This document shows, piece after piece, positions 1 through 64,000 of a stretch of 64,000 nucleotides of DNA (the stretch's first letter is position 1; every line of letters begins with the position of its first letter). The notes under the pieces were generated by a model. That model saw only the letters and a list, made by a program, of their open reading frames with translations, searched no databases and was not told the origin of the DNA. The translations under genes were made by a program, and so were the position numbers. Source of the stretch: Candidatus Diapherotrites archaeon ADurb.Bin253 (GTDB taxonomy: Archaea > Nanobdellota > Nanobdellia > Pacearchaeales > GW2011-AR1); NCBI GenBank assembly GCA_002069705.1, contig MWBV01000001.1, positions 21,768-85,767 of the forward strand. Direction: 5' to 3'.

Positions 1-1282
1 CTAAAGGAGTTTCAAATGTAACTCTTACATATTCTTCATCGTTTATTGTTTCTGACCAAATGTCATCCAATGACTTGACTTCTTCATAGATATTAGAAAT
101 AAATGCTCTATCTGAAGATAAATGCTCTGCTTTTGTAATAAGAATTATATCAAAGGTTTGTGTAGACAAATGAGGTATAGTCCACTCCACATAATCTAAA
201 AAACCATTATTATTTGTGTCCTTTGCCTGGAAATCTAAATAAGTATCATTTTCTCTCCAATACACTTTAATTAGATACTCTTGACCTAAAGAAAGTTTTT
301 CTGGTATAGAAATGTGTGAAAGAACATTTGTATAATGTAAATCCTCCTCTGAAGAAATGGTAACTTGTTTTTTGTTTTCAGAAATAGTTTTTTCTGTTAT
401 TGAAGGAGATTCTGTAAAATAATCAAGATAAATTGTTTCTGAGAGATTTTCATTAAATAGAAGGTAATTTTGGTTATCTATCTCCAACAAATTATAATCG
501 CTAAAAATCTCCCCACTTTCTTTTTTAATATTAAAATCTAATAGAGAAGGTAATTTTATTAAATTTCCTTCTTGAATAATATCTATTTTCTTACTCCAAG
601 AAACAGGTTTACCTATCTCTGCTTTTCCTTGAATTGGGTTTAAAGGATTATTAAAAATTGATTTTAAATTATACTTTGTTTTACCATTTCCTCTTATTAG
701 TTCAAGAGAATACTCTCCTTCTTCTAATAGCTCAAAGAAGAATATGTCATTAGAACCAAGTCTAGATGTTCTTTTACCTGAAGGAGAAAAAATAATTAAT
801 TCGTAATTCCCTAATCTGGTAAAATCAAATTTTAATTTGGTTTCAATGAAATACATATTATTATCTTGAAAATCAAATACAGAATCTTTTCTTATTTCTG
901 TAGTCAGTTCTTCTTCCATAGGGATAGAATCAGATGGAGATTCGTAAATTACTTCTTCTAGATTTTCATTAGTATTTTTATCTGAAACTACTATTTTTAT
1001 TCTTTCAAAATATTCTTGTGATTTGATATCAACTGTATATGTTCCTACTTCACTAAAGATAAAAGAGAATTTTTCAGTACATGGGGTTTGAATCTTTTCT
1101 GAGGGAGTTTTTATGTCAATAGTACATGAACCATAATCTGTTAAATCTAATCTTAATTCTTCTCCAACAAAATAATGAATTTCAGAGGAAGCAGAGCTAA
1201 ATAAAGTTGAAAAAATTAAAATTAAAATTAAAGCAATTACTAAAGATACTGCTCCAATTCTAATTACTCCTCTTTTATCCAT
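1..1282 (-). CDS. Giant surface protein, N-terminal part (truncated by window edge); paralog of 15887..21349
   Basis: ATG at 1282..1280 on the minus strand. The reverse-strand translation begins MDKRGVIRIGAVSLVIALILILIF (signal/anchor). Downstream segments (KLKFDFTRLGNYELIIFSP, YWRENDTYLDFQAKDTNNNGFLDYVEWTIPHLSTQTF, EYVRVTFE) align with the N-terminus of the 1820-aa protein at 15887..21349. Confidence 0.6.
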   Translation of the reverse strand, partial: MDKRGVIRIGAVSLVIALILILIFSTLFSSASSEIHYFVGEELRLDLTDYGSCTIDIKTPSEKIQTPCTEKFSFIFSEVGTYTVDIKSQEYFERIKIVVSDKNTNENLEEVIYESPSDSIPMEEELTTEIRKDSVFDFQDNNMYFIETKLKFDFTRLGNYELIIFSPSGKRTSRLGSNDIFFFELLEEGEYSLELIRGNGKTKYNLKSIFNNPLNPIQGKAEIGKPVSWSKKIDIIQEGNLIKLPSLLDFNIKKESGEIFSDYNLLEIDNQNYLLFNENLSETIYLDYFTESPSITEKTISENKKQVTISSEEDLHYTNVLSHISIPEKLSLGQEYLIKVYWRENDTYLDFQAKDTNNNGFLDYVEWTIPHLSTQTFDIILITKAEHLSSDRAFISNIYEEVKSLDDIWSETINDEEYVRVTFETPL

Positions 1283-1283
1283 T

Positions 1284-1517
1284 TTATTTCTTTATTTGCC
1301 AGAGATTTATTCTTCCAACCCTGAACCCTGTAATTTTGTTATTTAATTGTAACCTCAAACAACGTGTTTGAATAGAATGCCAAGGGCGATTAACCTCATC
1401 TGCTAGTTCCTGTGTTGACTTTGGATTGATAGAACTAGCTAAATTTTTTATAATTTCTCCCTCAAGTTTGTCCTCTTTTTTGCGATTAACCGTACGGTTA
1501 ATCTTACTTTTAATCAT
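1284..1517 (-). CDS. Small winged-helix-like DNA-binding protein (putative transcriptional regulator)
   Basis: 77 aa with a basic N-terminus and a helix-turn-helix-like core (STQELADEVNRPWHSIQTRCLRLQ). Sits directly upstream (minus strand) of the surface protein gene. Confidence 0.35.
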   Translation of the reverse strand: MIKSKINRTVNRKKEDKLEGEIIKNLASSINPKSTQELADEVNRPWHSIQTRCLRLQLNNKITGFRVGRINLWQIKK

Positions 1518-1579
1518 ACTATATAACGCAAGAATTATCTGTTTAAATACCTTTTGTATACTTATTAATTAAAACTATA

Positions 1580-2953
1580 TTAGTATATTAGGATATTAAA
1601 CGGGCCTTTATTTGTTGTGTAAACTGAATAATATTCATAATTTGCGTCTTCATTCATAAAATCTAATTCCAACTCTTTTTCTGGGTCGGATAGGGTAATA
1701 TTTTTACCTTTTTCCACTTTGAAAACAATAAAAATATTTTCTAAATCTTTCTCTTGTATTGTTGTAAAAATCTCAAAAAATATTGTCTTTCTACCTTTCT
1801 TTATTTTTTCACTATACTTTAAAGTAGAATATGATTCTGGAATGTCTTTATTTGGAAATAGTGCAATAGTTTTTATGAAATCGTATTCTAAATTTAAAAC
1901 TGCAGGATATTTGGGAGAGATGCTTTTTCTTAATACATTATTTTGATAATTTTCTTGCATTTTATTACTTTTGTGAAAGGGTATCCAACTGTACTTAAAA
2001 GACCTTAATTTATTTGAAGAATTATAATCTCCTAGTTGTTGATAAAGAAAATAATCTTGTTTAAGTGTATGTTTAGGAAGTTTAAATGAGTAATTCACAT
2101 AAAATTCTTTTTTATCAGAAATAATATTTTTTATAGCTTTATGTGATAAACTAATATCAAATATATCTGAATAATTTATCAATTCCCAATCTCTTGGAAA
2201 AGAAATTAAAAAATCTCCAGAAACATTGTGAGAAGAGTTAAAACCAAACATAAGTGTGACAATCTGTTTAGAATCAATATAAAAAAAGTTTTTCTTTTTC
2301 TTGCAATTTTTACAAAAAGGTTCAATATTAAAATTAAAATAATCCAGGTTATAAAAAGAGAATTGATTATATACTTCATTTGTTTTTTCTGAATAAATTA
2401 TTAGTTGATTTTTTCCTTTTTGTATTGGAATTTTAAAATCAGATATATTTGAGTTGTCTTGAAGTTTTCCTTTAAATTCTCCTTCTGAAGAAGATAAAAT
2501 ATAATTTAATTCTTTGGGGGATTGAGGATTATCTATATTTAGATTTATATACGATTTATCTAAAAATATTCTTTCTTTTTGAAGCGAGGAATTAACCATT
2601 TTTTTTATTACCATATCTGGAAATATATCATATCCTTTATCTGTAAGAAATAAATAAACTGGTCCACCTATTATCCCTTTTTCTAAGTCAAATACTTCTG
2701 CAAAAACCTTTTTACCAACTGAAAAATTTACTGAAGAGATATTCTCTAAATCACAACAAAACTTTTTTTCTGGATTTACTCTACATTCTGTTAAATCAGA
2801 TTTATTTTCTTCAAAATAAACAACCACTCTTGACCAATCAGAAGAAATATCCTTTGAATCATCCACTACTCCACATACAAAACTAGGAGATACAAAGGAT
2901 AAACTAAATAAGATAATAAAAAAAGGTATAAAGGCTAAGTAAAATATCTTCAT
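1580..2953 (-). CDS. Secreted hypothetical protein (Sec signal peptide, many N-x-S/T sequons)
   Basis: 457-aa ORF. N-terminal hydrophobic signal MKIFYLAFIPFFIILFSLSFVSPSF; no recognisable catalytic motif. Confidence 0.5.
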   Translation of the reverse strand: MKIFYLAFIPFFIILFSLSFVSPSFVCGVVDDSKDISSDWSRVVVYFEENKSDLTECRVNPEKKFCCDLENISSVNFSVGKKVFAEVFDLEKGIIGGPVYLFLTDKGYDIFPDMVIKKMVNSSLQKERIFLDKSYINLNIDNPQSPKELNYILSSSEGEFKGKLQDNSNISDFKIPIQKGKNQLIIYSEKTNEVYNQFSFYNLDYFNFNIEPFCKNCKKKKNFFYIDSKQIVTLMFGFNSSHNVSGDFLISFPRDWELINYSDIFDISLSHKAIKNIISDKKEFYVNYSFKLPKHTLKQDYFLYQQLGDYNSSNKLRSFKYSWIPFHKSNKMQENYQNNVLRKSISPKYPAVLNLEYDFIKTIALFPNKDIPESYSTLKYSEKIKKGRKTIFFEIFTTIQEKDLENIFIVFKVEKGKNITLSDPEKELELDFMNEDANYEYYSVYTTNKGPFNILIY

Positions 2954-2996
2954 AAAACAAGAATTCCAACAAACTATAAAAGATTTTCTAAGGTAA

Positions 2997-4088
2997 TTAT
3001 AAATGAATAAACTCTTCTTCAGTTGTTCTTGATTTTGCGAGTATCCCTATTGCTAAAAGTACTATAGCTCCTCCAAATATAGAAAAGAAAGTAGATACAT
3101 TTTGAGAAAATCCTAAATCTATAAAATCTTTGTATGAAATTAATATATCAAAACCTATGATTAAAAGAGAAATCTCTTTCATAAAGGTCCCCCCTCCAAA
3201 AAACATCAACAATGCAACCAATAAAGGTAAAAGAATTCCACCAAAAATAACTAAATTTGTTGAAACATCTGAATTAGCACATAATATCTCTGTATGAGGT
3301 AACCCTCCTTCATACACTATTCTTTCTAAACCACAATTTGGGCTTAGTTTAGAGGCAATAAAATGGCCTCCCTCATGAATAGAAAGAACTCCAACAAAAA
3401 TAAAATTAGTTAAAATAATTATAAACACAAAATATCTTAAGAAATCAAAAACATAATTGTTGTGTTTTAATTTTAAATTCTTTTTTTCAAAAAAGTCGAG
3501 AGGAAGCTTGTTTAAGTCTATTAAAAAGAAGAAGAAAAATGCAAGAAAAAATGAATTAGAGATTACACATATGACTGGAGAAAATTCACCTTGAAAAAGC
3601 AATATAGAATGTAGAAACAAAGAGATTGAAGCGTAAAAGATAGCAAATCTAGAAGAATTGGAAAAAGCTGGAGAAGATATAAGAAGTATAAATAAAATAA
3701 TTATTAGCAAAAAAGACGAAATCAATAAAAGATTAGAAAAACTTAATTCTAAAAATAAAGATAATGCTGGTATGAGATATATGCTCAAAAGGTAAAATAA
3801 CTTCTTGCTTTTTCTTATATAAAAGACGATAATCAATAATAGAATAGTTTGAAAAAATATAATTAGTGAATAAATAAAAAGAAGGTCAAATGGAGCATAC
3901 TCTATAAAGTTCAGAGACCAAAGGAGAAGAATTAGAAAAAAGATAAAAAATTCTAATCCAATTAAGAAAATAAAAAGAGATATTTTTTTGTATGTATCTT
4001 TGCGATTGAATTTAAATGCTACATACACTAAAAGTATTGATATTGCTAGAGATATAATAATATTTAGAAGAATTAGGATATTTAACAT
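2997..4088 (-). CDS. Polytopic membrane protein with HExxH (HEGGH) motif at a TM boundary; possible intramembrane zinc metalloprotease
   Basis: 363 aa, at least 8 hydrophobic segments. IFVGVLSIHEGGHFIASKL places HExxH inside or adjacent to a TM helix, as in M50/S2P-type proteases. The motif alone is weak evidence. Confidence 0.45.
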   Translation of the reverse strand: MLNILILLNIIISLAISILLVYVAFKFNRKDTYKKISLFIFLIGLEFFIFFLILLLWSLNFIEYAPFDLLFIYSLIIFFQTILLLIIVFYIRKSKKLFYLLSIYLIPALSLFLELSFSNLLLISSFLLIIILFILLISSPAFSNSSRFAIFYASISLFLHSILLFQGEFSPVICVISNSFFLAFFFFFLIDLNKLPLDFFEKKNLKLKHNNYVFDFLRYFVFIIILTNFIFVGVLSIHEGGHFIASKLSPNCGLERIVYEGGLPHTEILCANSDVSTNLVIFGGILLPLLVALLMFFGGGTFMKEISLLIIGFDILISYKDFIDLGFSQNVSTFFSIFGGAIVLLAIGILAKSRTTEEEFIHL

Positions 4089-4178
4089 TTTTTAAAAATA
4101 TCCTCCTGATAAAAATTAAGCGACGCCATATAAAATTTTATATATGGAGTTATTTAAATGTTTTTTAATAAAATAAAA

Positions 4179-4955
4179 TTATTCTAACTCCACATATAAA
4201 TAATATGCTGTTGCTCCTGTAAATCCAGCTGAACCATTTTCTGGAACTAACATCTGGAAATCATAAGATTGTCCATCATAACCTACACGGTTATCTTCTA
4301 AGATTGTTGCATAAATTATACTTGTACTGTCATATAAAGCTACTTCTTGAAAGTATACATCTTGAGCAGCATCATTTACAAATGTATTAAGAGTAGGGCA
4401 AGTATTAGGACCAATAGGTCTTCCAGCAACATTAAATCCAGAATGAGTGCCAGGAAATTGAAAGGTCTTATTAATAGTATCTGGTCTTGCTGAGAAATTA
4501 TGGAATAAGGCAGCATCTTCTGCTGAAAGAGATGTAGCAAGGTTAGCACATTGAATTAAATTCCATTCTATTGTAGAAGAATCTCTTGTTGCATAAACTC
4601 TTCCAGAACTAACTGCTCCACTCCAATCATAGATTGTAGAACCTGATGCATCATCCAAAGTAAATCCTCCATTAACCCAACCTACAAAAGCTTTCCAGTG
4701 GGTGTTTTGTGCGTTTGCAGATAAATTAATTGCTCCTATATACCCTCCAGATATATTAAACATACCTGCTGTGGTAGATGTCATTGTTTCATTCCAAACA
4801 GACTCTATGTTTGTTGGACCAGATGGATCTGCAGATATTAAAATAATCTGGAGAATACAAATAGAAAAAATTATTATTGAAAATACAAAAATGGTTTTCA
4901 ATAAACTTTTTTCTCTACTTCTTTTTAAATTTATTTCTTGTTTCATCTTTATCAT
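4179..4955 (-). CDS. Secreted protein, member of a three-gene tandem paralog family (C-terminus ...YYLYVELE)
   Basis: 258 aa, N-terminal TM/signal, glycosylation sequons. The C-terminal motif Y-Y-x-[WY]-VELE is shared with 5005..5706 and 6515..7297. Confidence 0.55.
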   Translation of the reverse strand: MIKMKQEINLKRSREKSLLKTIFVFSIIIFSICILQIILISADPSGPTNIESVWNETMTSTTAGMFNISGGYIGAINLSANAQNTHWKAFVGWVNGGFTLDDASGSTIYDWSGAVSSGRVYATRDSSTIEWNLIQCANLATSLSAEDAALFHNFSARPDTINKTFQFPGTHSGFNVAGRPIGPNTCPTLNTFVNDAAQDVYFQEVALYDSTSIIYATILEDNRVGYDGQSYDFQMLVPENGSAGFTGATAYYLYVELE

Positions 4956-5004
4956 TTCTCCTTTTTAACTAAAATATAAGGGCGTAAAAAACAATAAAAT
5001 GCCC

Positions 5005-5706
5005 TTATTCTAGTTCTACCCAAAAGTAATAGGTAGTAGTTGCTATGTCTGTACCATGTCCATTTTCTAACACTATCATTTCAAAATCATGAGGGACATT
5101 ATCAAACCCATTAGCATCTTCTAATAAAAGAGATGTGAATATCAGATTTGAACCATCTGTTAACAAAACCTCGTCGAATGTTCCAACGCCATTACTGTCA
5201 AACAATTTAGTGTTATCACAAGATCCAGCTGTAAACAAAATACTATTTGTAACAAATTCTGGATGATCGTTTAAATTAAATGTTTCGTTGATACCGTCCA
5301 CATCGTCAGGTTTAATTCCAAACATATTTTCAAAAAAGGTCATGTTATTTGCTTCATCATAACACTGAATTCCCTGCCATTCTACACTTGAAGAATTTGT
5401 AGCATAGATTTCACCTTCTGGAGAAGCCAGAGACCAATTATACATCACATTATCATTACCATCTGCTAACATGATTGTACCTGAAACATTACCAAAATAA
5501 CCTTGCCAAGATTGAGTTAGTGAATAACCAAAGATACTCAATTCGGTTACATTTCCTGCAATAGCTTCTGCACTTGTAGGATCATCTGCAGGCGCTCTAG
5601 TAGATGATAAATTAGTCACATTTGCCCCTGTTGGTAATGCTGATACAAATGATGAAAAAACGAACACCATTAATAGCAATACAATAATATTACCTATCTT
5701 CTTCAT
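5005..5706 (-). CDS. Secreted protein, tandem paralog family (C-terminus TTYYFWVELE)
   Basis: 233 aa with Sec signal MKKIGNIIVLLLMVFVFSSFVSA. The long block NVTNLSSTRA..DDP..AIAGNVTELSIFGYSLTQSWQGYFGNVSGTIMLAD.NDNVMYNWSLASPEGEIYA is nearly identical to 6515..7297. Confidence 0.6.
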   Translation of the reverse strand: MKKIGNIIVLLLMVFVFSSFVSALPTGANVTNLSSTRAPADDPTSAEAIAGNVTELSIFGYSLTQSWQGYFGNVSGTIMLADGNDNVMYNWSLASPEGEIYATNSSSVEWQGIQCYDEANNMTFFENMFGIKPDDVDGINETFNLNDHPEFVTNSILFTAGSCDNTKLFDSNGVGTFDEVLLTDGSNLIFTSLLLEDANGFDNVPHDFEMIVLENGHGTDIATTTYYFWVELE

Positions 5707-6325
5707 ATTTTCTACCTCCTTTCATTTCTATATTTTTTTTAAAAAAAACAGAACTTTGGTAAATAGGACAAAAAACAGACAAATTAAGATTAGCTATATC
5801 GTCTAAATTATAAACCTCTAATTTTATTTTGTTATCATATTTTTTAATAGCAGAATCAAAAATTTGCTGTAATTTTTTATCTTCTGAAAATAAGATAATT
5901 GAAGGATTTTGTTTTCTGGAATCAACAAAAATAGCTTCAACATCTTTTAGATTATCTTTTATTTTAATGAGAAATTCTTCTAAAAAAGTTTGTAAGTGTT
6001 TATCTTCTAAAAACCATGTTCTTAGAATAGATTTCTGATATGATTCTAATGCTAAAGATTTTTTCTCTCCAAATCCTTTAGTAAGCATAGTCAAATATAC
6101 TACATCTTTTGAAATTGAAAACAAATTTCTGGGTTTTCCTTTTTCAAATGCCCCTGTTTTCTCTTTTGAAACTATTCGTGCTGCCTCTAATAATTTCAAT
6201 TGTTGGCTTATGAAAGAAACAGTAGTTTTAGTTTTCTCTGCTATCTCAATTGGGGAAGAGGGCTTTTCTGAGATTATTTTTAAAATTTCCCATCTAGGCG
6301 AGGCCAGAAATGAATCGAGTTCCAT
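5690..6325 (-). CDS. Transcriptional regulator, N-terminal winged HTH (ArsR/TrmB-like) with C-terminal domain
   Basis: 211 aa. The N-terminus SPRWEILKIISEKPSSPIEIAEKTKTTVSFISQQLKLLEAARIVSKEK is a typical wHTH recognition-helix region. The 3-prime end overlaps 5005..5706 by 17 nt. Confidence 0.5.
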   Translation of the reverse strand: MELDSFLASPRWEILKIISEKPSSPIEIAEKTKTTVSFISQQLKLLEAARIVSKEKTGAFEKGKPRNLFSISKDVVYLTMLTKGFGEKKSLALESYQKSILRTWFLEDKHLQTFLEEFLIKIKDNLKDVEAIFVDSRKQNPSIILFSEDKKLQQIFDSAIKKYDNKIKLEVYNLDDIANLNLSVFCPIYQSSVFFKKNIEMKGGRKYEEDR

Positions 6326-6514
6326 TAGATGATAAATATATAAAAAGCTATTTAAATGTTTTGTTTAATTAATTAACTTAAATTTATTACTTATAAAGCT
6401 TATAAATAACATAGTGTTATTACTTTAATTAATTTAATACTTAAATAGTATGTGTAAAAGTAGAAAAATATGAATAAAAAACAGAAAAACAGATGTAAAA
6501 ACAGAAAAGCTGAT

Positions 6515-7297
6515 TTATTCTAACTCTACCCAGAAATAATAAGTGGTTGTTGAAGTATCTGTTAAATGGCCATTTTCAAGAACAAGCATTTCAAAATCAT
6601 GGGGATTGTTATCAAAACCAAGTACATCTTCATTCAATAAAGAAGCAAAAATTACACTACGTGTTGTAGGTTCATATAAAAGAACTTCTTCAAATTTGTT
6701 GTCTTCTCCTTGTCCTGCATTACTAAACACCTGTGTACTCCTACATTCTCCCTCTGAAAATTCTAAATTATTTGTATAAAAAGTATTGTGCCCTCCTGCT
6801 CCAAGTAAGGTAAATGTCTCATTAACTCCGTCAACATCATCCCAATCTATTCCAAACATAGATTCAAGTATAGATAAATTAGTACCATACATGCTTGTTC
6901 CACCTGCATTTAGAGTATCATCTGCATAAGTTCCATCTGCATCAAAATTAAAACATTGAACATAGTTCCATGCAATTGAATTATTTGTAGATGCATAGAT
7001 TTCACCTTCTGGAGAAGCCAGAGACCAATTGTACATCACATTGTCATTATTATCTGCCAGCATAATTGTACCTGAAACATTACCAAAATAACCTTGCCAA
7101 GATTGGGTTAGTGAATAACCAAATATACTCAATTCAGTTACATTTCCTGCAATAGCAGGAATTCCCATAGGATCGTCGGGTATAGCTCTTGTGGATGATA
7201 AATTAGTTACATTTGCTCCAAAAGGTTCTACAGCTAAAGCCAAAGAAATGTTCATTAAAAGACCAAAAAATATTATCGGTAAAAGCTTGAGCCTCAT
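6515..7297 (-). CDS. Secreted protein, tandem paralog family (C-terminus TTYYFWVELE)
   Basis: 260 aa with signal peptide. Shares a ~100-aa near-identical block and the C-terminal motif with 5005..5706. Confidence 0.6.
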   Translation of the reverse strand: MRLKLLPIIFFGLLMNISLALAVEPFGANVTNLSSTRAIPDDPMGIPAIAGNVTELSIFGYSLTQSWQGYFGNVSGTIMLADNNDNVMYNWSLASPEGEIYASTNNSIAWNYVQCFNFDADGTYADDTLNAGGTSMYGTNLSILESMFGIDWDDVDGVNETFTLLGAGGHNTFYTNNLEFSEGECRSTQVFSNAGQGEDNKFEEVLLYEPTTRSVIFASLLNEDVLGFDNNPHDFEMLVLENGHLTDTSTTTYYFWVELE

Positions 7298-7348
7298 CCT
7301 CTTCTTCCTCGATGAATTAAGTTAAAATAAGTTTATAATTCTTTCTTT

Positions 7349-8203
7349 TTAATTAATCTCATTTAAAAGAGTTTTAAGTCTCTCGATATCTCTTGAAAGA
7401 GGAGTCTTTTTTTGTAATTCTTTTAAAGAATCTGAGTATTTTTGAACTTTTTCCAAAATCTTATCTACTTCTTCTTTCTCAGCAAAGTTGATTATCTTTG
7501 TTTTTAAGATATCTAGTTCCTTTGAGTTTTGTTCTATATTTGCTTTTGATTCTTGAAGTTGAGAATTAAATGTATCTAAATCTTGTATCTTTTTTCTCAT
7601 TTCACTGTAAATTGTTTGAACTTTATCTGTTTGTATATTTATTGTCCCTTCAATTTTCTTTATTCCAATTAGTCCTTTTTTTATCTCCTCGCTTAATTTG
7701 ATTATCTCCTCTATACCTCTAAAAAAACTTATTTTACGCCTTGTTTCTTTTAGTTCTTCCATAACTTGGTCTAAAATTGCTTCGTTCCCTTCTAAATTTG
7801 CTTTAAGTGCTTCAATCTTTACATTTTGTCTTTCTAAATCCATCATAAATTTATCTGGCTTTATTGATTCAACCAAATCTATTGCCTTTACAGATTTTAA
7901 CTCTAAGGTCTGGATTGTTCTATCTCTCTCTAAAATCATAGACCTTAATTCTCCTATTTGCTCGCTTATGTGAGTAAATCTTTCTGTAAAGGATTTTCTA
8001 ACTTCTTGGAATGCTTCTTGACTTGCCTTTAATCTGTCTACTTCTGTAGAAAGTTTTAGTAATGAAGGTGCTTCTGATGAAGAATCAGAAGACAGATTAG
8101 AATCTTTTTGATTTGTTTCCTCTTTTTCTACTTCGTTTTCTTCAAACTCCTCTTCTTGATTTTCTTCCTCTTTTTTCTTTGATTTTAAAAACTTAAACAT
8201 CAT
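7349..8203 (-). CDS. Coiled-coil protein with acidic N-terminus
   Basis: 284 aa. E/K-rich heptad-like sequence throughout; no TM. Immediately downstream of, and co-oriented with, the membrane ATPase gene. Confidence 0.45.
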   Translation of the reverse strand: MMFKFLKSKKKEEENQEEEFEENEVEKEETNQKDSNLSSDSSSEAPSLLKLSTEVDRLKASQEAFQEVRKSFTERFTHISEQIGELRSMILERDRTIQTLELKSVKAIDLVESIKPDKFMMDLERQNVKIEALKANLEGNEAILDQVMEELKETRRKISFFRGIEEIIKLSEEIKKGLIGIKKIEGTINIQTDKVQTIYSEMRKKIQDLDTFNSQLQESKANIEQNSKELDILKTKIINFAEKEEVDKILEKVQKYSDSLKELQKKTPLSRDIERLKTLLNEIN

Positions 8204-8516
8204 TCACCTCCTTTTCTAATATAAGTATTAAAGAATTTATTTTTTTAAAATCTTTCTCATTAAAGTCTAAACTCAATAACCTTATTTTTGGAGAGATTAG
8301 ACCAGATTTCAAGTCAAAAAAGTTTCTTTTTTTCTTATCTTTGATGTTTTTTATCTTAATATCCAACTCAATATGCTTTAATCTTAGTTCTGAGATTAAA
8401 GAGTTTTTAATTATCTCTAATCTCTCACGTTTGTTCTTTATTTTGTGTATCTTTTTATATTTGTCTTTAGGTAAAAAGGATTTAGAAATTTTTTCAACCA
8501 TCTTCAACTCTTTCAT
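8193..8516 (-). CDS. Small basic hypothetical protein
   Basis: 107 aa, lysine-rich. Overlaps the neighbouring gene's start by 11 nt. Protein-coding status uncertain. Confidence 0.3.
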   Translation of the reverse strand: MKELKMVEKISKSFLPKDKYKKIHKIKNKRERLEIIKNSLISELRLKHIELDIKIKNIKDKKKRNFFDLKSGLISPKIRLLSLDFNEKDFKKINSLILILEKEVNDV

Positions 8517-8566
8517 GTTTCTTTAAATACAATCTGGTTTTTATCTCTTTTGATATCTTAAAATGT

Positions 8567-11500
8567 TTAAGAAGAAGGACTACTACTGTTTTCTGTTTCT
8601 ACTTTCTTTTCTTCTATTTTCTTTTTCTTTAATTCTTCTTTTTCATATATCTCCCTAGCTTTCTTTGCTTCTTCTACAGATTTCTGAATTTCTGAAGCAT
8701 CTAAAAGTTTCTTTTCTGCTTTCTTAGGTTTCTTTCCTATTTTTTCCCACTGTTTTTGTAATCTTGGGCCTAAACCTTCTACATATATATCTACTACTGA
8801 AAAATTACCTGTCATAAGTTTATCTTTAATTAACTTTAATTCCATCTTTAAATCAAAAATATCCACCTTTTCTTTTTCCAACTGATTTATTTGATTCTCA
8901 AAATCATCTATTATCTCGTTATATTTATTATACTTTCCAAGTTCTTCATCTGAAAGTCTTCTTGTGTTGTGTAAAATAGGTCTAAAATTAACAAAGTAGG
9001 GCTTACCTTTATTATATTCTGCATTTTGAAACATAGCTACTCCAACTTCTGCTCTAACAAGAGATTTCAAAAATTCTTCTCCATATTTTGTTTTAATTCT
9101 TTCTAAATCAGATTCTTCAATTGTTCTTGTTTGGATTTCTGTGTTTATGTTTGCTTTAACTTCTCCTACAAAGTCGCTTAAAACCTGAGAGATTAGAATA
9201 ACGCCCATCCCCCATTTTCTAAATTCTCTACATGCTCTTTCTATTTGTAAAAATCCTTCTCCACTACCTCCAAATTTTGAAAGTAATCTGTGTACTTCGT
9301 CAAATACCAATAAAACCTTAAGCTCCTGTGCTTCTTTAGGATCTGACTTAAATATTTGTCTTATAACACTTGCAATAAATATATCAATATCTTTAGGATC
9401 TAATTTATTTAATGCGAGTATCTGTATTTGTCCTGGATTAATGTATTTTTCTACCTCTATTATTTCTCTTGCGTGATTTATTTGTCGTATATTTCCTGGA
9501 AAACCTCTAGCATCACTAGGTTTTAGTCCGAACTTAGGGTAGAATGACATCATTCTTTTATCTTCACATTTTCTAAGCATACCTGACCACTGAGCTGTTG
9601 GGTCAAATACAATTACTGCAACATTTTTCATTAAAGCTTCTTCAACTAAAACTTGTGCAGAAATACTCTTACCCATACCTGTAGCTCCTGCAACTATTGC
9701 GTGTGTTTTTAATTTTTCTGGTTCTAAGTACACAAAAGTTTTTGATTCTGCAATTAATCCCAATTTAAAGAATTTTTTATCTGCTTTTGGAAGAGTAGAT
9801 AAATCTAAGGAAATTCTGTACCTCTTTCTTTTTTCTTTGTATCTTTTGTACAAAAATAAATTCAAAAAAATGAAACTAATAAAGAAGAGTGCTGCAAAGA
9901 AAATCCAAAGAGGAATTCCTAAAAAAGAATATAAATAAATTGGCTTACGGACAGAAAAGGGAGCTGTAACACTAGAAGAGAATCCTAAATACTTTGCTCT
10001 AACAATAAATAGATAATCTCCTTCAGAAAAATTAGAGGGTATTTTTATTTGATCAACTATTGACAGAGATTTTTTTATTTCTACTTCTTGGGTTTCACTA
10101 AAATATATTGTGGAATCTTTTTCCCCCATAATTAATTTTTCTAAAGTAACCTTGTATTCTTGATTCACCAACAAATTTTGAAGGGTCAATTTGTAGTTTA
10201 AATTTTCTCCAGGATTAACTACTTCTCTAAATAAATCTAAGGTTATCAACAATGTTTCTATAGGAACCTTTTTTTCTATGACCTTAACTGTAATAGGTAT
10301 TTCTTTTTCAATATCTCCAGATATTTTTAAAGAACCCTCATAAGTTCCAATAGGTTTAGTACCATAAAAAGTCAAAATCAATTCATCTCCTTTTCCAGGT
10401 TCAATAAGCATAGCATCTCTATTTAATTTTACAAAATCCGATAGTTCTGGTGATAGAGTAAACAACATATTCATATTTTCTAGTTTGAAGTTATAAACAC
10501 CTATTGTGTCTTCTACAAATGTATTTTGTCTTATCTCTTTGAATATCTCTTTTGTGCTAACCCAATAATCTTCTCCTGTCCTTTGTACCTCTTCTATAAT
10601 CTGTTGCATATCTTCTCCTGGCTCTTCATCATATGGTCCAGTTGGAAATTGATTATTTGTTGTACCTAGATTAACCAAAGTCATTGTTATATTATGATTT
10701 AAAGAAGTAGTATTTGAAGAAAAGTTTAATATGCTATAATAATTATTAAATCCAGGACTTGTTGAGATAATTGGATGCTGTTGCGGAGTTATCTCAGATA
10801 CTAAAGAATAAAAACCATTAGCATCTGTATGAGTAGTTTCTCCTCCAAGGTAAACTGTTGCAGAATCTATTGGATTACCTGCTTCATCTAAAACATAACC
10901 CCAAACAGTTGGATAAATTGTGATGCTAATGCTTGGTGTGTGTGGATTCATAGTTATATTTTTATTGAAGATATAATCTGTGAAATTAACTGTTATATTT
11001 GAAAAGTATTCGTCATACCCCTCTCCATAAGCAATAAGATTGTGAGTTCCTTTTAGAAGATCAACTGAAAGATTATAAAATCCTGTTGAATCTGTAACTA
11101 CACTAATCCCTGCTATAACAACAGTTATATTCTCGATAGGCATTCCACTAAGATTAGTCACATGGCCATAAATATTAGTAGAAATTACCTCTCCCATTCC
11201 ACCCTCAGGACATATGTCATATGGGTCTGTAAAAAAATAATATCTTTCTGTTGAAAGTTCTCTTGTTGGGAGAAGCATCTGAAAATTAACTATACTCTCT
11301 TCCTTATATCCTTTTTGTAAATCTTCTACATGTGTTACATAAACTAAGTTTTCTGAGTCATTTAATACTCCTATATCAAATATTCCCTTTTGACCATCCC
11401 ACCTATAAGTATGTGTAGAAGGTATATTCGTTATATTTCTTGATCCTACCATTACCCACATATTGTCTGTAAATGTTTTGGATGCATAGGTACCATCATC

Positions 11501-11965
11501 ACATCCTGTCCAAGCGTCTATTTGAGATATTGTGGCTGGCATTAAAGAATCAAAATCTATTGTTGGAGAAGTTGAAGCATAAATTTCTCTTCCTCCTACT
11601 GCATCTTGTTGCATACAATCAAAAAATAATGCTATATCTGAAATCTCTCCCCCCTTTAATTCTTTGGAAGGAGCTTCAGAATAACCTGGAACTCTTATAG
11701 CTAACCCATACAAACCATGCCAAAATCGTGTTTGAAATTTTAAGGTAACATTCAATTCGCTTATATATCCTGCTTCTGAAGGAATATATGTTGAAAAACC
11801 TGTCGAGATTAAATTTGTTGCAAATAAAATTATTACAACTAAAGTAGAAAAAAGTGCAAACAGTAACAAGAAAAATTCTAAAACCTCCTCATTTTTCCTG
11901 TTTTTTAATTCTTTCTTTACTATTTTTAAAGCACTATTAGAAGATATATTACCTCTCTTACTCAT
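8567..11965 (-). CDS. Single-pass membrane protein: large extracellular domain (CarboxypepD_reg-like and beta-sandwich repeats) fused to a cytoplasmic HerA/VirB4/FtsK-superfamily P-loop ATPase
   Basis: 1132 aa. N-terminal anchor FFLLLFALFSTLVVIILFATNLI, then ~600 aa of N-glycosylation-rich ectodomain with repeats such as GYVLDEAGNPIDSATVYLGGETTHTDANGFYSL. A second TM IPLWIFFAALFFISFIFLNLFLY is followed by Walker A HAIVAGATGMGKS and a DEAH-like Walker B LLVFDEVHRLL. Confidence 0.7.
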   Translation of the reverse strand: MSKRGNISSNSALKIVKKELKNRKNEEVLEFFLLLFALFSTLVVIILFATNLISTGFSTYIPSEAGYISELNVTLKFQTRFWHGLYGLAIRVPGYSEAPSKELKGGEISDIALFFDCMQQDAVGGREIYASTSPTIDFDSLMPATISQIDAWTGCDDGTYASKTFTDNMWVMVGSRNITNIPSTHTYRWDGQKGIFDIGVLNDSENLVYVTHVEDLQKGYKEESIVNFQMLLPTRELSTERYYFFTDPYDICPEGGMGEVISTNIYGHVTNLSGMPIENITVVIAGISVVTDSTGFYNLSVDLLKGTHNLIAYGEGYDEYFSNITVNFTDYIFNKNITMNPHTPSISITIYPTVWGYVLDEAGNPIDSATVYLGGETTHTDANGFYSLVSEITPQQHPIISTSPGFNNYYSILNFSSNTTSLNHNITMTLVNLGTTNNQFPTGPYDEEPGEDMQQIIEEVQRTGEDYWVSTKEIFKEIRQNTFVEDTIGVYNFKLENMNMLFTLSPELSDFVKLNRDAMLIEPGKGDELILTFYGTKPIGTYEGSLKISGDIEKEIPITVKVIEKKVPIETLLITLDLFREVVNPGENLNYKLTLQNLLVNQEYKVTLEKLIMGEKDSTIYFSETQEVEIKKSLSIVDQIKIPSNFSEGDYLFIVRAKYLGFSSSVTAPFSVRKPIYLYSFLGIPLWIFFAALFFISFIFLNLFLYKRYKEKRKRYRISLDLSTLPKADKKFFKLGLIAESKTFVYLEPEKLKTHAIVAGATGMGKSISAQVLVEEALMKNVAVIVFDPTAQWSGMLRKCEDKRMMSFYPKFGLKPSDARGFPGNIRQINHAREIIEVEKYINPGQIQILALNKLDPKDIDIFIASVIRQIFKSDPKEAQELKVLLVFDEVHRLLSKFGGSGEGFLQIERACREFRKWGMGVILISQVLSDFVGEVKANINTEIQTRTIEESDLERIKTKYGEEFLKSLVRAEVGVAMFQNAEYNKGKPYFVNFRPILHNTRRLSDEELGKYNKYNEIIDDFENQINQLEKEKVDIFDLKMELKLIKDKLMTGNFSVVDIYVEGLGPRLQKQWEKIGKKPKKAEKKLLDASEIQKSVEEAKKAREIYEKEELKKKKIEEKKVETENSSSPSS

Positions 11966-12077
11966 TTAATAATCGTGTAAAGAAAATTAATAAAGTTTCC
12001 TATACAAAAACAAACATAAGTTTACCAAAAAGTATTTAAAGAATTTCCGGTTTTTCATGAAATAAAAGAAGTGAAAA

Positions 12078-12908
12078 ATGGCCATAACAAAAATTTTTAA
12101 AAAAGGTAAAGTGCCAGATGAATTGCCAGACCTTGCAATAGATGAATTAAAAAAAGAATTAAAAAAAGATTATTCTGAAAAAGAAGAAAAATTAGAGGAA
12201 GTTCCTGAAAAGAAGGAAGAAACACAACAGGAAGAAAAAGAAGAAATTCAACAAGTTGAAGAAAAAGATAGTCAAGAAGAGAGTGAAAATGAAGTAGAAG
12301 AATCTGAAGAAAGTCAAGAAGATGTTCAGCAGGATGAAGAATCTGAAGAGAGTGAAGTAGAAAAAGAGATAGAAGAGGAAGAATCTGAAGAGAGTGAAGT
12401 AGAAAAAGAGATAGAAGAGGAAGAATCTGAAGAACCAGAGAGAGAAATTAAACTAGAAAAAAGTTTTTTTGCTCCTCTTTTAATTGAGTTAAAAAAAGAG
12501 AATTTTGACCCAGAAAAAATTAATAGTTGGTATGAGAAAAAGTCTTCAGAAAAGAATACGATAGATGGTATGAGAGAATATTGGGAAAAGCAAAAAGATA
12601 ATTTTATTACAGAGAGTGTAAAAAAAGAGTTCAAAAACAGGATTTATAAGAGTATGGAACATCTTCAAAAATTAGAATCAGAATGGCAAGTTTTAGAAAC
12701 AAAAAGGCAAGAAATTCAATTAAATTTAACTAAAAAAGAGGAAGAGATTAAAAAAGAGGAAGAAAAAATAAAATTAACAATAAGGGAATTTTCAAAAATA
12801 TCAAAGGAAAAGGTTAATGTCAAAAAAGAAAATAAAAAAAGACCAAAAAACACTAGTAAAGGTTCAGAGAAAAAAGGAAATCTTAAAAAAGAGCGTAAAT
12901 CTAAATAG
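12078..12908 (+). CDS. Highly acidic low-complexity protein with tandem EEESEESEVEKEIEE repeats and a K-rich C-terminus
   Basis: 276 aa. The 45-nt unit at 12336..12380 is repeated at 12381..12425, with a partial third copy. Confidence 0.45.
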   Translation: MAITKIFKKGKVPDELPDLAIDELKKELKKDYSEKEEKLEEVPEKKEETQQEEKEEIQQVEEKDSQEESENEVEESEESQEDVQQDEESEESEVEKEIEEEESEESEVEKEIEEEESEEPEREIKLEKSFFAPLLIELKKENFDPEKINSWYEKKSSEKNTIDGMREYWEKQKDNFITESVKKEFKNRIYKSMEHLQKLESEWQVLETKRQEIQLNLTKKEEEIKKEEEKIKLTIREFSKISKEKVNVKKENKKRPKNTSKGSEKKGNLKKERKSK

Positions 12909-12911
12909 TTA

Positions 12912-13217
12912 ATGAAGAAAAAAAGAAAGGCGAATAAACTTTTAACTATAATCTATATTTTAGTTGCTATTTTAGTAATTCTATTAATTATTGATTTTAA
13001 AGTCTGGAAATACTTAGAAAAAAAAGAAGTGAAAGTAATAGATATCCAAGACAAATGTACTCCTTTTTTAAATAATTTAATTCATACTATAAAAGACGAA
13101 TCAATCTGTGAGAATTCTTGTAGGGCAGAGTGTGTTATGAGAGATATGAATCTCTATAAATCAGAATTTGTGCTTAATCTAGAAACATGTAATAGTTGTA
13201 AGTGTTATTGTAAATAA
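12912..13217 (+). CDS. Small membrane-anchored Cys-rich protein
   Basis: 101 aa. TM segment LLTIIYILVAILVILLII followed by eight Cys, including a C-terminal CNSCKCYCK. Confidence 0.35.
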   Translation: MKKKRKANKLLTIIYILVAILVILLIIDFKVWKYLEKKEVKVIDIQDKCTPFLNNLIHTIKDESICENSCRAECVMRDMNLYKSEFVLNLETCNSCKCYCK

Positions 13218-13218
13218 A

Positions 13219-13833
13219 ATGAGAGACTTAGAAGAGGAATATGCTGAGAGAATTGAAGAAGAAGGAGAAATATTATTAGAGGGGTTAAGAAATCAGAAAA
13301 GTCTTGCTGAATTAGAAAAAGAGTATTCTAAACGTGTAAAGGAAATAAGGAGAGTATATGAAAAATCAGTAAAAAAGGAGATGTTAAAAAAAGAAGTATT
13401 TCAGAAGAGTGAAAAGAAAGAGGAGAGTAAAAAGAAAGAAGAAGTATTTGAAGTTGAAGGTGTAGAACTTGAAAAGAATTGGTTAGAAAAAAAGCACCTT
13501 AAGCTAAAACTAACAACTTACAAGATTAAAAGAAATTTAGTAAATTTTATTTATAAGATAACTCCAAAATTTATAATTTATAGATATTATAGGAACAAAA
13601 GAGTAATTTCTGATTTTAAAAAAGAGGTTAAAGGTTTTTTTAGAAGAAGAAAGGAAAAAATATCTGACTTTGTTACTAAATTATTAACCCACATCAAAAA
13701 AGGAGGATCATCAATAAAGAATAATTTAAAAAAGATTATGGGAGTGTTTAAATTTAGTAAAAAAAGTAAACAATCCACTAAAACAAATGAAAATGGAACA
13801 AAAAATGCAGAAAATAAAGACAAAGGCGAATAA
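13219..13833 (+). CDS. Charged (E/K-rich) hypothetical protein
   Basis: 204-aa ORF starting 2 nt after the previous stop. Low complexity. Confidence 0.35.
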   Translation: MRDLEEEYAERIEEEGEILLEGLRNQKSLAELEKEYSKRVKEIRRVYEKSVKKEMLKKEVFQKSEKKEESKKKEEVFEVEGVELEKNWLEKKHLKLKLTTYKIKRNLVNFIYKITPKFIIYRYYRNKRVISDFKKEVKGFFRRRKEKISDFVTKLLTHIKKGGSSIKNNLKKIMGVFKFSKKSKQSTKTNENGTKNAENKDKGE

Positions 13834-14176
13834 AGAGGATTATCTGGATAAAGTAAAAAATCCAAAATTAAAAGAAATGGCATTAATCCTAGAATCTAAA
13901 GGGATAATGAAGGTGAAAAAAATAAATTCAGAAGCTGATGCAGAAGAAATTATAAAACAAGAGATGAAAGATTCTCTACAAAATAAAATACAAGACCTCA
14001 ATGAGACATTTTCTGAATTAAGAAAAAGAGGAATTGACCTAAGCATATTCAATTTCAAATTAGTTATTTTGCCACTAAAGTTAAAAGTTTTTTTAGCTAC
14101 TTATGAAAAAAAAGATTTAGAAAATATTTTAAAGAGAATAGATGAAATTGATAAAGAAATAAAAAAATACAAATAA
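13787..14176 (+). CDS. Hypothetical coiled-coil protein
   Basis: 129-aa ORF overlapping the previous ORF; K/E-rich. Confidence 0.3.
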   Translation: MKMEQKMQKIKTKANKEDYLDKVKNPKLKEMALILESKGIMKVKKINSEADAEEIIKQEMKDSLQNKIQDLNETFSELRKRGIDLSIFNFKLVILPLKLKVFLATYEKKDLENILKRIDEIDKEIKKYK

Positions 14177-14178
14177 AC

Positions 14179-15852
14179 TCAATCATCTTCTTTTTCTCTT
14201 CTTCTAGCTATAATAAATAATATTATGAAGAATATTATTATGAAAATCAACATAAAGATTATATAAGTTAATAGCTTAAATCTTTGATACTTTAATTCGA
14301 AGGTCTTACTAAATATATTAACCAATGAATCTTTTCTTTCTCCATAATATGCAATAACATTAACAAAGGGGTTATTTTCTAAATCTGATTCTGTAAGTCT
14401 TTCATATACAAATATCTTTTTAGAGCGTTTTGGGAATATCTTTTCTGGAGCATCGCTTCCTAGGGTTTGTTTTAATCTATTTATTTTTATATCTTTTAAT
14501 TCGATACTTACCCAGCACTCAACATCTCCTATGTTTTTTACCTTAACTATAAATGCTTTATCCTGTAGATTGTACCTTAACTTTTTTATGTCTAATTCGC
14601 ACCTGTCTAAAATATTAACTATTTGAACATCATAAGTTCCTTGAAAAACCCTATCTAAAGAAGTAGGGGTTTCTCCATATAACACATAAACCTGAGCTGA
14701 AAGATTCTCATCTGGAACATTTACACCTTCGTAAATAACTGTTTTAAAATCTCCTGGGGCTATAAATATTTCTTCTAAGTCTCCTACACGAATATTTCCA
14801 GAAGAAGTGATAAGAGTTATTGTTCCTTTGAAATAAGCAGGCATGTTTGAGTTACTTATATATGTTACTTCTAAAGTTGAAGTAGCTTTATTATATTTTA
14901 TAGAATGAATAGAAAGATTTAGATTTGGAACAGGTATGTAAAATAAATCAAGGCCTTCAACAGGGGATACTCCAGATGTCTTTTCACGCGCGCTTCTGGC
15001 AAATTTAACCATAACATTAATACCTGTAGATTGTCTTATATTTGTAGCAGCCCCTATCAGTTCATTTCCGATTAAAACTCCTATTTCTATATCTGAAGAT
15101 TTGATGTAATCTGCAATTTTGGTTGGAACATTTTCACTTCCTGTAAAAAGCAAAGTGTTTTTTCCCTGCATTATCTCCTTTTCAATAAATTCTCCGTTAC
15201 TTAAAATAATTTGAGATATTGAACCTACTTCAGAATATTTTTTTACCATATTTATATTATCTTGGAATCTGTCTCCACTGTTTATTATTTCTGGATTGTA
15301 TTTAGCTAATGTTTCTGTAACTTCTGAATCAACATATCCATATAAAACCAAATTATTGACACCTCTAATTTCAAGTATTGCGTCTATATCATCTATATTT
15401 ACTCTATTTGCCAAAAACACCCATGAATCAGTTGCAAGGGCATAAGCTACAACAGCCATAGAATTATATCCAAAAGAATCTCCAACAACTATAAAATTTT
15501 TTATTTCTGGTAATTTATCTATTAGTTCCAAATTAGCTGAAGAAACCTCAATTTCTTCTACAGGGTCAAATCCTTTGGATTTTGCCAAACTAGGGTAATT
15601 AAATACTAAAGGATTATTTTTTGAAGATACTATCAACAAGTTATAATCTTTGTTTATCCCATTAAGTAAGATAGGTCCATGAGCAGTACTTACTAAAAAG
15701 TCTGATTCTATTCCTTTAAGATTTGCGTACATTATGCTTGAATAAACATCTTGCCAATTTTCAGAATTAGAAATAACATAATTTGGAGCAGCAAAAACAA
15801 AAGGTACTAAAAAAAAGCAAAAAACAACTGCAATAGATAATCTCTTTTTCAT
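14179..15852 (-). CDS. Surface protein with signal peptide and C-terminal TM anchor
   Basis: 557 aa. N-terminal signal MKKRLSIAVVFCFFLVPFVFA. C-terminal LLTYIIFMLIFIIIFFIILFII followed by a short basic tail RRREKEDD. Confidence 0.55.
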   Translation of the reverse strand: MKKRLSIAVVFCFFLVPFVFAAPNYVISNSENWQDVYSSIMYANLKGIESDFLVSTAHGPILLNGINKDYNLLIVSSKNNPLVFNYPSLAKSKGFDPVEEIEVSSANLELIDKLPEIKNFIVVGDSFGYNSMAVVAYALATDSWVFLANRVNIDDIDAILEIRGVNNLVLYGYVDSEVTETLAKYNPEIINSGDRFQDNINMVKKYSEVGSISQIILSNGEFIEKEIMQGKNTLLFTGSENVPTKIADYIKSSDIEIGVLIGNELIGAATNIRQSTGINVMVKFARSAREKTSGVSPVEGLDLFYIPVPNLNLSIHSIKYNKATSTLEVTYISNSNMPAYFKGTITLITSSGNIRVGDLEEIFIAPGDFKTVIYEGVNVPDENLSAQVYVLYGETPTSLDRVFQGTYDVQIVNILDRCELDIKKLRYNLQDKAFIVKVKNIGDVECWVSIELKDIKINRLKQTLGSDAPEKIFPKRSKKIFVYERLTESDLENNPFVNVIAYYGERKDSLVNIFSKTFELKYQRFKLLTYIIFMLIFIIIFFIILFIIARRREKEDD

Positions 15853-15886
15853 ATTAGTAGTTTTAAAAGAATATATTTAAAACTTT

Positions 15887-18800
15887 CTAGGATTGAGTAT
15901 ATAATGAATCTTGTGTAACTGAAACTTCGTACCCTTTTTCTGGTTCAAGTACAAAATTTAATCCAAAATATGGGGGCATTGAAGAATAATTATTTTTTAT
16001 ATATCCTTCAGAAATTTGACTAAATTCGTTCCAATTAGTTACCGAGTCTGCATAAGAAATGTTATTAATTAAATCAAATGCATCTTCTAATGAAGAATTT
16101 GCATATAATGAAATCCAATTTTTACCATAAAAAGTACTTGAAGATAAGTTTGTAAAAAGCATAATATTTACTTTATCTTTTACTGTTCCAACTAGGCTCC
16201 AATTAGTGAATTCTGAAGAATGAGGGTTAAGATTAACTTCATAACCTGCCCCTTCTTGTAGATTAAAATTACAATTTGTTTCGGTACAGCTTGGAAAATT
16301 TGGACAAGAAAATTCGTTGCAAGTAACTTTTCTTTGTAGAGTACTATTCCACATTGTAAATGCTGTAATATTATTTATGAAATTAAGAGAATTATTTGCA
16401 TCATCTAAATTACTATTATTCAAATAAAACCCAAGCCAATTTTTATTATTTATTTCATCTTTTCTCTTTAAATAGTAAACTGTTTTACCCAGAGCGATAT
16501 TACTGAAATTTTCTCCTGTTGGATTCCAATTAGATAATTTATAAAATCTTCTTCTTGTAGAATTAGCAAAATTATCAACATAATTAGTTTTGTTTGTTTG
16601 TGCTAAAAAAGAGAATTCTTCTTTCAAATCATCTGTATAATATATTTTATAATAGTCTGAATGATTTGCAGGTTCCCAATCTATAATTACTTCTCCTGTT
16701 CCATCGTCATTAGTTTGGGAGATGGTTATTAAAGAGGAATTTGGAGATTCTGGAAAGAAAAATGCTGCAAAAGTAAAGTTAGTAGAATTAAATGCAAAAT
16801 TTCCAGAATTATCATAGCATAAAACATTCCAAAGATAATGCCCTTCTCCAACCATCTCTTTATTGTAAAAGCTTAATGAAGTTTTCTTTTGAGGATTTAA
16901 AAATGTCTCATTAATATGCCAACCCCCTGCCCAATCTCCATATAATGTGCAATTAGATATTTCGTTTAAATCATCTACAGAGAAATTTAAAAAAGGTATT
17001 AGTGTCCCTGAAAAATTTAAGTAATTACCTGATAATAAATTTACTTCTGGAGGAATTGTATCTAAATTTATTCTTCTTGTTTCTGTAAAATTATAGTTTC
17101 CTACAATATCAAAAATAGTTACATTGAAAAGATAAGAGTTATCCTCTAAAGAAGTTAAATTAATACTTCTGCTAGAATCTGTAAAGGTTGTTGAATTTTT
17201 TAGAGTGTTATTTATGTAATATAGATTAAATGTAATATTTTTAAGATTCTTTTCAACTACTGAGACATTTAGATAAATCCAATTTTGAGAACTATTTGAA
17301 TTATTTTCTGGAGTTGGAAAAACATAATCTATTAAGGGAGATACAGAATCTGTTATAACCATCTCTGTTTCATTATAATAAGCAGTGTAGTTTTGTGTAT
17401 CTGTTCTCAGCATTGAAAAATTATAAACTCCATAAACTAAGGATTGTTCTGAATTATTTGGAATTAGGGTTCCGTTTCTGTATAAATTAAAAGAAGAAGT
17501 ACAATTAGCCCATACTCTAAATGTTTCTGTAGAATCTATAGGAGAACTTACATTAAACAAAACTTGACAAATTTCTGGATTTTTATTTATTGTAAAAAAG
17601 GAATCTGTATAAGAAAAAGAATAATTCAGTGTATCTGTTCTGTATGCAGAAAAGTTATAAGATCCAACACCTAACTTTTGTTCTGAATTGTTTGAAATTA
17701 TTATTCCGTCTCTATATAATCTAAAAGGAGATGTTGAATTAGTATAAACTCTAAATGTCTCTGGGTAAGTTATTGGAGAAGATGTATTAAATTGTACTTT
17801 AAATTGTTCTGTATTTTTTTGAATTATTAAATTCTCTGTATCTAAATTTGAATGAGAAGTGTAATTTGCACCTCCTGTTGTGTTAAGAATATAATTATAA
17901 AATCCTGCTCCCAATGTAATTGTTTCTCCAGTATTAATATTTGTATTATTTCTATATATTCTATAAATTAAATCAGAATCTCCTTGGAGATGATTTGTTG
18001 AAGAAATTGTTGTGCTTGTAGGATAAGTTAATTCCCATCCTGCAGAACTTGAAAGAGTTGCTGTAGGAGTTCCCTTATTTACTATGAAAAATTCTGAGGA
18101 AAAGAAATTTGTATAGTTTTGTGTATCTGTTCTTTGTACAGTTATGTTGTAATATCCAGCTCCAGAATTTATTATTGAATTATTTGGGATTGAAGTTCCA
18201 TTTCTATAAATTGTGTAAGCTGAAGAACAGTTTGTATAAACAATGAAAGTTTCTGGATATGTTATTGGGCTTAAAGTATTGAAATAAACTCCGCAATCAT
18301 AAAAAGTTGATTTGTTTACTTGAACTGTGTAGATTGTCCAATTAATGTTGTTTGAAGAATCATTTATTGAAACATTAATCGCATAATTTCCTGCTGCGAG
18401 CGAGGTTGAGTTTGAAAGATATCCTGTTTGATTTATTGAAAACCTGGTATCGTTAATTTTGTAAAATCCAAAATTGATATTATCTGTTGCATCAAAGTTA
18501 ACTCCTAAAGATTGATTTTTATAAAACAAAGAGGCATTGTTTGGAATTTGTGTAAAATAAGGGGGAGTTACATCTAACAATTCATCGATTGTAAAATAGC
18601 TATAATCGTAAGTATATGAAAAATTCTGTGAATCTAATCTAAACATTGAAAAATTGTAAGTTCCTGCAGCCAATTTTTGTTCAGAATTGTTTAAAATCTC
18701 TGTACCATTCCTATACAATGTAAATGGAGAGGTACAGTTTGCCCAAACTTGAAATGTTGCTGGATAATTTATTGGAGAAGTTTCATTGAAAAATATCTCG

Positions 18801-21349
18801 CAAATCTCTGGATTTTTTAAAACAATAAATTCTCTTTGATGAAATATATAAGTATAATTTTCATTCTCTTGTCTTTCAGAAGTAAAATTATAATATCCTG
18901 CTCCTGAATCTATTATTGAATTATTTAGTATTTGTGTTCCATTCATAAATAAGTTATGATTTGAACTACAATTTGTATATACTCTAAATGTTTCCGGATA
19001 AGTTACTGGAGAAGATGTATTAAAATAAACAAAACAATCCTCATTTGATTTAAGAACATTAACATTGTAAAGAATCCAATTAATGTTGTTTGATGTGTCG
19101 TTAATAGAGATATTCAATAAATAATTTCCTCCTGATAAACTTGTGGAATTGGTTAAAAATCCTGATTGATTTATTGAAAATCTAGTGTCATTAACAGAAT
19201 AATATCCAAAATTTACATTATCTGTTGCATCAAAGTCAACTCCTAAAGATTCATTTCCGTAGAAGATTGAAGCATTTAATGGTATAAATATAAACTCGGG
19301 AGGAGTTGTGTCCAATAAAAACTCTCCTGCTGAAATTGCTATCCAATTGAATTCTCTTCCATTACAATTATTTGTGGTGTCATCATCTTCTGCTGTTACA
19401 GTGAAAGAGGTTGTTGTTTTTCCAGAGACTTCTATTTCACAAGGGTCTGCTGTGCCTGTTCTTGATGCTGTTGTTACAACCACGTAATTTGTATCTGGAA
19501 AAGAACTTCCCAATTGAATAACTTTTGAAGTTGGTCCAGAAGCAGTATCACTACCTGCTTTAATTATTATTCCGCCTATTGTTTCTGTACCATAGGAAAC
19601 AGCACACCAATCTATACTGCTAACAGCTTCTAATGCTCCACCATCATCTAAAATAACTGAATTCCAGCTTCCTGTTGATTTTGAAGAATAACTTACTCTT
19701 GGAGAATCAGAATCCCAAGGTGTATAAGCTACAACAGCATAATTTGTATCTGGGAAACTTGATTCAAAATTTATTACAGATGTGCTTGAACCTGAACCTG
19801 AATTACATTTAACTGAAATATTCTGAAAATCAAATTCGCCAAAAGATAATGCTGCCCACTCAATCCCTGCAGATTCGTTTGCTCCACCATCATCGTGAAC
19901 CCTGTTTATTCTAAAGCCAGTTGTTGCTTTGTTATCATATTGAATAGAAAAAACAGCATCTGTATCTTGTTGTCCTGAAAATAAAATTGAATAATTTGTA
20001 TCTGGCATAGCAGTTGAGAAAGTGATTTGAGTAGGAGTTCCTGCATAATAATAAGTCACTCCAGTACGAGCATAGAAATTCGGGTCTATAATATGATCAA
20101 ATTCCAAAATACCTCCAACTACCTTTAAATCAAATATGTCTTGTTGAGATTGAAGATTTGTTAAATAAACTTTATTATATTCGTTTGAAATAAGATTATC
20201 AAATTGTGCGATTAACTCATTTTTATCTTTTTCATAAACTTCAACTATTGGATTTCCTGAGATAATTCTTGGAAATAATGTTATATCTCGTGTGCTATCT
20301 AAAGGTACTTCAAAAGTAACTCTAACATATTCTCCTTCTCTTATTTCTTCTGACCAGAGATTATCTTTTTCTTTTACTTGCTCATAAATATCTGAAATAA
20401 AATTTTTATTTGAATCTAAGTGTTCTGCTTTGATTATTACAATTATTTCAAATGTTTGAGATGACAAATGGGGAGTTATCCATTCTACATAATCAAATAA
20501 GCCATTACCATTTGTATCTGAAGCATTGAAATCTAAATAGGTGTTGTTTTCTTTCCAATATATTTTAATTGAAGATTTTGAGTATATTTCTCTAGGTAAG
20601 TAAGTATAAGAGAGAACATTCTTGTAATTGAGTCCTTCTAATGAGGAAACTACAACTTCTTTGGTTGTGTTAGAAATTATTGTTTCTTCTATTTTTGGAG
20701 GTTCTGTAGTATATTCTATTTTAAGTTCCCCAGAAATGTTTTCAGATAGAGATTCTGTTAAATTAATGTAATTTTTGCCATCAATGTTTGTCAAAGTATA
20801 TGAAATTTCTTCACCTGTTTTATCTGTTAAAGTTAAATTAATTACTGGTGGTATCTCTATTAAATTTGTTAAATTCTCTTCTGAAATTGTTTGTGTCCAT
20901 TCTACTGGCTTATTTATTTCTGCTTTTTCTTGAACAGGGTCTTCTGGATTAAGTTTTTGCTCTTCAGGAGATTCTTGTCCTGATGAAATAACAAAGAAAT
21001 AATAAACCTTTTTCCCGTTTCCTCTCTGAACAACTACAGAGTATTCTCCTTCCTCTTCTAGTTTAAGTAAAAAATTATCGTTTGATGAAACTCTAGAGAT
21101 AACTTCTTTAGATGGAGAATTTATAATTAATTTGTAATTGCCTAATTTTGTGAAATCTAACCTCAAAACAGTATCTAAGGGATAAGTATTATTTGATTTA
21201 AAATCAAAAATTACAGAATTTCCTCTTTCTTCTGGAATATTTGAATATGCTGAAGAAAAAAGAGAGAATGCTATTATTCCAAAAAGGAACAAAGACAGAA
21301 AGCCAATTACACCTATTTTAATTAACCCTTTTTTCATTTGATTACGCAA
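15887..21349 (-). CDS. Giant (1820-aa) repetitive cell-surface protein (S-layer/adhesin-like)
   Basis: N-terminal signal/anchor, dense N-x-S/T sequons, and internal repeats (e.g. FNTSSPITYPETFRVYTN... recurs about 5 times). Its N-terminal region is paralogous to 1..1282 and to part of 32749..36054. Confidence 0.7.
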   Translation of the reverse strand: MRNQMKKGLIKIGVIGFLSLFLFGIIAFSLFSSAYSNIPEERGNSVIFDFKSNNTYPLDTVLRLDFTKLGNYKLIINSPSKEVISRVSSNDNFLLKLEEEGEYSVVVQRGNGKKVYYFFVISSGQESPEEQKLNPEDPVQEKAEINKPVEWTQTISEENLTNLIEIPPVINLTLTDKTGEEISYTLTNIDGKNYINLTESLSENISGELKIEYTTEPPKIEETIISNTTKEVVVSSLEGLNYKNVLSYTYLPREIYSKSSIKIYWKENNTYLDFNASDTNGNGLFDYVEWITPHLSSQTFEIIVIIKAEHLDSNKNFISDIYEQVKEKDNLWSEEIREGEYVRVTFEVPLDSTRDITLFPRIISGNPIVEVYEKDKNELIAQFDNLISNEYNKVYLTNLQSQQDIFDLKVVGGILEFDHIIDPNFYARTGVTYYYAGTPTQITFSTAMPDTNYSILFSGQQDTDAVFSIQYDNKATTGFRINRVHDDGGANESAGIEWAALSFGEFDFQNISVKCNSGSGSSTSVINFESSFPDTNYAVVAYTPWDSDSPRVSYSSKSTGSWNSVILDDGGALEAVSSIDWCAVSYGTETIGGIIIKAGSDTASGPTSKVIQLGSSFPDTNYVVVTTASRTGTADPCEIEVSGKTTTSFTVTAEDDDTTNNCNGREFNWIAISAGEFLLDTTPPEFIFIPLNASIFYGNESLGVDFDATDNVNFGYYSVNDTRFSINQSGFLTNSTSLSGGNYLLNISINDTSNNINWILYNVNVLKSNEDCFVYFNTSSPVTYPETFRVYTNCSSNHNLFMNGTQILNNSIIDSGAGYYNFTSERQENENYTYIFHQREFIVLKNPEICEIFFNETSPINYPATFQVWANCTSPFTLYRNGTEILNNSEQKLAAGTYNFSMFRLDSQNFSYTYDYSYFTIDELLDVTPPYFTQIPNNASLFYKNQSLGVNFDATDNINFGFYKINDTRFSINQTGYLSNSTSLAAGNYAINVSINDSSNNINWTIYTVQVNKSTFYDCGVYFNTLSPITYPETFIVYTNCSSAYTIYRNGTSIPNNSIINSGAGYYNITVQRTDTQNYTNFFSSEFFIVNKGTPTATLSSSAGWELTYPTSTTISSTNHLQGDSDLIYRIYRNNTNINTGETITLGAGFYNYILNTTGGANYTSHSNLDTENLIIQKNTEQFKVQFNTSSPITYPETFRVYTNSTSPFRLYRDGIIISNNSEQKLGVGSYNFSAYRTDTLNYSFSYTDSFFTINKNPEICQVLFNVSSPIDSTETFRVWANCTSSFNLYRNGTLIPNNSEQSLVYGVYNFSMLRTDTQNYTAYYNETEMVITDSVSPLIDYVFPTPENNSNSSQNWIYLNVSVVEKNLKNITFNLYYINNTLKNSTTFTDSSRSINLTSLEDNSYLFNVTIFDIVGNYNFTETRRINLDTIPPEVNLLSGNYLNFSGTLIPFLNFSVDDLNEISNCTLYGDWAGGWHINETFLNPQKKTSLSFYNKEMVGEGHYLWNVLCYDNSGNFAFNSTNFTFAAFFFPESPNSSLITISQTNDDGTGEVIIDWEPANHSDYYKIYYTDDLKEEFSFLAQTNKTNYVDNFANSTRRRFYKLSNWNPTGENFSNIALGKTVYYLKRKDEINNKNWLGFYLNNSNLDDANNSLNFINNITAFTMWNSTLQRKVTCNEFSCPNFPSCTETNCNFNLQEGAGYEVNLNPHSSEFTNWSLVGTVKDKVNIMLFTNLSSSTFYGKNWISLYANSSLEDAFDLINNISYADSVTNWNEFSQISEGYIKNNYSSMPPYFGLNFVLEPEKGYEVSVTQDSLYTQS

Positions 21350-21478
21350 ATTTAGATATTTTTATAGATTATTGTTATACAAAATCTCTTATAATGGTAA
21401 GATTTAAATACTTTTAAAAGTATCTGTTTAGTATCAAAAGAGGGTAATTAGGCACTATTAAAATCCTTTTAAAAGTAC

Positions 21479-21637
21479 ATGGTTGAAATAACATTTAAAG
21501 ATAATAAGATACAAAAAGGCCACAGAATCAAAATTCCAAAGGCAATAGTAGATACACTTAATCTAAAAGAGGGTGCAAAAATAATTTTGAAATTTGACCC
21601 AATAAATAAAAAAATAATTGTGGAGGAAGAAAAATGA
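21479..21637 (+). CDS. Small AbrB/MazE/SpoVT-type (swapped-hairpin) DNA-binding protein; absent from the supplied ORF track
   Basis: Manual translation gives 52 aa: MVEITFKDNKIQKGHRIKIPKAIVDTLNLKEGAKIILKFDPINKKIIVEEEK. The GHRIKIPKAIVDTLNLKEGAKI stretch matches the AbrB-family looped-hinge pattern. The stop TGA overlaps the ATG of 21634 (ATGA). Confidence 0.45.
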   Translation: MVEITFKDNKIQKGHRIKIPKAIVDTLNLKEGAKIILKFDPINKKIIVEEEK

Positions 21638-21954
21638 ATAAAGTATTCTTGATAGTAATTATAGGGTCATTCTTTTTTGGAATCAGTGGGATTATTTTTG
21701 CAGAAGAATTTCAAGAAGGAATTAAACTTTCAGAGGGAAAAAATTTAGTTTATTTTAGTGAAGAGATTAAACCAATATATGCAAGTGATTTGGTTAAAAT
21801 TTATCCTGAAATAAATGCTATTACTTATTATGAGGGAGATGAAGAAAAAGGATATGTAAATGTGTTTGGAGGGGTTGGAGAAAATTTTGTTGTAATGTTC
21901 AATAACACTTACGAAATAACTGTTGAAAAGGAGGTAACATTAAAATTAAAATGA
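21634..21954 (+). CDS. Small secreted protein
   Basis: 106 aa with signal peptide MNKVFLIVIIGSFFFGISGIIFA. The stop overlaps the next start (ATGA). Confidence 0.45.
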   Translation: MNKVFLIVIIGSFFFGISGIIFAEEFQEGIKLSEGKNLVYFSEEIKPIYASDLVKIYPEINAITYYEGDEEKGYVNVFGGVGENFVVMFNNTYEITVEKEVTLKLK

Positions 21955-23144
21955 TAAAAAAGATTTCATTAAATCTGGCAATTATCTTGTTTATTTTGCC
22001 ATTGGGCTCTGCAGCGCATTATATTGTTGGAATTGTTGAAAATGCAAAAGATGGAACTAGTGCTAATGGGCAGAGTATAGTTCTTTGGAATCCTGCCGTA
22101 GGAATTCAAGAAAATGTAAGTGATATAATTGGTCCTGCTGGAAACTCCAGAACAAATAATATCTATATGATTGATTGTGAACTTCTACCAAGCGGATGCA
22201 ATGTTACAAATACCTTAAGTTTAAAGGTGATAAATAATGGGGACAATTATATTTCCCAAGAAAAAAATGTTAGTGTTGGGGGATTTGGATATGATATTGT
22301 AGAGAATATAACATTAAATTCTCCTCCAAATATCACTCTTGTAAATGTGGATGATTCAATTACTTCTCCGCAAAATGAAATTGATTTAATACCTGCTGAA
22401 ACTAAAGAAGTAATCTGTTCTGCTATTATTTATGAATATGAGGGAGAAGAGTCATTGATAAATGCAACTGGAAGATTTTTTGACAATGTTCAATCAAATT
22501 ACGATTCCTTAGAAGATAATAATGAGCATTATAGAAACAATAGTTGTTTGATAGATAAAAATTATGGAGGAGTTAATGAAGCTGCTGTTTATTGTAGTTT
22601 TTATATTTGGTATTATTCAAATTCTGAAAACTGGAATTGTACTATAGAAGTAACAGATAATTTATCTATATCCTCTAGAGGTAGTGATTTATCTTTCATA
22701 AATCCTCTTCTAGCTTTAGGAGTGGAATCAGTTGTGACATTTAATCTAACAAAATCTGACATAACTGACGAAGCAATATTGGATGTTACAAACTATGGGA
22801 ATGTTAAAATAAATCTATCTTTAAGCGGATATGCTTTTGAACAGAATGATGGTTTAGCTATGAATTGTAGTGAAGGTGAAATCAGAAATATACCTGTAGA
22901 AAATGAAAAATACAATTTAACCAATAGCAATTCAGGAGATATAACATTTGAAGAGTTTATGATATCTTATAAAAATTTGACGAGTTACCCTGCTGTAAAT
23001 AAATTCAATCTAGAATATAGAAAAGATGATTTACTAAATGAGGCTACCAAATCAACATACTGGAGGATTCATGTTCCTGACGGTATAACTGGAAATTGTC
23101 AGGGAAATATTGTTTTTGGAGCTGTAAGAGCACCAGGAGATTAA
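21951..23144 (+). CDS. Secreted protein; N-terminal ~130 aa near-identical to 26353..28218
   Basis: 397 aa. Signal peptide, then AAHYIVGIVENAKDGTSANGQSIVLWNP...NVTNTLSLKVINNGDNY shared with the paralog. Confidence 0.6.
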   Translation: MIKKISLNLAIILFILPLGSAAHYIVGIVENAKDGTSANGQSIVLWNPAVGIQENVSDIIGPAGNSRTNNIYMIDCELLPSGCNVTNTLSLKVINNGDNYISQEKNVSVGGFGYDIVENITLNSPPNITLVNVDDSITSPQNEIDLIPAETKEVICSAIIYEYEGEESLINATGRFFDNVQSNYDSLEDNNEHYRNNSCLIDKNYGGVNEAAVYCSFYIWYYSNSENWNCTIEVTDNLSISSRGSDLSFINPLLALGVESVVTFNLTKSDITDEAILDVTNYGNVKINLSLSGYAFEQNDGLAMNCSEGEIRNIPVENEKYNLTNSNSGDITFEEFMISYKNLTSYPAVNKFNLEYRKDDLLNEATKSTYWRIHVPDGITGNCQGNIVFGAVRAPGD

Positions 23145-24347
23145 ATGAATAACAAAATAAGAATAGGTATCAAAACAGGAATCATTACGTTAATTATAAT
23201 TGTAAATTTATTATATGTCTCTTCTGCAAACATAGGCGTTAGTCCAGCAAATGTTTATTTCAAAGATGTTTTAAGAGGAGGTTATGCTGAAAGAATAGTT
23301 ACAATAACTGTTGATTCTGAAGAACCTACAAAAATATCTCTTGAACCAAGAGGAGAGATTGTTGATTGGGTTTCATTTGAAGAGAAAGAATTTGAAGTTT
23401 CAAGAAATAAACCATATTATTTAAAAATAATTTTACAGCCTCCTGTTGATATACCTAATGGAAATTACACTGGTTTCTTAAGAGTAACTACCTCTAGCAA
23501 AAATAAAGGAGTTGAGGGACAAGCCACTGGAGTAATTAATGCTGCATTAGATTTATACTTAGAAGTAAAAATAACAGATGTGGAATTCTCTTCTTGTAGA
23601 GCGTGGGACTTTCAAGTAGAATCTGTAGAAAAAGGAGATGATATTTTATTTAAAGTTAAAGTGTTAAATGAAGGAAACGTTAGGCTTTATCCTACGATAA
23701 AAATAGACATGTGGGATCAAGAAAGAACAGAACTAGTCAAACAAGTAGAATTTTCTGAAGATATGATAATTCCAACAACTGAAAAGGAATTAAATATAAA
23801 GGTGGAATCTTCTGACATGAACTTGGGACAATACTGGGCAGAAATAACTTCTATTGAATGTTATGCTGCTCAAACATTAACTTTTGATATTTTAGAAGAA
23901 GGTGCTTTGAAGGCCCAAGGAAATCTTTTAAGAATCAGTTCCCCTACTTGGATTAAAGTAGACGATACGACAATAATTGAAGCTTTATTTGAAAATACTG
24001 GAGAAAAAAATGTAAATGCTAGGTTTAAAGGAGAAATTACACTTGGCAGTAGAGTAATACAAATACTAGAGAGTGAGTTGTCTAGTGTTTCCATAGGCGA
24101 AATAGAGACATTTAAATTTTATTTTACTCCAAGGAAAGAAGGTAAGTATATAGTTACTGGAATGGTATTTTATGATGGAAAAAGAACATTTGAAAAAAGT
24201 ACTGTCATAAATGTAGAAAAAAAAGGTTTTGATATTGGTGTTATTAGAACTATTCTAATTTATTTAATATTGCTTATAGTTATAGCTTATCTAGCTTACA
24301 AAATAAAAAAAGAAAAGAGGAGGAATAATTTAAGATGGAAAAGATAA
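23145..24347 (+). CDS. Surface protein with beta-sandwich domains and C-terminal TM anchor
   Basis: 400 aa with N-terminal signal. C-terminal IRTILIYLILLIVIAYLAY followed by a basic tail. Confidence 0.55.
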   Translation: MNNKIRIGIKTGIITLIIIVNLLYVSSANIGVSPANVYFKDVLRGGYAERIVTITVDSEEPTKISLEPRGEIVDWVSFEEKEFEVSRNKPYYLKIILQPPVDIPNGNYTGFLRVTTSSKNKGVEGQATGVINAALDLYLEVKITDVEFSSCRAWDFQVESVEKGDDILFKVKVLNEGNVRLYPTIKIDMWDQERTELVKQVEFSEDMIIPTTEKELNIKVESSDMNLGQYWAEITSIECYAAQTLTFDILEEGALKAQGNLLRISSPTWIKVDDTTIIEALFENTGEKNVNARFKGEITLGSRVIQILESELSSVSIGEIETFKFYFTPRKEGKYIVTGMVFYDGKRTFEKSTVINVEKKGFDIGVIRTILIYLILLIVIAYLAYKIKKEKRRNNLRWKR

Positions 24348-26356
24348 AGTCATTTTTATTTCTAGGAATTTTATTGACTTTGACACCTTTATTGATTGCA
24401 GCAAACTCTGTGACAATTAATACTTTCTATGGTTTCTCTAATGATTCGTTTATAGATGGTACAGTATACAAAACAGACTCTGTTGTTTTGAGGGTAAAGA
24501 CCTCTGTTGAAACAGAATGTTATTATGGTAAAGAAATTTATCCTTCTACTCCCTTCCAAGGAGAATATGGATTAACTCATGAAATATATTTGGAAAATAT
24601 TGAAGAAGGGTTCCATGAATATTATATAAGGTGTGGGGAAAGTTCCAATCCAATTATGAAGATAAATTTTGCAACAAGTACACCTATCTATGCTACTATA
24701 AAAATATCTGAAAATGCTCCTCTTAAATCTGGAAGGTACAAAATAAATTTAATTACTTCTAAAACAAGTTTAAATACCCCTCTTCTAGAGTATAGTTTTG
24801 ATGATTTAGTTTACAAAACAATTCCATTAAGAGGGTCTGGTAAAAATTGGGAAGGTAACTTGATAATTCCTGAAAATGCTGGTGAAAGTGTATGTTCATT
24901 TAGATTTAAATCGAAAGATATTACTGGAGAAGAAGGAACAAAAATTATTGGAGACAATCTATTCCTCGTAGATACAATTAAACCTGCTACAATTTCCATA
25001 ATTAGTGCCACAGGATATAAAGGAAAAATAAAATTAAATTGGTTTAGTGAAGAAAAAATAGATAATTATAATGTTTATAGGTCTGAATATTCTCCTGTAG
25101 ATTACACTGACTTCTATGAATTGTCAAGTAAAGATTATTTTTATGATGAAGATGTAGAAAAAGGCAAAACATATTATTATAAAATAGCTGCAGTAGATGA
25201 AGCTGGAAATATTGGAGATTTATCTAAGGAAGTATATGCTACTGCGTTGTTAAGTAATACTTCTGAAAATACTGGATTAAATATAAAATTAATTGGAAAG
25301 GTAGATAATTTTATTATAGAGATTGACTCTCTGATTAAGAATATTGAGGACATAAAAGAACTTTTAAAACTAAAAGATAATAAGGAAAAACAGATATTTG
25401 AAAGTATTAAGTTAAATAAAGAGTTGGAAAGTGCTATTCTAGAATTAAACTCTTTAAAAAGAGATGTAGAAAATTATAAACTTCAGGATTTGAGTGAAGA
25501 TGAATTAAACAAAAAAATATCTTCTTCTTCGATTAAATTGAGTATTATAAAGAAAAAGATACCAGAAGATATAACTATAATAGAGGAAGTAGAATTTTAT
25601 AGAGAGATAAAAAAAGAAGATATAGATAGAATATTCTTACAATATTCCAATTATGATGATAGAGGTTATGGTAAAGAAATAACTTATACTCAAAAATTAA
25701 TTGAAGACCCCAAAACAAAAATTAAATGTAATGCTTATAGTGTAGATATAATATATATTGATGGTACAAAAAAGAAAATAACATTTGTTGAAGAAGAACT
25801 AAGCATAAAAGAAGAATATGAAAAAGAAGTTAATTATATTTTAATAGTTCCAAAAGAAATTGCTGAAAGAGCTTCTGACATAAAAGTAATAAATTTGGAA
25901 TATGAAACTATAAAAGAAGGTCCCATAATTCTTTTTAAACCAGATGTAAAAAAAGTAACTTATTATTTTTTCAAGGAAATTCCTTTAAATTCTATTAAAG
26001 AAATAACTCTATCGCCTATTAAAATACCTTCGTTAGAAGAAGGCCAGTCAAAAATAACAGGAAATTCTATTTTAGAATATACCTCAAAAGGATATTTTGG
26101 AATAATTGTTTTAATTGCTTTTGCATTAATATTGGGAGTTTATTTTCTTAGAATAAGAAATGGTTCTTCGATTAAACCCTTATTGATAACTATGGAGAAT
26201 CTAAAAAAAGTTAAATCTCTCTTAAAGGAAGGGAGGGAACAAGAAGCTAAGGAATTGTATAGTAAAATAAAAGAAGATTATAAAACTCTTTCAAAAAAAG
26301 AAAAGGAATTGGTGGTTGAAAAAATAAATGAGATGAATTTTGGAGGAATAAGATGA
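24335..26356 (+). CDS. Surface protein with fibronectin-III-like domain, C-terminal TM and a conserved cytoplasmic tail
   Basis: 673 aa. Fn3-like YNVYRSEYSPVDYTDFYELS...GKTYYYKIAAVDEAGNIG. TM YFGIIVLIAFALILGVYFL. Tail ...LKKVKSLLKEGREQEAKELYSKIKEDYKTL. Confidence 0.6.
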   Translation: MEKIKSFLFLGILLTLTPLLIAANSVTINTFYGFSNDSFIDGTVYKTDSVVLRVKTSVETECYYGKEIYPSTPFQGEYGLTHEIYLENIEEGFHEYYIRCGESSNPIMKINFATSTPIYATIKISENAPLKSGRYKINLITSKTSLNTPLLEYSFDDLVYKTIPLRGSGKNWEGNLIIPENAGESVCSFRFKSKDITGEEGTKIIGDNLFLVDTIKPATISIISATGYKGKIKLNWFSEEKIDNYNVYRSEYSPVDYTDFYELSSKDYFYDEDVEKGKTYYYKIAAVDEAGNIGDLSKEVYATALLSNTSENTGLNIKLIGKVDNFIIEIDSLIKNIEDIKELLKLKDNKEKQIFESIKLNKELESAILELNSLKRDVENYKLQDLSEDELNKKISSSSIKLSIIKKKIPEDITIIEEVEFYREIKKEDIDRIFLQYSNYDDRGYGKEITYTQKLIEDPKTKIKCNAYSVDIIYIDGTKKKITFVEEELSIKEEYEKEVNYILIVPKEIAERASDIKVINLEYETIKEGPIILFKPDVKKVTYYFFKEIPLNSIKEITLSPIKIPSLEEGQSKITGNSILEYTSKGYFGIIVLIAFALILGVYFLRIRNGSSIKPLLITMENLKKVKSLLKEGREQEAKELYSKIKEDYKTLSKKEKELVVEKINEMNFGGIR

Positions 26357-28218
26357 ATAAAAAAATCTTATTTATATTTCTCGTATTGCTTATTTTACCA
26401 TTGAGCTCTGCTGCACATTATATTATGGGATTTGTTGAAGATGCAAAAGATGGAACTAGTGCTGATGGACATAGTATAATCCTTTGGAATCCTATTATAG
26501 GAATTCAAGAAAACATAAGTGATATAATTGGTCCTCTTGGAAACTCTGGAACAAACAATAAGTATACGATTGATTGTGAACTTTTGCCAAGCGGATGTAA
26601 TGTGACAAATACATTAAGTTTAAAGGTGATAAATAACGGGGATAATTATGTTTCACAAGAAAAAAATGTTAGTGTTAGTGTATTAGGATATGATGTTGTA
26701 GAAAATATAACATTAAATTCTCCTCCAAATACTACTCTGATTTATCCAACTGATTTTGAAAAGATTCCATATTCTGAAGTAATGTTTAATTGTTCAATAG
26801 AAGATTTAGATAATAATGCAAAAGAAATTAGTTTATATGGAAACTGGACAGGGGCATGGGAACTAAATGAAACCCAAGAAATCAGTTCGGGGGATAAATT
26901 CAAAACATTTATTAAAAGCATTGCAGATGGTTTCTACAAATACGCTTGTAAAGTAACAGACAGTTTACTAATCTCTAGTTTTTCTCTACAAAACAATAGC
27001 TTTGCAATAGATACAAACATTCCTCTAATCCAATCTATTTCTTCTAATGTTTCTAGCTTGTGTGGTAAGACAAATACAATACAAATAAATTGTACTGCTT
27101 ACGATGAAACATCAGGAATAGATAAAGTAATAATACAATCTATTTCTCCACAGAATGAAATAAACAATTACAGTGCAAATAATATTTATGATAACATCTA
27201 TTCTTATGAAATACTGCTTGATAAAATTGGAACATGGAATTTTAATTGTATAGCTAATGATAGTGCAGGAAATTACAACAATTTGTTTTTAAATGATATA
27301 AATGTTTATTCTGAACTCCCTCAAATAAGCATAAATTCTAGTTCAATTAATCTAAGCAAAACAAATCCTATTGAAACAGAAGAAATACAAATTTCTGCTT
27401 TTGTGGAGAATAAAGGATGTTCTAATGCAGAAAATGTAGTTGTTGTATTTTTTAATGGAGATCCAGAAATTTCTGGAGAGAAGATAGGAGAGAGTGTAAT
27501 AAATATAAGCGAAAATGATGGGCTTGTATCTAGTATTTCTTGGAGCACTAAAATTGGGCTAAATAATATTTTTGTTATAGGAGACTATTACAATTCTTTT
27601 GATGAAGAGGATGAAACAGACAATAAAGCAAATAATACATTTTCCATAAATTCTTGGCAAGAAATATATGGGAACACACAAGTAGATAAGGTTATTGGGG
27701 GAGACCAAGTTGAAATAAAAAAATGGTTTAATGAAAGTTATTTAGAAGGAAGTATTTTTGTAGCAGATTCTGAGTCAGATATCAACTGGTTGTCTTTAAA
27801 ACCAATAGGAAGAAAAAAAGATGGACAAAAAAGTTCAGAAGATTTTTTAGAAATAGATGAAATACTCGGGATGACTTTTTTTGAAGATTCTGTTTCTAAT
27901 GTCTTTTCTGAAAACCAAGAACCAAAAGAAACCAGAGATATGATTATTTATCAAAAAGAAATAAAAAATGTCCCGATAATTAATTCTACAGAAAACTCAG
28001 ATTTTATAACTGGTTTACTTTGGGATAGTTCAGATGACTCTTATAATGGAGAATTTGATAGTGAAGATAAAGAAGATATAGTATTTGTTACACCAATAAT
28101 TAAAAATTCTCCTGGGAAATATGGAATTTATGATTATGAGATAAGGATACCTTCAAAATTAAGAGAATACAATAAATTGAATATTGAAGAAGTTTATCTA
28201 TATTATGAACTTAATTAA
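26353..28218 (+). CDS. Secreted protein, paralog of 21951..23144 with a longer C-terminal region
   Basis: 621 aa. Its N-terminus is near-identical to 21951..23144 at both protein and nucleotide level. The stop shares the palindrome TTAATTAA with the convergent ATPase gene. Confidence 0.6.
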   Translation: MNKKILFIFLVLLILPLSSAAHYIMGFVEDAKDGTSADGHSIILWNPIIGIQENISDIIGPLGNSGTNNKYTIDCELLPSGCNVTNTLSLKVINNGDNYVSQEKNVSVSVLGYDVVENITLNSPPNTTLIYPTDFEKIPYSEVMFNCSIEDLDNNAKEISLYGNWTGAWELNETQEISSGDKFKTFIKSIADGFYKYACKVTDSLLISSFSLQNNSFAIDTNIPLIQSISSNVSSLCGKTNTIQINCTAYDETSGIDKVIIQSISPQNEINNYSANNIYDNIYSYEILLDKIGTWNFNCIANDSAGNYNNLFLNDINVYSELPQISINSSSINLSKTNPIETEEIQISAFVENKGCSNAENVVVVFFNGDPEISGEKIGESVINISENDGLVSSISWSTKIGLNNIFVIGDYYNSFDEEDETDNKANNTFSINSWQEIYGNTQVDKVIGGDQVEIKKWFNESYLEGSIFVADSESDINWLSLKPIGRKKDGQKSSEDFLEIDEILGMTFFEDSVSNVFSENQEPKETRDMIIYQKEIKNVPIINSTENSDFITGLLWDSSDDSYNGEFDSEDKEDIVFVTPIIKNSPGKYGIYDYEIRIPSKLREYNKLNIEEVYLYYELN

Positions 28219-30551
28219 TCTTTTTTTGGAGAGGATTCTTTAATAAAATTATTCAATATTTCTACTATCTTTGATTTTTCAACCTCTGCTAAAATTTTCT
28301 TGGATAATTCTGGTGAAACTTGTTCTGCCCATTTTGCAATATCGTGACGTTTAGAATTAACATGTATCTTGAAAACAGCTAATTCTATACCCGGCAATGT
28401 TTCAGCTAATTCTTTTAATGAAGATATCATTATTCCATTATCAAATGTAAGTGGTTTGAGTATTTTTGTAGATATGTTTTCTGCTTCTACTTTCTTTTCT
28501 TCTATTTTCTTTTTCTTTAATTCTTCTTTTTCATATATTGCTCTAGCTTTCCTTGCCTCTTCTACAGATTTCTGAATTTCTGAAGCGTCTATAAGTTTCT
28601 TTTCTAATTTTTTTGGTTTCTTACCTAGTTTTTCCCATTGTTTCTGTAACCTAGGTCCTATTCCTTCTATATAAATATCAACTACAGAAAAATTACCACT
28701 CATTAATTTGTCTTTTATTAATTTCAATTCCATCTTTAAATCAAATGTATCTATTTTTTCTTTTTCTAATTGTTCTATTTGATTATCAAAGTCATCAATT
28801 ATTTCATTATATTTATTGTATTTCTCTAGCTCTTCATCTGAAAGTCTTCTTGTGTTGTGTAAAATAGGTCTAAAATTTATGAAGTAGGGTTTACCTTTAT
28901 TATATGCTGTATTAACAAACATTCCAACTCCAACAGATGCTTTAACTAAGGACTGCAAAAATTCCTCTCCATATTTTATTTTTATTCTTCCTAAATCTCC
29001 TTCATCTCTTGTTCTCATTTGTATTTCTGTGTTAATATTTGCTTTAATTTCTCCTACAAAGTCACTTAAAACCTGAGAAACTAACATAACTCCAATTCCC
29101 CATTTTCTAAATTCTCTACATGCTCTTTCGATTTGTAAAAATCCTTCTCCACTACCTCCAAACTTTGAAAGTAATCTATGTACCTCGTCAAAAACTAATA
29201 AAACTTTTAAATCAGGGGTTTCCTTTGGATCTGATTTAAATATTTGTCTTATAGCACTAGCAACAAAAATATCCATATCATTTGGATCAAGTTTATTTAA
29301 TGCAAATATTTGTATTTGTCCAGGATGTATGAATCTTTCTATGTCTATTACTTCTCTAGCATGGGAGATTTGTCTAATGTTTCCAAAAAATGCTCTGGCA
29401 TCAGAGGGTTTTAATCCAAATTTTGGATAATAAGAAAGCATTTTTTTATCTTCGCATTTTCTAAGCATACCTGACCACTGAGCTGTTGGGTCAAATACAA
29501 TTACTGCGACATTTTTCATTAAAGCCTCTTCTATTAATACCTGGGCAGCAATACTCTTTCCTCCTCCTGTAGCTCCAGCAACAATACTATGTGTTTTTAA
29601 TTTTTCTGGTTCCAAGCAAGCTTTAATTTTTGTTTCTGCTATAAGCCCAAGAGATAAATTTTCTTTAGAGGGCATAGGAAGTTTTTTTGTATCTAATTCC
29701 ATACGATATTTCTTTGAAAGTTTTATACGTCTTTTGATTAGGAAATAAATGAGTAAAAATAATAAAATCATTCCTATTCCAGAAAACAAAAGCCAAAGAG
29801 GTAAGAATCCGAATAAAAGCCTACTGAAAAAAGGCTTTCTAATTACAAAATAGCTCAAGGCAGGAATTAATTCATTATTATATACTGCAGATAATTGAAG
29901 TATATATTCTCCTTTTTCTATTTCTGGAGGCATTTCAAATTCTTTTAGGTGATAAAAAGAATTAGTAAAATTAAAACTCTCCTGGCCTAAGAAATAAGAA
30001 TCGTTTTTTGTGTTGTTCAAAGAATAAGAAAGAACTATTTCGTCAAATTCTCCAGAATTTATCCTATATAAATATACTTTAAATTTAAGTTTTTCATTTA
30101 ATTTAAAATATTTTTTATAGGGTTCTACTTGAACAAAAAAAACCGGATTTAGGTCTGATTCCACTACTCGAATATTTACAAGTATCCTTTCATTAACTCC
30201 TCCTGAAATAAGTATCTCTCCAGAGTAATTTCCAATCCTTGCACCTTTAATATAAAAGTACATTGCAGAACTGTTTTTTGGAAATATTTCAATTCCAGAA
30301 GATTCAAATTCAAGTAATTCCATCACATTACCTGAAGAAGAAAATGTTGCAGAGATAGGTTCGTTCCTAAGATTGTTCACAATAATAAAATCTTGGAAGA
30401 GTGTTCCCACTTCTACACTTCTATCTACTTTGCTCCTAGAGACAACATATCCTTCTCTTTGTATCTCGTCTCCATATGCAGATTCTGCTATAATCATCTG
30501 AGAAAAGAATAAGATAAAAAAGAGTATTAGTAAAAATTTTTTTATTTTCAT
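28215..30551 (-). CDS. Single-pass membrane protein: extracellular beta-sandwich domain fused to a cytoplasmic HerA/VirB4/FtsK-superfamily ATPase (paralog of 8567..11965)
   Basis: 778 aa. Signal peptide, ~240-aa ectodomain, TM LFGFLPLWLLFSGIGMILLFLLIYFLI, then an ATPase domain with Walker A HSIVAGATGGGKS and Walker B LLVFDEVHRLL. The ATPase domain is mostly identical to ATPase1 over ~380 aa, and shared nucleotide strings show through (e.g. acctgaccactgagctgttgggtcaaatacaattactgc). Confidence 0.7.
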   Translation of the reverse strand: MKIKKFLLILFFILFFSQMIIAESAYGDEIQREGYVVSRSKVDRSVEVGTLFQDFIIVNNLRNEPISATFSSSGNVMELLEFESSGIEIFPKNSSAMYFYIKGARIGNYSGEILISGGVNERILVNIRVVESDLNPVFFVQVEPYKKYFKLNEKLKFKVYLYRINSGEFDEIVLSYSLNNTKNDSYFLGQESFNFTNSFYHLKEFEMPPEIEKGEYILQLSAVYNNELIPALSYFVIRKPFFSRLLFGFLPLWLLFSGIGMILLFLLIYFLIKRRIKLSKKYRMELDTKKLPMPSKENLSLGLIAETKIKACLEPEKLKTHSIVAGATGGGKSIAAQVLIEEALMKNVAVIVFDPTAQWSGMLRKCEDKKMLSYYPKFGLKPSDARAFFGNIRQISHAREVIDIERFIHPGQIQIFALNKLDPNDMDIFVASAIRQIFKSDPKETPDLKVLLVFDEVHRLLSKFGGSGEGFLQIERACREFRKWGIGVMLVSQVLSDFVGEIKANINTEIQMRTRDEGDLGRIKIKYGEEFLQSLVKASVGVGMFVNTAYNKGKPYFINFRPILHNTRRLSDEELEKYNKYNEIIDDFDNQIEQLEKEKIDTFDLKMELKLIKDKLMSGNFSVVDIYIEGIGPRLQKQWEKLGKKPKKLEKKLIDASEIQKSVEEARKARAIYEKEELKKKKIEEKKVEAENISTKILKPLTFDNGIMISSLKELAETLPGIELAVFKIHVNSKRHDIAKWAEQVSPELSKKILAEVEKSKIVEILNNFIKESSPKKD

Positions 30552-32446
30552 TTTTCTGTTCTCCCTTTTTGAATGCTTGTATCTTTTTTTTGTTTATTTT
30601 GTTCTTCTTTAGATTCTTTAGATTCTTTAGGTTCTTTAATCTCTTTTTTTTCTGGGGTGTTAACTTTAGGTATTTCCTTGGAATCTTTAGTGAAGGAATT
30701 GTACAAATCACTTATCTCTTTTTTTAATCTTTCTCTATCATCAAAAACCTCTTTAGGAATTGGTTCGCGATAAATATCTTTTATTTTTATAAATAATTTA
30801 AGTGCTTCATCCTCTTTATTTTGTTTTATTAAACTCTTTAATCTATTTAACATTATATACAACTCCAAAAGCCTTTCTTTCTTTTTGTCTCTTTTGTGCT
30901 TTACCATCAATATTGCTAAAAGTATTGCCACTAAAAGTATTAAAAAAGAGATAGAACCTATCTTGAAGAAAGATGCAAAATTGAATCTTGTACCTACCTC
31001 AAAAGGAACTGAATCTATAGCTATGTTCTTTTCATCTGAAGCTCTGGCATATATTAAATAATTTCCTTCAGGAGTTAGACTTGGCACTTGTAATTCTCTT
31101 TCAAGAAAAACATTGTAAAAAAACACTATTTCTTCTTCTGAAAAGTTGTACACTTTTCCTTCATAATCTTTTATAGCATAGTACAAAGAAGCATTAACTT
31201 CTTTTAAATCCTTAATATTAAATAAGCTTATATTAAATTTGATATTTTTTCCTGGTTTAACTAAAGAATACCCTTCAGATAAATTTAAAATCAAATCAAA
31301 CTCTAAATCTATTGCTTGAACATCTAATACTGTGGGAATTGACTTATTTACTTTGGGAGATTTCACATCTATATATCCAAAATATTGTCCAGGAATAGTT
31401 CTTTCTGGAGCGTAAAAATCAATAGTAATTTCTTTTGATTTTCCTGGAAGAATAGTTATGTTTGTTTCGCTAAAAATTGTGAAATTGTTTATTTTTCTTG
31501 AAGAAAGATGGATTGGAATCTCTTCTAATCCTGTATTTGTTATCTTTAAAACTCTTGTTTTTGAAGAACCTTGTTTCAAAGAAACCCTTAATTCTGATAT
31601 ACTAAGCTGAAAGTTTTCAGATTTTCTTTTTTGAATTTCTATTTTACTTAAAATTCTATCCACTAGCCGAGATGGATCTTTACCAGAATCTCCACTGCTT
31701 CCTCCACCCCCAGAATATCCTCCAGGTATTTGTTGGGTAGAAACAACAAATGATTGTATGGGCGTAAGGTTCATATTTTCAGAAGTATCGAATGCATAAA
31801 ATCTCCAATAAACAGTATTTAATGGGGGTGCTCTTATTTGAATGTTACGAAAAGAGACGTTTTCTAATCCAGAAAAATTTGTAGAAGAATAATTTTCCCA
31901 TCCTGCTCCTTGGTTTATTGAGAAGATATATCTGCCTAACCCTCTGTCATCTGTCCAATTTGTTACAAATGTTATTATGTCATTTTGATAAACTGTTTGT
32001 TTACTTATATTTGGGGAAGACCAGTTAGGGGGGGAAGAATCTAATCCCACATATAACATAACTACATTACTAAGGGTATCATAAATAGAATCTGAAGCAT
32101 AAAAAGTTACGTTCCTAGTCCCCGTAAATCCTTCTCTTGGAAAAAAAGAAACTTCATTTGTTAAGGGGTCTATAAATACATAAATATCTTCTACAGAAGA
32201 ATTATAGTATGAAAGATTTGGAGAATCTGCATCTGAGAAATAATCATCTAAATCAAATGCATTTAAATGATTTTGATTCTCTGGCCAGCTTTGGTTTGGA
32301 ATGTCCTTTATAAGAAACGGGGGAGAATTAGGAATATCTAAACTAGTTAAGATATCAGCAGATACAAATTGTAAAAAACAAAATAAAATTACAAATATCA
32401 TCTGTAAATATTTTTTCCCCTCTTTTAAAAAAAATGAAAATCTCAT
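30548..32446 (-). CDS. Surface protein with beta-sandwich domain, TM and conserved cytoplasmic tail; translationally coupled upstream partner of ATPase2
   Basis: 632 aa. Signal peptide, GGGGSSG linker, TM IGSISFLILLVAILLAILMV, tail ...LNRLKSLIKQNKEDEALKLFIKIKDIYREPIP. Overlaps 28215..30551 by 4 nt. Confidence 0.6.
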   Translation of the reverse strand: MRFSFFLKEGKKYLQMIFVILFCFLQFVSADILTSLDIPNSPPFLIKDIPNQSWPENQNHLNAFDLDDYFSDADSPNLSYYNSSVEDIYVFIDPLTNEVSFFPREGFTGTRNVTFYASDSIYDTLSNVVMLYVGLDSSPPNWSSPNISKQTVYQNDIITFVTNWTDDRGLGRYIFSINQGAGWENYSSTNFSGLENVSFRNIQIRAPPLNTVYWRFYAFDTSENMNLTPIQSFVVSTQQIPGGYSGGGGSSGDSGKDPSRLVDRILSKIEIQKRKSENFQLSISELRVSLKQGSSKTRVLKITNTGLEEIPIHLSSRKINNFTIFSETNITILPGKSKEITIDFYAPERTIPGQYFGYIDVKSPKVNKSIPTVLDVQAIDLEFDLILNLSEGYSLVKPGKNIKFNISLFNIKDLKEVNASLYYAIKDYEGKVYNFSEEEIVFFYNVFLERELQVPSLTPEGNYLIYARASDEKNIAIDSVPFEVGTRFNFASFFKIGSISFLILLVAILLAILMVKHKRDKKKERLLELYIMLNRLKSLIKQNKEDEALKLFIKIKDIYREPIPKEVFDDRERLKKEISDLYNSFTKDSKEIPKVNTPEKKEIKEPKESKESKEEQNKQKKDTSIQKGRTEK

Positions 32447-32548
32447 TTACCCTCTATTTTAGTTATTATCTACCTATTTATTTAAACCTTATTAAAAAAA
32501 TACTCTAAAAAAAGAAACCTTTATAAAGTACCTAATGGTTTTTATATA

Positions 32549-32752
32549 ATGCCTAAAAAAGACCTAAATGATACTAAATACAAAAGCGCTACTGTTAAAG
32601 GAACTATCCCATTTAATCAAAAAGAGGCAATAAGAAAATTGATTGGAGTCATAGGTAGCAATGAACAAGATGTGGTTGGAAAAATAATAACTCTCTGGTT
32701 ATATAATGAAGGGTATCTAACAAATAAAAATAAAAAAGGAGAGTCAAAATGA
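32549..32752 (+). CDS. Small hypothetical protein
   Basis: 67-aa ORF ending 4 nt into the next gene. No recognisable motifs. Confidence 0.25.
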   Translation: MPKKDLNDTKYKSATVKGTIPFNQKEAIRKLIGVIGSNEQDVVGKIITLWLYNEGYLTNKNKKGESK

Positions 32753-35700
32753 AAGGCAAGATATTTCTGATATTTTTGGTATTCTCTTTATTGATTATGT
32801 CTCCAATTACTATTGGAGCAGATGGAGAGATTAACAATCCAGAAGATAATCCAAATTCTGAATTAAATGAAGATAATAATAATAAAAATCAAGAAAACAC
32901 TGAAACAACAAATGCAAATAGTTCTTCTGAAGATTTAAACAAAGTTATAGATGAAGTACAAAAACAAAATATAAACGATGATGAAAATAATGAAAGTAAT
33001 TCTGATAAACAAGATATAAACGATAATGAAAATAATGAAAGTAATTCTGATAAACAAGATATGGAAGATGGTTCTAATGAATCTAATTCAACAGAGATAG
33101 AATTGGAGAATTTATCTTCACAAGAAAATTCTGTATATATTTCTTCGAATAATATCTCACCTCCTGAAGAACCCAAAGAGGAACAACCTGCTGCATTGCT
33201 TGTTGAATCTTCAAAAGAAGAGAATTCTGGTCCTTGTTGGGGATATGATGCTCTTGGGAAAAAGGTGATAAAGATAGAAGACTGTGAGGAGGGAGATATA
33301 GAAAAAATTAAACCACTAGAAGAGCTTGAGATAAGTGAATTTGAAAAAGAGGTGATTGTCTCAAGTAAAGAAGATTTCAATAAACCAATTAGAGTTTATA
33401 GTATTTTAACAAAAGAAGCAAATAAAGAAGAAATAAAGATATTCTGGAAAAACGAAAACAACTTAGAGATAACTCAAGATGAATCTTTTTCTGTTGAATA
33501 CTATGATAAAAATGAAAATGGATTAATAGATAAGGTTTCTTGGATAGTCCCACACTTAAGTGAGCAAAAATTTAAGATAATAGTTGAAATTGAAAATCCT
33601 AAAGAATCTACAGAAGAACTTTTACTAAATGTTACTGGACCTTCTGGACAAACCAGGAATCCGATAAATTTCAATATAGAAGTTAATTATTCTGGAAATT
33701 TTAATTGTAATCTCAAAATCGGAAATGAAGAAGCTCTTGCTTTTTCTTCTAACAAAAATTATAGTTTAGACCTTCGAGATGGAGATTATAATTGGGAAGT
33801 TATCTGTTATGATAGTGTTGATGGAACAAATTCGTCAATTACCAATGCCACATTTGGTGACTTTTCTGTTAATGAAGGTGTTTATTATACTAACTTAACT
33901 GAAGGAAAATTATATTTTTTGGATTTAATACAAAACAAAATACAAAACCCTGAAACAATAACAATTAATTCGACAAACCCTTCTAACTACACTATTAAAA
34001 TAAAAAGAAATGAACAAGAAATTTATACAAAGGAATCGTTTAATAATACAAACATTCTGATGAATGAATTAATACTAAGTTCTGCTGGAAATTATACTTT
34101 AAGTGTTAAATTTAAAGAACCTTCTCCAGAATATGAAATTCTTAAGAACTTTTATGTAGCAAGTGCAAATATAACTTTAAATGCAACTTCTGTTGAAGAA
34201 GGTAAACCTGTTAAGATAACTGCTATAGGTAACTCTCAAGATAAAGCCATTTCTACTATAATAATTGATTATGGAGATGGAACTAGTGATTATAATCATA
34301 TAAATGCAAATTCTTTTTCAAAAGAGTTTGTTAAAACATACAACAAAAACGGAAATTACAATATAAAATTATTTATAACAATTCCTGGAGAAGATACATT
34401 TAATATTATCAAAAATGGATTAGTTGTTACAAAACCTACAACACCTACAACCCCAAAAGATGAGAAATCTCCAGAAATTGAATTATTATATCCTGAAGAT
34501 AAAGAGATATTTGAAGTAAATCATGTAAACTTTTCATATAAAGCTAGTGATGATGTTAAAATACAAAATTGTACATTTAAATTATATGAAAATTGTGCTT
34601 CTATGACTACTTGTTCTACAAGTGAATCTAATTTATTGTACCAATCATTCGCAGATGCAAATAACTTTTCTGGTCAAAAAAATAAAGAAATTAGAGTAAA
34701 TTTAAATAAATTTAATGATGGAATTCATTTATGGGAAGTAGAATGTTATGATAATTCTTCAAATAATGCTTGGGAAAGGGGTTTTTTAAAGATTAAAGTA
34801 AATGAAAGTCAAACATCAACTACTCAAAATTATTCTCAAAAAGCAGAAATAGATAGGCTAAAAGAAATTGCAGATCACTTTATTACAAAAAGTTTCAGCT
34901 TAGAAGAAAAAGAGGTTTTAGAAGACCTTATACTCCTTGAAGATACAAAGTATTACAAAAAAAGGCTCTTAGATATTGAAAATTTCTTTAGGGAGAATTA
35001 CAAATATGTTTCAAGTGAAGAATTAAGAAACAAAAAAACAGAGGAATACTTAACTGAATTAAATGAAATAAAAAACAAGATACCTAAAGAAATATCTATT
35101 AAAGAAAACTATGAATATGTTAAGAACAGTGTAGAAACAGATTTTGAAGATGTTATAAAAAGCTATTTTGACTCAACAAATACTCAAATCAGTAAATCTT
35201 CTCTTAAAAAATTAGCAACTATAAATAGAGAATTACAAAATGACATATCTATATCTACAAAAGTTAGGAAAGTGGAGATAGAGTATAATAATGGTACACA
35301 GGAGATAATATTAGTAAAGAAAAAAATTGATTTAAATGATGATTCCCATGAAAGAATATTAGAAATAATCCCTAAAGAAGTCCTAGAAAATAGTGATGAT
35401 GTTTTTTTCTTGGTTGATAGCAAAGTGATTCAAAAAGACCCTATTTTTGAAATAGATTACGATGACTTGGAAAAAGGAGAAATTTTATATTACTTAACTA
35501 AAAAAATAAAGATAAAGGATATAGAAAAAACAGAAACAATACTTTTTGAAGATAATTTAAATAAATTTGAAAGGGGGGTCACAGGACTGTTTATTCTTGA
35601 ATTTGCTTCAATAGATAATACAATTTATTTTGTGCTTATTTTTGTTTTGTTAGTTGTTTTAATCTCTATGGTATTTTTTGTGATTAAAAAATTCAAGATG

Positions 35701-36054
35701 ATTGGTTGGAAAAAAGAACCCAATGTTGTTAGGGTGCTAAATTTAATTGAAGATGTAAAAAGAGCACTTAAAGAAAAGGACATAGAGAGAGCAAGGGAGA
35801 AATATTATAAGATAAAGGAAATATATCCTGTATTGCCTTCAAAAACTAAACCCTATTTTTATGAAAAAATAAAAGAAATGTTGATTAGGATAGATAGAAA
35901 AGATATTTTTGGGTTAGTTAAAGAATATCAAGAAGCAAAAAGAAAATGGAATAAAGAAGAGGTTCTTAGATTGTACGAAGATATTAGAAAAATCTATGAA
36001 AGATTACCTGAAAAAGACAGGAAAAAAGTATATGGTATAATTAATGGATACTAA
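32749..36054 (+). CDS. Giant (1101-aa) surface protein with an acidic tandem repeat, a domain shared with the other giant surface proteins, C-terminal TM and a conserved cytoplasmic tail
   Basis: Signal peptide; 45-nt tandem repeat at 32971..33060 encoding INDDENNESNSDKQD twice. Domain IKIFWKNENNLEITQDESFSVEYYDKNENGLIDKVSWIVPHLSEQKFKIIV matches 15887..21349. TM IYFVLIFVLLVVLISMVFFVI; tail ...AREKYYKIKEIYPVLPSK... Confidence 0.65.
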   Translation: MKGKIFLIFLVFSLLIMSPITIGADGEINNPEDNPNSELNEDNNNKNQENTETTNANSSSEDLNKVIDEVQKQNINDDENNESNSDKQDINDNENNESNSDKQDMEDGSNESNSTEIELENLSSQENSVYISSNNISPPEEPKEEQPAALLVESSKEENSGPCWGYDALGKKVIKIEDCEEGDIEKIKPLEELEISEFEKEVIVSSKEDFNKPIRVYSILTKEANKEEIKIFWKNENNLEITQDESFSVEYYDKNENGLIDKVSWIVPHLSEQKFKIIVEIENPKESTEELLLNVTGPSGQTRNPINFNIEVNYSGNFNCNLKIGNEEALAFSSNKNYSLDLRDGDYNWEVICYDSVDGTNSSITNATFGDFSVNEGVYYTNLTEGKLYFLDLIQNKIQNPETITINSTNPSNYTIKIKRNEQEIYTKESFNNTNILMNELILSSAGNYTLSVKFKEPSPEYEILKNFYVASANITLNATSVEEGKPVKITAIGNSQDKAISTIIIDYGDGTSDYNHINANSFSKEFVKTYNKNGNYNIKLFITIPGEDTFNIIKNGLVVTKPTTPTTPKDEKSPEIELLYPEDKEIFEVNHVNFSYKASDDVKIQNCTFKLYENCASMTTCSTSESNLLYQSFADANNFSGQKNKEIRVNLNKFNDGIHLWEVECYDNSSNNAWERGFLKIKVNESQTSTTQNYSQKAEIDRLKEIADHFITKSFSLEEKEVLEDLILLEDTKYYKKRLLDIENFFRENYKYVSSEELRNKKTEEYLTELNEIKNKIPKEISIKENYEYVKNSVETDFEDVIKSYFDSTNTQISKSSLKKLATINRELQNDISISTKVRKVEIEYNNGTQEIILVKKKIDLNDDSHERILEIIPKEVLENSDDVFFLVDSKVIQKDPIFEIDYDDLEKGEILYYLTKKIKIKDIEKTETILFEDNLNKFERGVTGLFILEFASIDNTIYFVLIFVLLVVLISMVFFVIKKFKMIGWKKEPNVVRVLNLIEDVKRALKEKDIERAREKYYKIKEIYPVLPSKTKPYFYEKIKEMLIRIDRKDIFGLVKEYQEAKRKWNKEEVLRLYEDIRKIYERLPEKDRKKVYGIINGY

Positions 36055-36096
36055 AGAACAGCAAATCTTAAAAAAGCAACACTTTCTTAAATAAAT

Positions 36097-36600
36097 ATGG
36101 AATTTAAAAAAAATTGGATATTCCTGTTTGGATTGGTTTTACTTTTTCTACTTGCAGGATCTGTTCTTGCTGCACCTAATTATGACCAAAAAGTATACAG
36201 AGTAGATTCAAAATTAAAAAATAATTATAATTCTGAAAGATGTTCTAACTGTTATAATTATAATAACTATGAATGGGATTATGGAAATCAAAATAGAGAA
36301 ATTGTGCGTAGTGATAATTATGGATTTAGAAACTACGATTCCTATAAAAGTGAAAAAACAAAAAAGAGTATTTTTGGAGATTATATTAAAGAATATTCAG
36401 TTCAAATTAGAAATAGGGGATATACTGGGAGATATTTTACAGTAGTCTTTAAATTAAAAGATAAAAATGGTTTTGAATTCACTCAATCAATTACCAAATA
36501 CCTGAGAGATGGAGAAAGTAAAAAATTCGTATATAAAGACATTCAATATGAAAGACATGAAATTCTTAATTGGAGCTACTCTATTGTTCCTGGAAAATAA
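36097..36600 (+). CDS. Small secreted protein
   Basis: 167 aa. Signal peptide IFLFGLVLLFLLAGSVLAA, N/Y-rich. Confidence 0.4.
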   Translation: MEFKKNWIFLFGLVLLFLLAGSVLAAPNYDQKVYRVDSKLKNNYNSERCSNCYNYNNYEWDYGNQNREIVRSDNYGFRNYDSYKSEKTKKSIFGDYIKEYSVQIRNRGYTGRYFTVVFKLKDKNGFEFTQSITKYLRDGESKKFVYKDIQYERHEILNWSYSIVPGK

Positions 36601-36725
36601 AAATGCCTCTAGGGGCTTAAAAAAGGCCTATTTTTAGGGTGCGTACAATATACATTATACGAAGTTTTAGGTGATTTTTTAGTGTTTTTTGGGAATTTGA
36701 GAGATTTTGTCTATTTTATATGATA

Positions 36726-37961
36726 ACTTAGGTTAGCTTTGTTATCTGTGCTGGATTTCTGAGTCCTCTTTTTTATAATCTGGAAGTAAATGATTTGCTA
36801 AACGAAAAAATCTATATTCTACTTCTTTTAGTTCTTTTGATTTGAATTGAACTGTTTTACAATCTTTTGCACTTAGGTTAGCTTTGTTCTTTTCCAATAA
36901 TAATTCGTGTTCTTGGAGTAACAGTAACTTGTATATAATATCATATTTATTCTCTTTTCTTATTCTCTTTTCTTGAAAAGTATAAGGGATAATTAATAAT
37001 TAATAATTAACAATATGATGAACCTGGTTGATTGAAATTTTTATATTCTAAATCCTGTTCATTTTTATCTTTTAAATCTGGTTTATTTATACTTAGGTTA
37101 GCTTTGTTATAAAGACAGTTTTTAAGATTGAGTTGTTTAATATTGTTATCTGAATATTTAGCTAACCTTAAAATCAATTCTAGATGGGTTATTTCTTCAT
37201 TTAAATGGGTTATTTCTTCATTTAATTGTCCTATTCTGTGTCTTGTATATGAGGTAATTTTAGTTATAATTTCTTCTGAAGAACCAGTAGATAAATTAGA
37301 GTAATCTCCATAGCATGCTGGACATTCTATTATATTATGGGACCCTCTGCCATAAATAACAAGATATGTGCCATCTAAGGGGCATCTTTTATTAGATAAT
37401 TTATCTCCAAAATCTAAAAAAACTGTCTCCTTTTTTCCCTCTAAACCAACAAATAGATATTCTCTTTTTTCTCCAGGATTTCCTATATCAAAAAGCTCTT
37501 TTGGTACTTCTTTTATTAGGTCTTTCATTAAGGTTAAAATCTCTCCCTCTTTTTAAGGATTTGTTGTTCAAGAAATACAATTACAAAACTAAAATCCAAA
37601 TTTTAAAAAAAATGTGTTCTGGGGCATTTTTAAATAAAATGTGTTCTGGGACATTTTGCACTTAGGTTAGCTATGTTATTTGCTAAATTTGAGAATATTT
37701 TAGGAGATGTAAATTGAAAAAAAAGATGAATTAAATGGCCTGAAATCTGGAGTTATAGGAATTATTTTTTTAATATCTTTGAAATATATTTGAATTAAAA
37801 AAAGAAAGAGGGAAATTTTAAAGGGGTTTTTGAGGTGTTTTTTTGGTGTTTTTTGAAATGATTTTTGGAGTATTTTTTGGGGCGTTTTTTGAATAAATTT
37901 TGCTCTAAAAAAATGATAGAATTGATTTTTATAAAATCTTTGAACTTAGGTTAACTTAGTT
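36726..37961 (+). repeat. Five dispersed direct copies of the 18-nt motif ACTTAGGTTAGCTTTGTT
   Basis: Copies at 36726..36743, 36871..36888, 37091..37108, 37660..37677 (one mismatch) and 37944..37961 (degenerate), all in the same orientation with irregular spacing. Confidence 0.7.
37007..37528 (-). CDS. Hypothetical protein with CxxxG...CPAC zinc-ribbon-like motif and an internal 7-aa duplication
   Basis: 173 aa. RCPLDG...ECPACYG, and LNEEITHLNEEITH encoded by the direct repeat gggttatttcttcatttaaat x2 near 37185..37225. One copy of the 18-nt motif lies inside its 3-prime part, so protein-coding status is uncertain. Confidence 0.3.
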   Translation of the reverse strand: MKDLIKEVPKELFDIGNPGEKREYLFVGLEGKKETVFLDFGDKLSNKRCPLDGTYLVIYGRGSHNIIECPACYGDYSNLSTGSSEEIITKITSYTRHRIGQLNEEITHLNEEITHLELILRLAKYSDNNIKQLNLKNCLYNKANLSINKPDLKDKNEQDLEYKNFNQPGSSYC

Positions 37962-37984
37962 TTAAAAAAAATGTGCTGGAATCT

Positions 37985-38140
37985 ATAAAAAATGTGCTGG
38001 AATGCTGTTTAAACAGCTGTTTTTTTGGTTTTATCGACGTAAAAATAAATAAAGACAAAGGATAAAAACAGGCTGTTTATAATGTTCAAACAGCTGTTTG
38101 TGTCTGTTTAGGGCTGTTTAAACAGCCTGTTTTCCATTAA
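37985..38140. promoter_or_regulatory. Cluster of CTGTTTAAACAG palindromes (candidate operator or iteron sites)
   Basis: gctgtttaaacagctgttt near 37986, ggctgtttataatgttcaaacagctgttt near 38071, and gggctgtttaaacagcctgttt near 38112. The half-site GTTCAAACAG recurs inside the next gene. Confidence 0.45.
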
Positions 38141-38291
38141 TTTTTTAGACAAACACCCCTGCTTTTTTAAATAAAAATGTTCAAATCTTTGCTAAAAAAT
38201 TCTCTGTAAATAAAGAAAAATAAACAAGTAAAAATAGTTTTTATATCGATAAAAGCAAAACATTTTTAAACTAGATATTATAACATATAAT

Positions 38292-38927
38292 ATGTTTGGA
38301 TGGTTTTCTTGGAAAAAAGAAAGTAAAAAGATAAGAGATGATACAAAGACAGGATTTGAGTTTGTTAAAAAAGATATCTCATCTCTAACTGGCTGGATTA
38401 AACACCTTGATTCTGAAAAAAATATTCAAAAAAGAGATATAGATCAGATAAAGTATGATTTAGCGTCTATAAAAAATGAAATTGAATCTATAAAAAATGT
38501 TATTTCGATTATGAACAATTTAAAGCCGAAGCAGGTGTTTAAAACAAACAGGGGGCTGTTGGATAAACAAACACCTGTTTATGCTGTTCAAACAGGTGTT
38601 CAAACAGGTGTTCAAACACCAAATTTAGACCAATTTTCTGTTACAGAAAGAGCAATATTATGGATTCTATTAAACGCGGATATGAAGTTAGGATATGATG
38701 ATTTATCTACAATATTAGGAAAGGAAAAAAGCACTATAAGAGGGCAGATAAATGCTATTAAGTCAAAAAGTGAGGGATTGATAGAAGAGAGTATTGAGAA
38801 AAATGGTAAGAAAAGAGTGTTTATATCTGAAGAAATAAAGGAAAAAATGCTAAAAAAGTCAAAAGTGAGAGTTGGAGGATCTAAAAATATGAAGAAATAT
38901 GAGAAAAATGAAGAAAAAAACACTTAA
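38292..38927 (+). CDS. Coiled-coil protein with QTG-repeat linker and C-terminal winged-HTH domain (putative DNA-binding regulator)
   Basis: 211 aa. N-terminal coiled coil, the linker VQTGVQTGVQT encoded by gttcaaacaggtgttcaaacaggtgttcaaaca, then HTH-like FSVTERAILWILLNADMKLGYDDLSTILGKEKSTIRGQINAIKSK. Confidence 0.5.
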   Translation: MFGWFSWKKESKKIRDDTKTGFEFVKKDISSLTGWIKHLDSEKNIQKRDIDQIKYDLASIKNEIESIKNVISIMNNLKPKQVFKTNRGLLDKQTPVYAVQTGVQTGVQTPNLDQFSVTERAILWILLNADMKLGYDDLSTILGKEKSTIRGQINAIKSKSEGLIEESIEKNGKKRVFISEEIKEKMLKKSKVRVGGSKNMKKYEKNEEKNT

Positions 38928-39151
38928 AAAACCGAAAAGTGAGAGTTAGGATATTAAAAAATTAAATAAAAAAGATATAAAAGAGGCTAAAGTGAGAGAA
39001 AATTTAAATAAAAATTAAAAAAAGGAGGAAAAATAAATAATAAAAAGAGTTGAATCAAAAAAAGGAAGGCGGAAAAGCCTAAAATGAGGCTTAATTTAGG
39101 GGAAAAGGAACAGAGAAAGAGAAGATTAAAGTTATTCTCTTTACCGAATAA

Positions 39152-40012
39152 TTATAATTCTCTTAATTTAAAAATTGTTGGAAGAGTAGCTATCTTTTTA
39201 AGATTAGGAGAGATAGAAAGGCGAATTGATTTGTTGTTTATTTTAGTTTTTTCGACGGGAATTCCTTTTTTTATTAATCTCCCTATGTAATCTCTAATTG
39301 AACTTTCTGTCAAACCTAATTTTATTGAAAGGTTCTTATAATCTGTATATCCATTTTCTTCAGAAAGCTGATAAATTGTTGAAAAAACTGAAAATTCTTG
39401 GTCTGTTAATCTCTTAAATTTTAATCTAACTTCTTTCTTCAAATTATCCAAAGAATCTAGTATTTTTGTAGCATCTCCTATATAATCTTCTGATAATTTA
39501 CTTATATGTATTTCTTCTGGATTATACGAACTTTTATCTGTCTGTTGGTTTGTCTGTTGGTTTGTCTGTCTGTCTGTTGGAACCCCTCTATTTCCTGTGG
39601 AAAGTATGGTATTTTCACCCTTTAAGGCGTTATAAGGGGGTTTTTGTGTTGGATATGTTGGATAACTAAAAGTATCTGTTGGAATATTTTGTCTTTGTGC
39701 TGGATGTGCTGGATATGCTGGATTGGCCCTATGAAACATAAAACACATTGGAAAGTTGGTATTATTGGTATTGAATGGGCATGAATAGGAAATGTTATTT
39801 TGAAGGGGTTCTTTTTTTTGGGAAATTGTTTCGTTTAAAAATTCTTTTCTTAGCAAGTCTTCATTTTTTTTATTGATTGTTTTAAGAACATCACATATTT
39901 CTATTAATCTTTGACGAATTTCATTCAATTCTTCGCTTAAAGAAGATGCTTCTTTCTTGAGAATGTTTATGTCTTGCTTAACTTTAGAAAAAGCCTCTTT
40001 TACGTGTTCCAT
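39152..40012 (-). CDS. Coiled-coil protein with QTN-repeat linker and C-terminal winged-HTH domain; architectural paralog of 38292..38927
   Basis: 286 aa. N-terminal coiled coil, P/Y-rich region, RQTNQQTNQQTD linker, then HTH-like LTDQEFSVFSTIYQLSEENGYTDYKNLSIKLGLTESSIRDYIGRLIKKG. An ORB-like element is embedded at 39583..39604. Confidence 0.5.
   Translation of the reverse strand: MEHVKEAFSKVKQDINILKKEASSLSEELNEIRQRLIEICDVLKTINKKNEDLLRKEFLNETISQKKEPLQNNISYSCPFNTNNTNFPMCFMFHRANPAYPAHPAQRQNIPTDTFSYPTYPTQKPPYNALKGENTILSTGNRGVPTDRQTNQQTNQQTDKSSYNPEEIHISKLSEDYIGDATKILDSLDNLKKEVRLKFKRLTDQEFSVFSTIYQLSEENGYTDYKNLSIKLGLTESSIRDYIGRLIKKGIPVEKTKINNKSIRLSISPNLKKIATLPTIFKLREL
39583..39604 (-). promoter_or_regulatory. 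ORB-like origin recognition box (inverted copy)
   Basis: cccctctatttcctgtggaaag is the reverse complement of CTTTCCACAGGAAATAGAGGGG, matching the two copies upstream of orc1. Confidence 0.45.
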
Positions 40013-40087
40013 TTTTCTGCAAACAATCAGAACTATAAAAAGATTAAGATTAATAAAAATATATTAATTTAAAATATATTCTGTATT

Positions 40088-40354
40088 TTATTGTCTTTGT
40101 TTATATATTAGATATGCTTTCTCACTAAGTTTCCACCTGCTTCTTTTAAGATAATCTTTACCCTGAGGGTTTTTAGTTATTTCTACAACAAATCCTTTCT
40201 TTTTTAAATCCTTTAAGAGCTTTTTAACAAATTCTTCATCCCTTGCTATTTCTTTTGCTATATGGAATGTAAAAATAGGTTTAGGATTGACAATGTAAAG
40301 ATAAGCCAATATTTGCTCTGAAATTTTCTCTTTTTTTTCTTTTGAAATATACAT
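40088..40354 (-). CDS. Small winged-helix DNA-binding protein
   Basis: 88 aa. ISEQILAYLYIVNPKPIFTFHIAKEIARDEEFVKKLLKDLKKKGFVVEI is a typical wHTH layout. Confidence 0.4.
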   Translation of the reverse strand: MYISKEKKEKISEQILAYLYIVNPKPIFTFHIAKEIARDEEFVKKLLKDLKKKGFVVEITKNPQGKDYLKRSRWKLSEKAYLIYKQRQ

Positions 40355-40410
40355 TATTAGAGAAAGAAACAGATTGTTTTAAAGTTAACCTAAAAAGAAA
40401 ATAATCACTT

Positions 40411-40815
40411 TCATTTAATCTTAAAAGAAGGAAGGGGAAGATGTGGTGGAAGATTAAGCTCTTCTTCAAATTGTAATGCTTTTAGATTACATTTTCTAAA
40501 AATAGAATTAAATATAATTTCCTTGAATTTTTCTGGTATTTTCTTTTCCTCCCATTTATTTAATATTTCATCGGATTCTGAATGTGAAAGAGAAACTAAA
40601 AGATAGCCAGAAAATTTTAACAGAGCTATGTCTTGCTCGTAATTAAGTTCATATTCAAATTTTATTTTTATTGGCGATTCAGAATCAGTTAATAATGTAG
40701 AAGATGATTTTTGTATCCCTAATATATTTAATTTTGTAGAAATTTTAATATTTTTAAAAGAATCTTCTTTTCTTTCTAAATCGATTTTATAAAAACTTAT
40801 TCCTAATACCTTCAT
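40411..40815 (-). CDS. Hypothetical protein
   Basis: 134-aa ORF. No recognisable motifs. Confidence 0.3.
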   Translation of the reverse strand: MKVLGISFYKIDLERKEDSFKNIKISTKLNILGIQKSSSTLLTDSESPIKIKFEYELNYEQDIALLKFSGYLLVSLSHSESDEILNKWEEKKIPEKFKEIIFNSIFRKCNLKALQFEEELNLPPHLPLPSFKIK

Positions 40816-40893
40816 AAGATAGAAATCAAAGATTTATTTTTAAATATTTGTATTAAAGAGATTTATATAATTTAACTAAATAAATTAAATTAT

Positions 40894-41154
40894 TTAAATT
40901 AAATCTTCTTCAGAAACAATCATAAAATCACCTATAGCAATTATTGCGCTATAAGGAATTAAAAATTCCCCAGAAGAAGTTTTTTCTAAATTCAAATTTC
41001 TTGTATAAGGAGTAGCATCTCTTATTACAATCCCGATTAATTCACCAGATCTTGTTTCAAATGTAATATCTCTAACAAAACCTAGTCTTTTTCCCTCTTT
41101 TGTTACTACCATCTTTCCTACAAGAGCATTGAATGGATTTTTTTCGCTTTGCAT
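40894..41154 (-). CDS. PRC-barrel domain protein
   Basis: 86 aa. LVGKMVVTKEGKRLGFVRDITFETRSGELIGIVI is the PRC-barrel signature. Confidence 0.5.
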   Translation of the reverse strand: MQSEKNPFNALVGKMVVTKEGKRLGFVRDITFETRSGELIGIVIRDATPYTRNLNLEKTSSGEFLIPYSAIIAIGDFMIVSEEDLI

Positions 41155-41289
41155 ATGAGAGATAAAAGTAAATAATTTATAAACTTTTCTGTGAAAATGT
41201 ATAATTGTTAAAAAATCAAAAAAGAGCTAATTTCATATAAGCGAACCCTCCCTCCCCTTTATTTCTTATGGAAATATTTATAAAGAAAT

Positions 41290-41640
41290 ATTTTATATTT
41301 TTTTATTTTTATTTATTTTAAAAAAATATATATAATAAATAATATATAATGGACAATATATAATAAATGAATTGAACAAATTACACAAAATAAGTGAAAT
41401 AAATGAAATAAATAATATGTAATGAATAATAAATAATAAACGAGTTGTACAAAATAGATTAATTACATAAAATAAAATAAACAATATATGATAAATAATA
41501 AACTAATTATATAATATATAAATAAATTAAATAAATTAAATAAATAATATATAATAAACTAGTTATAGTATATATAAATAAGATAAATAAGATAAATATA
41601 CTATCAAATAAGTAAAATTTTCTTAAATATACTTAATTAT
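41290..41640. promoter_or_regulatory. Extremely AT-rich tract with AAATAAAT-type periodic repeats; putative duplex unwinding element of oriC
   Basis: ~350 bp almost devoid of G/C (aaataaattaaataaattaaataaataatatataataaa...), directly upstream of the ORB pair and orc1. Confidence 0.5.
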
Positions 41641-41646
41641 TATATA

Positions 41647-41671
41647 TTTCCACAGGAAATAGAGGCGTTCC
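41647..41671 (+). promoter_or_regulatory. ORB-like origin recognition box 1
   Basis: TTTCCACAGGAAATAGAGGCGTTCC: dyad TTTCC-ACA-GGAAA followed by a G-rich element, resembling the archaeal ORB (GTTCC-AGT-GGAAAC + GGGG). Confidence 0.55.
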
Positions 41672-41743
41672 TCTTTGTTAGTAGTTATAATCTTTTATAT
41701 AATCTTTAATTTTTTTTCATCGATAACTTAAGGAGGAATAAAG

Positions 41744-41770
41744 TTTCCACAGGAAATAGACGTGTGAGTC
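41744..41770 (+). promoter_or_regulatory. ORB-like origin recognition box 2
   Basis: GTTTCCACAGGAAATAGACGTGTGAGTC, same orientation as box 1, 20 bp upstream of the orc1 ATG. Confidence 0.55.
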
Positions 41771-41789
41771 TTAGCTTAAATTAATTAAA

Positions 41790-43004
41790 ATGAAGTTGGA
41801 TATAGATAAGATATTTGATAGCTTTGATAAAAATAATATCTTTAAAGATAAAACTATTTTGCAATCAAATTATTCTCCTAGTGAAATCCCTCATAGAGAA
41901 GAACAGATAAAGCAAATAGCTTCTATTTTAGCTCCTGTTTTAAGAGGTGAAAAAACCAGTAATCTTTTTTTATATGGAAAGACAGGAACAGGGAAAACTC
42001 TTGCAATGAGATTTGTTCAGGAAGAATTGTATAAGAGGGTTAAGAAAGATGCTGATTTTAAACTTAAAATTGAATATTTAAATTGTAAGATGAAGAAAGT
42101 TTCTGATACAGAATATCGGATTTTAGCTGAATTAGTTAAAAAAATGGGGGGAGATGTTCCTTTAACAGGTTTACCAACACAAGCAATTTATAATAAATTT
42201 ATAGAAACAATTGATTCTGAAAAGAATTTGGTTGTACTTATTTTAGATGAAATAGATCAAACTGTTAAGAAAATTTCAAGTGATTTTTTATATAGTCTTG
42301 TTAGATTAAACTCAGAATTATCTAAATCTCAAATATGTCTTGTTGGAATAAGTAATGATTTAAGATTTTTAGAAGAGTTGGACCCTAGAGTTAGAAGTTC
42401 TTTGTCTGAAGAAGAAATTCTTTTTCACCCATATAATGCACTTCAAATACAGGATATTCTTAATCAGAGAGCAGAATTGGCATTTAAAGAAGGGGTTTTA
42501 CAGGAAGGGGTTATCAATAAATGTGCTGCACTGGCAGCAAAAGAACATGGTGATGCAAGGAGAGCATTGGATTTACTAAGAGTAGCAGGAGAATTAGCAG
42601 AAAGAGATAATTCTAAGAAAATTTTATTAAAATATATAGATAATGCTAATGAAAAAATAGAAAAAGATAAAATTTTGGAAACTATTTCTTCTGAACCAAA
42701 GCAATTTCAGTTGGTTTTAGGTTCAATTATTTATCTTTTAGAACACCAAAAAAACGATTTACCTGTTTTTACAGGGGAGGTTTATGATTTTTATCAGCAA
42801 CTTTGTCTTAAAAATAGATTGGAGATTTTAACACAAAGAAGAGTTGGGGAGATTATTCAAGAATTAGATATGTTGGGTATAATTAATGTAAGAGTAATTT
42901 CAAAAGGAAGAGGAGGAAGAATGAGAGAAATAAAGATGGCAATATCTAAAGAAATTACCAACAAAGCTAAAGAAATAATAGAAAACTCTCTTAATTATGT
43001 TTAA
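41790..43004 (+). CDS. orc1: Orc1/Cdc6 replication initiator (AAA+ plus C-terminal winged helix)
   Basis: 404 aa. Walker A LFLYGKTGTGKT, Walker B VLILDEIDQ, sensor regions, C-terminal wHTH. Confidence 0.93.
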   Translation: MKLDIDKIFDSFDKNNIFKDKTILQSNYSPSEIPHREEQIKQIASILAPVLRGEKTSNLFLYGKTGTGKTLAMRFVQEELYKRVKKDADFKLKIEYLNCKMKKVSDTEYRILAELVKKMGGDVPLTGLPTQAIYNKFIETIDSEKNLVVLILDEIDQTVKKISSDFLYSLVRLNSELSKSQICLVGISNDLRFLEELDPRVRSSLSEEEILFHPYNALQIQDILNQRAELAFKEGVLQEGVINKCAALAAKEHGDARRALDLLRVAGELAERDNSKKILLKYIDNANEKIEKDKILETISSEPKQFQLVLGSIIYLLEHQKNDLPVFTGEVYDFYQQLCLKNRLEILTQRRVGEIIQELDMLGIINVRVISKGRGGRMREIKMAISKEITNKAKEIIENSLNYV

Positions 43005-43018
43005 ACTTATATTCAAAA

Positions 43019-44707
43019 ATGGATTCAAAGCAACTTTTGAAGGTTTGTTTAGAGAATGGTTTATTAGTGGATAAAGATGTTTTGAACCTTTTTAATGGAG
43101 CAAAGGATATAAATTCTGTTAAATTAATCATTGATAAACTGAAAAATTATACTCGTCAGAATATCATAACTAAAAACATCTTTTATGAACACAAAGAGAA
43201 AGTAAATGAATTTTTTTATGAATTGCCTCAAAAATCACAAAAAGAATTAGAAAATTTTAAAATTAAATTGGGTCTGAGTATAGAAATTTCAAGAGAGAAA
43301 GAATCTATAGTAGATGAAAAAAATTCCCTTTCAATTAACTCGGTCAAATCAAATTCTTCTTCTAGTTCTTTAGTTTATTCTGATTCTTCAGAATCTTCTG
43401 ATTCTTCTGGAGAGGTTTTAATTTTGTCTTCTTTTCCTGTTGTAAATAAAAAATTAGAGGTTCAGGATTTTGTGTCTTATTTTAGGAGCAGGTTTGTTGA
43501 AATGAGGGGAATTTTGCAATCAAGACCAGAATTAGATAATCCAATTTCTATAAGTAAAATATTTGGTAATAAACAGAAGATATCTATAATTGGGATTGTA
43601 TCAAAAAAGTCTTTTACTAAGAATAGAAATATTATCTTTGATGTCGAAGATACTACTGGGTTAATTAAAATAATAATAAATAAAGATAAAAAAGAGCTGT
43701 ATGAAAAAGCAGAAAATGTTGCATTGGATTCTGTTATTGGATTTAAAGGTTCAGGTAATGAAGAGAGATTTTTTGCAGATGATATAATTTATCCTGATTC
43801 TGCTCTTCCTGAAAGAAAATTTTCTTTAAATGATGAATATGCTGCATTTATTGGAGATTTACATTTTGGAAGTAAAAGATTTATGAGAGATAATTTTATT
43901 AAATTTATAAATTATTTAAATGGAGAATTAGACGAAGATAAAGAAGCAAAAAAGATAAAGTACCTCTTTTTAGTTGGCGATATTGTGACTGGTGTTGGAA
44001 ATTATCCTAATCAAGAGAAAGATTTAGAGATATTAGATTTAGAAGAACAATTTTTTGGATTAGCAGAACTTTTAAGTAAGATAAGAAAAGATGTAAAAAT
44101 AATTATTTCTCCTGGAAATCATGACGGTGTTAGACTTATGGAGCCCCAGCCTTTTTTAGATCAAAAATATTCTTGGCCATTATATGAGATGGAAAATGTT
44201 TTTATTACACCTAATCCTTGTTATGTTAATATTGGGAAAAGAGAAAATTTTTCTGGATTTAATGTTTTAACTTATCATGGTTTTTCTTATCCTTATTATG
44301 CAAATAATATCCCCTCGCTTATTCAAAAGAAAGCAATGAATTGTCCAGAAGAAATTATGAAGTATCTTCTTAAAAATCGACATCTTGCTCCAACTCATGC
44401 TTCTACACAATATTTTCCTTTAGAGAAAGATGGTCTTTTAATAAGAAATATCCCGGATATATTTGTATCTGCTCACACACATAAATGTGGAGTTACATAT
44501 TACAATAATATCTTGGTTGTTTCTGTTTCATGTTGGGAAGAAATGACTCCTTATCAAGAAAAATTTGGAAATATTCCCGATCATTGTAAAGTTCCTATTT
44601 TTAATTTAAAGACAAGAAAAGTTAAAATATTGGATTTTGAAGATAATGAACCTGTTCAAGAAAATAAATTGCCTTCTTTAGAAACAACCAATTCAAATGG
44701 AAATTAA
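43019..44707 (+). CDS. DNA polymerase II (PolD) small subunit DP1, calcineurin-like phosphoesterase/exonuclease
   Basis: 562 aa. OB-fold region, phosphoesterase motifs GDLHFGS, LVGDIV, GNHD, and a SAHTH-like motif. Confidence 0.9.
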   Translation: MDSKQLLKVCLENGLLVDKDVLNLFNGAKDINSVKLIIDKLKNYTRQNIITKNIFYEHKEKVNEFFYELPQKSQKELENFKIKLGLSIEISREKESIVDEKNSLSINSVKSNSSSSSLVYSDSSESSDSSGEVLILSSFPVVNKKLEVQDFVSYFRSRFVEMRGILQSRPELDNPISISKIFGNKQKISIIGIVSKKSFTKNRNIIFDVEDTTGLIKIIINKDKKELYEKAENVALDSVIGFKGSGNEERFFADDIIYPDSALPERKFSLNDEYAAFIGDLHFGSKRFMRDNFIKFINYLNGELDEDKEAKKIKYLFLVGDIVTGVGNYPNQEKDLEILDLEEQFFGLAELLSKIRKDVKIIISPGNHDGVRLMEPQPFLDQKYSWPLYEMENVFITPNPCYVNIGKRENFSGFNVLTYHGFSYPYYANNIPSLIQKKAMNCPEEIMKYLLKNRHLAPTHASTQYFPLEKDGLLIRNIPDIFVSAHTHKCGVTYYNNILVVSVSCWEEMTPYQEKFGNIPDHCKVPIFNLKTRKVKILDFEDNEPVQENKLPSLETTNSNGN

Positions 44708-45665
44708 GGATAGAGTTTATGGAGTTCAGAAGATAGAAGAAAATGTTATTTTAGATTTAATTAATTCTAATTCTCTTAAAAGATTAAAAGATATTTCTCA
44801 ATTAGGGATGCCTGATACTTATCTTTCTTTTCCTGGTTTTTCCAGATATGAACATTCTTTAGGCACCATGATACTTTTGAAAAAGTTAGGTGCAACATTA
44901 GAGGAACAGGTTGCAGGGTTATTACATGATATCTCCCATACTCCTTTTTCTCATGTTATAGATTGGGTTGTTGGAGATCCTACTAAAGAAGATTACCAAG
45001 ATAAAATATTTCAAGAATTTTTAGAAAAATCAGATGCATTTGATATATTGAATCAACATGGATTAAATCCTTATTTTATTTCAGATTTAAATAATTTTAA
45101 ACTTCTAGAGAGAGATGCTCCAAAACTTTGTGTAGATAGGTTAGATTATTCTTTACGTCAATTAAGGATAGAAAAAGGTAAAGAATTAACAGATAAAATA
45201 TTAAATGATTTATGTGTTTATGATAATCAAATTATGTTTAAGAATTTTAAGCCAGCGAAATTGTTTGGAGATTCATATATGGGACTTCAAAAATCTAGTT
45301 GGGCTGGAGACGAAATGCGAAGCAGGTATCATATCTTATCTGAAACTTTGAAAGAGGCTTTAAACAAAAATCTAATTGATTTTAGTTTTTTTAATGGAAC
45401 TGAAAAACCTATTTTAGAAATTTTAAATAATTCAAATAATGAATTTATCTTACTTAATTTAAGTATGTTAAAGAATGGCTTTTCTGTTATTGAAGATAAT
45501 GAAGGTATAGAATTAAAAAAGAAATTTAGATATGTTGACCCTGAAATTAAAGTTAATGGAGGTTTTGTTTGTTTAAGTGAAATTTGTAAGGATTATAAAA
45601 AAACAGTAGAATATGAAAAAGAAAGAAATAAGGAGGTTAAGAAAGTAAAAATAATTCCAGTTTAA
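44697..45665 (+). CDS. HD-domain metal-dependent phosphohydrolase
   Basis: 322 aa. YEHSLGTMILL...LLHDISHTPFSH has the H...HD...H arrangement. Overlaps DP1 by 11 nt and ends 1 nt before DP2. Confidence 0.6.
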   Translation: MEIKDRVYGVQKIEENVILDLINSNSLKRLKDISQLGMPDTYLSFPGFSRYEHSLGTMILLKKLGATLEEQVAGLLHDISHTPFSHVIDWVVGDPTKEDYQDKIFQEFLEKSDAFDILNQHGLNPYFISDLNNFKLLERDAPKLCVDRLDYSLRQLRIEKGKELTDKILNDLCVYDNQIMFKNFKPAKLFGDSYMGLQKSSWAGDEMRSRYHILSETLKEALNKNLIDFSFFNGTEKPILEILNNSNNEFILLNLSMLKNGFSVIEDNEGIELKKKFRYVDPEIKVNGGFVCLSEICKDYKKTVEYEKERNKEVKKVKIIPV

Positions 45666-45666
45666 A

Positions 45667-48600
45667 ATGGATACTAAAATTTATTTTGAAAATTTGAAAA
45701 AAGAAGTGGATAAAATTTATTCTGTTGCTAATTTAGCTCGTTCTAAAGGTTATGATCCTGTTCATGAAGTTGAAATTCCTTTAGCTATGAGTATGGCTGA
45801 AAAGGTAGTTGGATTAATATCTACAATTTATCCTCAAATGAAGGGAGCAGGTATTGCAGAAAGGATTTTAGAGTTAGAAAAGGAGCACGGTAAACTAGAT
45901 GTGACTATTTTATTTAAAATTGCAGAGGAAGTAGCTAAACAAAAATTCTGCAAATTTGAAAATTTATTACAAGCTATGGATGCCGGAATAAGGATAGCAT
46001 TTGCTTATACTACATTAGGAGTGGTTTCAAGTCCCATAGAAGGATTTACAGGATTAAAAATAAGAAAAACTCGTGACGGAAAAGAGTACATTGAAGCGAG
46101 TTTTTCTGGCCCGATTAGAAGTGCTGGAACTACTGCGAGTTGTGTTATTTTGATTGTTATAGATTATTTAAGAGAAATTTTTGGTTTTGCAAAATATGAT
46201 CCTACGCCAGATGAAATAAAAAGAGTTTATGCTGAATTGGAGCATTTTCACGATAGGGTGACTAATTTACAGTATATGCCAACTGAAGAAGAAGCACTTT
46301 TTTTAGCAGAACATCTTCCCATACAAATTGCAGGAGATGCTTCTGAAACAATTGAAGTTCCAAACTATAAAAATTTAGAAAGAGTGGACACAAATTATCT
46401 GAGAAGTGGTTTTTGTCTTATTATTGGAGAAGGGCTTGCTCAAAAAGCAGCAAAAGGATTTAGATTGCTTGGCAGGGCAAAAAAAAATGGGATACAATCT
46501 ACTGGTTTTGATTTTTTAGAGGAATATGTTAAGATACATGAAAAAAGAGATAGGGGAAAAGCAGATGGTTCTCCTACATATATTAAAGATTTGGTTGCTG
46601 GAAGGCCTATTTTTGGACATCCTTCAAAATCTGGAGGATTTAGATTTAGATATGGGAGAGGAAGAGTATCTGGTTTTAGTGCAACTTCTTTAAATCCTGC
46701 AACTATGGCTGTAACAGACGGTTTTATTGCAATTGGAACACAGCTTAAGATAGAAAAACCCACAAAAGGTTGCGCAGTTACTGTGTGTGATAGTATTGAT
46801 GGCCCTATTGTAAAATTATTCAATGGGAGTGTGAAGAAATTATCTTCTATAGAAGAAACAAAATCTATTTATCCAGACATAGATGAGATTATTTATCTTG
46901 GAGATATTCTTTTTCCTTTTAGTGACTTAGCAAACAGGAATGCTAATCTTATTAAGCCAGGATATGTTGAAGAATGGTGGCATTTGGAATTAATTGAAAA
47001 AGAAAATTCTTTGAAGAATATTAATCCTTTTTCTGTTTCTTTTGATGATGCTATTGAATTAAGTGAAAAATATTCTCTACCTCTTCATCCTAAATATATT
47101 TTTTATTGGACTCAAATTTCAAGAGAAAATCTATTAGATTTACTTATTTGGTTGGAAAATGCAAGAATTGAAAAGAAAATAATTTTACCTTATAACAAAT
47201 CTGAAAGAGAAAAATTTTCATTAGGAAAGAGAGCATTGGAGATTTTGGGTGTTGAACACCAAGTCACTGTAGAAAATGTTGTTTTAACAGAAGAGACAAG
47301 TAGAGCTCTTTTATTTAACCTAGGTTTTGAATTAAATAAAGTTGATGGAAATAAAATTAATTTTAAGGAAATTTTTGACTTTTATAATTTAAATAAAGAT
47401 AAATCTGTTTTGGAGATTGTTAATTCTTTTTCTAAATATTTAATTAAAGATAAAGCAGGGGAATTTATTGGGGCGCGTATGGGTAGACCAGAAAAAGCTA
47501 AACTAAGAAAACTTGTTGGAAGTCCGAATGTTTTATTTCCTGTTGGGAAAGAAGGAGGAAGGTTGAGGAGTTTACAAGCAGCTTGTAAAGAAGGAAAAGT
47601 TTGGGGGAGCTTTCCTATTTATTATTGTGATTCATGTCAAAAAGAAACAATCTATCCAACTTGTGAAGAATGTAATTTAATTACTAAGCCGATGTATTAT
47701 TTTATGGAAACAAAAGAAAAACTTTTTAGTAAATCTAATGAAAATTCTTCTAGAGAAGGAGTAAGATATTGTAATAAATCAATAGATATAAATCATTATT
47801 ATGAACACGCATTAAAAAGATTGGGAGTATCTAAGGAAGAAGCTCCTCTTTTGATTAAAGGAGTTAGAGGCACTTCTTCTGCAAATCATGCTGTAGAGGA
47901 TTTATCTAAGGGAATTTTAAGAGCAAAATATGATTTACAAGTAAATAAGGACGGAACTATTCGTTTTGATGCAACAGAATTACCTTTACTTTACTTTAAA
48001 CCTAAAGAGGCTTATGTGAGTGTAAAAAAACTTCGTGAAATAGGTTATCATAAAGATATTTTTGGAGAAGAATTGGAAAGAGAAGACCAAATTTTGGAAT
48101 TAATGCCCCATGATATTTTATTACCTAGTTCCTTTGACTCTTTAGACGAAAGAGCAGATGATGTTTTTTTTAAGGTTTCTCGTTTTGTCGACGAGGAGTT
48201 GGAAAAGGTTTATGGACTTGAAAAAATTTATAATGTCCAAAATAAAGAAGATTTAATTGGTAAATTGGGTGTTTGTATGGCTCCTCATAATTGTGCAGGG
48301 GTTATTTGTAGGTTTGTAGGATTTTCAAATACACAGGGTTTATTTGCTAGTCCATATATGCATGCTGCTGTAAGAAGAGATTGTGATGGAGATGAAGCAG
48401 CAATTATGCTTCTTGGAGATGTTTTACTTAATTTTTCAAGAGAGTTTTTACCAAGTCATAGAGGAGGAACACAAGATGCTCCCCTTGTTTTAAATGCAAA
48501 AATAGATGCTGGAGAGGTGGATGATCAAATATTGGATTTTGAATTTTTAATGAATTATCCTCTTGATTTATATCGTGCTGCTGAAAAAGGAGTTCATTCT

Positions 48601-49131
48601 TCAGAAGTTAAAGTAAATACTGTACGAGAGATTTTAAAAAAAGGAGAGAATCCTTTTTTGAGAGCAGGTTTTACACATGATACAGATAATTTCAATGAAG
48701 GGATTTTGTGCTCTTCATATAAACGTTTATTGACAATGAAAGATAAGGTGAATCATCAAATGAATTTGGTCGAGAAGTTGAGGTCAGTGGATACTTCAGA
48801 TACTGCAAGATTAATTATAGATAGACATTTTATAAGAGATATGAGAGGTAATCTCAGAAAATTTTCTATGCAAGAATTTAGGTGTGTTGGATGTAATGAA
48901 ATTTTAAGAAGAGTTCCCCTAAACGGGGTTTGTCCTTTTTGTAGAGGCAAACTTATTTTTACAATTCATGAGGGAGGAATAAAGAAATACTTAGAACCTG
49001 CCTTGGATTTGGCTAAAAAATATAATCTTTCTAATTATATGCAACAGAATTTAGAACTTGTAAAAAGATATGTTGAGAGTATTTTTGGGAGAGAATTAGA
49101 AAAACAAGAGAACATAAGCAAATGGTTTTAA
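45667..49131 (+). CDS. DNA polymerase II (PolD) large catalytic subunit DP2
   Basis: 1154 aa. Conserved DP2 segments including Cys clusters (CDSCQKETIYPTCEEC; CVGCNE...CPFCRG) and the catalytic region ...CDGDEAAIM... Confidence 0.93.
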   Translation: MDTKIYFENLKKEVDKIYSVANLARSKGYDPVHEVEIPLAMSMAEKVVGLISTIYPQMKGAGIAERILELEKEHGKLDVTILFKIAEEVAKQKFCKFENLLQAMDAGIRIAFAYTTLGVVSSPIEGFTGLKIRKTRDGKEYIEASFSGPIRSAGTTASCVILIVIDYLREIFGFAKYDPTPDEIKRVYAELEHFHDRVTNLQYMPTEEEALFLAEHLPIQIAGDASETIEVPNYKNLERVDTNYLRSGFCLIIGEGLAQKAAKGFRLLGRAKKNGIQSTGFDFLEEYVKIHEKRDRGKADGSPTYIKDLVAGRPIFGHPSKSGGFRFRYGRGRVSGFSATSLNPATMAVTDGFIAIGTQLKIEKPTKGCAVTVCDSIDGPIVKLFNGSVKKLSSIEETKSIYPDIDEIIYLGDILFPFSDLANRNANLIKPGYVEEWWHLELIEKENSLKNINPFSVSFDDAIELSEKYSLPLHPKYIFYWTQISRENLLDLLIWLENARIEKKIILPYNKSEREKFSLGKRALEILGVEHQVTVENVVLTEETSRALLFNLGFELNKVDGNKINFKEIFDFYNLNKDKSVLEIVNSFSKYLIKDKAGEFIGARMGRPEKAKLRKLVGSPNVLFPVGKEGGRLRSLQAACKEGKVWGSFPIYYCDSCQKETIYPTCEECNLITKPMYYFMETKEKLFSKSNENSSREGVRYCNKSIDINHYYEHALKRLGVSKEEAPLLIKGVRGTSSANHAVEDLSKGILRAKYDLQVNKDGTIRFDATELPLLYFKPKEAYVSVKKLREIGYHKDIFGEELEREDQILELMPHDILLPSSFDSLDERADDVFFKVSRFVDEELEKVYGLEKIYNVQNKEDLIGKLGVCMAPHNCAGVICRFVGFSNTQGLFASPYMHAAVRRDCDGDEAAIMLLGDVLLNFSREFLPSHRGGTQDAPLVLNAKIDAGEVDDQILDFEFLMNYPLDLYRAAEKGVHSSEVKVNTVREILKKGENPFLRAGFTHDTDNFNEGILCSSYKRLLTMKDKVNHQMNLVEKLRSVDTSDTARLIIDRHFIRDMRGNLRKFSMQEFRCVGCNEILRRVPLNGVCPFCRGKLIFTIHEGGIKKYLEPALDLAKKYNLSNYMQQNLELVKRYVESIFGRELEKQENISKWF

Positions 49132-49137
49132 TTTTCA

Positions 49138-50331
49138 TTAAAGAAGATATAATAAAATTGTAGGAATTAATAAACATCCCATCATCTGTGTTTTTTTAAC
49201 ATTGAGTTGAATACAATACAATCCTACTAATGTAGATATTCCAAATACAAATAATCCAAGAATCCCAGAGATAATTAAAATTAAAACACTAAGAAATAAA
49301 ATAGTCCATTTAGAGAGTTTATTGTAATCTATTTTTTCTATATATTTTATAAACAATATGGATAATTTTTTTGTAAGAAAAAAAGAAATTATTCCTGAAA
49401 TTAAACAAACAATAATAATTAAGATTAAACTTTGAAAGGTTACTTGCCCAAGGAGAGATTGCACTGCTGCAGCTGCACCTGTACGGGTTCTAGATATACT
49501 ATATAGAGACACGAAGGAAAGTCCCATAACAAATACATTTACTATTCCTAAAAGTATAAGAAAATCTTTTTCGTTTGTTCTAGATATTTGGTTTCCAATA
49601 ACTGCTGCTTGTCCTCCTCCTAATCCTGGAAGAAAACCACAAAAAGGAGAGGCGATTATTGCTCCAGATAGAGGACGCATCATGTTTTTTAATTTTATCC
49701 TTTTGAAATTAGTTTTTTGTTTGGGTATTTTTGTTTTTTGTTTTATACTCAACAATAACATAGAGCTACCAAACAATCCACTTAAAAGAGGTAAGAGAGG
49801 TTCTTTTAAATTTAAATCTAATACAAGGTATCCAAGAATCCCTGTTATAATCATTACAAGGAATGCCTGGAGTTTATTTTTTTCTGAGAAAATCATAATT
49901 ATACAAACTAAGATTAGAATGTATGGAATTACTTTTTGTATTGTGGGATAAGTTTTAGACAATAAAAACGAGAGCGGTAAAAAAAGAAGAACTAAAAGAA
50001 TAACTCCGCTTAATCCCCCATAAGCAGTTCTCATTACTGCTTCGTGTCCTTTTCCTTGCTTTAGCATTTCGTGTCCAGGAAGTACAGCTAGTTCTGTATC
50101 TGTGTCTGGACATCCAAGAAAAATACTTGGAATGAAATCAATAAAAGTGTGGGCTATTGCAAGAGACGAGATAAATACAACCAGATATATCATAAACGAA
50201 TGATTAGAGAAAGAAGAGGAGAGAGTCACTAAAAATGTTCCTACAAGATTAATATGTATTCCAGGGAATAAGCCTGTGAAAATTCCCACAACAATTCCAA
50301 GAATTATTGCAATTATTATCTCAATAATCAT
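49138..50331 (-). CDS. TctA/DUF112-family polytopic membrane protein (putative transporter subunit)
   Basis: 397 aa, ~10 TM. Duplicated GxxxGxxPG(I/L) motifs (GIFTGLFPGIH; CGFLPGLGGGQAAVIG). Confidence 0.45.
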   Translation of the reverse strand: MIIEIIIAIILGIVVGIFTGLFPGIHINLVGTFLVTLSSSFSNHSFMIYLVVFISSLAIAHTFIDFIPSIFLGCPDTDTELAVLPGHEMLKQGKGHEAVMRTAYGGLSGVILLVLLFLPLSFLLSKTYPTIQKVIPYILILVCIIMIFSEKNKLQAFLVMIITGILGYLVLDLNLKEPLLPLLSGLFGSSMLLLSIKQKTKIPKQKTNFKRIKLKNMMRPLSGAIIASPFCGFLPGLGGGQAAVIGNQISRTNEKDFLILLGIVNVFVMGLSFVSLYSISRTRTGAAAAVQSLLGQVTFQSLILIIIVCLISGIISFFLTKKLSILFIKYIEKIDYNKLSKWTILFLSVLILIISGILGLFVFGISTLVGLYCIQLNVKKTQMMGCLLIPTILLYLL

Positions 50332-50404
50332 TCCTAATTGAGCAGGAGATTATTTTTAAGAATTTAAGATATTGGAAACTATATTTGGTTGAATTTATTT
50401 TATT

Positions 50405-51262
50405 TTATTTTTCTTCTGCAGCTTTTATGAGTAAGTTTAAAACTTCTTCTATTATTCTTTCATGTTCCTCTTCAAAAAAGTCCAAAGATGGCTGTCCGTT
50501 TACTTCTAATAATAACCATTTTCCTCCTTTTTTTAATACATCTATCCCACAAATTTTAATGTCCAAAAATTTAACTGTTTTTTTGATTATTCTTTCTAAT
50601 TTTTTGTCTATGTCAAATGGTTCAAATCTTTTTGCATATACTCCTGTTGCTTTCCATCCTGCATTATTCTTTTTTAATGCTGTCTGAACTATCTTATTTC
50701 CTATTACAGTTACTCTATAACTTGGAGATTCTATAAATTCTTGAGCTATTATGGGTAATTTTTCACTTCCTTTTTTCCAGAATTTTTTTATTATTTGTTC
50801 TGCTTCAGCCATTCCTCTAGCTTTCTCAACATATTCCCCCATTGTTCCATTTATTCTTTTGAGAATAACTGGCCATCTTCCAAATTGTTTTAATTCACTT
50901 TTGGCATTATTTATATTTTCAGATAAAAGTATTGTTTCTGGGGTAGGAACATTGTGCTTTTTACATTTTACATAAAACATCCATTTGTCTTCTGTACAGT
51001 AATATGATTTTGATGATTCTATTATTTTTATTCCCCATTCTTCTATTGTTTTAGTAAGCTCAACTGAAAAATCATCCCACACTGAACAATAAATTATGTC
51101 ACATTGTTTGACTTTTCTTTTAAATGATTTTATATCAAATTTATCTGAAAGGTTTATGAGAATTACTTTTACTCCTTTTTTCTTTGCTATCTCAAAGAAT
51201 AGTTTTCCCTCTTTTTCTATTTCTCTTGAGCAAGAGAGTATCCCAATTGTTTTCTTTTTCAC
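50405..51262 (-). CDS. ATP-grasp family ligase (RimK/LysX-like)
   Basis: 285 aa. WPVILKRINGTMGEYV...ICGIDVLKKGGKWLLLEVNGQPSLDFFEE is typical of the ATP-grasp C-terminal half. Confidence 0.6.
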   Translation of the reverse strand: MKKKTIGILSCSREIEKEGKLFFEIAKKKGVKVILINLSDKFDIKSFKRKVKQCDIIYCSVWDDFSVELTKTIEEWGIKIIESSKSYYCTEDKWMFYVKCKKHNVPTPETILLSENINNAKSELKQFGRWPVILKRINGTMGEYVEKARGMAEAEQIIKKFWKKGSEKLPIIAQEFIESPSYRVTVIGNKIVQTALKKNNAGWKATGVYAKRFEPFDIDKKLERIIKKTVKFLDIKICGIDVLKKGGKWLLLEVNGQPSLDFFEEEHERIIEEVLNLLIKAAEEK

Positions 51263-51330
51263 TTTCTTATTTTAATTTAAACTTTATTATTTTTAGTTTA
51301 ATTTTGTATTTAAATATAATGTTTTTAAAT

Positions 51331-52239
51331 TTATTTTGTTTTAAATTCAACAACATCCAAATCTCTTAGTTTATGGTTAAGTCCAACAATTTGTCCAGGA
51401 AATTTACTTGATGGCCCCCATATTTTTGTCTCCTTTACTTTTTCGGAAAATCCCTTTAATATTTTTTCAGCCACTTCTCTGGTAGTAGCTCCAGGTTTAA
51501 GAATTATCGGATTTTTGCTTTTTTCTTTTCCAGGTTCTTTAGTATATACTCTTATTTTGTTGAATGATGAAAATAATTTTTCTTTTAATAATTCTATTCC
51601 TTCTTTGCTTATAGAGGAAAATAACACAAAATTGTATTTTTTTGACTGAAGAGTTGAAGAAATTTTTCTTTTTTCTTCTAAGTTCAATAAGTCTGATTTA
51701 TTAAATAAAACTATTTTGTTTTTTTGTATGTTTCCAATCATTGTTTCTATTTCTTTTAGGTCTTGGATAGAGTTTATTATAATAATTAAAGTGTCTGTAG
51801 TATTTGTAATGCCTTTGTCATAATATTCTGATTCTATTGCTGGATTTTCTATTATTTGGATATTTGCCCCTTGATAATTCATCATCCCTATTTTGGGAGT
51901 AGTTGTTGAAAGATGAGTGTGTGAAACCTCTGCCTTTGCATTAGTTAATTCTGTTAAAACAGAGGATTTTCCGGAATTAGATTTGCCGATTATAACCGCT
52001 TGTAAATCTTCTTTTTTTATTCCTGTTCTTGAAGACTTTCCAGATTTTTTACTTTTTTCCTTTTCTTCTAAGAGCTTTTTTAATCTTGTCTTTAATTGCG
52101 CTCTTAGGTTTTCCCCTCCTTTGTGGGAAGGAGCATAAGAAATCATTTTTTTTAATTTTTCAATTTTTTCTTCTACCGACTTTGCACGAAGATATTCCCC
52201 TTCTGCTGCGATATATTCTGGATGAGCATTTATTGGCAT
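51331..52239 (-). CDS. DRG/Obg-family GTPase with C-terminal TGS domain (divergent G3 motif)
   Basis: 302 aa. G1 IIGKSNSGKSS, G4 FNKSD, TGS-like C-terminus IRVYTKEPG...PIILKPGATTREVAEKI...DLDVVEF. The expected DxxG is replaced by ENPA. Confidence 0.55.
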   Translation of the reverse strand: MPINAHPEYIAAEGEYLRAKSVEEKIEKLKKMISYAPSHKGGENLRAQLKTRLKKLLEEKEKSKKSGKSSRTGIKKEDLQAVIIGKSNSGKSSVLTELTNAKAEVSHTHLSTTTPKIGMMNYQGANIQIIENPAIESEYYDKGITNTTDTLIIIINSIQDLKEIETMIGNIQKNKIVLFNKSDLLNLEEKRKISSTLQSKKYNFVLFSSISKEGIELLKEKLFSSFNKIRVYTKEPGKEKSKNPIILKPGATTREVAEKILKGFSEKVKETKIWGPSSKFPGQIVGLNHKLRDLDVVEFKTK

Positions 52240-52272
52240 ATAACTTTTAAAGTCGAAGAGCTTAAATAATTT

Positions 52273-53064
52273 ATGAATAGAGAGGAATTAATAAAAAAGA
52301 TAACCACCAAAAAAGATTTTTCTGAATTACCTAAACAGGATGTTGAATTGGCATTTAATAAATTTAATAGGCCTCATTATTCAGACGAGGAAAAAGTTAA
52401 ATTAACCAGAGATTTACTTAGAAAGGTTTTTAGTGTTTTTACTAGTGGAAAGCTGTTGAATATAAAAGATAAAGATTGTGAATGGATATTAAATAAGCAT
52501 ATTTCAACCAGAGAGAGATTGAAGTTTTATCCAGAAGTTTATCATAGGATTTTCTCAGATTCTATTTTAGATAAGGTGAACAAGAGAGTAGATTTAACAG
52601 TTATTGATTTGGGAGCAGGAGTAAATGGATTTAGTTACAAATATTTTCCAAAAAATATAAATTATCTGGGGATTGAAGGGATGAACCAGCTTGTTAACTT
52701 AACAAATCATTATTTTAATAGGGAGAATATTAAAGGAAAAGTTATTCAAGAAAGTTTATTCAATTTAGATAAAATAAAGGAATTAATCCTCAAGGTTAAG
52801 GGATTAAAAATTTTATTTTTGTTTAAGGTTATAGATTCTTTGGAGATGCTACAAGACAATTATTCAAAATCTTTGATTAAAGAATTGACTCCTTTAGTTG
52901 ATTTTGTTGTTATTAGTTTTGCAACTAGAAGTTTAGTTAAAAGAGAGAGATTTAAGGTTAATCGTAAGTGGATTTTAAAGTTTATAGAAGAAAACTTTGA
53001 AGTTTTAGAAGATTTTGAAATAGGAAATGAAAGATACATTAAGTTTAGAAGTAGGTTTAAATAG
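52273..53064 (+). CDS. Class I SAM-dependent methyltransferase
   Basis: 263 aa. Motif I VIDLGAGVNGF; an acidic residue at the end of beta-2 (LGIEG). Confidence 0.5.
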   Translation: MNREELIKKITTKKDFSELPKQDVELAFNKFNRPHYSDEEKVKLTRDLLRKVFSVFTSGKLLNIKDKDCEWILNKHISTRERLKFYPEVYHRIFSDSILDKVNKRVDLTVIDLGAGVNGFSYKYFPKNINYLGIEGMNQLVNLTNHYFNRENIKGKVIQESLFNLDKIKELILKVKGLKILFLFKVIDSLEMLQDNYSKSLIKELTPLVDFVVISFATRSLVKRERFKVNRKWILKFIEENFEVLEDFEIGNERYIKFRSRFK

Positions 53065-53084
53065 CCTCTTTTCTTTTTTAAAGT

Positions 53085-54290
53085 ATGAAAGTTAGTTTTT
53101 ATAGAAAGGTGCTGAAAAATGGCATGACTGTGATTCTTGAAAAAAGAAATCTTCCCATAGTTAGTGTTGCATTTGCAGTAAGGAATGGAGGGGTAAATGA
53201 AAAAGAAGAGGAAAAAGGGATTTCTCATTTTATTGAACACATGTTATATAAAGGAACTCCTTCAAGAAATGCCAAGAAAATTGCAGAGGAAATAGAGAAA
53301 AAAGGAGGAGACCTTAATGGATTTACTTCTGATGAAATTACTGCTTATTGGTGTAAAATGCCTTCAAAAAATTTGAAATGTGCTTTAGATGTTTTATCCG
53401 ATATGGTTAAAAATCCATTATTTGACGTAAAAGAATTAGAAAAAGAAAGAAAAGTGATTTTTGAAGAAATAAAAATGTATCATGATAATCCACGATTACA
53501 TTCTATGGATGAAATACAAAAGCTAATGTATAATGGGACTATGAAAATAAATCTTGCAGGAACATTTGAGACAATGAATTCTATTTCCAGAGAAAAGATG
53601 GTTAAAAAATTTAAAGAAGTTTATACTTCAAATAATCTTATTTTATGCGTAGTTGGAGATGCAGATTTCAAAGAGTTGGTAAAATTTGCAGAAAGAAATT
53701 TTGACAACTCAAACTCTAAAATTAAAGTGGAAAAGTTTGGATTAGAGAGAGGAATTAGGACAGAAAAAAGAGTTGGGATAGACCAAGCAAATGTTGTTTT
53801 TGCTTATCATGTTCCTCTAGCAGGAGATAAAAAAAGTTATTCTGCCATAGTTTTAAATGCCTTAATGGCTGGAGGAATGTCTTCTAGATTATTTAGTGAA
53901 ATAAGAGAAAAAAGAAACTTGGCTTATGCAGTTAAAGGCGATGTAAATATAAACAAAACTTTTGCATATAATATTATTTATGTTGGAACAATGAAAGAGA
54001 ATGTAGAAAAAGTAAAGGGGTTAATTATAGAAGAATTTCAAAAAGTTTCAACTTCATTAATGGAAAAAGATCTTAAAGAAATTAAAGAACAGTTAATTGG
54101 AAACTATCAAATTTCTATGGAAGATTCTCAAGATCAAATGGTGAATCTTTTGGCACACGAGGTAAGAGGTAATGCAAAAGAATTTTATAATTTTGAAAAA
54201 GAAATTTCTAAGGTTAAATTAGAAGACGTTAAAAATTTAGCAAAAAAGGTAGTTAAGGATTATAGTTTTTTTGCACTCATACCTAAATAG
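53085..54290 (+). CDS. M16-family (pitrilysin/insulinase-like) zinc peptidase
   Basis: 401 aa. Inverted zinc motif HxxEH in GISHFIEHMLYKGT; a downstream E in ...EITAYW... Confidence 0.75.
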   Translation: MKVSFYRKVLKNGMTVILEKRNLPIVSVAFAVRNGGVNEKEEEKGISHFIEHMLYKGTPSRNAKKIAEEIEKKGGDLNGFTSDEITAYWCKMPSKNLKCALDVLSDMVKNPLFDVKELEKERKVIFEEIKMYHDNPRLHSMDEIQKLMYNGTMKINLAGTFETMNSISREKMVKKFKEVYTSNNLILCVVGDADFKELVKFAERNFDNSNSKIKVEKFGLERGIRTEKRVGIDQANVVFAYHVPLAGDKKSYSAIVLNALMAGGMSSRLFSEIREKRNLAYAVKGDVNINKTFAYNIIYVGTMKENVEKVKGLIIEEFQKVSTSLMEKDLKEIKEQLIGNYQISMEDSQDQMVNLLAHEVRGNAKEFYNFEKEISKVKLEDVKNLAKKVVKDYSFFALIPK

Positions 54291-54332
54291 CATTTAAGAT
54301 AATCTTAAAAAGAGAATTTATTCTGTATTGTT

Positions 54333-55148
54333 ATGTTTGTAGTTAAAGTACCCGGAATAAACGGAAATTCAGATACTTCTGGATGTGAAAAATCTGGAAA
54401 CGAAATTTTGAAAATTTTAAAAAAAGAGGGTTGTGTAAACGAATCAGGAAATGTTGTTGATATAACTAATTTGGATTTAGAGGAAATACACTTAGATAAT
54501 TCTAATTTAAAATTAACTAATCATCTTATTTATAAAAATAGTTTTGAAATCTTTGAAAGTAAACCTAAAACAATCTTTTTAGGAGGAGACCATTCTATTA
54601 GTTATTCTTTATGCAAGGCATTTTTGGATTCTTCTAAAAAGAGAGGTAAAGAACCCTGTTTAATTTTATTTGATGCACATCCAGATTGCAAACCCTTTCT
54701 AAATTCTAGTCAGGATTTTCCAAAAAATGAAGAATGGTTAAGAAAATTAATAGAAGATGGTTTTCCAAAAAAGAATATCCTTATTGTAGGGATTAGAAAT
54801 ATGAGCAAGGAAGAATTTAAGTTTTTGAAAGATAATTCAATAAAAACTTTGTCTTTAAACTCTCTTTTAGAGGATATTGAAGAAACCTGTGAAATAATTA
54901 TGGAATTCTCAGATAAGAAAGATTTGTATTTGTCAGTAGATATTGATGTGATTGACCCTTTGTTTGCTCCTGCTACTGCTAATCCAGAGATAGGGGGGTT
55001 AACAAGTAGAGAGTTTATTTACCTAATTTCTAGATTGAATAAAATAAAAAATCTTAGAGCAGTTGATTTGGTGGAGATTAATCCATTAAAAGATAAGGAA
55101 CATTTAACTTTAACACTTGGAGCAAAAATTATTTCAGAATTAATCTGA
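54333..55148 (+). CDS. Arginase/agmatinase (ureohydrolase) family enzyme
   Basis: 271 aa. Family motifs GGDHSISY, DAHPD and SVDIDVIDP. Confidence 0.7.
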   Translation: MFVVKVPGINGNSDTSGCEKSGNEILKILKKEGCVNESGNVVDITNLDLEEIHLDNSNLKLTNHLIYKNSFEIFESKPKTIFLGGDHSISYSLCKAFLDSSKKRGKEPCLILFDAHPDCKPFLNSSQDFPKNEEWLRKLIEDGFPKKNILIVGIRNMSKEEFKFLKDNSIKTLSLNSLLEDIEETCEIIMEFSDKKDLYLSVDIDVIDPLFAPATANPEIGGLTSREFIYLISRLNKIKNLRAVDLVEINPLKDKEHLTLTLGAKIISELI

Positions 55149-55159
55149 GAGAGGGTTGT

Positions 55160-55864
55160 TTAATATTTTCTTTCAATTATCTCTCTTATCTGTTCTGATT
55201 TAACTCCTAATATCTCTCTTAGTTCTTCAGTCGGTGCAAGAATGATGTTTTGGATGGACCCGAATTTTTCTAACAATGCTCTTGCCTTTTTTGGACCAAT
55301 GCCTGGAAAACCTTCAATTATAAACTGTAACTGTTCTTTTTTCCCCAGTGTTTTCTTTTTTGCATTTAGATTTATTTCTTTATCCTTCTTTTTAGATAAT
55401 ATTGTTATAAATTTTGCAGTATCTTCTGAATTTTTAGAAAAGATTAAAGGAATTTTATGTTTGAGGGCTATTGAAAGTAAAAATCCCCTGATTGCATTTG
55501 GATTTACTCCAGAGTTTTCTTCTCCATACAATTCTTTTTCAGATATTCCTTCAACTATAATTAATTTATTTTCATATTGTTTTATTTCTTCAATTTGCTT
55601 TAATAGTCTTTGATTAATCATTGAGGAGATAAAATCAGAAACTGTTTTCCTTTCTATTATGGTGTCCATTACTATATAATCTCCTATTTTCAATTCTTTG
55701 AATTCTACTTCTAATCCTTCTTTTATTATGTAGGATGCTACCAAAGAATTTTTTTCTCTATAATCTATGATTATTTTTTCTGCTTTATCTTCTTGTTTTT
55801 TTTCTTTTATTTTATTTCTTTTAGAAAATATATCTAACATTATAGGAGATTTTACTGTTTTCAT
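55160..55864 (-). CDS. hef: XPF/ERCC4 nuclease domain plus HhH2 (equivalent to the Hef C-terminal half)
   Basis: 234 aa. ERCC4 motifs IDYREKNS...GDYIV...ERK; HhH2 GFPGIGPKKARALLEKFGS. Its start overlaps the helicase stop (ATGA). Confidence 0.75.
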   Translation of the reverse strand: MKTVKSPIMLDIFSKRNKIKEKKQEDKAEKIIIDYREKNSLVASYIIKEGLEVEFKELKIGDYIVMDTIIERKTVSDFISSMINQRLLKQIEEIKQYENKLIIVEGISEKELYGEENSGVNPNAIRGFLLSIALKHKIPLIFSKNSEDTAKFITILSKKKDKEINLNAKKKTLGKKEQLQFIIEGFPGIGPKKARALLEKFGSIQNIILAPTEELREILGVKSEQIREIIERKY

Positions 55865-57426
55865 TCTAATTTCTTTTGTACTTCTGTTTTAATTGTTTTA
55901 ATTGGACCTTCTTTAGATAAATCTTCTTTTATACTCTCTATAGCTGTTTTCATTTTTTTCTCTCTTGATTTTGCAACATAAAAAAATGCTTCGTCACGGG
56001 TTTTTTTTGTTATTAGTATAATTAATTTACCTTTCATCAACCTAGCTGTTCTTCCTGCTCTTTGTATTGTCCTTATTGCAGAAGGTATTGGTTCATAAAA
56101 CACAACTATATTTACTTCTGGTATGTCTAATCCTTCTTCAGCAATACATGTTGCACATAAAACATTTATTTTTCCTTCAGAAAATTCTTCTATTATCTTT
56201 TTTTGTTGTTTTTGGTTTAACCCTCCCAAAGAATCTTTTTTTGCTTGTCCTATGAACACTTTAGATTTTACTCCTTCTATCTCATTTATTCTCCTAGATA
56301 TGTTTCCTGCAGTCTCTCGGAATTGGGTGAATATTATCATCTTTAGATTTTTGTTATGTTCTCTTTCTCGTTTTATTATGTTTATTATTTCTTGCATTTT
56401 TGGATGTTCTACTTTCTTTGCTAGAAGTTCATTTGCCTGAGAATAAATAAAATTAAATTCTGGTTTTGATACCAATTTTATTACTCCCTTACTTTGTTTT
56501 TTTGAGGCTTGGTCAAATAATCCTTTGAGGTATTTATAAAATCCTTCTAATGTTTGAGTTTCTAATAATTCCAATGCATGTTGTATTTTTATTGCTTGTG
56601 CACACGCACTTGCCCCTCTCATATAGTTGAAATTCTTATAATTTGAGGAGATAGTAGAGGATATTTTTTTTTGAAGATTAATTAGATCTGTTTTTGAAGC
56701 TGGTCCAAAAAGCACTTTCCTTTCTCTTAGCTCTGAAACATATTCCCCAAATAGTTTTAATAAGATATGCCTCATATCTTGAAATTCTGCTGGAAAATCT
56801 AACATTATTTTTTCAAATTCTAATTCTTGTAGATGTTCTTTGACATCAGAACTATCTCTTGTACGCAATTCAACCTCTTCTATTGAGAGGTTTTTACAGA
56901 TTTCCTTTATTTTTGATTTTTCACTTCCTGGAGAAGCAGTTAATCCAATTATCCTTGGATTATTGGACTGGTTTTTGTATTCTTCTGCAATATATCTATA
57001 ATCATAGTTTTTTATGCATCTGTGGGCTTCATCTTCTATTAAAAGACACACATCCTTTAAAGAATACATTCTTTTTTTTAAATCGTTTGCAATACATTGA
57101 GGTGTTGAAAAAATGATATCTGCTGTTTGCCATATTTTTTTTCTTTTTTCAGTATTAACACTTCCAGTGAATAATTGCATTTCTCCAAATAATTCTGGAA
57201 GGTTTCTCTTGAAGTATTTTAAATGTTGTTCTGCTAGAGGTTTTGTTGGTGCAAGAAATAAGACCTTTTCTCCTGGAAACAATTTCATTCTTTCTATCGT
57301 TAACATCAATGCGATTAATGTTTTACCCAGTCCAGTTGGAAGAACAACAAGACAATTTTTCTCTTTACATGTTTCAAATATCTCTTGCTGATATTTTCTT
57401 GGTTTTATTTTTTCTAAAAATTCCAT
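55861..57426 (-). CDS. hef: Hef-type DEAH helicase (equivalent to the Hef N-terminal half)
   Basis: 521 aa. Walker A LPTGLGKT, DEAH box IEDEAHR, motif VI QRAGRTAR, and an inserted helical domain as in Hef/FANCM. Confidence 0.8.
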   Translation of the reverse strand: MEFLEKIKPRKYQQEIFETCKEKNCLVVLPTGLGKTLIALMLTIERMKLFPGEKVLFLAPTKPLAEQHLKYFKRNLPELFGEMQLFTGSVNTEKRKKIWQTADIIFSTPQCIANDLKKRMYSLKDVCLLIEDEAHRCIKNYDYRYIAEEYKNQSNNPRIIGLTASPGSEKSKIKEICKNLSIEEVELRTRDSSDVKEHLQELEFEKIMLDFPAEFQDMRHILLKLFGEYVSELRERKVLFGPASKTDLINLQKKISSTISSNYKNFNYMRGASACAQAIKIQHALELLETQTLEGFYKYLKGLFDQASKKQSKGVIKLVSKPEFNFIYSQANELLAKKVEHPKMQEIINIIKREREHNKNLKMIIFTQFRETAGNISRRINEIEGVKSKVFIGQAKKDSLGGLNQKQQKKIIEEFSEGKINVLCATCIAEEGLDIPEVNIVVFYEPIPSAIRTIQRAGRTARLMKGKLIILITKKTRDEAFFYVAKSREKKMKTAIESIKEDLSKEGPIKTIKTEVQKKLE

Positions 57427-57477
57427 TATTTTGCTTTAACTTTTATTTATTTTATAAATTCTTTTTATATTAAAATT

Positions 57478-58131
57478 TTATATTAAAAAGAAAGTGTATC
57501 CAACTGCAATTAAAGTAATTATTGCAAGGAAACTCCAAAGAACCAAATTACCAAAGAATATTTTATTTCCATCTAAATCAGATATTGGAATCATATTAAA
57601 GAAAGCAAACCAGATATTTAACTTTGCAAATAAAACTCCAAAGTTTCCTCCTATGAAATAAAAGATTAATGCTAGGAAGAGATTAGCAATTATTCCTGTT
57701 GCAGCTATTTTTCCAATGTGTTCTTCTGTCATTTCTGAAAAAGAATATATACCGTGTCTTTTTGCCGCCCTATATGACTTTGCCTTTACATCAAAAACTA
57801 ATGAAGCCATCCAGACAAAGCTGTTTAATGGTAATAGGAGTATTTTGAATATAATTGGCATAAAAGCTCCTATTGGAAATGCTTTTTTGAAATGTTGTCC
57901 TGTCTTAAAACCAAATCTTTTTATTTCCCATAATTTTATTTCTATTTCAGATTCTAAAAAATATGCAGCGGTTTTCTTTATTAAAATATTTACTGTTAGT
58001 AATATAAATACTGCAAGTAAAGAAAGAAGCAGGAGATTTAGATTTATAGACAAGTCCTTTGTTAATGATATTGCGAATGCAGTTATTATTGTTATGAGTA
58101 TCACATACCCAATCTCTTTTCCCTTTGCCAT
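57478..58131 (-). CDS. Membrane protein with S2P/M50-like NxxPxxxLDG motif but no HExxH
   Basis: 217 aa, ~6 TM. NMIPISDLDGNKIFFG matches the second zinc-ligand motif of site-2 proteases. No HExxH is found in the ORF. Confidence 0.4.
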   Translation of the reverse strand: MAKGKEIGYVILITIITAFAISLTKDLSINLNLLLLSLLAVFILLTVNILIKKTAAYFLESEIEIKLWEIKRFGFKTGQHFKKAFPIGAFMPIIFKILLLPLNSFVWMASLVFDVKAKSYRAAKRHGIYSFSEMTEEHIGKIAATGIIANLFLALIFYFIGGNFGVLFAKLNIWFAFFNMIPISDLDGNKIFFGNLVLWSFLAIITLIAVGYTFFLI

Positions 58132-58248
58132 GTTTTTTTTAAGATATTTTTTTTTATAAATCTTATGATATTCACAAGTTATCCTATTTTACAACAATAT
58201 TCAATCCATCATGGAAAAGTATTTAAATAAACTATTGTATTTCCTAAT

Positions 58249-58512
58249 ATGAAAATCAAAAAAATTTCAGAGGTTTTAGGTAAAAGGGTATTTACTGATT
58301 CGGGAGAATTTTTTGGAGAAGTGGAAGAAGCAAATCTCTTTGAAAACAAAATTGATGGATGGAGGATAAGAGTTGGTGGAAATATCCTTTCTTTAATGGG
58401 GGGAGCTAGAGGAGTGATAATCCCTCATCAATTTGTTAGGTCTATTAGTGATGTTTTCATAATAAGTAAATCAGCTTTACCAAGCCAAGATACAGGGTTT
58501 GAAGAAGTGTAA
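58249..58512 (+). CDS. PRC-barrel domain protein
   Basis: 87 aa. LGKRVFTDSGEFFGEVEEANLFENKIDGWRIRV is PRC-barrel-like. Confidence 0.45.
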   Translation: MKIKKISEVLGKRVFTDSGEFFGEVEEANLFENKIDGWRIRVGGNILSLMGGARGVIIPHQFVRSISDVFIISKSALPSQDTGFEEV

Positions 58513-58535
58513 GTTAAAAGGAGTAAAAAGAGGTA

Positions 58536-59048
58536 ATGACAGAAGTAACTTTTTTACAGAATTCACTTTTAACTAAGTTTGTATACCCTTTTTTACTTAT
58601 GTTCTTTGTACTTTTTGCAGTTTTAGAGAAGACTAAGGTTTTTGGTTCAGGTACTAAACAGATTAATGCATTAATTTCTTTTGTAATTAGTTTTATTTTT
58701 GTTTCTGCAGTATTTCCTAAAGAAGTGACTAGTAATTTAATATTGTTCTTGGCAATAGCATTAGTAGTTATTTTTGTGGTTCTTCTTTTGTGGGGATTTA
58801 TAATGGGAGAAGAGGGATTAAATATATTTAAGAACGCTCCTAAAGGATTGAAATGGGCAATAGGAATTTTTGTTGTTATAACTACTTTAATTGCAGTTCT
58901 TTGGGCTGCTGGAGTAGACACAGCTAGCTTTTTTGATAGATTATTCAATTCTTCTTGGAGCAATCAATTCTGGACCAATACGGTTTTCATAGTTTTGGTT
59001 GTTATTGCTCTTGTTGTGGTTTTAGCATCAGGAAAATCTAAAGGATAG
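58536..59048 (+). CDS. Small polytopic membrane protein
   Basis: 170 aa, four hydrophobic segments. Confidence 0.4.
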   Translation: MTEVTFLQNSLLTKFVYPFLLMFFVLFAVLEKTKVFGSGTKQINALISFVISFIFVSAVFPKEVTSNLILFLAIALVVIFVVLLLWGFIMGEEGLNIFKNAPKGLKWAIGIFVVITTLIAVLWAAGVDTASFFDRLFNSSWSNQFWTNTVFIVLVVIALVVVLASGKSKG

Positions 59049-59086
59049 TAGAAACATATTTAAACAATGTTAGATAAATTTATAGA

Positions 59087-59653
59087 ATGATAAATGAGGG
59101 GATTGTTTTAGCTTCTTATGGTTTTTTTGGAGGCGGGACAATTGGTGATTTACTTGGACAGTGGGAAGCTGCAGGAATTTTTGCATATGCATTGCCATTT
59201 CTTTTGATATTTGCGATTGTTTATGCAATATTGAGTTTTGTTAATGTTTTTAAAAACAATAAAGCAGTTGTCACAATAATTTCTTTGGCAGTTGCATTAA
59301 TGGCATTGCAGTTTGAAATAGTTTCATATTTCTTTGCAGATATTTTTCCAAGGTTAGGTGTTGCTCTTTCAATTATTTTGGTTTTGCTTATTTTGGGAGG
59401 AATGTTTTTAGATTGGGATAATAAAGGGATGAAATGGTTTTTATTTGCAGTTGTGGCAATTGCAATTATCATAGTTGTTTGGGGACCTTTAAGAAATATA
59501 GGATTGTTTAGTGGAATTGGATTTAATATTTTTGGAGGGAATATAGGAACTATAATTGCAGTTGTAGTAATAGTCGGATTAATTGCGTGGGTTATTAATG
59601 GGAATACAAAGATTAATGTTGGAGATGCTCCAGTAAGAAACCCTACTAGATAA
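59087..59653 (+). CDS. Small polytopic membrane protein, near-identical paralog of 63188..63709
   Basis: 188 aa. From LGQWEAAGIFAYALPFLLIF onward it is almost identical to the downstream copy; the duplication is visible at nucleotide level. Confidence 0.5.
   Translation: MINEGIVLASYGFFGGGTIGDLLGQWEAAGIFAYALPFLLIFAIVYAILSFVNVFKNNKAVVTIISLAVALMALQFEIVSYFFADIFPRLGVALSIILVLLILGGMFLDWDNKGMKWFLFAVVAIAIIIVVWGPLRNIGLFSGIGFNIFGGNIGTIIAVVVIVGLIAWVINGNTKINVGDAPVRNPTR
59147..59600 (+). repeat. Direct repeat copy A (~455 bp), near-identical to 63201..63654
   Basis: Starts tttacttggacagtgggaagctgcagg... and ends ...ggattaattgcgtgggttatt, with only a handful of mismatches versus copy B. Confidence 0.8.
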
Positions 59654-59697
59654 ATTTTAAATTTAATTTTTAATAAGACAATTTAATTATTAAAAGA

Positions 59698-60423
59698 TTA
59701 TTTTCTTTTTTTTACTGTTTTTTTCTCTTCAGATTTTTCGTGAAGTATTGGGACCATTTTTTCAAAAGATTCTTGCATCATTCCCATTTCATTTTTTATT
59801 GACTCTATATTTTTTCCATATGAACCTATTTTTTCTAATATTGCTATTTGTAATTTGTCAATTATACTCTCTATTCTTTTTATTCTTTCATTATAATTAC
59901 TTATTCTTGTTTCAACAAGTGTTGCAAATTCATTTAGAGACTCTATCTGTTTTTGTTCTTTTTTTATTTTTTCTGAAAATACTTGTTCTGTAATTTCTAT
60001 AATAGTATCTGTATCATAACCTCCTCCCACGGGGTTTTCTACATATCCTTCTTGAGCAATATATTGTTCTTGTCCATATTCAGGACCTGCATTATACATT
60101 GGAGGTTGTATATTTTCATTGAATTGAGGTACCATTGGTTGTGGCGAATAAAATTCTCGTGGGTCATGCTCTATTTCTTGGGTCTTTGGGGTGTATAGTG
60201 GGGGCGCTTGAGGAGTTGGAGGTTGGAGTTCATTTTTCATAATTGAAGGTTCCATTCCTTCTTCTCCAGCATATTCTGCAGAAACTGCATTTTTTATTTT
60301 TATTTGATTGAATGCATCTTCAACAGCTTTAGGAGAAACTCCCCTTTCTTGTAATTTTCTATAAATTTCATTTTCTTGCATTCCCTGGTTTTTCATATTT
60401 GTTATATCTTCTATTATTCCCAT
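59698..60423 (-). CDS. Hypothetical protein with N-terminal helical domain, P/Q-rich linker and C-terminal coiled coil
   Basis: 241-aa ORF. Linker PPTPQAPPLYTPKTQ...PQPMVPQFNENIQPPMYNAGPEYGQEQY. Confidence 0.35.
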   Translation of the reverse strand: MGIIEDITNMKNQGMQENEIYRKLQERGVSPKAVEDAFNQIKIKNAVSAEYAGEEGMEPSIMKNELQPPTPQAPPLYTPKTQEIEHDPREFYSPQPMVPQFNENIQPPMYNAGPEYGQEQYIAQEGYVENPVGGGYDTDTIIEITEQVFSEKIKKEQKQIESLNEFATLVETRISNYNERIKRIESIIDKLQIAILEKIGSYGKNIESIKNEMGMMQESFEKMVPILHEKSEEKKTVKKRK

Positions 60424-60437
60424 TTTTTATTTAGTGT

Positions 60438-60827
60438 TTATTTGTTTTTTAAGTTTTCTAAATCTTTTCTTGTAACGAATTCTAAAGGTTGAAACATTTT
60501 TGCTTGTTTTGAGAGTATTTCTAATTCCTCTTTTTTTGCAAATTTTGAAAACTCTCCTGATGCTGTTTCAAAAAAAGATTTTAATCTTTCAACATCTATC
60601 TTTAAAGTTTCTATTTCTTTTTTTATATTTAAGAATGTAGAATGCATTTCTTTTTTTACTTCAATTAAGTTTTGTCCTATCAAAAGTACTCTGTCTTTGA
60701 TTATTCTTTGTTTATCTTCCAAATCTCTTATTTTTGTGCTAACCTCTGTAAAATACTGATTTTCATATCCCTCTTCAGCCATATTTGCTAGAAGTAAATC
60801 TACTTTAAATTTGTTTGGATTATACAA
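60438..60827 (-). CDS. Hypothetical coiled-coil protein
   Basis: 129 aa, heptad-rich. Co-oriented with 59698..60423. Confidence 0.35.
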   Translation of the reverse strand: MYNPNKFKVDLLLANMAEEGYENQYFTEVSTKIRDLEDKQRIIKDRVLLIGQNLIEVKKEMHSTFLNIKKEIETLKIDVERLKSFFETASGEFSKFAKKEELEILSKQAKMFQPLEFVTRKDLENLKNK

Positions 60828-60859
60828 AATATTTTAAACTATAGACTATTTTTTCTTTC

Positions 60860-63148
60860 ATGCAATTTGGAAAAGAGGATGAGCTGTATTCCTATGAAGT
60901 CAAGAGAGAAGGAGGAGAAGATGTTCTTTATATTAATTATATGGGGGCTCCATATGTCCCTAGCTTAGCAGAACATCCAGAAGTTATGGAAAGAACAATT
61001 GATTCTTTAATTGAAAACCCTCAAGTTTCAAGGGTTGTTTTTGTTCAACAAAAAAATTACAATTATGATTTTAAAGAAACAGGTTATTTATTAGAAATAG
61101 CTCAATTCTATGTTTATCTTGTTAAACAAGAAAAAATACTTAGTCAAGAGAAGTTAATCACATCTAATCCTGATTTCTTTCCAAGAAGATATAATGAAAT
61201 GTTTTCTTTTTTATATCTTCTTAAAAAAGATCCACTTTCAGCATATTTTCAACTTAGAAAGATAATCTTAGAAGGAAAGATAATTTTGGATAAACTTGAT
61301 GGAGTATTGAAATTAGACCAAAAGAATTATCTTGCTTTAGTAGAAAAAATTTTAGAAAATTTTTCTAAAACTAATTTCATTCAAACATTTCAGCAGTATT
61401 CTACCCAATATAAAAGAGGAGATAGAGAAATATACCATAAACTTTTCAGACCAGATGTTATTGCTAATTTTACATTTACCCGGTTGGTTTCAGATTTGCC
61501 TAGAGATGCAGAAATAATATCTCAATATAAAATATCTAATGGGGAAGATGATGAATCCAATGTAACTATACTTAGAAAAAAGAATGAATCTAAACTTATT
61601 TATCATTTAGTTCCCCCTGAAAATACTCTGACTGAAGATCAAAGTATAATTCTTAATTTGGCAAGAGGGGTTTTAATAGAACATCAACCTAAAGCAGAAG
61701 AATTTACAGATACAGAAAGAGTTAGGCAAGTATTTATGAATATCTCCAAAGACCTTATAAGAGATTTATCTCAAAGTAGGGACATAAAATTAGATTATTC
61801 ATCTTTGAATAAATTGTCTTCTATTCTCGTTAGGCATACAATTGGATTTGGAATTGTAGAGGTTTTACTCCAAGATAAAAATCTTCAGGATATTTCTTTA
61901 AATGCACCTATTCCACAGACTCCAATTTTTGTAAGACATCAGGAATATGACCAATGCACAACAAATATTTTGCCTAGTCAGGAAGATGCTGACTCATGGG
62001 CAGCAAAATTCAGAATGATTTCTGGTAGACCTTTGGATGAAGCTAATCCTATATTAGATACTCAGGTAGAAATAGGAACTCTTAGAGCAAGAATTTCAAT
62101 TGTTCAACAACCCTTATCTTGTGATGGATTAGCTTATTCTATAAGAAGACATAGAGAGAGTCCTTGGACATTGCCTCTTTTTATTCAGAACAAGATGATT
62201 AATCCTTTTGGTGCAGGGTTACTTAGTTTTTTAATAGATGGTGCTAGAACATTGTTGGTTGCTGGAACTAGGAGTTCTGGTAAAACTTCTCTTTTAGGAA
62301 GTCTTATGCTTGAGATTGTTCCTAAACATAGAATAATAGTTATTGAAGATTCTTTAGAATTACCTGTTGAAGCTTTAAGAAAACTTAATTATGATATTTT
62401 AAGAATGAAAGTTCGTTCTGCTCTCTTAAAAACAACTACAGAAGTATCAGCAGAAGATGGTATTAGAACAAGTTTGAGATTAGGAGATAGTTGTTTGATT
62501 ATAGGGGAAGTTAGGAGTGTTGAAGCTAAAGCACTTTATGAAGCAATGAGAGTTGGAGCATTGGCAAATGTTGTTGCAGGTACAATCCATGGAGCATCTC
62601 CTTATGGTGTTTTTGATAGAGTAGTTAATGATTTGGAAGTTCCAATAACTAGTTTTAAAGCAACTGATTCAGTTATTGTATGCAATCCAATAAAATCTCC
62701 AGATGGATTACATGCTTGGAAAAGATTAATTCAACTTTCTGAAGTAAGAAAACACTGGACAAAAGATCCGCTAGCAGAAAAAGGTTTTGTTGATCTTATG
62801 AAGTATAATATCGAGAAAGATGAATTGGAACCCACTGAGGATTTAATTAATGGAGATAGTCAAATAATTAAAGATGTTGCTTCAAATGTAAAGGGTTGGG
62901 CAGGTAATTGGGATGCAGTTTATGACAATATTCTTCTTAGATCAAAAATAAAAAATGAATTAGTTAATGTAGCAAAAAAAACTTCAGATTATGATTTGCT
63001 AGAATCTAAATTTAATACATTGTCTAATCATGCATTTCATAGAATCTCAGATGAGATAATTCAAGAAGTCGGATTACCCTTGGGAGAGAGAGTTTTTCCT
63101 GTTTGGCAGGAATGGTTAAATAAAGAAATTAAAAAAAGAATAATCTGA
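60860..63148 (+). CDS. Type II/IV secretion-system ATPase of the FlaI/GspE/VirB11 family with a ~250-aa N-terminal extension
   Basis: 762 aa. Walker A LVAGTRSSGKTSLL, Asp box IIVIEDSLEL, Walker B CLIIGEVRS, His box AGTIHGASP. Confidence 0.8.
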   Translation: MQFGKEDELYSYEVKREGGEDVLYINYMGAPYVPSLAEHPEVMERTIDSLIENPQVSRVVFVQQKNYNYDFKETGYLLEIAQFYVYLVKQEKILSQEKLITSNPDFFPRRYNEMFSFLYLLKKDPLSAYFQLRKIILEGKIILDKLDGVLKLDQKNYLALVEKILENFSKTNFIQTFQQYSTQYKRGDREIYHKLFRPDVIANFTFTRLVSDLPRDAEIISQYKISNGEDDESNVTILRKKNESKLIYHLVPPENTLTEDQSIILNLARGVLIEHQPKAEEFTDTERVRQVFMNISKDLIRDLSQSRDIKLDYSSLNKLSSILVRHTIGFGIVEVLLQDKNLQDISLNAPIPQTPIFVRHQEYDQCTTNILPSQEDADSWAAKFRMISGRPLDEANPILDTQVEIGTLRARISIVQQPLSCDGLAYSIRRHRESPWTLPLFIQNKMINPFGAGLLSFLIDGARTLLVAGTRSSGKTSLLGSLMLEIVPKHRIIVIEDSLELPVEALRKLNYDILRMKVRSALLKTTTEVSAEDGIRTSLRLGDSCLIIGEVRSVEAKALYEAMRVGALANVVAGTIHGASPYGVFDRVVNDLEVPITSFKATDSVIVCNPIKSPDGLHAWKRLIQLSEVRKHWTKDPLAEKGFVDLMKYNIEKDELEPTEDLINGDSQIIKDVASNVKGWAGNWDAVYDNILLRSKIKNELVNVAKKTSDYDLLESKFNTLSNHAFHRISDEIIQEVGLPLGERVFPVWQEWLNKEIKKRII

Positions 63149-63187
63149 TTTGAAAAAATTTATTAAGCTGTTTTTGTTATTTCTTTT

Positions 63188-63709
63188 ATGTATTTAGGAA
63201 ATTTACTTGGACAGTGGGAAGCTGCAGGAATTTTTGCATATGCATTGCCATTTCTTTTGATATTTGCGATTGTTTATGCAATATTGAGTTTTGTTAATGT
63301 TTTTAAAAACAATAAAGCAGTTGTCACAATAATTTCTTTGGCAGTTGCATTAATGGCATTGCAGTTTGAAATAGTTTCATATTTCTTTGCAGATATTTTT
63401 CCAAGGTTAGGTGTTGCTCTTTCAATTATTTTGGTTTTGCTTATTTTGGGAGGAATGTTTTTAGATTGGGATAATAAAGGGATGAAATGGTTTTTATTTG
63501 CAGTTGTGGCAATTGCAATTATCATAGTTGTTTGGGGACCTTTAAGAAATATAGGATTGTTTAGTGGAATTGGAATTAATATTTTTGGGGGCAATATAGG
63601 CACTATAATTGCAGTTGTGTTAATAGTTGGATTAATTGCGTGGGTTATTTCTGGTGGGAATAAAGATTCCCATATTAGGTACCCTCCAGAACGCCCTTAC
63701 GGATATTGA
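63188..63709 (+). CDS. Small polytopic membrane protein, near-identical paralog of 59087..59653
   Basis: 173 aa. Near-identical to the upstream copy except at both termini. Confidence 0.5.
   Translation: MYLGNLLGQWEAAGIFAYALPFLLIFAIVYAILSFVNVFKNNKAVVTIISLAVALMALQFEIVSYFFADIFPRLGVALSIILVLLILGGMFLDWDNKGMKWFLFAVVAIAIIIVVWGPLRNIGLFSGIGINIFGGNIGTIIAVVLIVGLIAWVISGGNKDSHIRYPPERPYGY
63201..63654 (+). repeat. Direct repeat copy B (~455 bp), near-identical to 59147..59600
   Basis: Direct comparison shows identity apart from scattered substitutions (e.g. ggatttaat/ggaattaat; gtagtaatagtcgg/gtgttaatagttgg). Confidence 0.8.
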
Positions 63710-63743
63710 GAATCTTTAAATAGTTTTTAATTTTTAATTGAAT

Positions 63744-64000
63744 ATGCCCAAGCATAAAAGACTAAATAATTTGAAGTATAGTGTTTCTTTAATTCCCACA
63801 TCTCATAATTTTTCTATAGATAATTCTGTTGGAAACATCTCTAGATTGCATTTCAAAAGAGGGATTTCTTATTTTGATTTTAAGGTATTCTATAATAATG
63901 ATGAATTTTATGGAATAAAATATCATTTTAAAGATGGCCATTATAAAAAATCATATTTTTTTAAAGAAGGAGATATTACAATAAATAAAAAGAATATTCT
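63744..64000 (+). CDS. Hypothetical protein, N-terminal fragment (runs off the window)
   Basis: Open frame from ATG 63744 (MPKHKRLNNLKYSVSLIPTSH...) to the window end. Confidence 0.2.
   Translation, partial: MPKHKRLNNLKYSVSLIPTSHNFSIDNSVGNISRLHFKRGISYFDFKVFYNNDEFYGIKYHFKDGHYKKSYFFKEGDITINKKNI

Follow-up and report, generated by a model that had tools for sequence, protein, structure and literature searches.

A tiny gene encoding a 52-aa protein of the AbrB/SpoVT fold heads a six-gene chromosomal operon (g1–g6) of a Pacearchaeota (DPANN) archaeon, with an envelope module behind it. The same very strongly conserved gene, accompanied by the same promoter motif, heads differing surface-protein operons in about 50 related species. 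The best overall explanation, and one we consider somewhat better than evenly likely, is that this is a g1-led envelope operon in which g1 acts on its own promoter through two sites, O1 and O2. All coordinates refer to the window, the whole 64 kb stretch of DNA analysed. The operon and its neighbours comprise the following features:

15887..21337, minus strand: divergent giant secreted glycoprotein gene, 1816 aa, 88 NxS/T sequons, real start ATG 21337
21479..21637, plus strand: g1, 52-aa AbrB/SpoVT-fold DNA-binding protein, predicted from profile, model and conservation
21634..21954, plus strand: g2, 106-aa protein with an N-terminal signal peptide or TM segment
21951..23144, plus strand: g3, 397-aa secreted protein with signal peptide, 14 sequons, 8 conserved Cys and three beta-sandwich domains
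21987..22339, plus strand: shared N-domain, g3 copy
23145..24347, plus strand: g4, 400 aa, with signal peptide, Ig-like (ASH/CARDB-like) domains, C-terminal TM anchor and basic tail
24335..26356, plus strand: g5, 673 aa, with signal peptide, fn3-like segment, TM 583–609 and a cytoplasmic tail of ~65 aa
26353..28218, plus strand: g6, 621-aa secreted protein with 19 sequons, the shared N-domain and a CARDB-like domain
26386..26738, plus strand: shared N-domain, g6 copy
28221..28227, plus strand: T7 run immediately 3' of the g6 stop codon, putative oligo-T terminator of the archaeal type
28215..30551, minus strand: convergent 778-aa membrane-anchored HerA/FtsK-type ATPase, a conserved neighbour
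30548..32446, minus strand: 632-aa Ig-like membrane protein, coupled to the HerA gene

The overlapping and abutting junctions are exactly as an earlier description of the locus, the original prediction, had given them. ATGA overlaps join g1 to g2, g2 to g3 and g5 to g6, g3 abuts g4 as TAAATG, and g4 and g5 overlap by 13 nt. Shine-Dalgarno (SD) sites of the GGAGG type precede four of the five downstream genes (g2, g3, g5 and g6), and g1 itself has none; the SD site and start codon that serve g2 lie within the last codons of g1 (GTG GAG GAA GAA AAA TGA). The reading of this locus as a translationally coupled surface-protein operon, with a small AbrB-like protein first, palindromic candidate sites ahead of it and gene conversion between two of its members, survives testing. 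Gene order from g1 to g6, together with the convergent HerA gene, is kept in three related loci (L010, L011 and L012).

That g1 is genuine and subject to extreme purifying selection is shown by its dN/dS of 0.007 and 0.044 (at dS 0.55–1.2) against 0.12–0.46 for g2–g6. The g1 product is 100%, 94% and 88% identical to orthologues in genomes where g2–g6 are merely 45–72% identical. Because a TAA lies in frame at 21470–21472, the ATG at 21479 is the sole possible start. The low dN/dS bears out the earlier claim that this protein is genuine. Its description as unannotated was accurate for the list of open reading frames then used but not in general, since public contigs carry a call for this 52-aa gene (in 232 blocks of the collection), and several sources name its relatives AbrB family or PrlF antitoxin. 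It is missed in at least one assembly (L012).

The g1 protein has the AbrB/SpoVT fold and is little more than one swapped-hairpin DNA-binding domain. The window protein matches PF04014 at E=1.3e-4 and TIGR01439 at 2.7e-4, scores that lie just under the curated cut-offs (22.3 versus 24.7 bits for Pfam and 20.6 versus 28.3 for NCBIfam), and PF04014 is matched by 69 of 72 family members (best 6e-7). Profile search thereby supports the AbrB/MazE-type swapped-hairpin assignment first made by eye. The AF2 model (pLDDT 81.7) has a beta-beta-alpha-beta-beta layout, and the top 16 Foldseek matches in the PDB are AbrB, SpoVT, MazE, Sso7c4 and C68 (TM 0.6–0.78, probability 0.66–1.0), with E-values of just 0.02–0.9 owing to the shortness of the domain; no AbrB protein came up when PDB chains were searched by sequence. 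Residues G14, R16, K18, I19 and P20 are invariant.

AbrB is known to autoregulate. With the AbrB/SpoVT-family transition-state regulators (B. subtilis AbrB, Abh and SpoVT N-domains; PF04014, TIGR01439) g1 shares the same ~50-residue domain, the G-x-R-[IV]-x-I-P-K signature with an invariant Arg in the first hairpin, and predicted binding near its own promoter. Unlike them, it consists of the DNA-binding domain only, lacking a C-terminal multimerisation domain, is always a first cistron overlapping a secreted-protein gene and, being archaeal, would have a TATA/TFB promoter as its target. AbrB recognises loosely defined sites; the candidate sites of g1 form an A/T-rich dyad ending in GTAC/ATAC. 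The stand-alone archaeal AbrB-fold proteins of 46–60 aa, namely Sso7c4 (2l66), the Sulfolobus 'histone-like' protein (5itj/5itm) and C68 of pSSVx (3o27), are among the best structural matches at a sequence identity of merely 18–21%. According to their PDB entries these are chromatin or plasmid proteins, whereas g1 keeps a constant place in its operon and has an upstream motif of its own.

We counted the g1 cassette in species-representative genomes, where it occurs at 52 species-level loci. g1 comes first in the operon at every one of them; at 50 it shares 4–38 nt with the gene behind it, and at 47 that following gene has a hydrophobic N-terminus. The cargo varies, with N-domain operons at 28 loci, a family of ~1290 aa at 16 and others at the remainder. 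In relatives, g2 lies directly upstream of a gene for an N-domain protein.

The intergenic region between g1 and the divergent giant gene contains the following elements:

21359..21377, minus strand: block A, TTTTTATAnATTrTTGT, putative TATA box of the giant gene, from a four-species alignment
21401..21410, plus strand: purine-rich BRE-like bases and operon TATA box TTTAAATA, conserved across species
21408..21423, unstranded: O1 palindrome ATACTTTTAAAAGTAT, candidate g1 operator, conserved, between the TATA box and the predicted transcription start
21429..21448, plus strand: block C, TAGTATnAAAAGAGGkTA, with SD-like GAGG after TAGTA
21464..21478, unstranded: O2 or block D, CCTTTTAAAAGTAC, abutting the g1 ATG

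Two palindromes had been reported here, and both exist where they were placed, inside conserved non-coding blocks: O1, perfect over 16 nt, and CTTTTAAAAGTA at 21466–21477. Both belong to a 28-nt direct repeat (82% identical, spacing 55 nt) and are the only 14-mer matches with at most one mismatch in the whole 64 kb. Blocks B, C and D are kept at saturated synonymous divergence in the four-species alignment. As candidate control sites the palindromes stand for the operon, but they need not serve both divergent units, as originally suggested, because the giant gene has its own conserved TATA block at 21359–21377. That block lies ~25 nt from the giant gene's ATG, and a leaderless mRNA is therefore predicted for this gene.

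Across the family, g1 is always accompanied by one promoter-proximal motif, TTTAAATA followed by TACTTTwAAAAGTAy and usually by more AAAAGTAy copies. A 9-mer of the TTTAAATAC type lies in the 120 nt upstream of g1 at 47 of 49 loci; elsewhere its frequency is 0.004 per 120 nt, which makes it ~250-fold denser ahead of g1. In the ~0.8 Mb sampled, the extended motif is seen only upstream of the g1 family, save at one locus (L008) where an RHH gene stands in place of g1. Where a genome has two g1 paralogues, each subclade comes with its own variant, AAAAGAACC for the MKEMIFKDG subclade and AAAAGTAy for the other, although this link may stem from one single evolutionary event. From the position of g1 and the co-inheritance of gene and motif, we infer a regulatory, probably autoregulatory, role.

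The strongest competing explanation, which we regard as unlikely though deserving real weight, is that the upstream blocks form a strong promoter and a structured 5' leader whose hairpin controls translation or stability, while g1, having no effect on its own promoter, is a general Sso7c4-like nucleoid-associated protein or works at other places in the genome. Such a hairpin can form in the leader RNA from blocks C and D, which are complementary to each other, with the SD-like GAGG pairing with CCUUUU and GUAU with the GUAC adjoining the AUG; this could explain their conservation without an operator. All 11 window-type leaders fold to the same three-helix hairpin, with 90.3% of cells paired as against 34–65% when the partner is slid, and two further loci (L022 and L023) keep perfect inner stems of 8–9 bp with different sequences. 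Covariation is weak: the score was reached in 4 of 500 shuffles and the extra pair-type count in none of 500, but RNAalifold gives a covariation term close to zero (+0.27), and no variation is seen in helices 1 and 2. O1 cannot be part of the leader RNA because it lies upstream of the predicted transcription start, and loci with short leaders of ~11 nt (L013, L030 and L033) retain O1 without the hairpin. Retention of the motif ahead of the RHH gene means that part of it may be plain promoter or be read by another factor; against this, the motif is otherwise strictly tied to g1 regardless of cargo, and two paralogues within one genome have different versions of it. A nucleoid role would fit the archaeal chromatin proteins (5itm/5itj and Sso7c4) among the top fold matches and the extreme conservation of g1, which is unusual in a local regulator, but the constant first-cistron overlap with a secreted-protein gene is not expected of a nucleoid protein. 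O2 would serve as a second operator or else, in the leader RNA, as the 3' hairpin arm that pairs with block C. For the TAGTA of block C, always 27 nt from where the TATA box begins, the alternatives are the predicted transcription start and a third AGTA[CT] half-site.

The cargo consists of Ig-like surface proteins, always near membrane-anchored HerA-type ATPases. Signal peptides, TM anchors, the many N-glycosylation sequons of g3 and g6 and conserved cysteines indicate a surface location, and g2–g6 are predicted to be an envelope module with g4 and g5 Ig-like and TM-anchored at the C-terminus and g2, g3 and g6 secreted. No cargo protein matches a Pfam or NCBIfam family above threshold. The g3 model (pLDDT 92.5) has three beta-sandwich domains; its best matches are pilins and adhesins, and the fold matches are only generic Ig-like ones (TM 0.2–0.3).

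The N-domains of g3 and g6 align without gaps over 353 nt. Their likeness, once described as near-identity, is real but amounts to 87.3% at the nucleotide level and 76–82% in protein (76% over 128 residues), with 19 synonymous and 35 non-synonymous codon differences. We attribute it to episodic gene conversion between two old paralogues. Identity between the two copies reaches 82% in the window and 81% in L011, against 62–75% for orthologues, and dS between the paralogous N-domains is 0.34 as against >1 between orthologues. Recent duplication, offered earlier alongside conversion, would, as a tandem event followed by rapid C-terminal divergence, account for the gapless similarity and its abrupt end. 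It is nevertheless very improbable, given that separate g3-type and g6-type orthologues with the N-domain exist in distant relatives (L008, L013, L030 and others, 40–50% identical to the window proteins), that the pairs in L010 (66%) and L012 (50%) are no closer than orthologues, and that the C-terminal parts of g3 and g6 lack detectable similarity.

Autorepression through palindromes is typical of MazE/PrlF/VapB-type (AbrB-type) antitoxins, with which g1 shares the fold, the Pfam model (named MazE_antitoxin) and a first-cistron position with a 4-nt overlap. Some automatic annotations accordingly make g1 the antitoxin of a type II toxin-antitoxin pair, and many relatives carry the JGI label 'antitoxin component of YhaV-PrlF'. 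Gene context contradicts this assignment, which we hold to be scarcely credible: no toxin gene follows g1, 47 of 52 next genes begin with a signal peptide or TM segment and encode surface proteins of 100–1300 aa, the 52-aa protein has no C-terminal toxin-binding extension, PADLOC returned nothing relevant, and the chromosomal position of g1 is stable and syntenic across species.

Equally implausible is a reading of the cluster as part of an integrated virus or of a conjugative element, with tail-fibre-like proteins and a HerA/FtsK ATPase for packaging or transfer: two HerA/FtsK-type ATPases with weak matches to TraD, TraC, CedD and terminase models, a Gp53-like_C domain in the giant protein and a g5 match to the fn3 part of tail fibre J would suit it, but g3 has no match among 50,697 phage records, PHROGs yields no capsid, integrase or replication protein, every ATPase match falls far under family cut-offs, GC content is uniform with no tRNA or integrase nearby, and the gene set is syntenic and chromosomal in many Pacearchaeota, beside housekeeping genes.

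The 778-aa HerA/FtsK-type protein has a signal peptide, an ectodomain, TM 245–274 and the ATPase, and the stop codons of its gene and g6 overlap. A membrane-anchored FtsK/HerA-superfamily ATPase beside membrane and secreted proteins recalls the envelope machines driven by such enzymes (conjugative T4SS coupling proteins, Ced/Ted DNA import, T7SS EssC). The window ATPases, however, score 13–39 bits against cut-offs of 366–970 and are non-members; the ectodomain is Ig-like or CarboxypepD_reg, and no VirB6, VirB3, CedA or EsaA-like component was recognised. The giant protein has 2978 aa on same-species contigs as against 1816 aa in the window. In archaea, arCOG01314, MoxR, vWA and Ig-like S-layer-like proteins are predicted to form a secretion or membrane complex (Makarova, Galperin, Koonin 2015, PMC5898192), which likewise comprises operons of Ig-like secreted and membrane proteins without an assigned function. 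At two loci (L014/L051) a g1 paralogue stands ahead of the gene for a ~1290-aa surface protein, after which come MoxR, DUF58 and vWA genes; the window operon, in contrast, has no MoxR, vWA or arCOG01314-like gene, and its conserved partner is the membrane-anchored HerA-type ATPase.

We propose the following mechanism for the g1-led operon. As a dimer or tetramer, g1 would bind the O1 dyad that separates the TATA box from the transcription start, and also the downstream copies, TAGTAT and the O2 adjoining the ATG, competing with TFB/RNA polymerase or blocking early elongation. Because g1 and the surface proteins share one mRNA, this would form a negative feedback loop setting the output of the operon. 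The N-domain common to g3 and g6 may be a docking or assembly module, its copies kept alike by gene conversion because both must fit one partner (g2, g4 or g5), with the C-terminal domains as diversified outward-facing parts. The envelope module as a whole probably works with the neighbouring membrane-anchored HerA-type ATPase.

The six ORFs and their junctions were found as first described. They lie on one strand, every stop codon overlaps or abuts the next start, SD (Shine-Dalgarno) sites occur internally, and the gene order is kept in the related public loci L010, L011 and L012, all of which bears out the translationally coupled operon of the original prediction.

Genes of the operon, with junctions and predicted features of the products
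21479-21637, plus strand: g1, first gene, 52-aa AbrB-like protein
21634-21954, plus strand: g2, ATGA overlap with g1; N-terminal signal peptide or TM segment
21951-23144, plus strand: g3, ATGA overlap with g2; signal peptide, no anchor, 14 NxS/T sequons, conserved cysteines
23145-24347, plus strand: g4, abuts g3 (TAAATG); signal peptide and C-terminal TM anchor
24335-26356, plus strand: g5, 13-nt overlap with g4; signal peptide and C-terminal TM anchor
26353-28218, plus strand: g6, ATGA overlap with g5; signal peptide, no anchor, 19 NxS/T sequons

GGAGG-type SD sites precede g2, g3, g5 and g6, and g1 has none; the last codons of g1 (GTG GAG GAA GAA AAA TGA) contain both the SD site and the start codon of g2. 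Because an in-frame TAA lies two codons upstream, 21479 is the sole possible start of g1. At the distal end, the stop codons of g6 and a convergent HerA-type ATPase gene overlap (TTAA, 28215-28218), leaving no intergenic spacer, and a T7 run, the predicted point of termination, follows directly 3' of the g6 stop (28221-28227).

The 52-aa first gene was called on public contigs and missed in L012, though its ORF is intact there. Its identity to three related species is 100%, 94% and 88%, against 45-72% for g2-g6, and its dN/dS is 0.007 and 0.044 (dS 0.55-1.2), against 0.12-0.46 for its neighbours. We regard it as virtually certain that g1 is a real gene. Against PF04014, g1 scored 22.3 bits (E=1.3e-4), below the curated cut-off of 24.7, and against TIGR01439 20.6 bits, below the cut-off of 28.3; 69 of the 72 g1 relatives matched PF04014 at E<=0.01 (best 6.1e-7), and precomputed PF04014 matches exist for several of them. 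Searches of PDB chains by sequence, using either g1 or a 72-sequence profile, gave chance matches only, and since the family profile is too specific, folds were compared instead. The AF2 model of g1 (pLDDT 81.7) has a beta-beta-alpha-beta-beta layout, with strands at residues 11-12, 16-17, 35-40 and 45-50 and a helix at 21-27, and its best PDB matches in Foldseek were almost exclusively AbrB-N (1yfb, TM 0.77), SpoVT (2w1t), Sso7c4, MazE and C68. Residues G14, R16, K18, I19 and P20, from the G-x-R-V-x-I-P motif of the first hairpin, are invariant across the 72 sequences of the family; the conserved basic residue or residues of this hairpin are presumably the counterpart of AbrB Arg15. The profile matches of the relatives, the model and the structure matches thus support the AbrB-like fold proposed from the sequence, which we consider highly probable, and its fold and motif place g1 in the AbrB/SpoVT superfamily. 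A role as a toxin-antitoxin component was rejected: no adjacent toxin gene was found, PIN, MazF and YhaV gave zero matches, the genes downstream code for proteins that are secreted or lie in the membrane and that come from several unrelated families, and proteins of the g1 family (52-60 aa) end 5-10 residues past the last strand, without a C-terminal toxin-binding extension.

Both palindromes reported upstream of g1 are present and form parts of a 28-nt direct repeat with a spacing of 55 nt; they are the sole 14-mer matches (<=1 mismatch) in the 64 kb. The first, O1, occupies 21408-21423, and the second, O2, lies beside the g1 ATG. Four non-coding blocks in this region have stayed conserved between species that have diverged to saturation at synonymous sites.

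Conserved blocks upstream of g1
21359-21377, block A: TTTTTATAnATTrTTGT, read as the TATA box of the divergent giant gene, whose ATG is about 25 nt away
21401-21423, block B: TTTAAATA overlapping a perfect dyad, TATA box and O1
21429-21448, block C: TAGTATnAAAAGAGGkTA, in which a constant 27 nt separates TAGTA from the TATA start
21464-21478, block D: CCTTTTAAAAGTAC, adjoining the g1 ATG

Of 49 loci, 47 have a TTTAAATAC-type 9-mer in the 120 nt before g1, compared with a density elsewhere of 0.004 per 120 nt. The extended motif is absent from the rest of about 0.8 Mb, save ahead of a ribbon-helix-helix (RHH) gene in locus L008. There, a 57-aa RHH protein (IPVTFNEDQLSLIEKYTGILGNTKAEIIRNIV; 11282-11455) holds the position of g1 before g4-g5-g2-g6, and its gene is preceded by the same TTAAATACCTTAAAAGTATC promoter motif; in L008 this protein has replaced the small DNA-binding first cistron without being its orthologue.

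The best-supported model for g1 is autoregulation through the conserved dyads, towards which the evidence leans somewhat. Under this model, g1 would bind O1, which separates the TATA box from the transcription start predicted near 21431, the usual position of archaeal repressors that block TFB/RNA polymerase, and would also bind the downstream copies of the motif. As g1 is co-translated with the cargo, it would close a negative feedback loop.

A serious alternative for the conservation of blocks C and D is that they are complementary and form a leader RNA hairpin. The predicted three-helix structure (21430-21480) pairs GUAU with GUAC and AAGAGG with CCUUUU around a variable inner stem, would bury an SD-like GAGG and ends at the AUG. 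All 11 window-type leaders (the window and 10 related, alignment A5) can fold into it, with 90% of cells paired compared with 34-65% when the partner is slid, and some changes in the inner stem are compensatory. The covariation is weak, however, with an RNAalifold term of about zero, and the hairpin is missing from loci with short leaders, which still keep O1. The operator and leader-hairpin models are not mutually exclusive. Three other readings of the region were rejected: a leaderless g1 promoter, because the region 25-30 nt 5' of the ATG is not conserved; a small upstream ORF behind the SD-like GAGG, because its start codon is not conserved; and a second promoter at the proximal repeat, because the expected start would fall inside g1 with no later start codon.

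The window is itself chromosomal DNA of a DPANN archaeon, judging from its archaeal replication genes and from the labels on homologues of its proteins (Pacearchaeota, Nanoarchaeota or Nanobdellota); its GC content is about 28%, and many public contigs carry the same species, which is present in 232 assembly blocks.

Archaeal replication genes in the window
41790: Cdc6/Orc1 gene
43019: PolD small subunit
45667: PolD large subunit

Beside cdc6 lies a candidate replication origin (40815-41790), a 1-kb gap of 23% GC. It contains AT-rich repeats of 73 nt and, at 41647 and 41744, ORB-like TTTCCACAGGAAATAGAGG elements, of which an inverted copy lies at 41256-41280. Neither Rfam nor tRNA scanning gave a match in the window.

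Scanning species-representative genomes with a g1 profile gave 53 loci; each comes from a DPANN MAG, and five genomes have two copies. The gene overlaps its successor by 4-38 nt in 50 of 52 readable loci, and the next protein starts with a hydrophobic segment in 47 of 52. The cargo comprises operons of g2/g3/g6 type carrying the N-terminal domain common to g3 and g6 (28 loci), one homologous family of about 1290 aa (16 loci, followed in L014 by MoxR-DUF58-vWA), a family of about 260 aa (3 loci) and a giant-adhesin type (1 locus). Two-paralogue genomes were compared as the locus pairs L047/L029, L054/L049, L060/L042 and L062/L063. One paralogue, of the subclade MKEMIFKDG, heads g3-g4-g5, and its repeats read AAAAGAACC, with TAGTAT replaced by TAGAAC; the other heads the gene for the surface protein of about 1290 aa and retains AAAAGTAy. 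Two motif variants per genome, each with its own g1 paralogue, are the pattern that would be expected of specific operators, and this link may have originated in one ancestral event.

Turning to the cargo, g2-g6 matched no Pfam or NCBIfam family at threshold, and NCBIfam, PADLOC and PHROGs were empty for them save for an fn3-type match in g5; phage records held no match to g3. Both the g3 family, with 263 matches, all labelled 'hypothetical', and the g4 family, with 1393 representatives, all unnamed, are large. The model of g3 (pLDDT 92.5) has three beta-sandwich domains, whose PDB matches, at low TM scores, are Gram-positive pilins, adhesins and Ig arrays of the alpha-2-macroglobulin type; this marks g3 as a surface Ig-like protein and as nothing more specific. 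The cargo very probably sits at the cell surface and fits no described family. The divergent giant secreted glycoprotein (15887-21337, minus strand) has 1816 aa in the window, whereas contigs of the same species, 97-99.9% identical, encode 2978 aa. On those contigs the gene carries an extra 3486 nt in frame between repeats of about 1.2 kb, and window positions 18843-20045 match them twice; the contig L006 encodes 2166 + 465 aa. The length difference reflects either variation of the repeats between strains or their collapse during assembly.

The original prediction also held that g3 and g6 begin with near-identical sequence, pointing to recent duplication or gene conversion. The similarity is real (353 nt, 87.3%; 128 aa, 76%) and falls short of near-identity. 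Within a genome, the shared N-terminal domains of g3 and g6 are 82% identical in the window (dS 0.34), 81% in L011 (dS 0.53), 66% in L010 and 50% in L012, whereas orthologous N-domains of different genomes are 62-75% identical, and dS between orthologues, here taken over whole genes, exceeds 1. Since both paralogue families carry the N-domain in distant relatives, the duplication is old and the suggestion of a recent one falls; gene conversion is upheld for the window and L011 and, as its pattern is absent in L010 and L012, is episodic. An extra, truncated g3-like copy lacking the N-domain lies between g3 and g4 in L011 (11198-12354, interrupted by an assembly gap), and a 332-aa g3-like gene in L007 likewise lacks it. 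In relatives a g2-like gene lies directly 5' of whichever N-domain gene is present, and from this we infer that the N-domain may be a common docking interface.

The convergent 778-aa membrane HerA gene accompanies the operon in L010, L011 and L012, and in more distant genomes families of the g2-g6 type are rearranged. L007 and L009 have one long co-directional cluster, in the order HerA (1243 aa), 113, 285, 70, HTH, 256, HTH, 235, g4, g5, g2, g3, a 361-aa polytopic membrane protein and a giant adhesin, which joins counterparts of a minus-strand cluster of the window (11965 to 1580) and g2-g5; in L008 the order is g3, the 57-aa RHH protein, g4, g5, g2, g6, HerA. These gene orders place homologues of g2-g6 always near a membrane-anchored HerA/FtsK-type ATPase that has an ectodomain of Ig-like or CarboxypepD_reg type. 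We put forward tentatively, and regard as rather doubtful, the proposal that docking takes place through the N-domain and that the HerA ATPase and the module act together.

Two paralogous HerA/FtsK-type membrane ATPases are encoded in the window (8567-11965 and 28215-30551, both minus strand). Their extracellular domains are Ig-like or of the CarboxypepD_reg type, and conservation of both ATPases extends across the Pacearchaeota, with up to 72% identity in the ATPase part. Their best NCBIfam scores, 13-39 bits, are far below the cut-offs of 366-970, which places them outside every curated HerA, Ced and Tra family, and their PDB sequence matches are to generic HerA only. No T4SS, Ced or T7SS partner families were recognised among the window proteins scanned, and PADLOC, PHROGs and phage records gave no sign of a virus or defence system. 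The minus-strand cluster (1580-11965), behind the 1132-aa HerA gene, is conserved and co-directional and is fused with g4-g5-g2-g3 in L007 and L009. It comprises proteins of 107 and 284 aa, three secreted paralogues of about 250 aa at 6515, 5005 and 4179 (30-53% identity to relatives), an HTH protein at 5690-6325 that is HVO_A0114-like in relatives, a polytopic membrane protein of 363 aa at 2997-4088 and a secreted protein of 457 aa. Among the ATPases of the window, only a 762-aa homologue of T2SSE/type IV filament ATPases (60860-63148, plus strand) is recognisable as belonging to a secretion or pilus system; it is unrelated to the g1-g6 operon.

Full-text literature searches gave no account of the g1 cassette or the HerA-linked cluster. 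The nearest described concept is that of predicted archaeal Ig-like/MoxR/vWA secretion complexes (PMC5898192), which resemble only the cargo of the g1 paralogue in L014; genes of the MoxR AAA+, vWA/DUF58 and arCOG01314-like types were absent among the window proteins scanned. We rate g1 as a small, putatively autoregulatory AbrB-type first cistron; what is unusual about the cassette is that it is portable, extremely conserved and linked exclusively to operons for DPANN surface proteins. In its fullest form, which we think unlikely, the reading is that the cassette is a switch for a previously undescribed, DPANN-specific envelope apparatus. In such a machine, the membrane-anchored Ig-like bases g4 and g5 would hold exchangeable glycoprotein heads, g3 and g6, docked via their shared, gene-converted N-domain, and HerA/FtsK-type ATPases with Ig-like ectodomains would assemble or power the heads for contact with a host cell or for transfer to or from it. 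Paralogues of g1 with diverged half-sites (GTAC, GAAC) would insulate separate surface programmes in one genome.

The DPANN archaea, Pacearchaeota among them, are uncultured organisms with tiny genomes that presumably live attached to other cells. To our knowledge, their surface proteins are almost all 'hypothetical', and we know of nothing on their control. The g1 locus offers a testable regulatory unit, consisting of a protein of 52 aa, small enough for synthetic production, a candidate DNA target of about 80 bp and a conserved promoter, and it recurs before at least four families of surface-protein cargo in about 50 species. Episodic gene conversion would mark the N-domain as the likely assembly interface of the module. 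If autoregulation is true, the GTAC/GAAC paralogue pairs would be a natural experiment on the specificity of a minimal AbrB domain, and the motif would become a finder for surface-programme promoters in DPANN genomes.

Follow-up and report, generated by a model that had tools for sequence, protein, structure and literature searches.

A locus of Candidatus Diapherotrites archaeon ADurb.Bin253 (assembly GCA_002069705.1, contig MWBV01000001.1, positions 21,768-85,767 of the forward strand) raises the question of what a similar C-terminal tail does on three membrane-anchored surface proteins, here called P1, P2 and P3. DPANN archaea live attached to other cells. To our knowledge, almost nothing has been learned about how their surface proteins, which are large and highly variable, are arranged or linked to the cell interior. 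The 64,000 nt of this stretch were analysed as one window, and the features discussed below are collected in Table 1. A hydropathy scan of P1, P2 and P3 revealed in each a signal-like helix at the N-terminus and a single transmembrane (TM) helix towards the C-terminus, followed by K/R-rich residues. Because these residues come after the C-terminal TM helix, the tails, which extend for 64-123 residues beyond it, are predicted to be cytoplasmic.

Table 1. Features of the 64-kb window, with nucleotide positions counted from its first letter.
Feature	Residues	Position	Strand	Basis or remark
ATPase1, second HerA-like membrane ATPase		8567..11965	-	PF01935, 43.9 bits (cut-off 23.2)
P1		24335..26356	+	Motif string quoted by the first-pass annotation present at C-terminus
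P1 membrane-proximal stalk module	350-566	25382..26032	+	Common to P3; BLASTP, stalk profile
P1 C-terminal TM helix	588-608	26096..26158	+	Hydropathy scan, AlphaFold helix 588-608; RIRN after
P1 tail unit, one three-helix unit PLLITMENLKKVKSLLKEGREQEAKELYSKIKEDYKTLSKKEKELVVEKINEMNF	615-669	26177..26341	+	Profile 72.2 bits; AlphaFold
Membrane HerA/FtsK-like ATPase (signal peptide, ectodomain, TM helix, DUF87 ATPase)		28215..30551	-	PF01935 45.1 bits (cut-off 23.2); cytoplasmic part aa 280-778
P2		30548..32446	-	Quoted motif string present at C-terminus
P2 K/E/P-rich C-terminal extension	586-632	30551..30691	-	Outside motif; 26-28% identity in orthologues
P2 tail unit LLELYIMLNRLKSLIKQNKEDEALKLFIKIKDIYREPIPKEVFDDRERLKKEISDLYN	526-583	30698..30871	-	Profile 58.0 bits
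P2 C-terminal TM helix	~493-515	30902..30970	-	Hydropathy scan, hhalign; KHKRDKKKER after
P3		32749..36054	+	Quoted motif string present at C-terminus
P3 stalk module	719-948	34903..35592	+	Homologous to P1 stalk
P3 C-terminal TM helix	959-979	35623..35685	+	KKFKMIGWKKE after
P3 tail unit a	991-1045	35719..35883	+	Profile 68.6 bits; AlphaFold pLDDT >90
P3 tail unit b, second copy	1051-1101	35899..36051	+	Profile 63.6 bits; leave-out z = 9
T2SSE ATPase		60860..63148		25 kb from tail-bearing genes

The first-pass annotation had described a common C-terminal pattern of about 35 residues, one per protein, and had named K/E-rich composition as the explanation that could undo it. The motif is real and conserved. 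In leave-one-group-out tests, the profile scores were 38.5 bits for P1, 19.6 for P2, 34.3 for P3a and 19.5 for P3b. Composition-matched shuffles gave about 0 +/- 2-3 bits, and none of 2000 reached the real score (z = 8-18), so that composition alone does not account for the pattern. A profile built from the three sequences recovered only its own training sequences from the six-frame translation of the window; being too weak to judge, it was superseded by a 17-unit profile and the leave-out tests. With the 17-unit profile, only P1, P2 and P3 were matched among the 47 proteins of the window (72, 58 and 69 bits), and the next best score was 4.3 bits, even though many of the other proteins are K/E-rich. 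Matches in the window and in the related loci examined with this profile were confined to proteins of the P1, P2 and P3 types. The pattern stands as a genuine conserved cytoplasmic element, but its extent had been underestimated: some 55 residues fold into a unit with three helices. A single copy per protein was correct for P1 and P2, but the second, C-terminal copy in P3 (unit b) had been overlooked.

The proteins had also been called otherwise unrelated. This is true of the P2 ectodomain, but P1 and P3 are paralogues with about 330 C-terminal residues in common (stalk, TM helix and tail). BLASTP aligned residues 350-667 of P1 with 719-1044 of P3 (E = 1e-10); the alignment takes in the TM helix, the tail and about 230 residues of the ectodomain. 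In the AlphaFold model of P1, the stalk module consists of a helical bundle and an alpha/beta domain. A stalk profile of 82 sequences gave 123.7 bits for P1 and -25.8 bits for P2, and an hhalign comparison of P2 with the P1/P3 module matched the TM helix and tail alone (probability 94.6%). In P1 and P3 the tail was inherited together with the stalk and the TM helix, as a single C-terminal module. The tail unit behaves as a portable module, because P2 and a few other architectures carry it on unrelated ectodomains; the stalk module is missing from P2/P0107 as well as from P0111, P0138/P0164 and P0154. Among orthologues, the P2 tail is 74-84% identical versus 36-64% for the P2 ectodomain, and the whole P3 tail is 75-85% identical versus 37-44% for the N-terminal ectodomain (37-65% over other parts). 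The tail is the most conserved region of both proteins. In the case of P1, its conservation is no higher than that of the remainder of the protein.

The AlphaFold model of the P1 tail contains helices at 614-631, 635-649 and 654-667 (pLDDT ~85). The model of the P3 segment likewise has three helices per unit, including those at 52-69 and 73-89 (pLDDT >90), and helix 3 of unit a is continuous with helix 1 of unit b (pTM 0.65). A TPR-type antiparallel helix-turn-helix of about 34 residues is present in both models (pLDDT 85-94). As modelled, the tail unit is a TPR/PPR-like fold of about 55 residues and three helices, in which a helix-turn-helix is followed by a Y-x2-LP turn and the third helix. 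The family signature derived from alignment A3 is A-x3-Y-x2-I-x3-Y-x2-L-P-x-K-x5-Y-x2-I, located 8-27 residues after the C-terminal TM helix. By profile, P1, P2, P3a and P3b all show this signature, with EPIP in place of LP in P2. The consensus of 188 units is strongest at Y27 (94%), Y34 (95%), A23 (81%) and LP (77-79%), and exposed charged positions, for example K40, are conserved in tail units.

When the tails and the complete proteins were scanned with Pfam and NCBIfam, no family fell on the tail. This agrees with the earlier view that the motif does not belong to a described family: neither database has a model for it, and on these sequence scans the tail is a domain family new to both. 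No Pfam TPR model reached its threshold on the tails, two of which had weak matches (TPR_6, 13.2 bits, cut-off 26.3; TPR_12, 13.0 bits, cut-off 30.1; E ~0.1), and Pfam PPR models gave no match on any tail. The 17-residue tail core 'KeGkeeEAlelYnkiKe' aligns with the designer PPR consensus, each repeat contributing about 9 bits; it is the 8-10 repeats of the target that make the summed score significant. A Foldseek search of the PDB with the P3 TM helix and tail found no significant structural neighbour, none being below E = 0.05. TPR domains (Hop, Sgt2, RPAP3) were matched at E = 0.2-1 with TM-scores of 0.2-0.3, all weak. The top match, the SbsC S-layer coiled coil (E = 0.05), was rejected as probably a likeness of long helices only. 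With the full P1 model, tandem Ig/FnIII ectodomains dominated the matches, which were uninformative on the tail.

The distribution of the unit was determined by an exhaustive search with the tail profile, as the first-pass annotation had proposed. It returned 236 protein clusters at 50% identity, 39 of them at E <= 1e-10; in the window, P1, P2 and P3 were the only matches. In about 100 of the 150 listed cluster representatives (of 236), one or two units form a C-terminal tail next to the TM helix, starting 8-27 aa after it and ending within about 10 aa of the C-terminus. The carriers are type-I adhesin-like surface proteins with Ig/FnIII, PKD and similar ectodomains. Among the 150 listed, they are mostly of the P1/P3 type, and other ectodomains are seen in a few, P2 among them; the stalk module was found in 87 representatives. 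The idea of one tail on diverse ectodomains is right in that more than one ectodomain type occurs, but most carriers belong to a single family with the stalk-TM-tail module. Exactly two units are present in 79 of the 82 P3-type proteins. All named matches of the tail family are from Woesearchaeota/Pacearchaeota. Pattern-based scans yielded three tail loci from genome contigs and six from metagenome contigs. A 99% identical contig is present in activated-sludge communities. A word-indexed protein search with the four units gave 10 short fragments, which are gene-call fragments of orthologues or lie at contig ends. The P2 orthologue of locus L001, for example, has a frameshift. Literature searches and papers by Makarova and colleagues, which deal with dark matter, membrane proteins and type IV pili of archaea, gave no account of the tail or of the soluble repeat protein considered below.

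It could be argued that the tails are low-complexity helices alike by chance, or that they act, as PGF-CTERM does, as a short linear signal for sorting, since they are K/E-rich and the three-sequence profile by itself matches nothing else in the window. Both forms of this explanation are refuted by the shuffle test, by the low scores of other K/E-rich window proteins and by the size of the family in the database search, and they sit badly with the confident AlphaFold fold; we regard them as barely credible. No PGF, PEF or similar motif precedes the TM helix in P1, P2 or P3 (the residues there are SKGYFG, FNFASFFKIG and FASIDNTIY, respectively), and what follows is a long tail rather than a few basic residues. 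A sorting signal had been among the functions first suggested. The folded three-helix unit is not a short signal of that kind, and other TM-anchored proteins of the cluster do without it: those at 23145..24347 and 14179..15852 lack the tail and have basic ends of 9-15 residues, so the tail is not a general requirement for sorting or anchoring.

We consider the tail to be an independently folding cytoplasmic module for docking or oligomerisation, most plausibly on a HerA/FtsK-type ATPase complex, and assign this reading a probability of about 0.5. At the inner face of the membrane, such a module would tie the surface proteins to a partner in the cytoplasm or the membrane. Of the putative partners, the most plausible is the complex around the co-operonic HerA/FtsK-type membrane ATPase, and several ectodomains may thereby be held as one envelope-spanning assembly. 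The gene for this ATPase (28215..30551) overlaps the P2 stop by 4 nt. The order ATPase, P2, small ORF, P3 is kept in six distinct genomes, including a divergent one, and P1 is encoded in the same conserved cluster as P2. The two HerA-like ATPases of the window are 58% identical to each other, and the NCBIfam HerA and CedD models match them weakly, far below the cut-offs. That the motif is real is established here, as are its fold class, topological position, conservation, distribution and gene neighbourhood; that the tail binds a partner, and which one, is our inference. Against docking on the ATPase, the synteny concerns the whole proteins rather than the tail in particular, and against a docking groove, one or two units are too few for that of a classical TPR array. 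ATPase1 has no tail-bearing neighbour, and at the related locus L023 the tail module is present, but neither HerA nor P2 lies within 10 kb of it.

A direct sequence link between the tails and the ATPases was considered and rejected. The string EEAKKAREIYEKEE, which had been put forward as a related motif, is indeed present in ATPase1, but its AKKAREIYEK stretch scored -7.2 bits. On the co-operonic ATPase the tail profile gave at most -2 bits per domain; it was negative on both proteins, including the region FDLKMELKLIKDKLMSGNF, which is similar by eye.

The position of the tail, always at a short, fixed distance from the TM helix and after a basic stretch, would also suit a passive structural cap. 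Such a topogenic or stabilising plug would fix the orientation and retention of the TM helix, would have been inherited with the module and would have no specific partner. The ordinary conservation of the P1 tail is consistent with this. However, other TM proteins of the cluster manage with the short basic end described above, the tail is the region of P2 and P3 that changes least, exposed charges such as that at K40 are kept, and the unit exists in soluble proteins also. A passive role is in our opinion improbable.

A somewhat better, still doubtful alternative is self-association. Here the tails would bind one another and not a separate partner: units a and b of P3 would bundle within one molecule, and P1 and P2, with a single unit each, would pair in the same way, with themselves or mutually, giving oligomers or a lattice of surface proteins. 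The almost invariable pair of units in P3-type proteins, modelled as one continuous helical segment, points in this direction, as do the single units of P1 and P2 in one conserved cluster. Single helical hairpins commonly dimerise. Self-association leaves unexplained, however, the arrays of three to five units in soluble proteins of pilus-ATPase operons.

In these soluble relatives, which are the only proteins in which arrays of 3-5 units were seen, the unit recurs directly upstream of T2SSE+T2SSF+T2SSF genes (3/3 genomes examined). They consist of an N-terminal winged-helix domain, five units (3-5) that recur every 73 residues or so, and, at the C-terminus, a ..VKMPV peptide. The tail was aligned with the soluble repeat family (alignment A5) by hhalign with a probability of 95.3% and E = 2e-8. 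A reciprocal profile from the soluble repeats matched only the three tails in the window and detected no soluble repeat protein encoded in the 64 kb. Because the homologous soluble repeats adjoin T2SSE/T2SSF genes, a cytoplasmic, machine-associated role of the tail unit is supported. One could go further and propose that the tails are recognised by, or stacked on, the winged-helix protein with its five units, which would link the surface proteins to T2SSE/T2SSF of a type IV pilus. This proposal draws on the finding that, among the listed matches, these proteins are the only other carriers of the unit, on homology that holds in both directions, on Woesearchaeota-type source names in both families and on the T2SSE gene in the window. 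Common repeats, however, show common origin and not interaction; the soluble protein is absent from the window, the T2SSE gene is distant from the tail-bearing genes, and the signal peptides of the surface proteins are of the Sec type and not the pilin type, as are those of the neighbouring secreted proteins, among which no pilin-type signal was found. Docking on the pilus is therefore rated as very doubtful.

Docking or oligomerisation around the HerA/FtsK-type complex remains our preferred reading, and it allows a bolder, speculative extension that we think unlikely to hold as a whole. The tails might be coupling elements of an unrecognised envelope-spanning apparatus in Woese-/Pacearchaeal (DPANN) symbionts, in which adhesins docked, through a lineage-specific TPR/PPR-like tail, on a hexameric HerA/FtsK-type translocase would couple host contact that their ectodomains sense or make, mechanically or allosterically, to a transfer of DNA or protein powered by ATP, the docking unit being reused by a type IV pilus scaffold. 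As the best conserved part of the otherwise fast-evolving adhesin-like proteins P2 and P3, encoded beside a HerA/FtsK-type ATPase and found again in a scaffold-like pilus-operon protein, the tail provides a concrete experimental handle. It offers a small soluble bait for pull-down, a profile for searching metagenomes for the putative complex and a testable hypothesis of coupling between the inside and the outside of the cell. Even as a structural cap, it would be a new domain family of ~236 clusters at 50% identity, worth a database entry.

Several known systems resemble the tail. In the case of TPR/PPR repeats (Pfam clan TPR, CL0020), the turn and second helix of the tail, K-x-G-x2-eEA-x2-lY/F-x2-iKe, resemble the consensus repeat, and the expected role in protein-protein interaction is the same. 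The tail unit differs in having about 55 residues, three helices and its own Y-x2-LP-x-K...Y-x2-I signature. TPRs usually form soluble arrays of at least three with a superhelical groove, whereas the single unit of P1 and P2 and the two of P3 are tethered to a TM helix. The MIT domain, a three-helix, TPR-like domain that binds ESCRT-III, is similar in size. The N-terminal domain of USP8 (2a9u), which we take to be its MIT domain, was a weak Foldseek match (E ~0.8-1.1), and Pfam gave no MIT match on the tails at E <= 10; the resemblance is a lead only. The soluble winged-helix proteins with five repeats share the unit, the lineage and the cytoplasmic side with the tails, but they have neither TM helix nor ectodomain, and they are encoded next to a pilus ATPase and platform instead of HerA. 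The PGF-CTERM signal of the archaeosortase ArtA system has three parts, a PGF motif, a TM helix and a few basic residues, and is removed by cleavage. Like it, the tails are C-terminal, occur on archaeal surface proteins and involve a TM helix, but P1, P2 and P3 lack the PGF motif and have a folded domain of 60-120 residues after the helix. Eukaryotic type-I adhesion receptors such as integrins and cadherins follow the same logic, with an Ig/FnIII-type ectodomain, one TM helix and a conserved tail shared by paralogues and presumed to bind partners inside the cell; the tails of the eukaryotic receptors recruit adaptor proteins. This is an analogy only, with no sequence or evolutionary relationship. 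The receptor tails consist for the most part of disordered segments with short linear motifs, whereas the archaeal tail is folded and helical.

Three surface proteins of the window, P1, P2 and P3, carry a shared element, the tail unit, after their C-terminal transmembrane (TM) helix (Table). The motif strings quoted for the three tails in the first-pass annotation were found exactly in the sequence, and a multiple alignment revealed a second copy, overlooked there, at the extreme C-terminus of P3 (its copies are called units a and b). All three start with a signal-like helix and have one TM helix, near the C-terminus, after which comes a basic stretch (RIRN in P1, KHKRDKKK in P2, KKFKMIGWKK in P3). 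The ectodomains gave Ig/PKD-type matches. From this layout the tails are taken to be cytoplasmic. The P1 ectodomain consists of three tandem Ig/FnIII domains. P3 is least conserved at residues ~72-115, where its ectodomain, close to the N-terminus, has a low-complexity tandem repeat rich in N/D/E/S (..NNESNSDKQDINDNENNESNSDKQD..).

The significance of the motif was determined with profiles built without the tested group and with composition-matched shuffles (n = 2000). Every tail was recognised at 19.5-38.5 bits. Shuffled tails scored about 0 ± 2-3 bits and none of the 2000 attained the real score (z = 8-18), so the similarity goes beyond composition and chance resemblance is excluded. With a 17-unit profile, P1, P2 and P3 scored 58-72 bits; none of the other 44 window proteins, many of them K/E-rich, exceeded 4.3 bits. 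Both results argue against a random product of K/E-rich sequence.

Table. Positions of the tail-bearing genes, their neighbours and related loci (window coordinates unless a related locus, L0xx, is named)
Feature	Position	Strand	Remark
P1	24335..26356	+	
Operon with P1	21634..28218	+	
HerA-like membrane ATPase (shorter)	28215..30551	-	4-nt overlap with P2
P2	30548..32446	-	same minus-strand operon as the HerA-like membrane ATPase, convergent to the P1 operon
67-aa ORF	32549..32752	+	overlaps the P3 start codon
P3	32749..36054	+	divergent from P2
N/D/E/S-rich repeat of P3	~32960..33095		
Second HerA-like ATPase	8567..11965	-	
Secreted pair	21951..23144, 26353..28218	+	one operon
Proteins with short basic tails	23145..24347, 14179..15852		TM-anchored
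Secreted paralogues	4179..4955, 5005..5706, 6515..7297	-	
T2SSE-type ATPase	60860..63148	+	762 aa
Five-TM paralogues	59087..59653, 63188..63709	+	flank the T2SSE-type ATPase
Soluble repeat protein P0059	L007 10001-11968		
Soluble repeat protein P0040	L009 319-2673		
Soluble repeat protein P0072	L010 6001-8226		
Split P2 orthologue	L001 8479-10267		
Shortened P3-like gene	L023 9336-10477		

The carriers had been described as otherwise unrelated, which holds for P2 only. By BLASTP, P1 350-667 aligned with P3 719-1044 (E = 1e-10), a region that takes in a stalk of about 220-230 residues next to the membrane as well as the TM helix and tail. In P2, pairwise BLAST matched the tail alone (E = 3e-4 against P1, ~1 against P3), an 82-sequence stalk profile scored -25.8 bits, and the profile of P2 orthologues aligned with the P1/P3 module only at the TM helix and tail (probability 94.6%, E = 7e-8).

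AlphaFold2 models were made for the TM and tail segment of P3 (from 7 sequences) and for full-length P1 (from 46). The P3 model (mean pLDDT 84.5, tail >90) has helices at 52-69, 73-89, 95-126, 130-144 and 149-161 after the TM helix, the third helix of unit a running on into the first of unit b. The P1 model (mean pLDDT 84.2) has tail helices at 614-631, 635-649 and 654-667. One unit is therefore predicted to be about 55 residues in three helices. A linear sorting signal is excluded, the tail being modelled as a folded unit. The core 'KeGkeeEAlelYnkiKe' aligned with the PPR repeat consensus 'KAGRLEEALELFEEMKE', Pfam TPR matches were sub-threshold only, and Foldseek gave no significant structural neighbour, its weak matches being mostly TPR domains. 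On these grounds we describe the unit as a TPR/PPR-like hairpin extended by a third helix and bearing a signature of its own: A23 (81%), Y27 (94%), I30 (72%), Y34 (95%), L37-P38 (79%/77%), K40 (64%), Y46 (76%) and I49 (70%) in 188 units. Neither Pfam nor NCBIfam includes a model for it.

An exhaustive hmmsearch of 1.84 billion representatives with the 17-unit profile recovered 236 clusters (E <= 1e-3), of which 39 reached E <= 1e-10; architectures were broken down for 150 listed clusters. About 100 of these have one or two units starting 8-27 residues past a TM helix and finishing at most ~10 residues from the C-terminus. The P1/P3 stalk module was present in 87 of the 150, and 79 of 82 P3-type members have two units. 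In five listed clusters the ectodomain that bears the tail is of another kind: P0107 (P2 type), P0111, P0138 and P0164 (one type), and P0154. On this breakdown, most tails terminate members of a single large family whose N-terminal ectodomains vary; the tail also behaves as a portable module. Gene-call fragments made up 30 of the 150. A frameshift in L001 splits a P2 orthologue into 461-aa and 88-aa calls, and many database 'proteins' matching tails are similar fragments starting at an internal Met, which mislead word-indexed searches. P0020, a P3-type protein deposited as 'Cloacibacterium sp.' (a bacterium), almost certainly comes from a mis-binned archaeal contig.

Among the listed clusters, about 14 comprise soluble proteins, 600-850 residues long, with 3-5 tail-type units (..LxxxxxLLxxGxxxEAxxxYxxIKxxYxxLPxGFxxEKxxLxxxIxxxY..). 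The N-terminus of these proteins forms a winged-helix-like domain (..AAKxLxVPxxTVEAWAxFLEE..), and their C-terminus is a conserved peptide, ..VKMPV; about 8 further clusters have 340-460 residues and three units. Homology of these repeats to the tail units is supported in both directions at the profile level: hhalign aligned the two profiles over 55 columns (probability 95.3%, E = 2e-8), and the soluble-family profile, which contains no tail sequence, matched among 47 window proteins only the tails of P1 (17.1 bits), P3 (14.7) and P2 (12.3). All soluble proteins with an organism name are from Woesearchaeota or Nanoarchaeota, and all are 'hypothetical'. In 3/3 genomes examined the gene lies directly upstream of T2SSE, T2SSF and T2SSF, which encode the ATPase and platform of type IV pili. 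The family probably represents a cytoplasmic part, so far undescribed, of a type IV pilus-like machine in archaea, and docking of the tails to a pilus-operon scaffold is a live alternative. The window encodes a T2SSE-type ATPase with an N-terminal extension of ~400 aa, flanked by five-TM paralogues whose C-terminal halves are near-identical; the window proteins scanned with Pfam included no recognisable T2SSF platform protein.

The window has ~28% G+C and archaeal replication genes (Cdc6/Orc1, PolD small and large subunits). Close relatives of P1, P2 and P3 are labelled Candidatus Pacearchaeota or Woesearchaeota, which marks the organism as a DPANN archaeon. An activated-sludge metagenome contig is 99% identical to the window. 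The three genes belong to an island whose products are secreted or anchored in the membrane. The secreted pair of the P1 operon shares near-identical N-terminal ~130 residues (..SAAHYI(V/M)G(I/F)VE(N/D)AKDGTSA(N/D)G..) and then diverges, which suggests domain duplication or gene conversion inside the cluster. Three secreted paralogues with Sec-type signal peptides share a C-terminal motif (..HDFEM(L/I)V(L/P)ENG...YYFWVELE / YYLYVELE) and gave no Pfam match.

The neighbourhood with the membrane HerA/FtsK-type ATPase is conserved. Six distinct genomes share the order ATPase(-), P2(-), 67-69-aa ORF, P3(+): the window (and L018), L001, L002, L004, L014 and the divergent L016, in whose P2-like protein the unit is still recognisable (14.8 bits). 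As a neighbourhood, the pairing of tail and ATPase is not obligatory, since in L023 neither a HerA-like ATPase nor P2 lies within 10 kb of the stalk-TM-tail gene, a frameshifted, cut-down P3-like gene (53-56% identity). The 67-aa ORF, with 68-69-aa counterparts in L002, L004 and L016, gave no Pfam match; by eye it resembles a small regulator of the ribbon-helix-helix type. As partner of the tail unit, the co-operonic ATPase complex is the most plausible candidate, if a doubtful one; tail-tail association in place of a separate partner is a live alternative. A string in the second ATPase, 'EEAKKAREIYEKEE', had been taken for a related motif; it scored -7.2 bits on the tail profile, and no segment of either ATPase exceeded 2.2 bits. 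The two ATPases are paralogous (58% identity over 654 aa), each with signal peptide, ectodomain, TM helix and DUF87. By eye, their cytoplasmic ATPase halves are nearly identical and their N-terminal ectodomains differ. The shorter one has an additional ~100-aa C-terminal domain (ILKPLTFDNG...HVNSKRHDIAKWAEQV) without a Pfam match. Their NCBIfam matches, including the DNA-translocating ATPase CedD model, are weak and far below cut-off.

Window proteins were compared with orthologues in L001, L002, L004, L014 and L015. Identity in P3 was 75-85% for the tail, 58-65% for the stalk and 37-44% for the N-terminal ectodomain; in P2 the unit reached 74-84%, the ectodomain 36-64% and the C-terminal extension 26-28%. 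These values point to strong purifying selection on the P2 and P3 tails. The P1 tail is conserved no better than the remainder of P1 (47-61%). The unit is not a general anchoring requirement, since two TM-anchored proteins of the cluster bear short basic tails only. It is possible that the tail is a passive structural cap.

The tail unit is a genuine cytoplasmic domain, folded and lineage-specific, that lies at a fixed place after the TM helix; it is portable across ectodomains and has homologous repeats in cytoplasmic pilus-operon proteins. We infer that it is most likely a protein-protein docking or oligomerisation module. As a docking unit, it would connect adhesin-like surface proteins with a partner inside the cell or in the membrane. 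The finding of the tail is solid and useful to DPANN cell biology, with the mechanism at the level of inference. The family, its membrane-tethered use in 1-2 copies in DPANN archaea and its link to soluble pilus-operon repeat proteins are absent from Pfam and NCBIfam, and the literature searched gave no description of any of the three. Helical hairpins of the TPR/PPR-like class are already known, as are type-I surface proteins that end in a conserved cytoplasmic tail.

Follow-up and report, generated by a model that had tools for sequence, protein, structure and literature searches.

The stretch of DNA between the dif-like site and the p211 gene appears to be a hyperplastic tandem gene array whose repeated motif acts as a fixed in-frame recombination joint, a reading to which we assign a probability of roughly one half. 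The array is a tandem set of small minus-strand genes that occurs lineage-wide in related Woesearchaeota and Pacearchaeota, and the window (the whole 64-kb stretch of DNA that was analyzed) carries one copy of it. Conservation is much stronger in the joints than in the genes that they connect, which suggests a built-in spot for the swapping of genes.

Locus and Gene Content

The array is flanked by a dif-like XerA site (36638-36665) on one side and by the control region of the p211 gene on the other. A first-pass annotation of this DNA had described the region as an origin-proximal, non-coding stretch. The proximity to the origin is confirmed by the ORB boxes and the AT-rich region that mark oriC at about 41160-41790, upstream of cdc6; the array lies about 3.3 kb away from oriC, and 3.3-5 kb separate the motif copies from the unwinding region. 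The description as non-coding does not hold: the p173 ORF (37007-37528, minus strand) is called as a gene in all 18 of the 18 strain contigs and belongs to a conserved family. The ORB boxes (TTTCCACAGGAAATAGAGG) are unrelated in sequence to the 18-mer discussed below, and in 46 of 46 relatives an ORB sits within the p286 gene. Within about 10 kb, the sampled loci hold oriC, an in-gene Orc-binding box, in-gene operator repeats, and the dif-like site, often with xerA nearby. Three winged-helix genes always adjoin the array. Genes for a HerA/VirB4-like ATPase and for surface proteins also lie near it, as does one encoding a Rep-like HTH_36 protein. The strand-asymmetric GC skew has the same sign on either side of oriC; because only 64 kb are covered, this is suggestive at most with regard to the geometry of replication. 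The arrays of relatives are small (0.8-1.8 kb, with 0-3 genes), and the distance from dif to p211 is likewise constrained to 0.8-1.8 kb.

The gene p173 encodes a protein of 173 amino acids that belongs to cassette family FAM1 and consists of a CPLDG...CPxC N-domain, a long helix, the motif, and a tail. Its sequence has no match in Pfam, PHROG, or NCBIfam, and its structure model (pLDDT 50.6, a low confidence) is too poor for a fold search. A second ORF of 51 amino acids (36742-36897, minus strand), called as a gene in two of ten strain contigs, starts at motif copy c2, ends at copy c1, and represents an orphan C-terminal tail of the p51 type (NKANLS..KTVQFKSKE..). Homologous tails are fused to differing N-domains in relatives; they show synonymous change, and therefore they are translated. 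Between the p173 stop codon and c2 lies a stretch without an ORF (36898-37006, minus strand) that is the most strain-variable segment of the array: the whole segment from c2 to c3 is 188, 202, or 215 nt long and divergent among strains, whereas the other segments are 98-100% identical. Another segment without an ORF (37678-37943) contains phased T/A tracts (~37825-37900) that resemble the tract adjoining the dif-like site (36665-36691).

An Invariant Motif Confined to One Locus

The 18-mer ACTTAGGTTAGCTTTGTT, as written on the plus strand, occurs exactly at 36726, 36871, and 37091, with one mismatch at 37660, and with two mismatches at 37944. These five matches, compared to 0.12 expected, confirm the earlier description of five copies in the same orientation with spacings of 145, 220, 569, and 284 nt. 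All of the copies are read as motifs on the minus strand: c1 (36726-36743) forms the last joint of the array, c2 occupies 36871-36888, c3 (37091-37108) is in frame and encodes N141-K-A-N-L-S146 of p173, c4 (37660-37677) is the joint ahead of the p173 leader, and c5 (37944-37961) is the p211-proximal variant AAAACTAAGTTAACCTAAGT, which recurs as a variant in relatives. The 64-kb window contains no further copy elsewhere, and no inverted copy.

Comparison with relatives reveals that the 18-mer is the core of a motif of 24-26 nt, (T/G)AACAAAGCTAACCTAAGTGCA(C/A)AA, whose in-frame reading on the minus strand is NKANLS. The motif is non-palindromic, without dyad symmetry, and is unchanged or almost unchanged in about 70 related loci from Woesearchaeota and Pacearchaeota in which the flanking proteins are 39-91% identical, and a sister clade carries the variant TTGTGCACTTAGGTGTGCTTTGTGAATA. 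A PWM scan of 598 kb of related loci recovered 218 copies, all of them between the homologues of p167 and p211, with none outside this interval and none inverted. Copies in relatives are spaced 75-813 nt apart; some loci show one copy only, and many of these are on truncated contigs. Scans for the exact 18-mer found the syntenic site in 69 metagenome loci and also in about 25 species-representative MAGs of Woesearchaeota, Pacearchaeota, and Nanoarchaeota. In these motif scans the 18-mer is non-random and specific to the locus, and not the ubiquitous genome-wide repeat that it could have been.

Single exact 18-mers do occur in unrelated organisms: in a Nitrososphaeraceae gene (25 loci), in a gene of a Gemella-like group, in a viral gene, and as a dispersed repeat in one bacterial MAG. 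Their number is in line with the ~17-48 expected by chance in the genome collection. An attachment site of a virus or plasmid was considered and rejected, as a scan of viral contigs returned two unrelated coding matches only. In the collections scanned, two or more copies of the 24-mer in the same orientation were seen only at this locus, and they therefore provide a practical marker for it in metagenomes.

Joints, Modules and Reassortment

Each gene of the array consists of a variable N-terminal domain, the in-frame motif, and a C-terminal tail. Past the motif, over ~104 nt, follows a conserved module of stop codons, a T5 tract, and a TATA-like box that is located ~25 nt before the ATG of the next gene; among 84 distinct motif-to-ORF units the modal distance is 103-105 nt. 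In the window the TATA-like box AAATCCTTAAAAAG (37549-37562, minus strand), conserved in the module alignment as block 3 of this inter-gene module, lies 21-34 nt upstream of the p173 ATG and probably acts as the promoter box of p173. The inter-gene box also fits the local leaderless-type promoter pattern of the window. Block 2 of the module contains a 27-nt tandem duplication (37601-37654, minus strand), which explains one of the two paired motifs that had been described here: the pair of AAAATGTGTTCTGGG (37609 and 37636) exists, as part of the duplication, and is not significant as a motif, while the second pair departs from the consensus given for it and represents two copies of AAAAATGTGCTGGAAT. 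The duplication is missing in sister strains, e.g., L108, which have a single copy.

Where an ORF of the array reaches the next motif, it usually reads through it in the single open frame (49 of 56; P = 6e-17 per ORF and 1e-4 per family). The ORFs fall into about 26 families without BLAST links, most of which are also unrelated according to hhalign. Common ancestry of the cassette proteins as the source of the shared frame was rejected; hhalign links FAM4 to FAM6 only. Searches of Pfam, PHROG, and NCBIfam with the cassette proteins returned, in some relatives, DUF5654, an HNH-like nuclease, and a pyrimidine-dimer glycosylase and nothing else, and no toxin or immunity signatures were found in these proteins.

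Reassortment between species has affected N-domains, tails, and whole genes, and its breakpoints lie at the motif. FAM1 is fused to at least six types of tails, and the tail ending in ..GQASxL is found on FAM1, FAM4, FAM5, and FAM7. The loci L113 and L086 share 96.9% identity from p211 up to and including the proximal motif and diverge right after ...CCTAAGT(A/G)CACAAAG, into unrelated genes. Mosaics are also present at the level of cassettes, with matching cassettes next to neighbors that do not match.

The invariance of the motif would be explained if it serves as a fixed, frame-preserving crossover point, so that modules could be exchanged or excised with their reading frames intact. Either some sequence-specific protein would recognize the motif, or the motif would be the only homology that the recombining partners share. 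The T-tract, about 45 nt past the motif, is predicted to end the transcript of one gene, and the TATA-like box to start that of the next. Several observations weigh against a recombination joint. No reader or recombinase was found for the motif, which is not palindromic, has no conserved hairpin, and resembles dif only in TTGTGC. An invariant 24-mer within divergent DNA becomes a breakpoint in any case, and the reassortment could thus be a consequence of the conservation and not its cause. Among 18 contigs from the species to which the window belongs, no gene was gained or lost in the array; arrays stay small (0-3 genes), unlike open-ended cassette stores; and the XerA, HNH, and serine recombinase genes found near the array in relatives are missing from the 64-kb window.

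The Dif-like Site

The distal end of the array is marked by the 28-bp core site GGTGCGTACAATATACATTATACGAAGT (36638-36665), which has inverted arms and a spacer of about 6 nt; by our own count, 20 of its 28 positions match E. coli dif. Its imperfect inverted repeats of ~11 bp, 6 bp apart and akin to the bacterial dif consensus, agree with the definition of dif as imperfect inverted repeats of ~11 bp with a 6 bp spacer (PMC2958812). In about 30 relatives the site is kept in the interval from the p167 stop codon to the first motif copy, and a gene for a XerA-family recombinase is found 0.2-5 kb away in at least 23 related loci, as well as near the site in the strain variant L015. The recombinase of the relatives scores 252 bits with the XerA_Arch model (cutoff 220) and 211 bits, in two stretches, with the integron integrase model TIGR02249 (cutoff 265). 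The 18-mer does not have the two inverted recombinase-binding arms of dif; its only likeness to the site is TTGTGC, shared with the right arm, and inspection by eye gave no clear pattern of co-variation between this arm and the 5' end of the motif.

The p211 Gene and Its Control Region

At the other end, the array is separated from the divergently transcribed p211 gene by a control region (37962-38291, plus strand) that is conserved in an alignment of 19 loci. This region contains the two boxes AAAAATGTGCTGGAAT (37967 and 37988), conserved upstream of the 211-aa gene in relatives, the palindromes GCTGTTTAAACAGC at 38004-38017 and 38113-38126 together with half-sites, a TTTTATCGACG box, and the TATA-like ACATTTTTAAAC at 38260-38271. 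The palindromes reported earlier as CTGTTTAAACAG are real (exact at 38005 and 38114, with half-sites nearby; five matches compared to 0.21 expected), and one further copy with a single mismatch lies inside the gene at 38584. The p211 protein (38292-38927, plus strand) consists of a long N-terminal helix, a disordered linker, and a winged helix similar to those of MarR and ArsR; a fold search returned generic MarR/ArsR winged helices only. The linker, VQTGVQTGVQT, is encoded by operator-like TGTTCAAACAGG repeats (38575-38620, plus strand), whose nucleotides, including the third codon positions, are conserved over 22 distinct sequences. The half-sites do run on into the adjacent HTH gene, as had been noticed, with conservation even of synonymous sites. 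The likeness to regulator sites that had been suggested for the whole stretch applies to these palindromes, which are located beside an HTH gene and conserved across species; they are probably operators for one of the adjacent winged-helix proteins and separate from the 18-mer system.

Alternative Explanations

Tentatively, the 24-mer may be the recognition site of a dedicated archaeal system outside the known families. One version would be a site-specific, frame-preserving exchange machine, an "in-frame integron", that works with XerA/dif or with some other recombinase or nuclease; if this were the case, the system would diversify small effector-like proteins of DPANN symbionts. In the other version, the 24-mer copies would form an oriented barrier of protein and DNA, or a loading array, placed between oriC and the origin-adjacent dif; this would imply an unusual, possibly unidirectional, geometry of replication and termination in these reduced genomes.

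It is rather doubtful that the motif copies are simply sites for a conserved DNA-binding protein with a role in the origin-proximal chromosome, for example as a centromere-like loading array or as a polar replication-fork barrier between oriC and dif, and that the small genes are incidental filler, free to turn over. Such a role would be in keeping with copies that are strictly in one orientation and at one locus between oriC and the dif-like site, with the constrained distance from dif to p211, and with the relative L151, which keeps three motif copies with no ORF of at least 50 aa between them. Other DNA sites at the locus are embedded in coding linkers as well (the ORB in p286 and the operators in p211), three winged-helix genes are always at hand, and the GC skew that keeps its sign across oriC gives a weak hint, over 64 kb only. 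The uniform orientation is inherited with synteny, however, and therefore is not independent evidence. A binding array leaves unexplained why the copies so strongly prefer the open reading frame and why a fixed ~104 nt and a conserved promoter-like module separate them from the next ATG. No ParA/ParB-like or Tus-like gene was found among the neighbors scanned, and some loci have a single copy, though many of those contigs are truncated.

The fixed distance of the motif upstream of the TATA-like box and the ATG, and its presence within the last codons of most transcripts just ahead of the T-tract, might reflect a shared cis-regulatory element that co-regulates the array genes, either as an upstream operator or activator site or as an element at the 3' end of the mRNA that is bound by a protein or RNA. 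The divergent regulator gene with its own operators, which adjoins the array, would fit this explanation, which we nevertheless consider unlikely. A non-palindromic site of 24 nt that is unchanged while cdc6 identity drops to 59% would be unusual for an operator, and the predicted MarR/ArsR-like dimer suits the palindromes better than the 18-mer. Variants of the motif are mainly transversions and not changes of the wobble type, which argues against RNA pairing, and there is no conserved RNA structure. Copies persist without a downstream gene, and regulation does not account for the reassortment junctions.

A constraint on the peptide is highly improbable. If NKANLS(A/E) were a functional linker or signal, e.g., for sorting, secretion, or processing, common to unrelated small proteins, then this would explain the strong in-frame bias across at least 13 families and the conservation of the post-motif tails as peptides; the HerA/VirB4-like ATPase and the surface-protein genes nearby would also be compatible with it. 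However, in the NKANLS frame the six third-codon positions are 97-100% invariant, two of the six codons (AAC, twice) are fixed as C-ending although the genome has a GC content of ~28%, and the rare variation is at first and second codon positions, where it alters amino acids. Moreover, 29 of 144 copies have A for T at position 15 of the motif, so that the K codon AAA becomes a TAA stop, and several copies lie outside any ORF (c1, c4, and c5 in the window, and those in L151).

Scarcely credible are the ideas of the first-pass annotation that the copies are origin iterons or parS-like sites or that the stretch hides a small-RNA gene, and equally so is a CRISPR-like array: oriC is close, the direct repeats are in one orientation, and a Rep-like HTH_36 protein is encoded nearby, but the sequence of the ORB boxes, the in-frame joints, the absence of a fold, and the locus-specific motif have in practice already refuted these readings. 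The copies show neither a tandem arrangement nor helical phasing and lie away from the unwinding region, and the true ORB boxes differ from them in sequence. The 18-mer is not parS-like because it is not palindromic; it occurs in one orientation, and no ParB was found among the neighbors scanned. The annotation itself had judged the repeats not to be CRISPR-like, which is correct: their spacing is irregular, the intervals contain genes, and Pfam and NCBIfam searches of the neighboring genes found no cas genes, the only match being a weak, sub-threshold one of p88 to the Csa3 HTH. Nothing points to a small structured RNA: we found no tRNA or tmRNA, no Rfam match at the gathering thresholds, and only chance-level matches at the E-value threshold. 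A consensus structure is also absent, as RNAalifold, applied to 15 inter-gene modules, gave two pairs at -0.03 kcal/mol and no covariation.

Implications

DPANN archaea, with their tiny genomes and their life on hosts, can hardly be cultured, and little is known of how variation arises in them and how their chromosomes are organized. In the literature on Woesearchaeota integrons, DPANN gene cassettes, origins, or dif, we found no description of this locus. It offers a testable handle on genome plasticity in the DPANN, in the form of small ORFans that are swapped module-wise at a DNA joint that is invariant and in frame. Should these proteins have hosts or viruses as their targets, then the locus also bears on conflict with the host or with viruses. 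From the bacterial and Thermococcales model one would not expect a dif-like site adjacent to the origin, and its presence there raises testable questions about replication termination and dimer resolution in archaea.

Comparison with Known Systems

Similar to iterons, parS, and Tus-Ter sites, the motif is a conserved site of protein-length (~20 bp) that is present in several copies near an origin or dif, and iterons and Ter sites are also non-palindromic and oriented. In contrast to these systems, the copies here are neither tandem or phased nor palindromic, and no homologue of Rep, ParB, or Tus was identified. Nor do the sites of these systems, unlike the motif, lie in frame where genes join, with a promoter-like module attached.

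The Xer/dif system and the IMEX elements share with the array a 28-bp site of dif architecture, a XerA gene nearby (in relatives), and variable DNA on both sides of the site, as at bacterial dif sites; they differ in that one dif-like site per locus was found here. Furthermore, the dif-like site is located ~5 kb from oriC, whereas the dif sites of Thermococcales are 120-142 degrees from oriC (PMC2958812).

Sedentary chromosomal integrons, such as those with the VCRs of Vibrio, also consist of unrelated small genes in the same orientation, each followed by a conserved repeat unit of ~125 nt, with a divergent conserved gene at one end and a gene content that varies among relatives. The array likewise has variable cassettes in one orientation that each end in a repeat. 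However, there is no integron integrase here, and the neighboring recombinase of relatives scores as XerA and not as IntI. There is also no attC-like hairpin, and the core GTTAGCT matches GTTRRRY at six of seven positions only; an integron with attC sites was therefore rejected. In addition, the genes of the array have their own promoter-like boxes, number 0-3, and have a repeat that is translated.

Repeats that recombine in frame are known from the sfx sites and Rci of shufflons, from the 17-bp direct repeats of Borrelia vls, and from the VENN/Rhs junctions of polymorphic toxins with orphan modules. As in the array, a short conserved in-frame sequence, placed where a constant or exchangeable part meets variable parts, permits exchange that preserves the frame, and the copies are direct and irregularly spaced. 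The modules here are mutually unrelated, whereas there they are variants of one gene. A shufflon would have inverted repeats and Rci, but none of the 218 copies is inverted; neither a logic of expression site and silent copies nor toxin or immunity signatures are evident.

By analogy, the PeSL (promoter-early stem-loop) cassettes of phages are probably the closest counterpart of the array. In T4-type phages, ORFan genes are shuffled as modules by means of conserved promoter-terminator cassettes (Arbiol et al. 2010, PMC2839356; PMC4122927). Here too, short conserved modules are located between small non-essential ORFans in hyperplastic regions, with a role as promoter and terminator that is predicted for the array, and insertions, deletions, and replacements between close relatives break in the modules and result in modular shuffling. 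Breakpoints of this kind are seen between L113 and L086, in the cassette mosaics, and in the combinations of domains with tails. The composite motif of PeSLs may have a counterpart in the T5 tract and TATA-like box between ORFan genes, whose activity is predicted from sequence; these are archaeal signals, and in contrast to PeSLs there is no conserved stem-loop. The array also differs in that the chromosome of a cellular archaeon carries it, at a single fixed locus that adjoins dif and xerA and is conserved across related lineages of Woesearchaeota and Pacearchaeota, and in that its most conserved part is an in-frame sequence of 24 nt, which would allow N-domains and C-tails to be swapped in frame.

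Locus Specificity of the Repeat

The window is AT-rich (~28% GC) and archaeal. Its proteins recur on numerous metagenome contigs (one of 801,691 bp) and MAGs that are labelled Pacearchaeota, Woesearchaeota or Nanoarchaeota, so that the source is a DPANN archaeon with a small genome. Five plus-strand copies of the 18-mer ACTTAGGTTAGCTTTGTT occur, spaced as the first-pass annotation had described (three exact, one with one mismatch and one with two; 0.12 matches expected), and neither a further copy nor an inverted one was found anywhere in the 64-kb window. Exact-match scans returned the 18-mer from 115 metagenome and 43 genome stretches. Sixty-nine of the metagenome stretches are syntenic, as are about 25 stretches from species-representative MAGs of Woesearchaeota, Pacearchaeota or Nanoarchaeota, and in all of these loci the motif lies between the homologues of p167 (a 167-aa protein) and p211 (a predicted winged-helix protein of 211 aa encoded at 38292-38927 on the plus strand), oriented like p211 and cdc6. 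The flanking proteins of the syntenic loci are 39-91% identical to those of the window, with cdc6 down to 59%. When 598 kb of related loci were scanned with a position-weight matrix, 218 copies were recovered; every one lies within the p167-p211 interval, with 0 copies outside it and 0 inverted; the conserved element measures ~24-26 nt and reads TTnTGC-ACTTAGGTTAGCTTTGTT-AT on the plus strand. The non-syntenic matches fall into a few unrelated groups in other organisms, and their number is about that expected by chance. In the relatives scanned the motif is thus confined to one locus, and it is not the ubiquitous genome-wide repeat that would have refuted the first-pass annotation.

Among the matches elsewhere, those in one bacterial MAG (CBFGYT01; L143, L145 and L158) lie in a dispersed repeat that has a GC-rich hairpin, and others are in frame (NKANLS) in conserved genes of soil Nitrososphaeraceae (L034 and others) and of a Gemella-like group (L141 and L168). 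These are unrelated coincidences.

The Gene Array and Its Joints

The stretch that carries the repeats had been taken to be non-coding; however, the minus-strand ORF at 37007-37528 (p173) is annotated as a gene in every strain contig and belongs to a conserved, lineage-restricted family. Read along the minus strand, the array starts at the p211 control region with c5 (37944), a variant form of the motif that recurs in relatives, followed by a 266-nt A-tract-rich segment without ORFs and by c4 (37660). The p173 leader, with a duplicated block and a TATA-like box (37549-37562, minus strand), precedes p173, in which c3 is in frame as residues 141-146. Beyond a strain-variable, decayed-looking segment lie c2 (36871), an orphan tail ORF of the p51 type (36742-36897, minus strand) and c1 (36726), and then A-tracts and a dif-like site. 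The distance from the dif-like site to p211, 1652 nt, is typical of the 26 complete arrays (818-1818 nt, with 1-5 copies and 0-3 genes). The paired AAAATGTG motif of the first-pass annotation does exist as pairs, but these are two different things: the first is a strain-specific 27-nt tandem duplication (37601-37654), the second consists of AAAAATGTGCTGGAAT boxes at 37967 and 37988. Runs of T/A tracts with ~10-11 nt spacing occur at 36665-36700, adjoining the dif-like site, and at 37825-37900, between c4 and c5; they are 89% identical over 27 nt, which suggests intrinsically bent DNA or a duplicated array end.

On the minus strand the motif reads (T/G)AACAAAGCTAACCTAAGTGCA(C/A)AA, and an ORF of 60-190 aa begins at a modal distance of 103-105 nt past a copy (84 distinct units from ~70 loci). 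The interval is itself a conserved module, in which a stretch with stops in every frame and a T5 tract precedes ATATAAATT(A/C)TTAAAAAAG, ~22-25 variable nt and the ATG. Its second box resembles the TATA-like boxes found at about -24 to -36 of apparently leaderless window genes, p211 included, and the module therefore probably represents a terminator followed by a promoter. The ORFs themselves form ~26 families that BLAST does not link, only two of which are joined by hhalign, and nearly all are without a match in Pfam and PHROGs. Of the 56 ORFs, 49 of those reaching the next copy read through it in its only open frame, as NKANLS(A/E), and at least 13 unrelated families do so (probability of the frame bias 6e-17 per ORF and 1e-4 per family). 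Past the motif the proteins end in recurring tail types (for example ..KVVQFKSKEQKEAEERFYHLADHLFPD.., ..PEPxIVDKSK..RETxFT..SRLNH and ANSEYIQNIKKKIPSGQASLL), whose nucleotide sequences vary at synonymous sites between species, indicating that the tails are real peptides.

Inside the motif, invariance at the six third-codon positions is 97-100%, and AAC, which ends in C, accounts for two of the six codons despite the ~28% GC of the genome. Variants are rare, and those that occur alter an amino acid or introduce a stop codon. Several copies are located outside any ORF; the related locus L151 has three copies with no gene between them. The primary constraint on the motif is therefore at the level of the nucleic acid, with the reading frame kept in addition.

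Reassortment at the Motif

The tail carried by a given N-terminal domain family changes from species to species: at least six tail types occur with FAM1, to which p173 belongs. Conversely, unrelated N-domains share a tail: ..GQASxL occurs with FAM1, FAM4, FAM5 and FAM7, and ..SRLNH with FAM1, FAM2, FAM7 and FAM13. The order of genes in the array also varies between species. L113 and L086, the cleanest close pair, share 96.9% identity over the stretch that runs from p211 to the end of the proximal copy, and diverge into unrelated genes immediately past ...CCTAAGT(A/G)CACAAAG. At the least, then, the motif has historically been the crossover point at which modules were exchanged.

In our interpretation the gene array is hyperplastic, and the 24-mer is its recombination joint, fixed in place and preserving the frame. 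Modules would be exchanged at the joint without loss of frame, and the attached module would end one transcript and start the next. Locus specificity, constraint on the nucleotides, the anatomy of the joints and reassortment with breakpoints at the motif are evident from the comparisons; that exchange is the selected function of the motif, and that a sequence-specific protein reads it, would be further steps. The weak point of this interpretation is that crossovers will accumulate at any invariant 24-mer amid divergent DNA, and the conservation may be otherwise caused. There are two main rivals. If the copies were instead a protein-binding array with a chromosomal role near the origin, three observations would fit: L151 has an array without genes, array length is constrained, and coding linkers nearby contain other DNA sites. 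The frame bias together with the domain-by-tail reassortment would be unexplained. The same two observations are left unexplained if the motif is a cis-regulatory element common to the array genes. As for CRISPR, which had already been judged a poor likeness, and the iteron, parS-like and small-RNA readings that had been offered in its place, the array fails the test for each, as it does that for a shufflon.

Boundaries of the Array and the Neighboring Origin

On the p167 side the array ends at the dif-like site GGTGCGTACAATATACATTATACGAAGT (36638-36665), with inverted arms and a spacer of ~6 nt, which is conserved at an unchanged position in ~30 relatives. By our own count it matches E. coli dif at 20 of 28 positions. 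The site also agrees with archaeal dif as defined in the literature (PMC2958812). A tyrosine recombinase of 273-274 aa is encoded 0.2-5 kb from it in at least 23 related loci; its score passes the curated cutoff for archaeal XerA but not the one for the integron integrase model. A XerA-family gene is absent from the 64-kb window and present in the strain variant L015. The dif-like site of the window is ~5 kb from oriC, an unexpected position because the dif sites of Thermococcales lie 120-142 degrees from oriC (PMC2958812). The flanks of the dif-like site have the look of an insertion hotspot. L113 carries two inserted genes (oriented 1377-3301) between its p167 homologue and the array: one encodes a small serine recombinase whose similarity to the Ccr recombinases of SCCmec is sub-threshold, the other is a related gene of the HNH/IscB-like kind; homologues of these occur in ~10 related loci (among them L089, L159, L036, L088, L055 and L167). 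An HNH-like gene of 155 aa is present in at least 17 loci, and lies between p167 and the dif-like site in the L166/L114 group.

At the other end, the 330 nt upstream of p211 are conserved across species in blocks. Besides a ATGTGCTGGAA box and a TTTTATCGACGG box, these comprise between two and five palindromes of the form (G)CTGTTTAAACAG(C), and a TATA-like ACATTTTTAAAC that lies ~23 nt ahead of the ATG. The CTGTTTAAACAG palindrome of the first-pass annotation is thus real as well. The p211 family has more than 2300 members, and p211 is predicted to combine a long helix with a disordered linker and a MarR/ArsR-like winged helix. The palindromes are the natural candidates for its operators. The linker VQTGVQTGVQT (38575-38620), predicted to be disordered, is invariant in the family and encoded by three TGTTCAAACAGG repeats with conserved synonymous sites; half-sites thus do run on into the gene, and the repeats look like operator repeats embedded in it. 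The first-pass annotation was largely right in what it observed, and its interpretation as regulator sites holds for the palindromes only.

A canonical Orc1/Cdc6 gene (41790-43004) is followed by the PolD subunit genes. The origin upstream of it has ORB boxes TTTCCACAGGAAATAGAGG at 41647(+), 41744(+) and 41256(-), on either side of an extremely AT-rich stretch. The strand-asymmetric component of plus-strand GC skew is positive on both sides of oriC (~41500; +0.088 left and +0.087 right, with GC3 +0.10 and +0.18); its polarity does not switch at the origin within 64 kb, a sample too small to interpret. The HTH_36 gene p286 (39152-40012) contains a perfect ORB, TTTCCACAGGAAATAGAGG plus GG, at 39585-39603(-) in its linker-coding part, ~1.7 kb from the unwinding region, and an ORB-like box in the same orientation is found within the p286 homologue of 46 of 46 related loci. 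Plus-strand CTGTCTGTTGG-type and TGTGCTGGA repeats in the linker region (39540-39582 and 39698-39730) are similar to two kinds of box in the p211 control region, CTGTTT and ATGTGCTGGAA, and may be additional binding sites that lie within a gene. The genes before the array (26353-36600) encode large unknown proteins (26353-28218 and 30548-32446), a HerA/VirB4/CedD-like ATPase (28215-30551), a 1101-aa PKD-domain protein (32749-36054) and p167, which has a hydrophobic segment at its N-terminus; these proteins could be parts of one apparatus at the surface or for translocation.

Comparison with Known Systems

A sister clade of Nanoarchaeota (L179-L182), whose p211 is ~49% identical, keeps the layout of xerA, dif, small minus-strand ORFs, p211, oriC and cdc6; near its origin there is one more gene, of 519-575 aa. 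The motif of this clade has diverged to TTGTGCACTTAGGTGTGCTTTGTGAATA, and is unrecognizable in L182; the arrangement is therefore old. In the searchable literature we came across no account of the locus. A chromosomal integron has similar geometry; however, the array has no IntI and no attC hairpin, and an integron was rejected. Closest in working are the PeSL promoter-terminator cassettes of T4-type phages, which shuffle ORFan genes (PMC2839356). What is new in the cassette-shuffling locus described here is that it is cellular, restricted to a single locus and conserved across related lineages, that its ultraconserved core is in frame, and that it adjoins dif/xerA and oriC.
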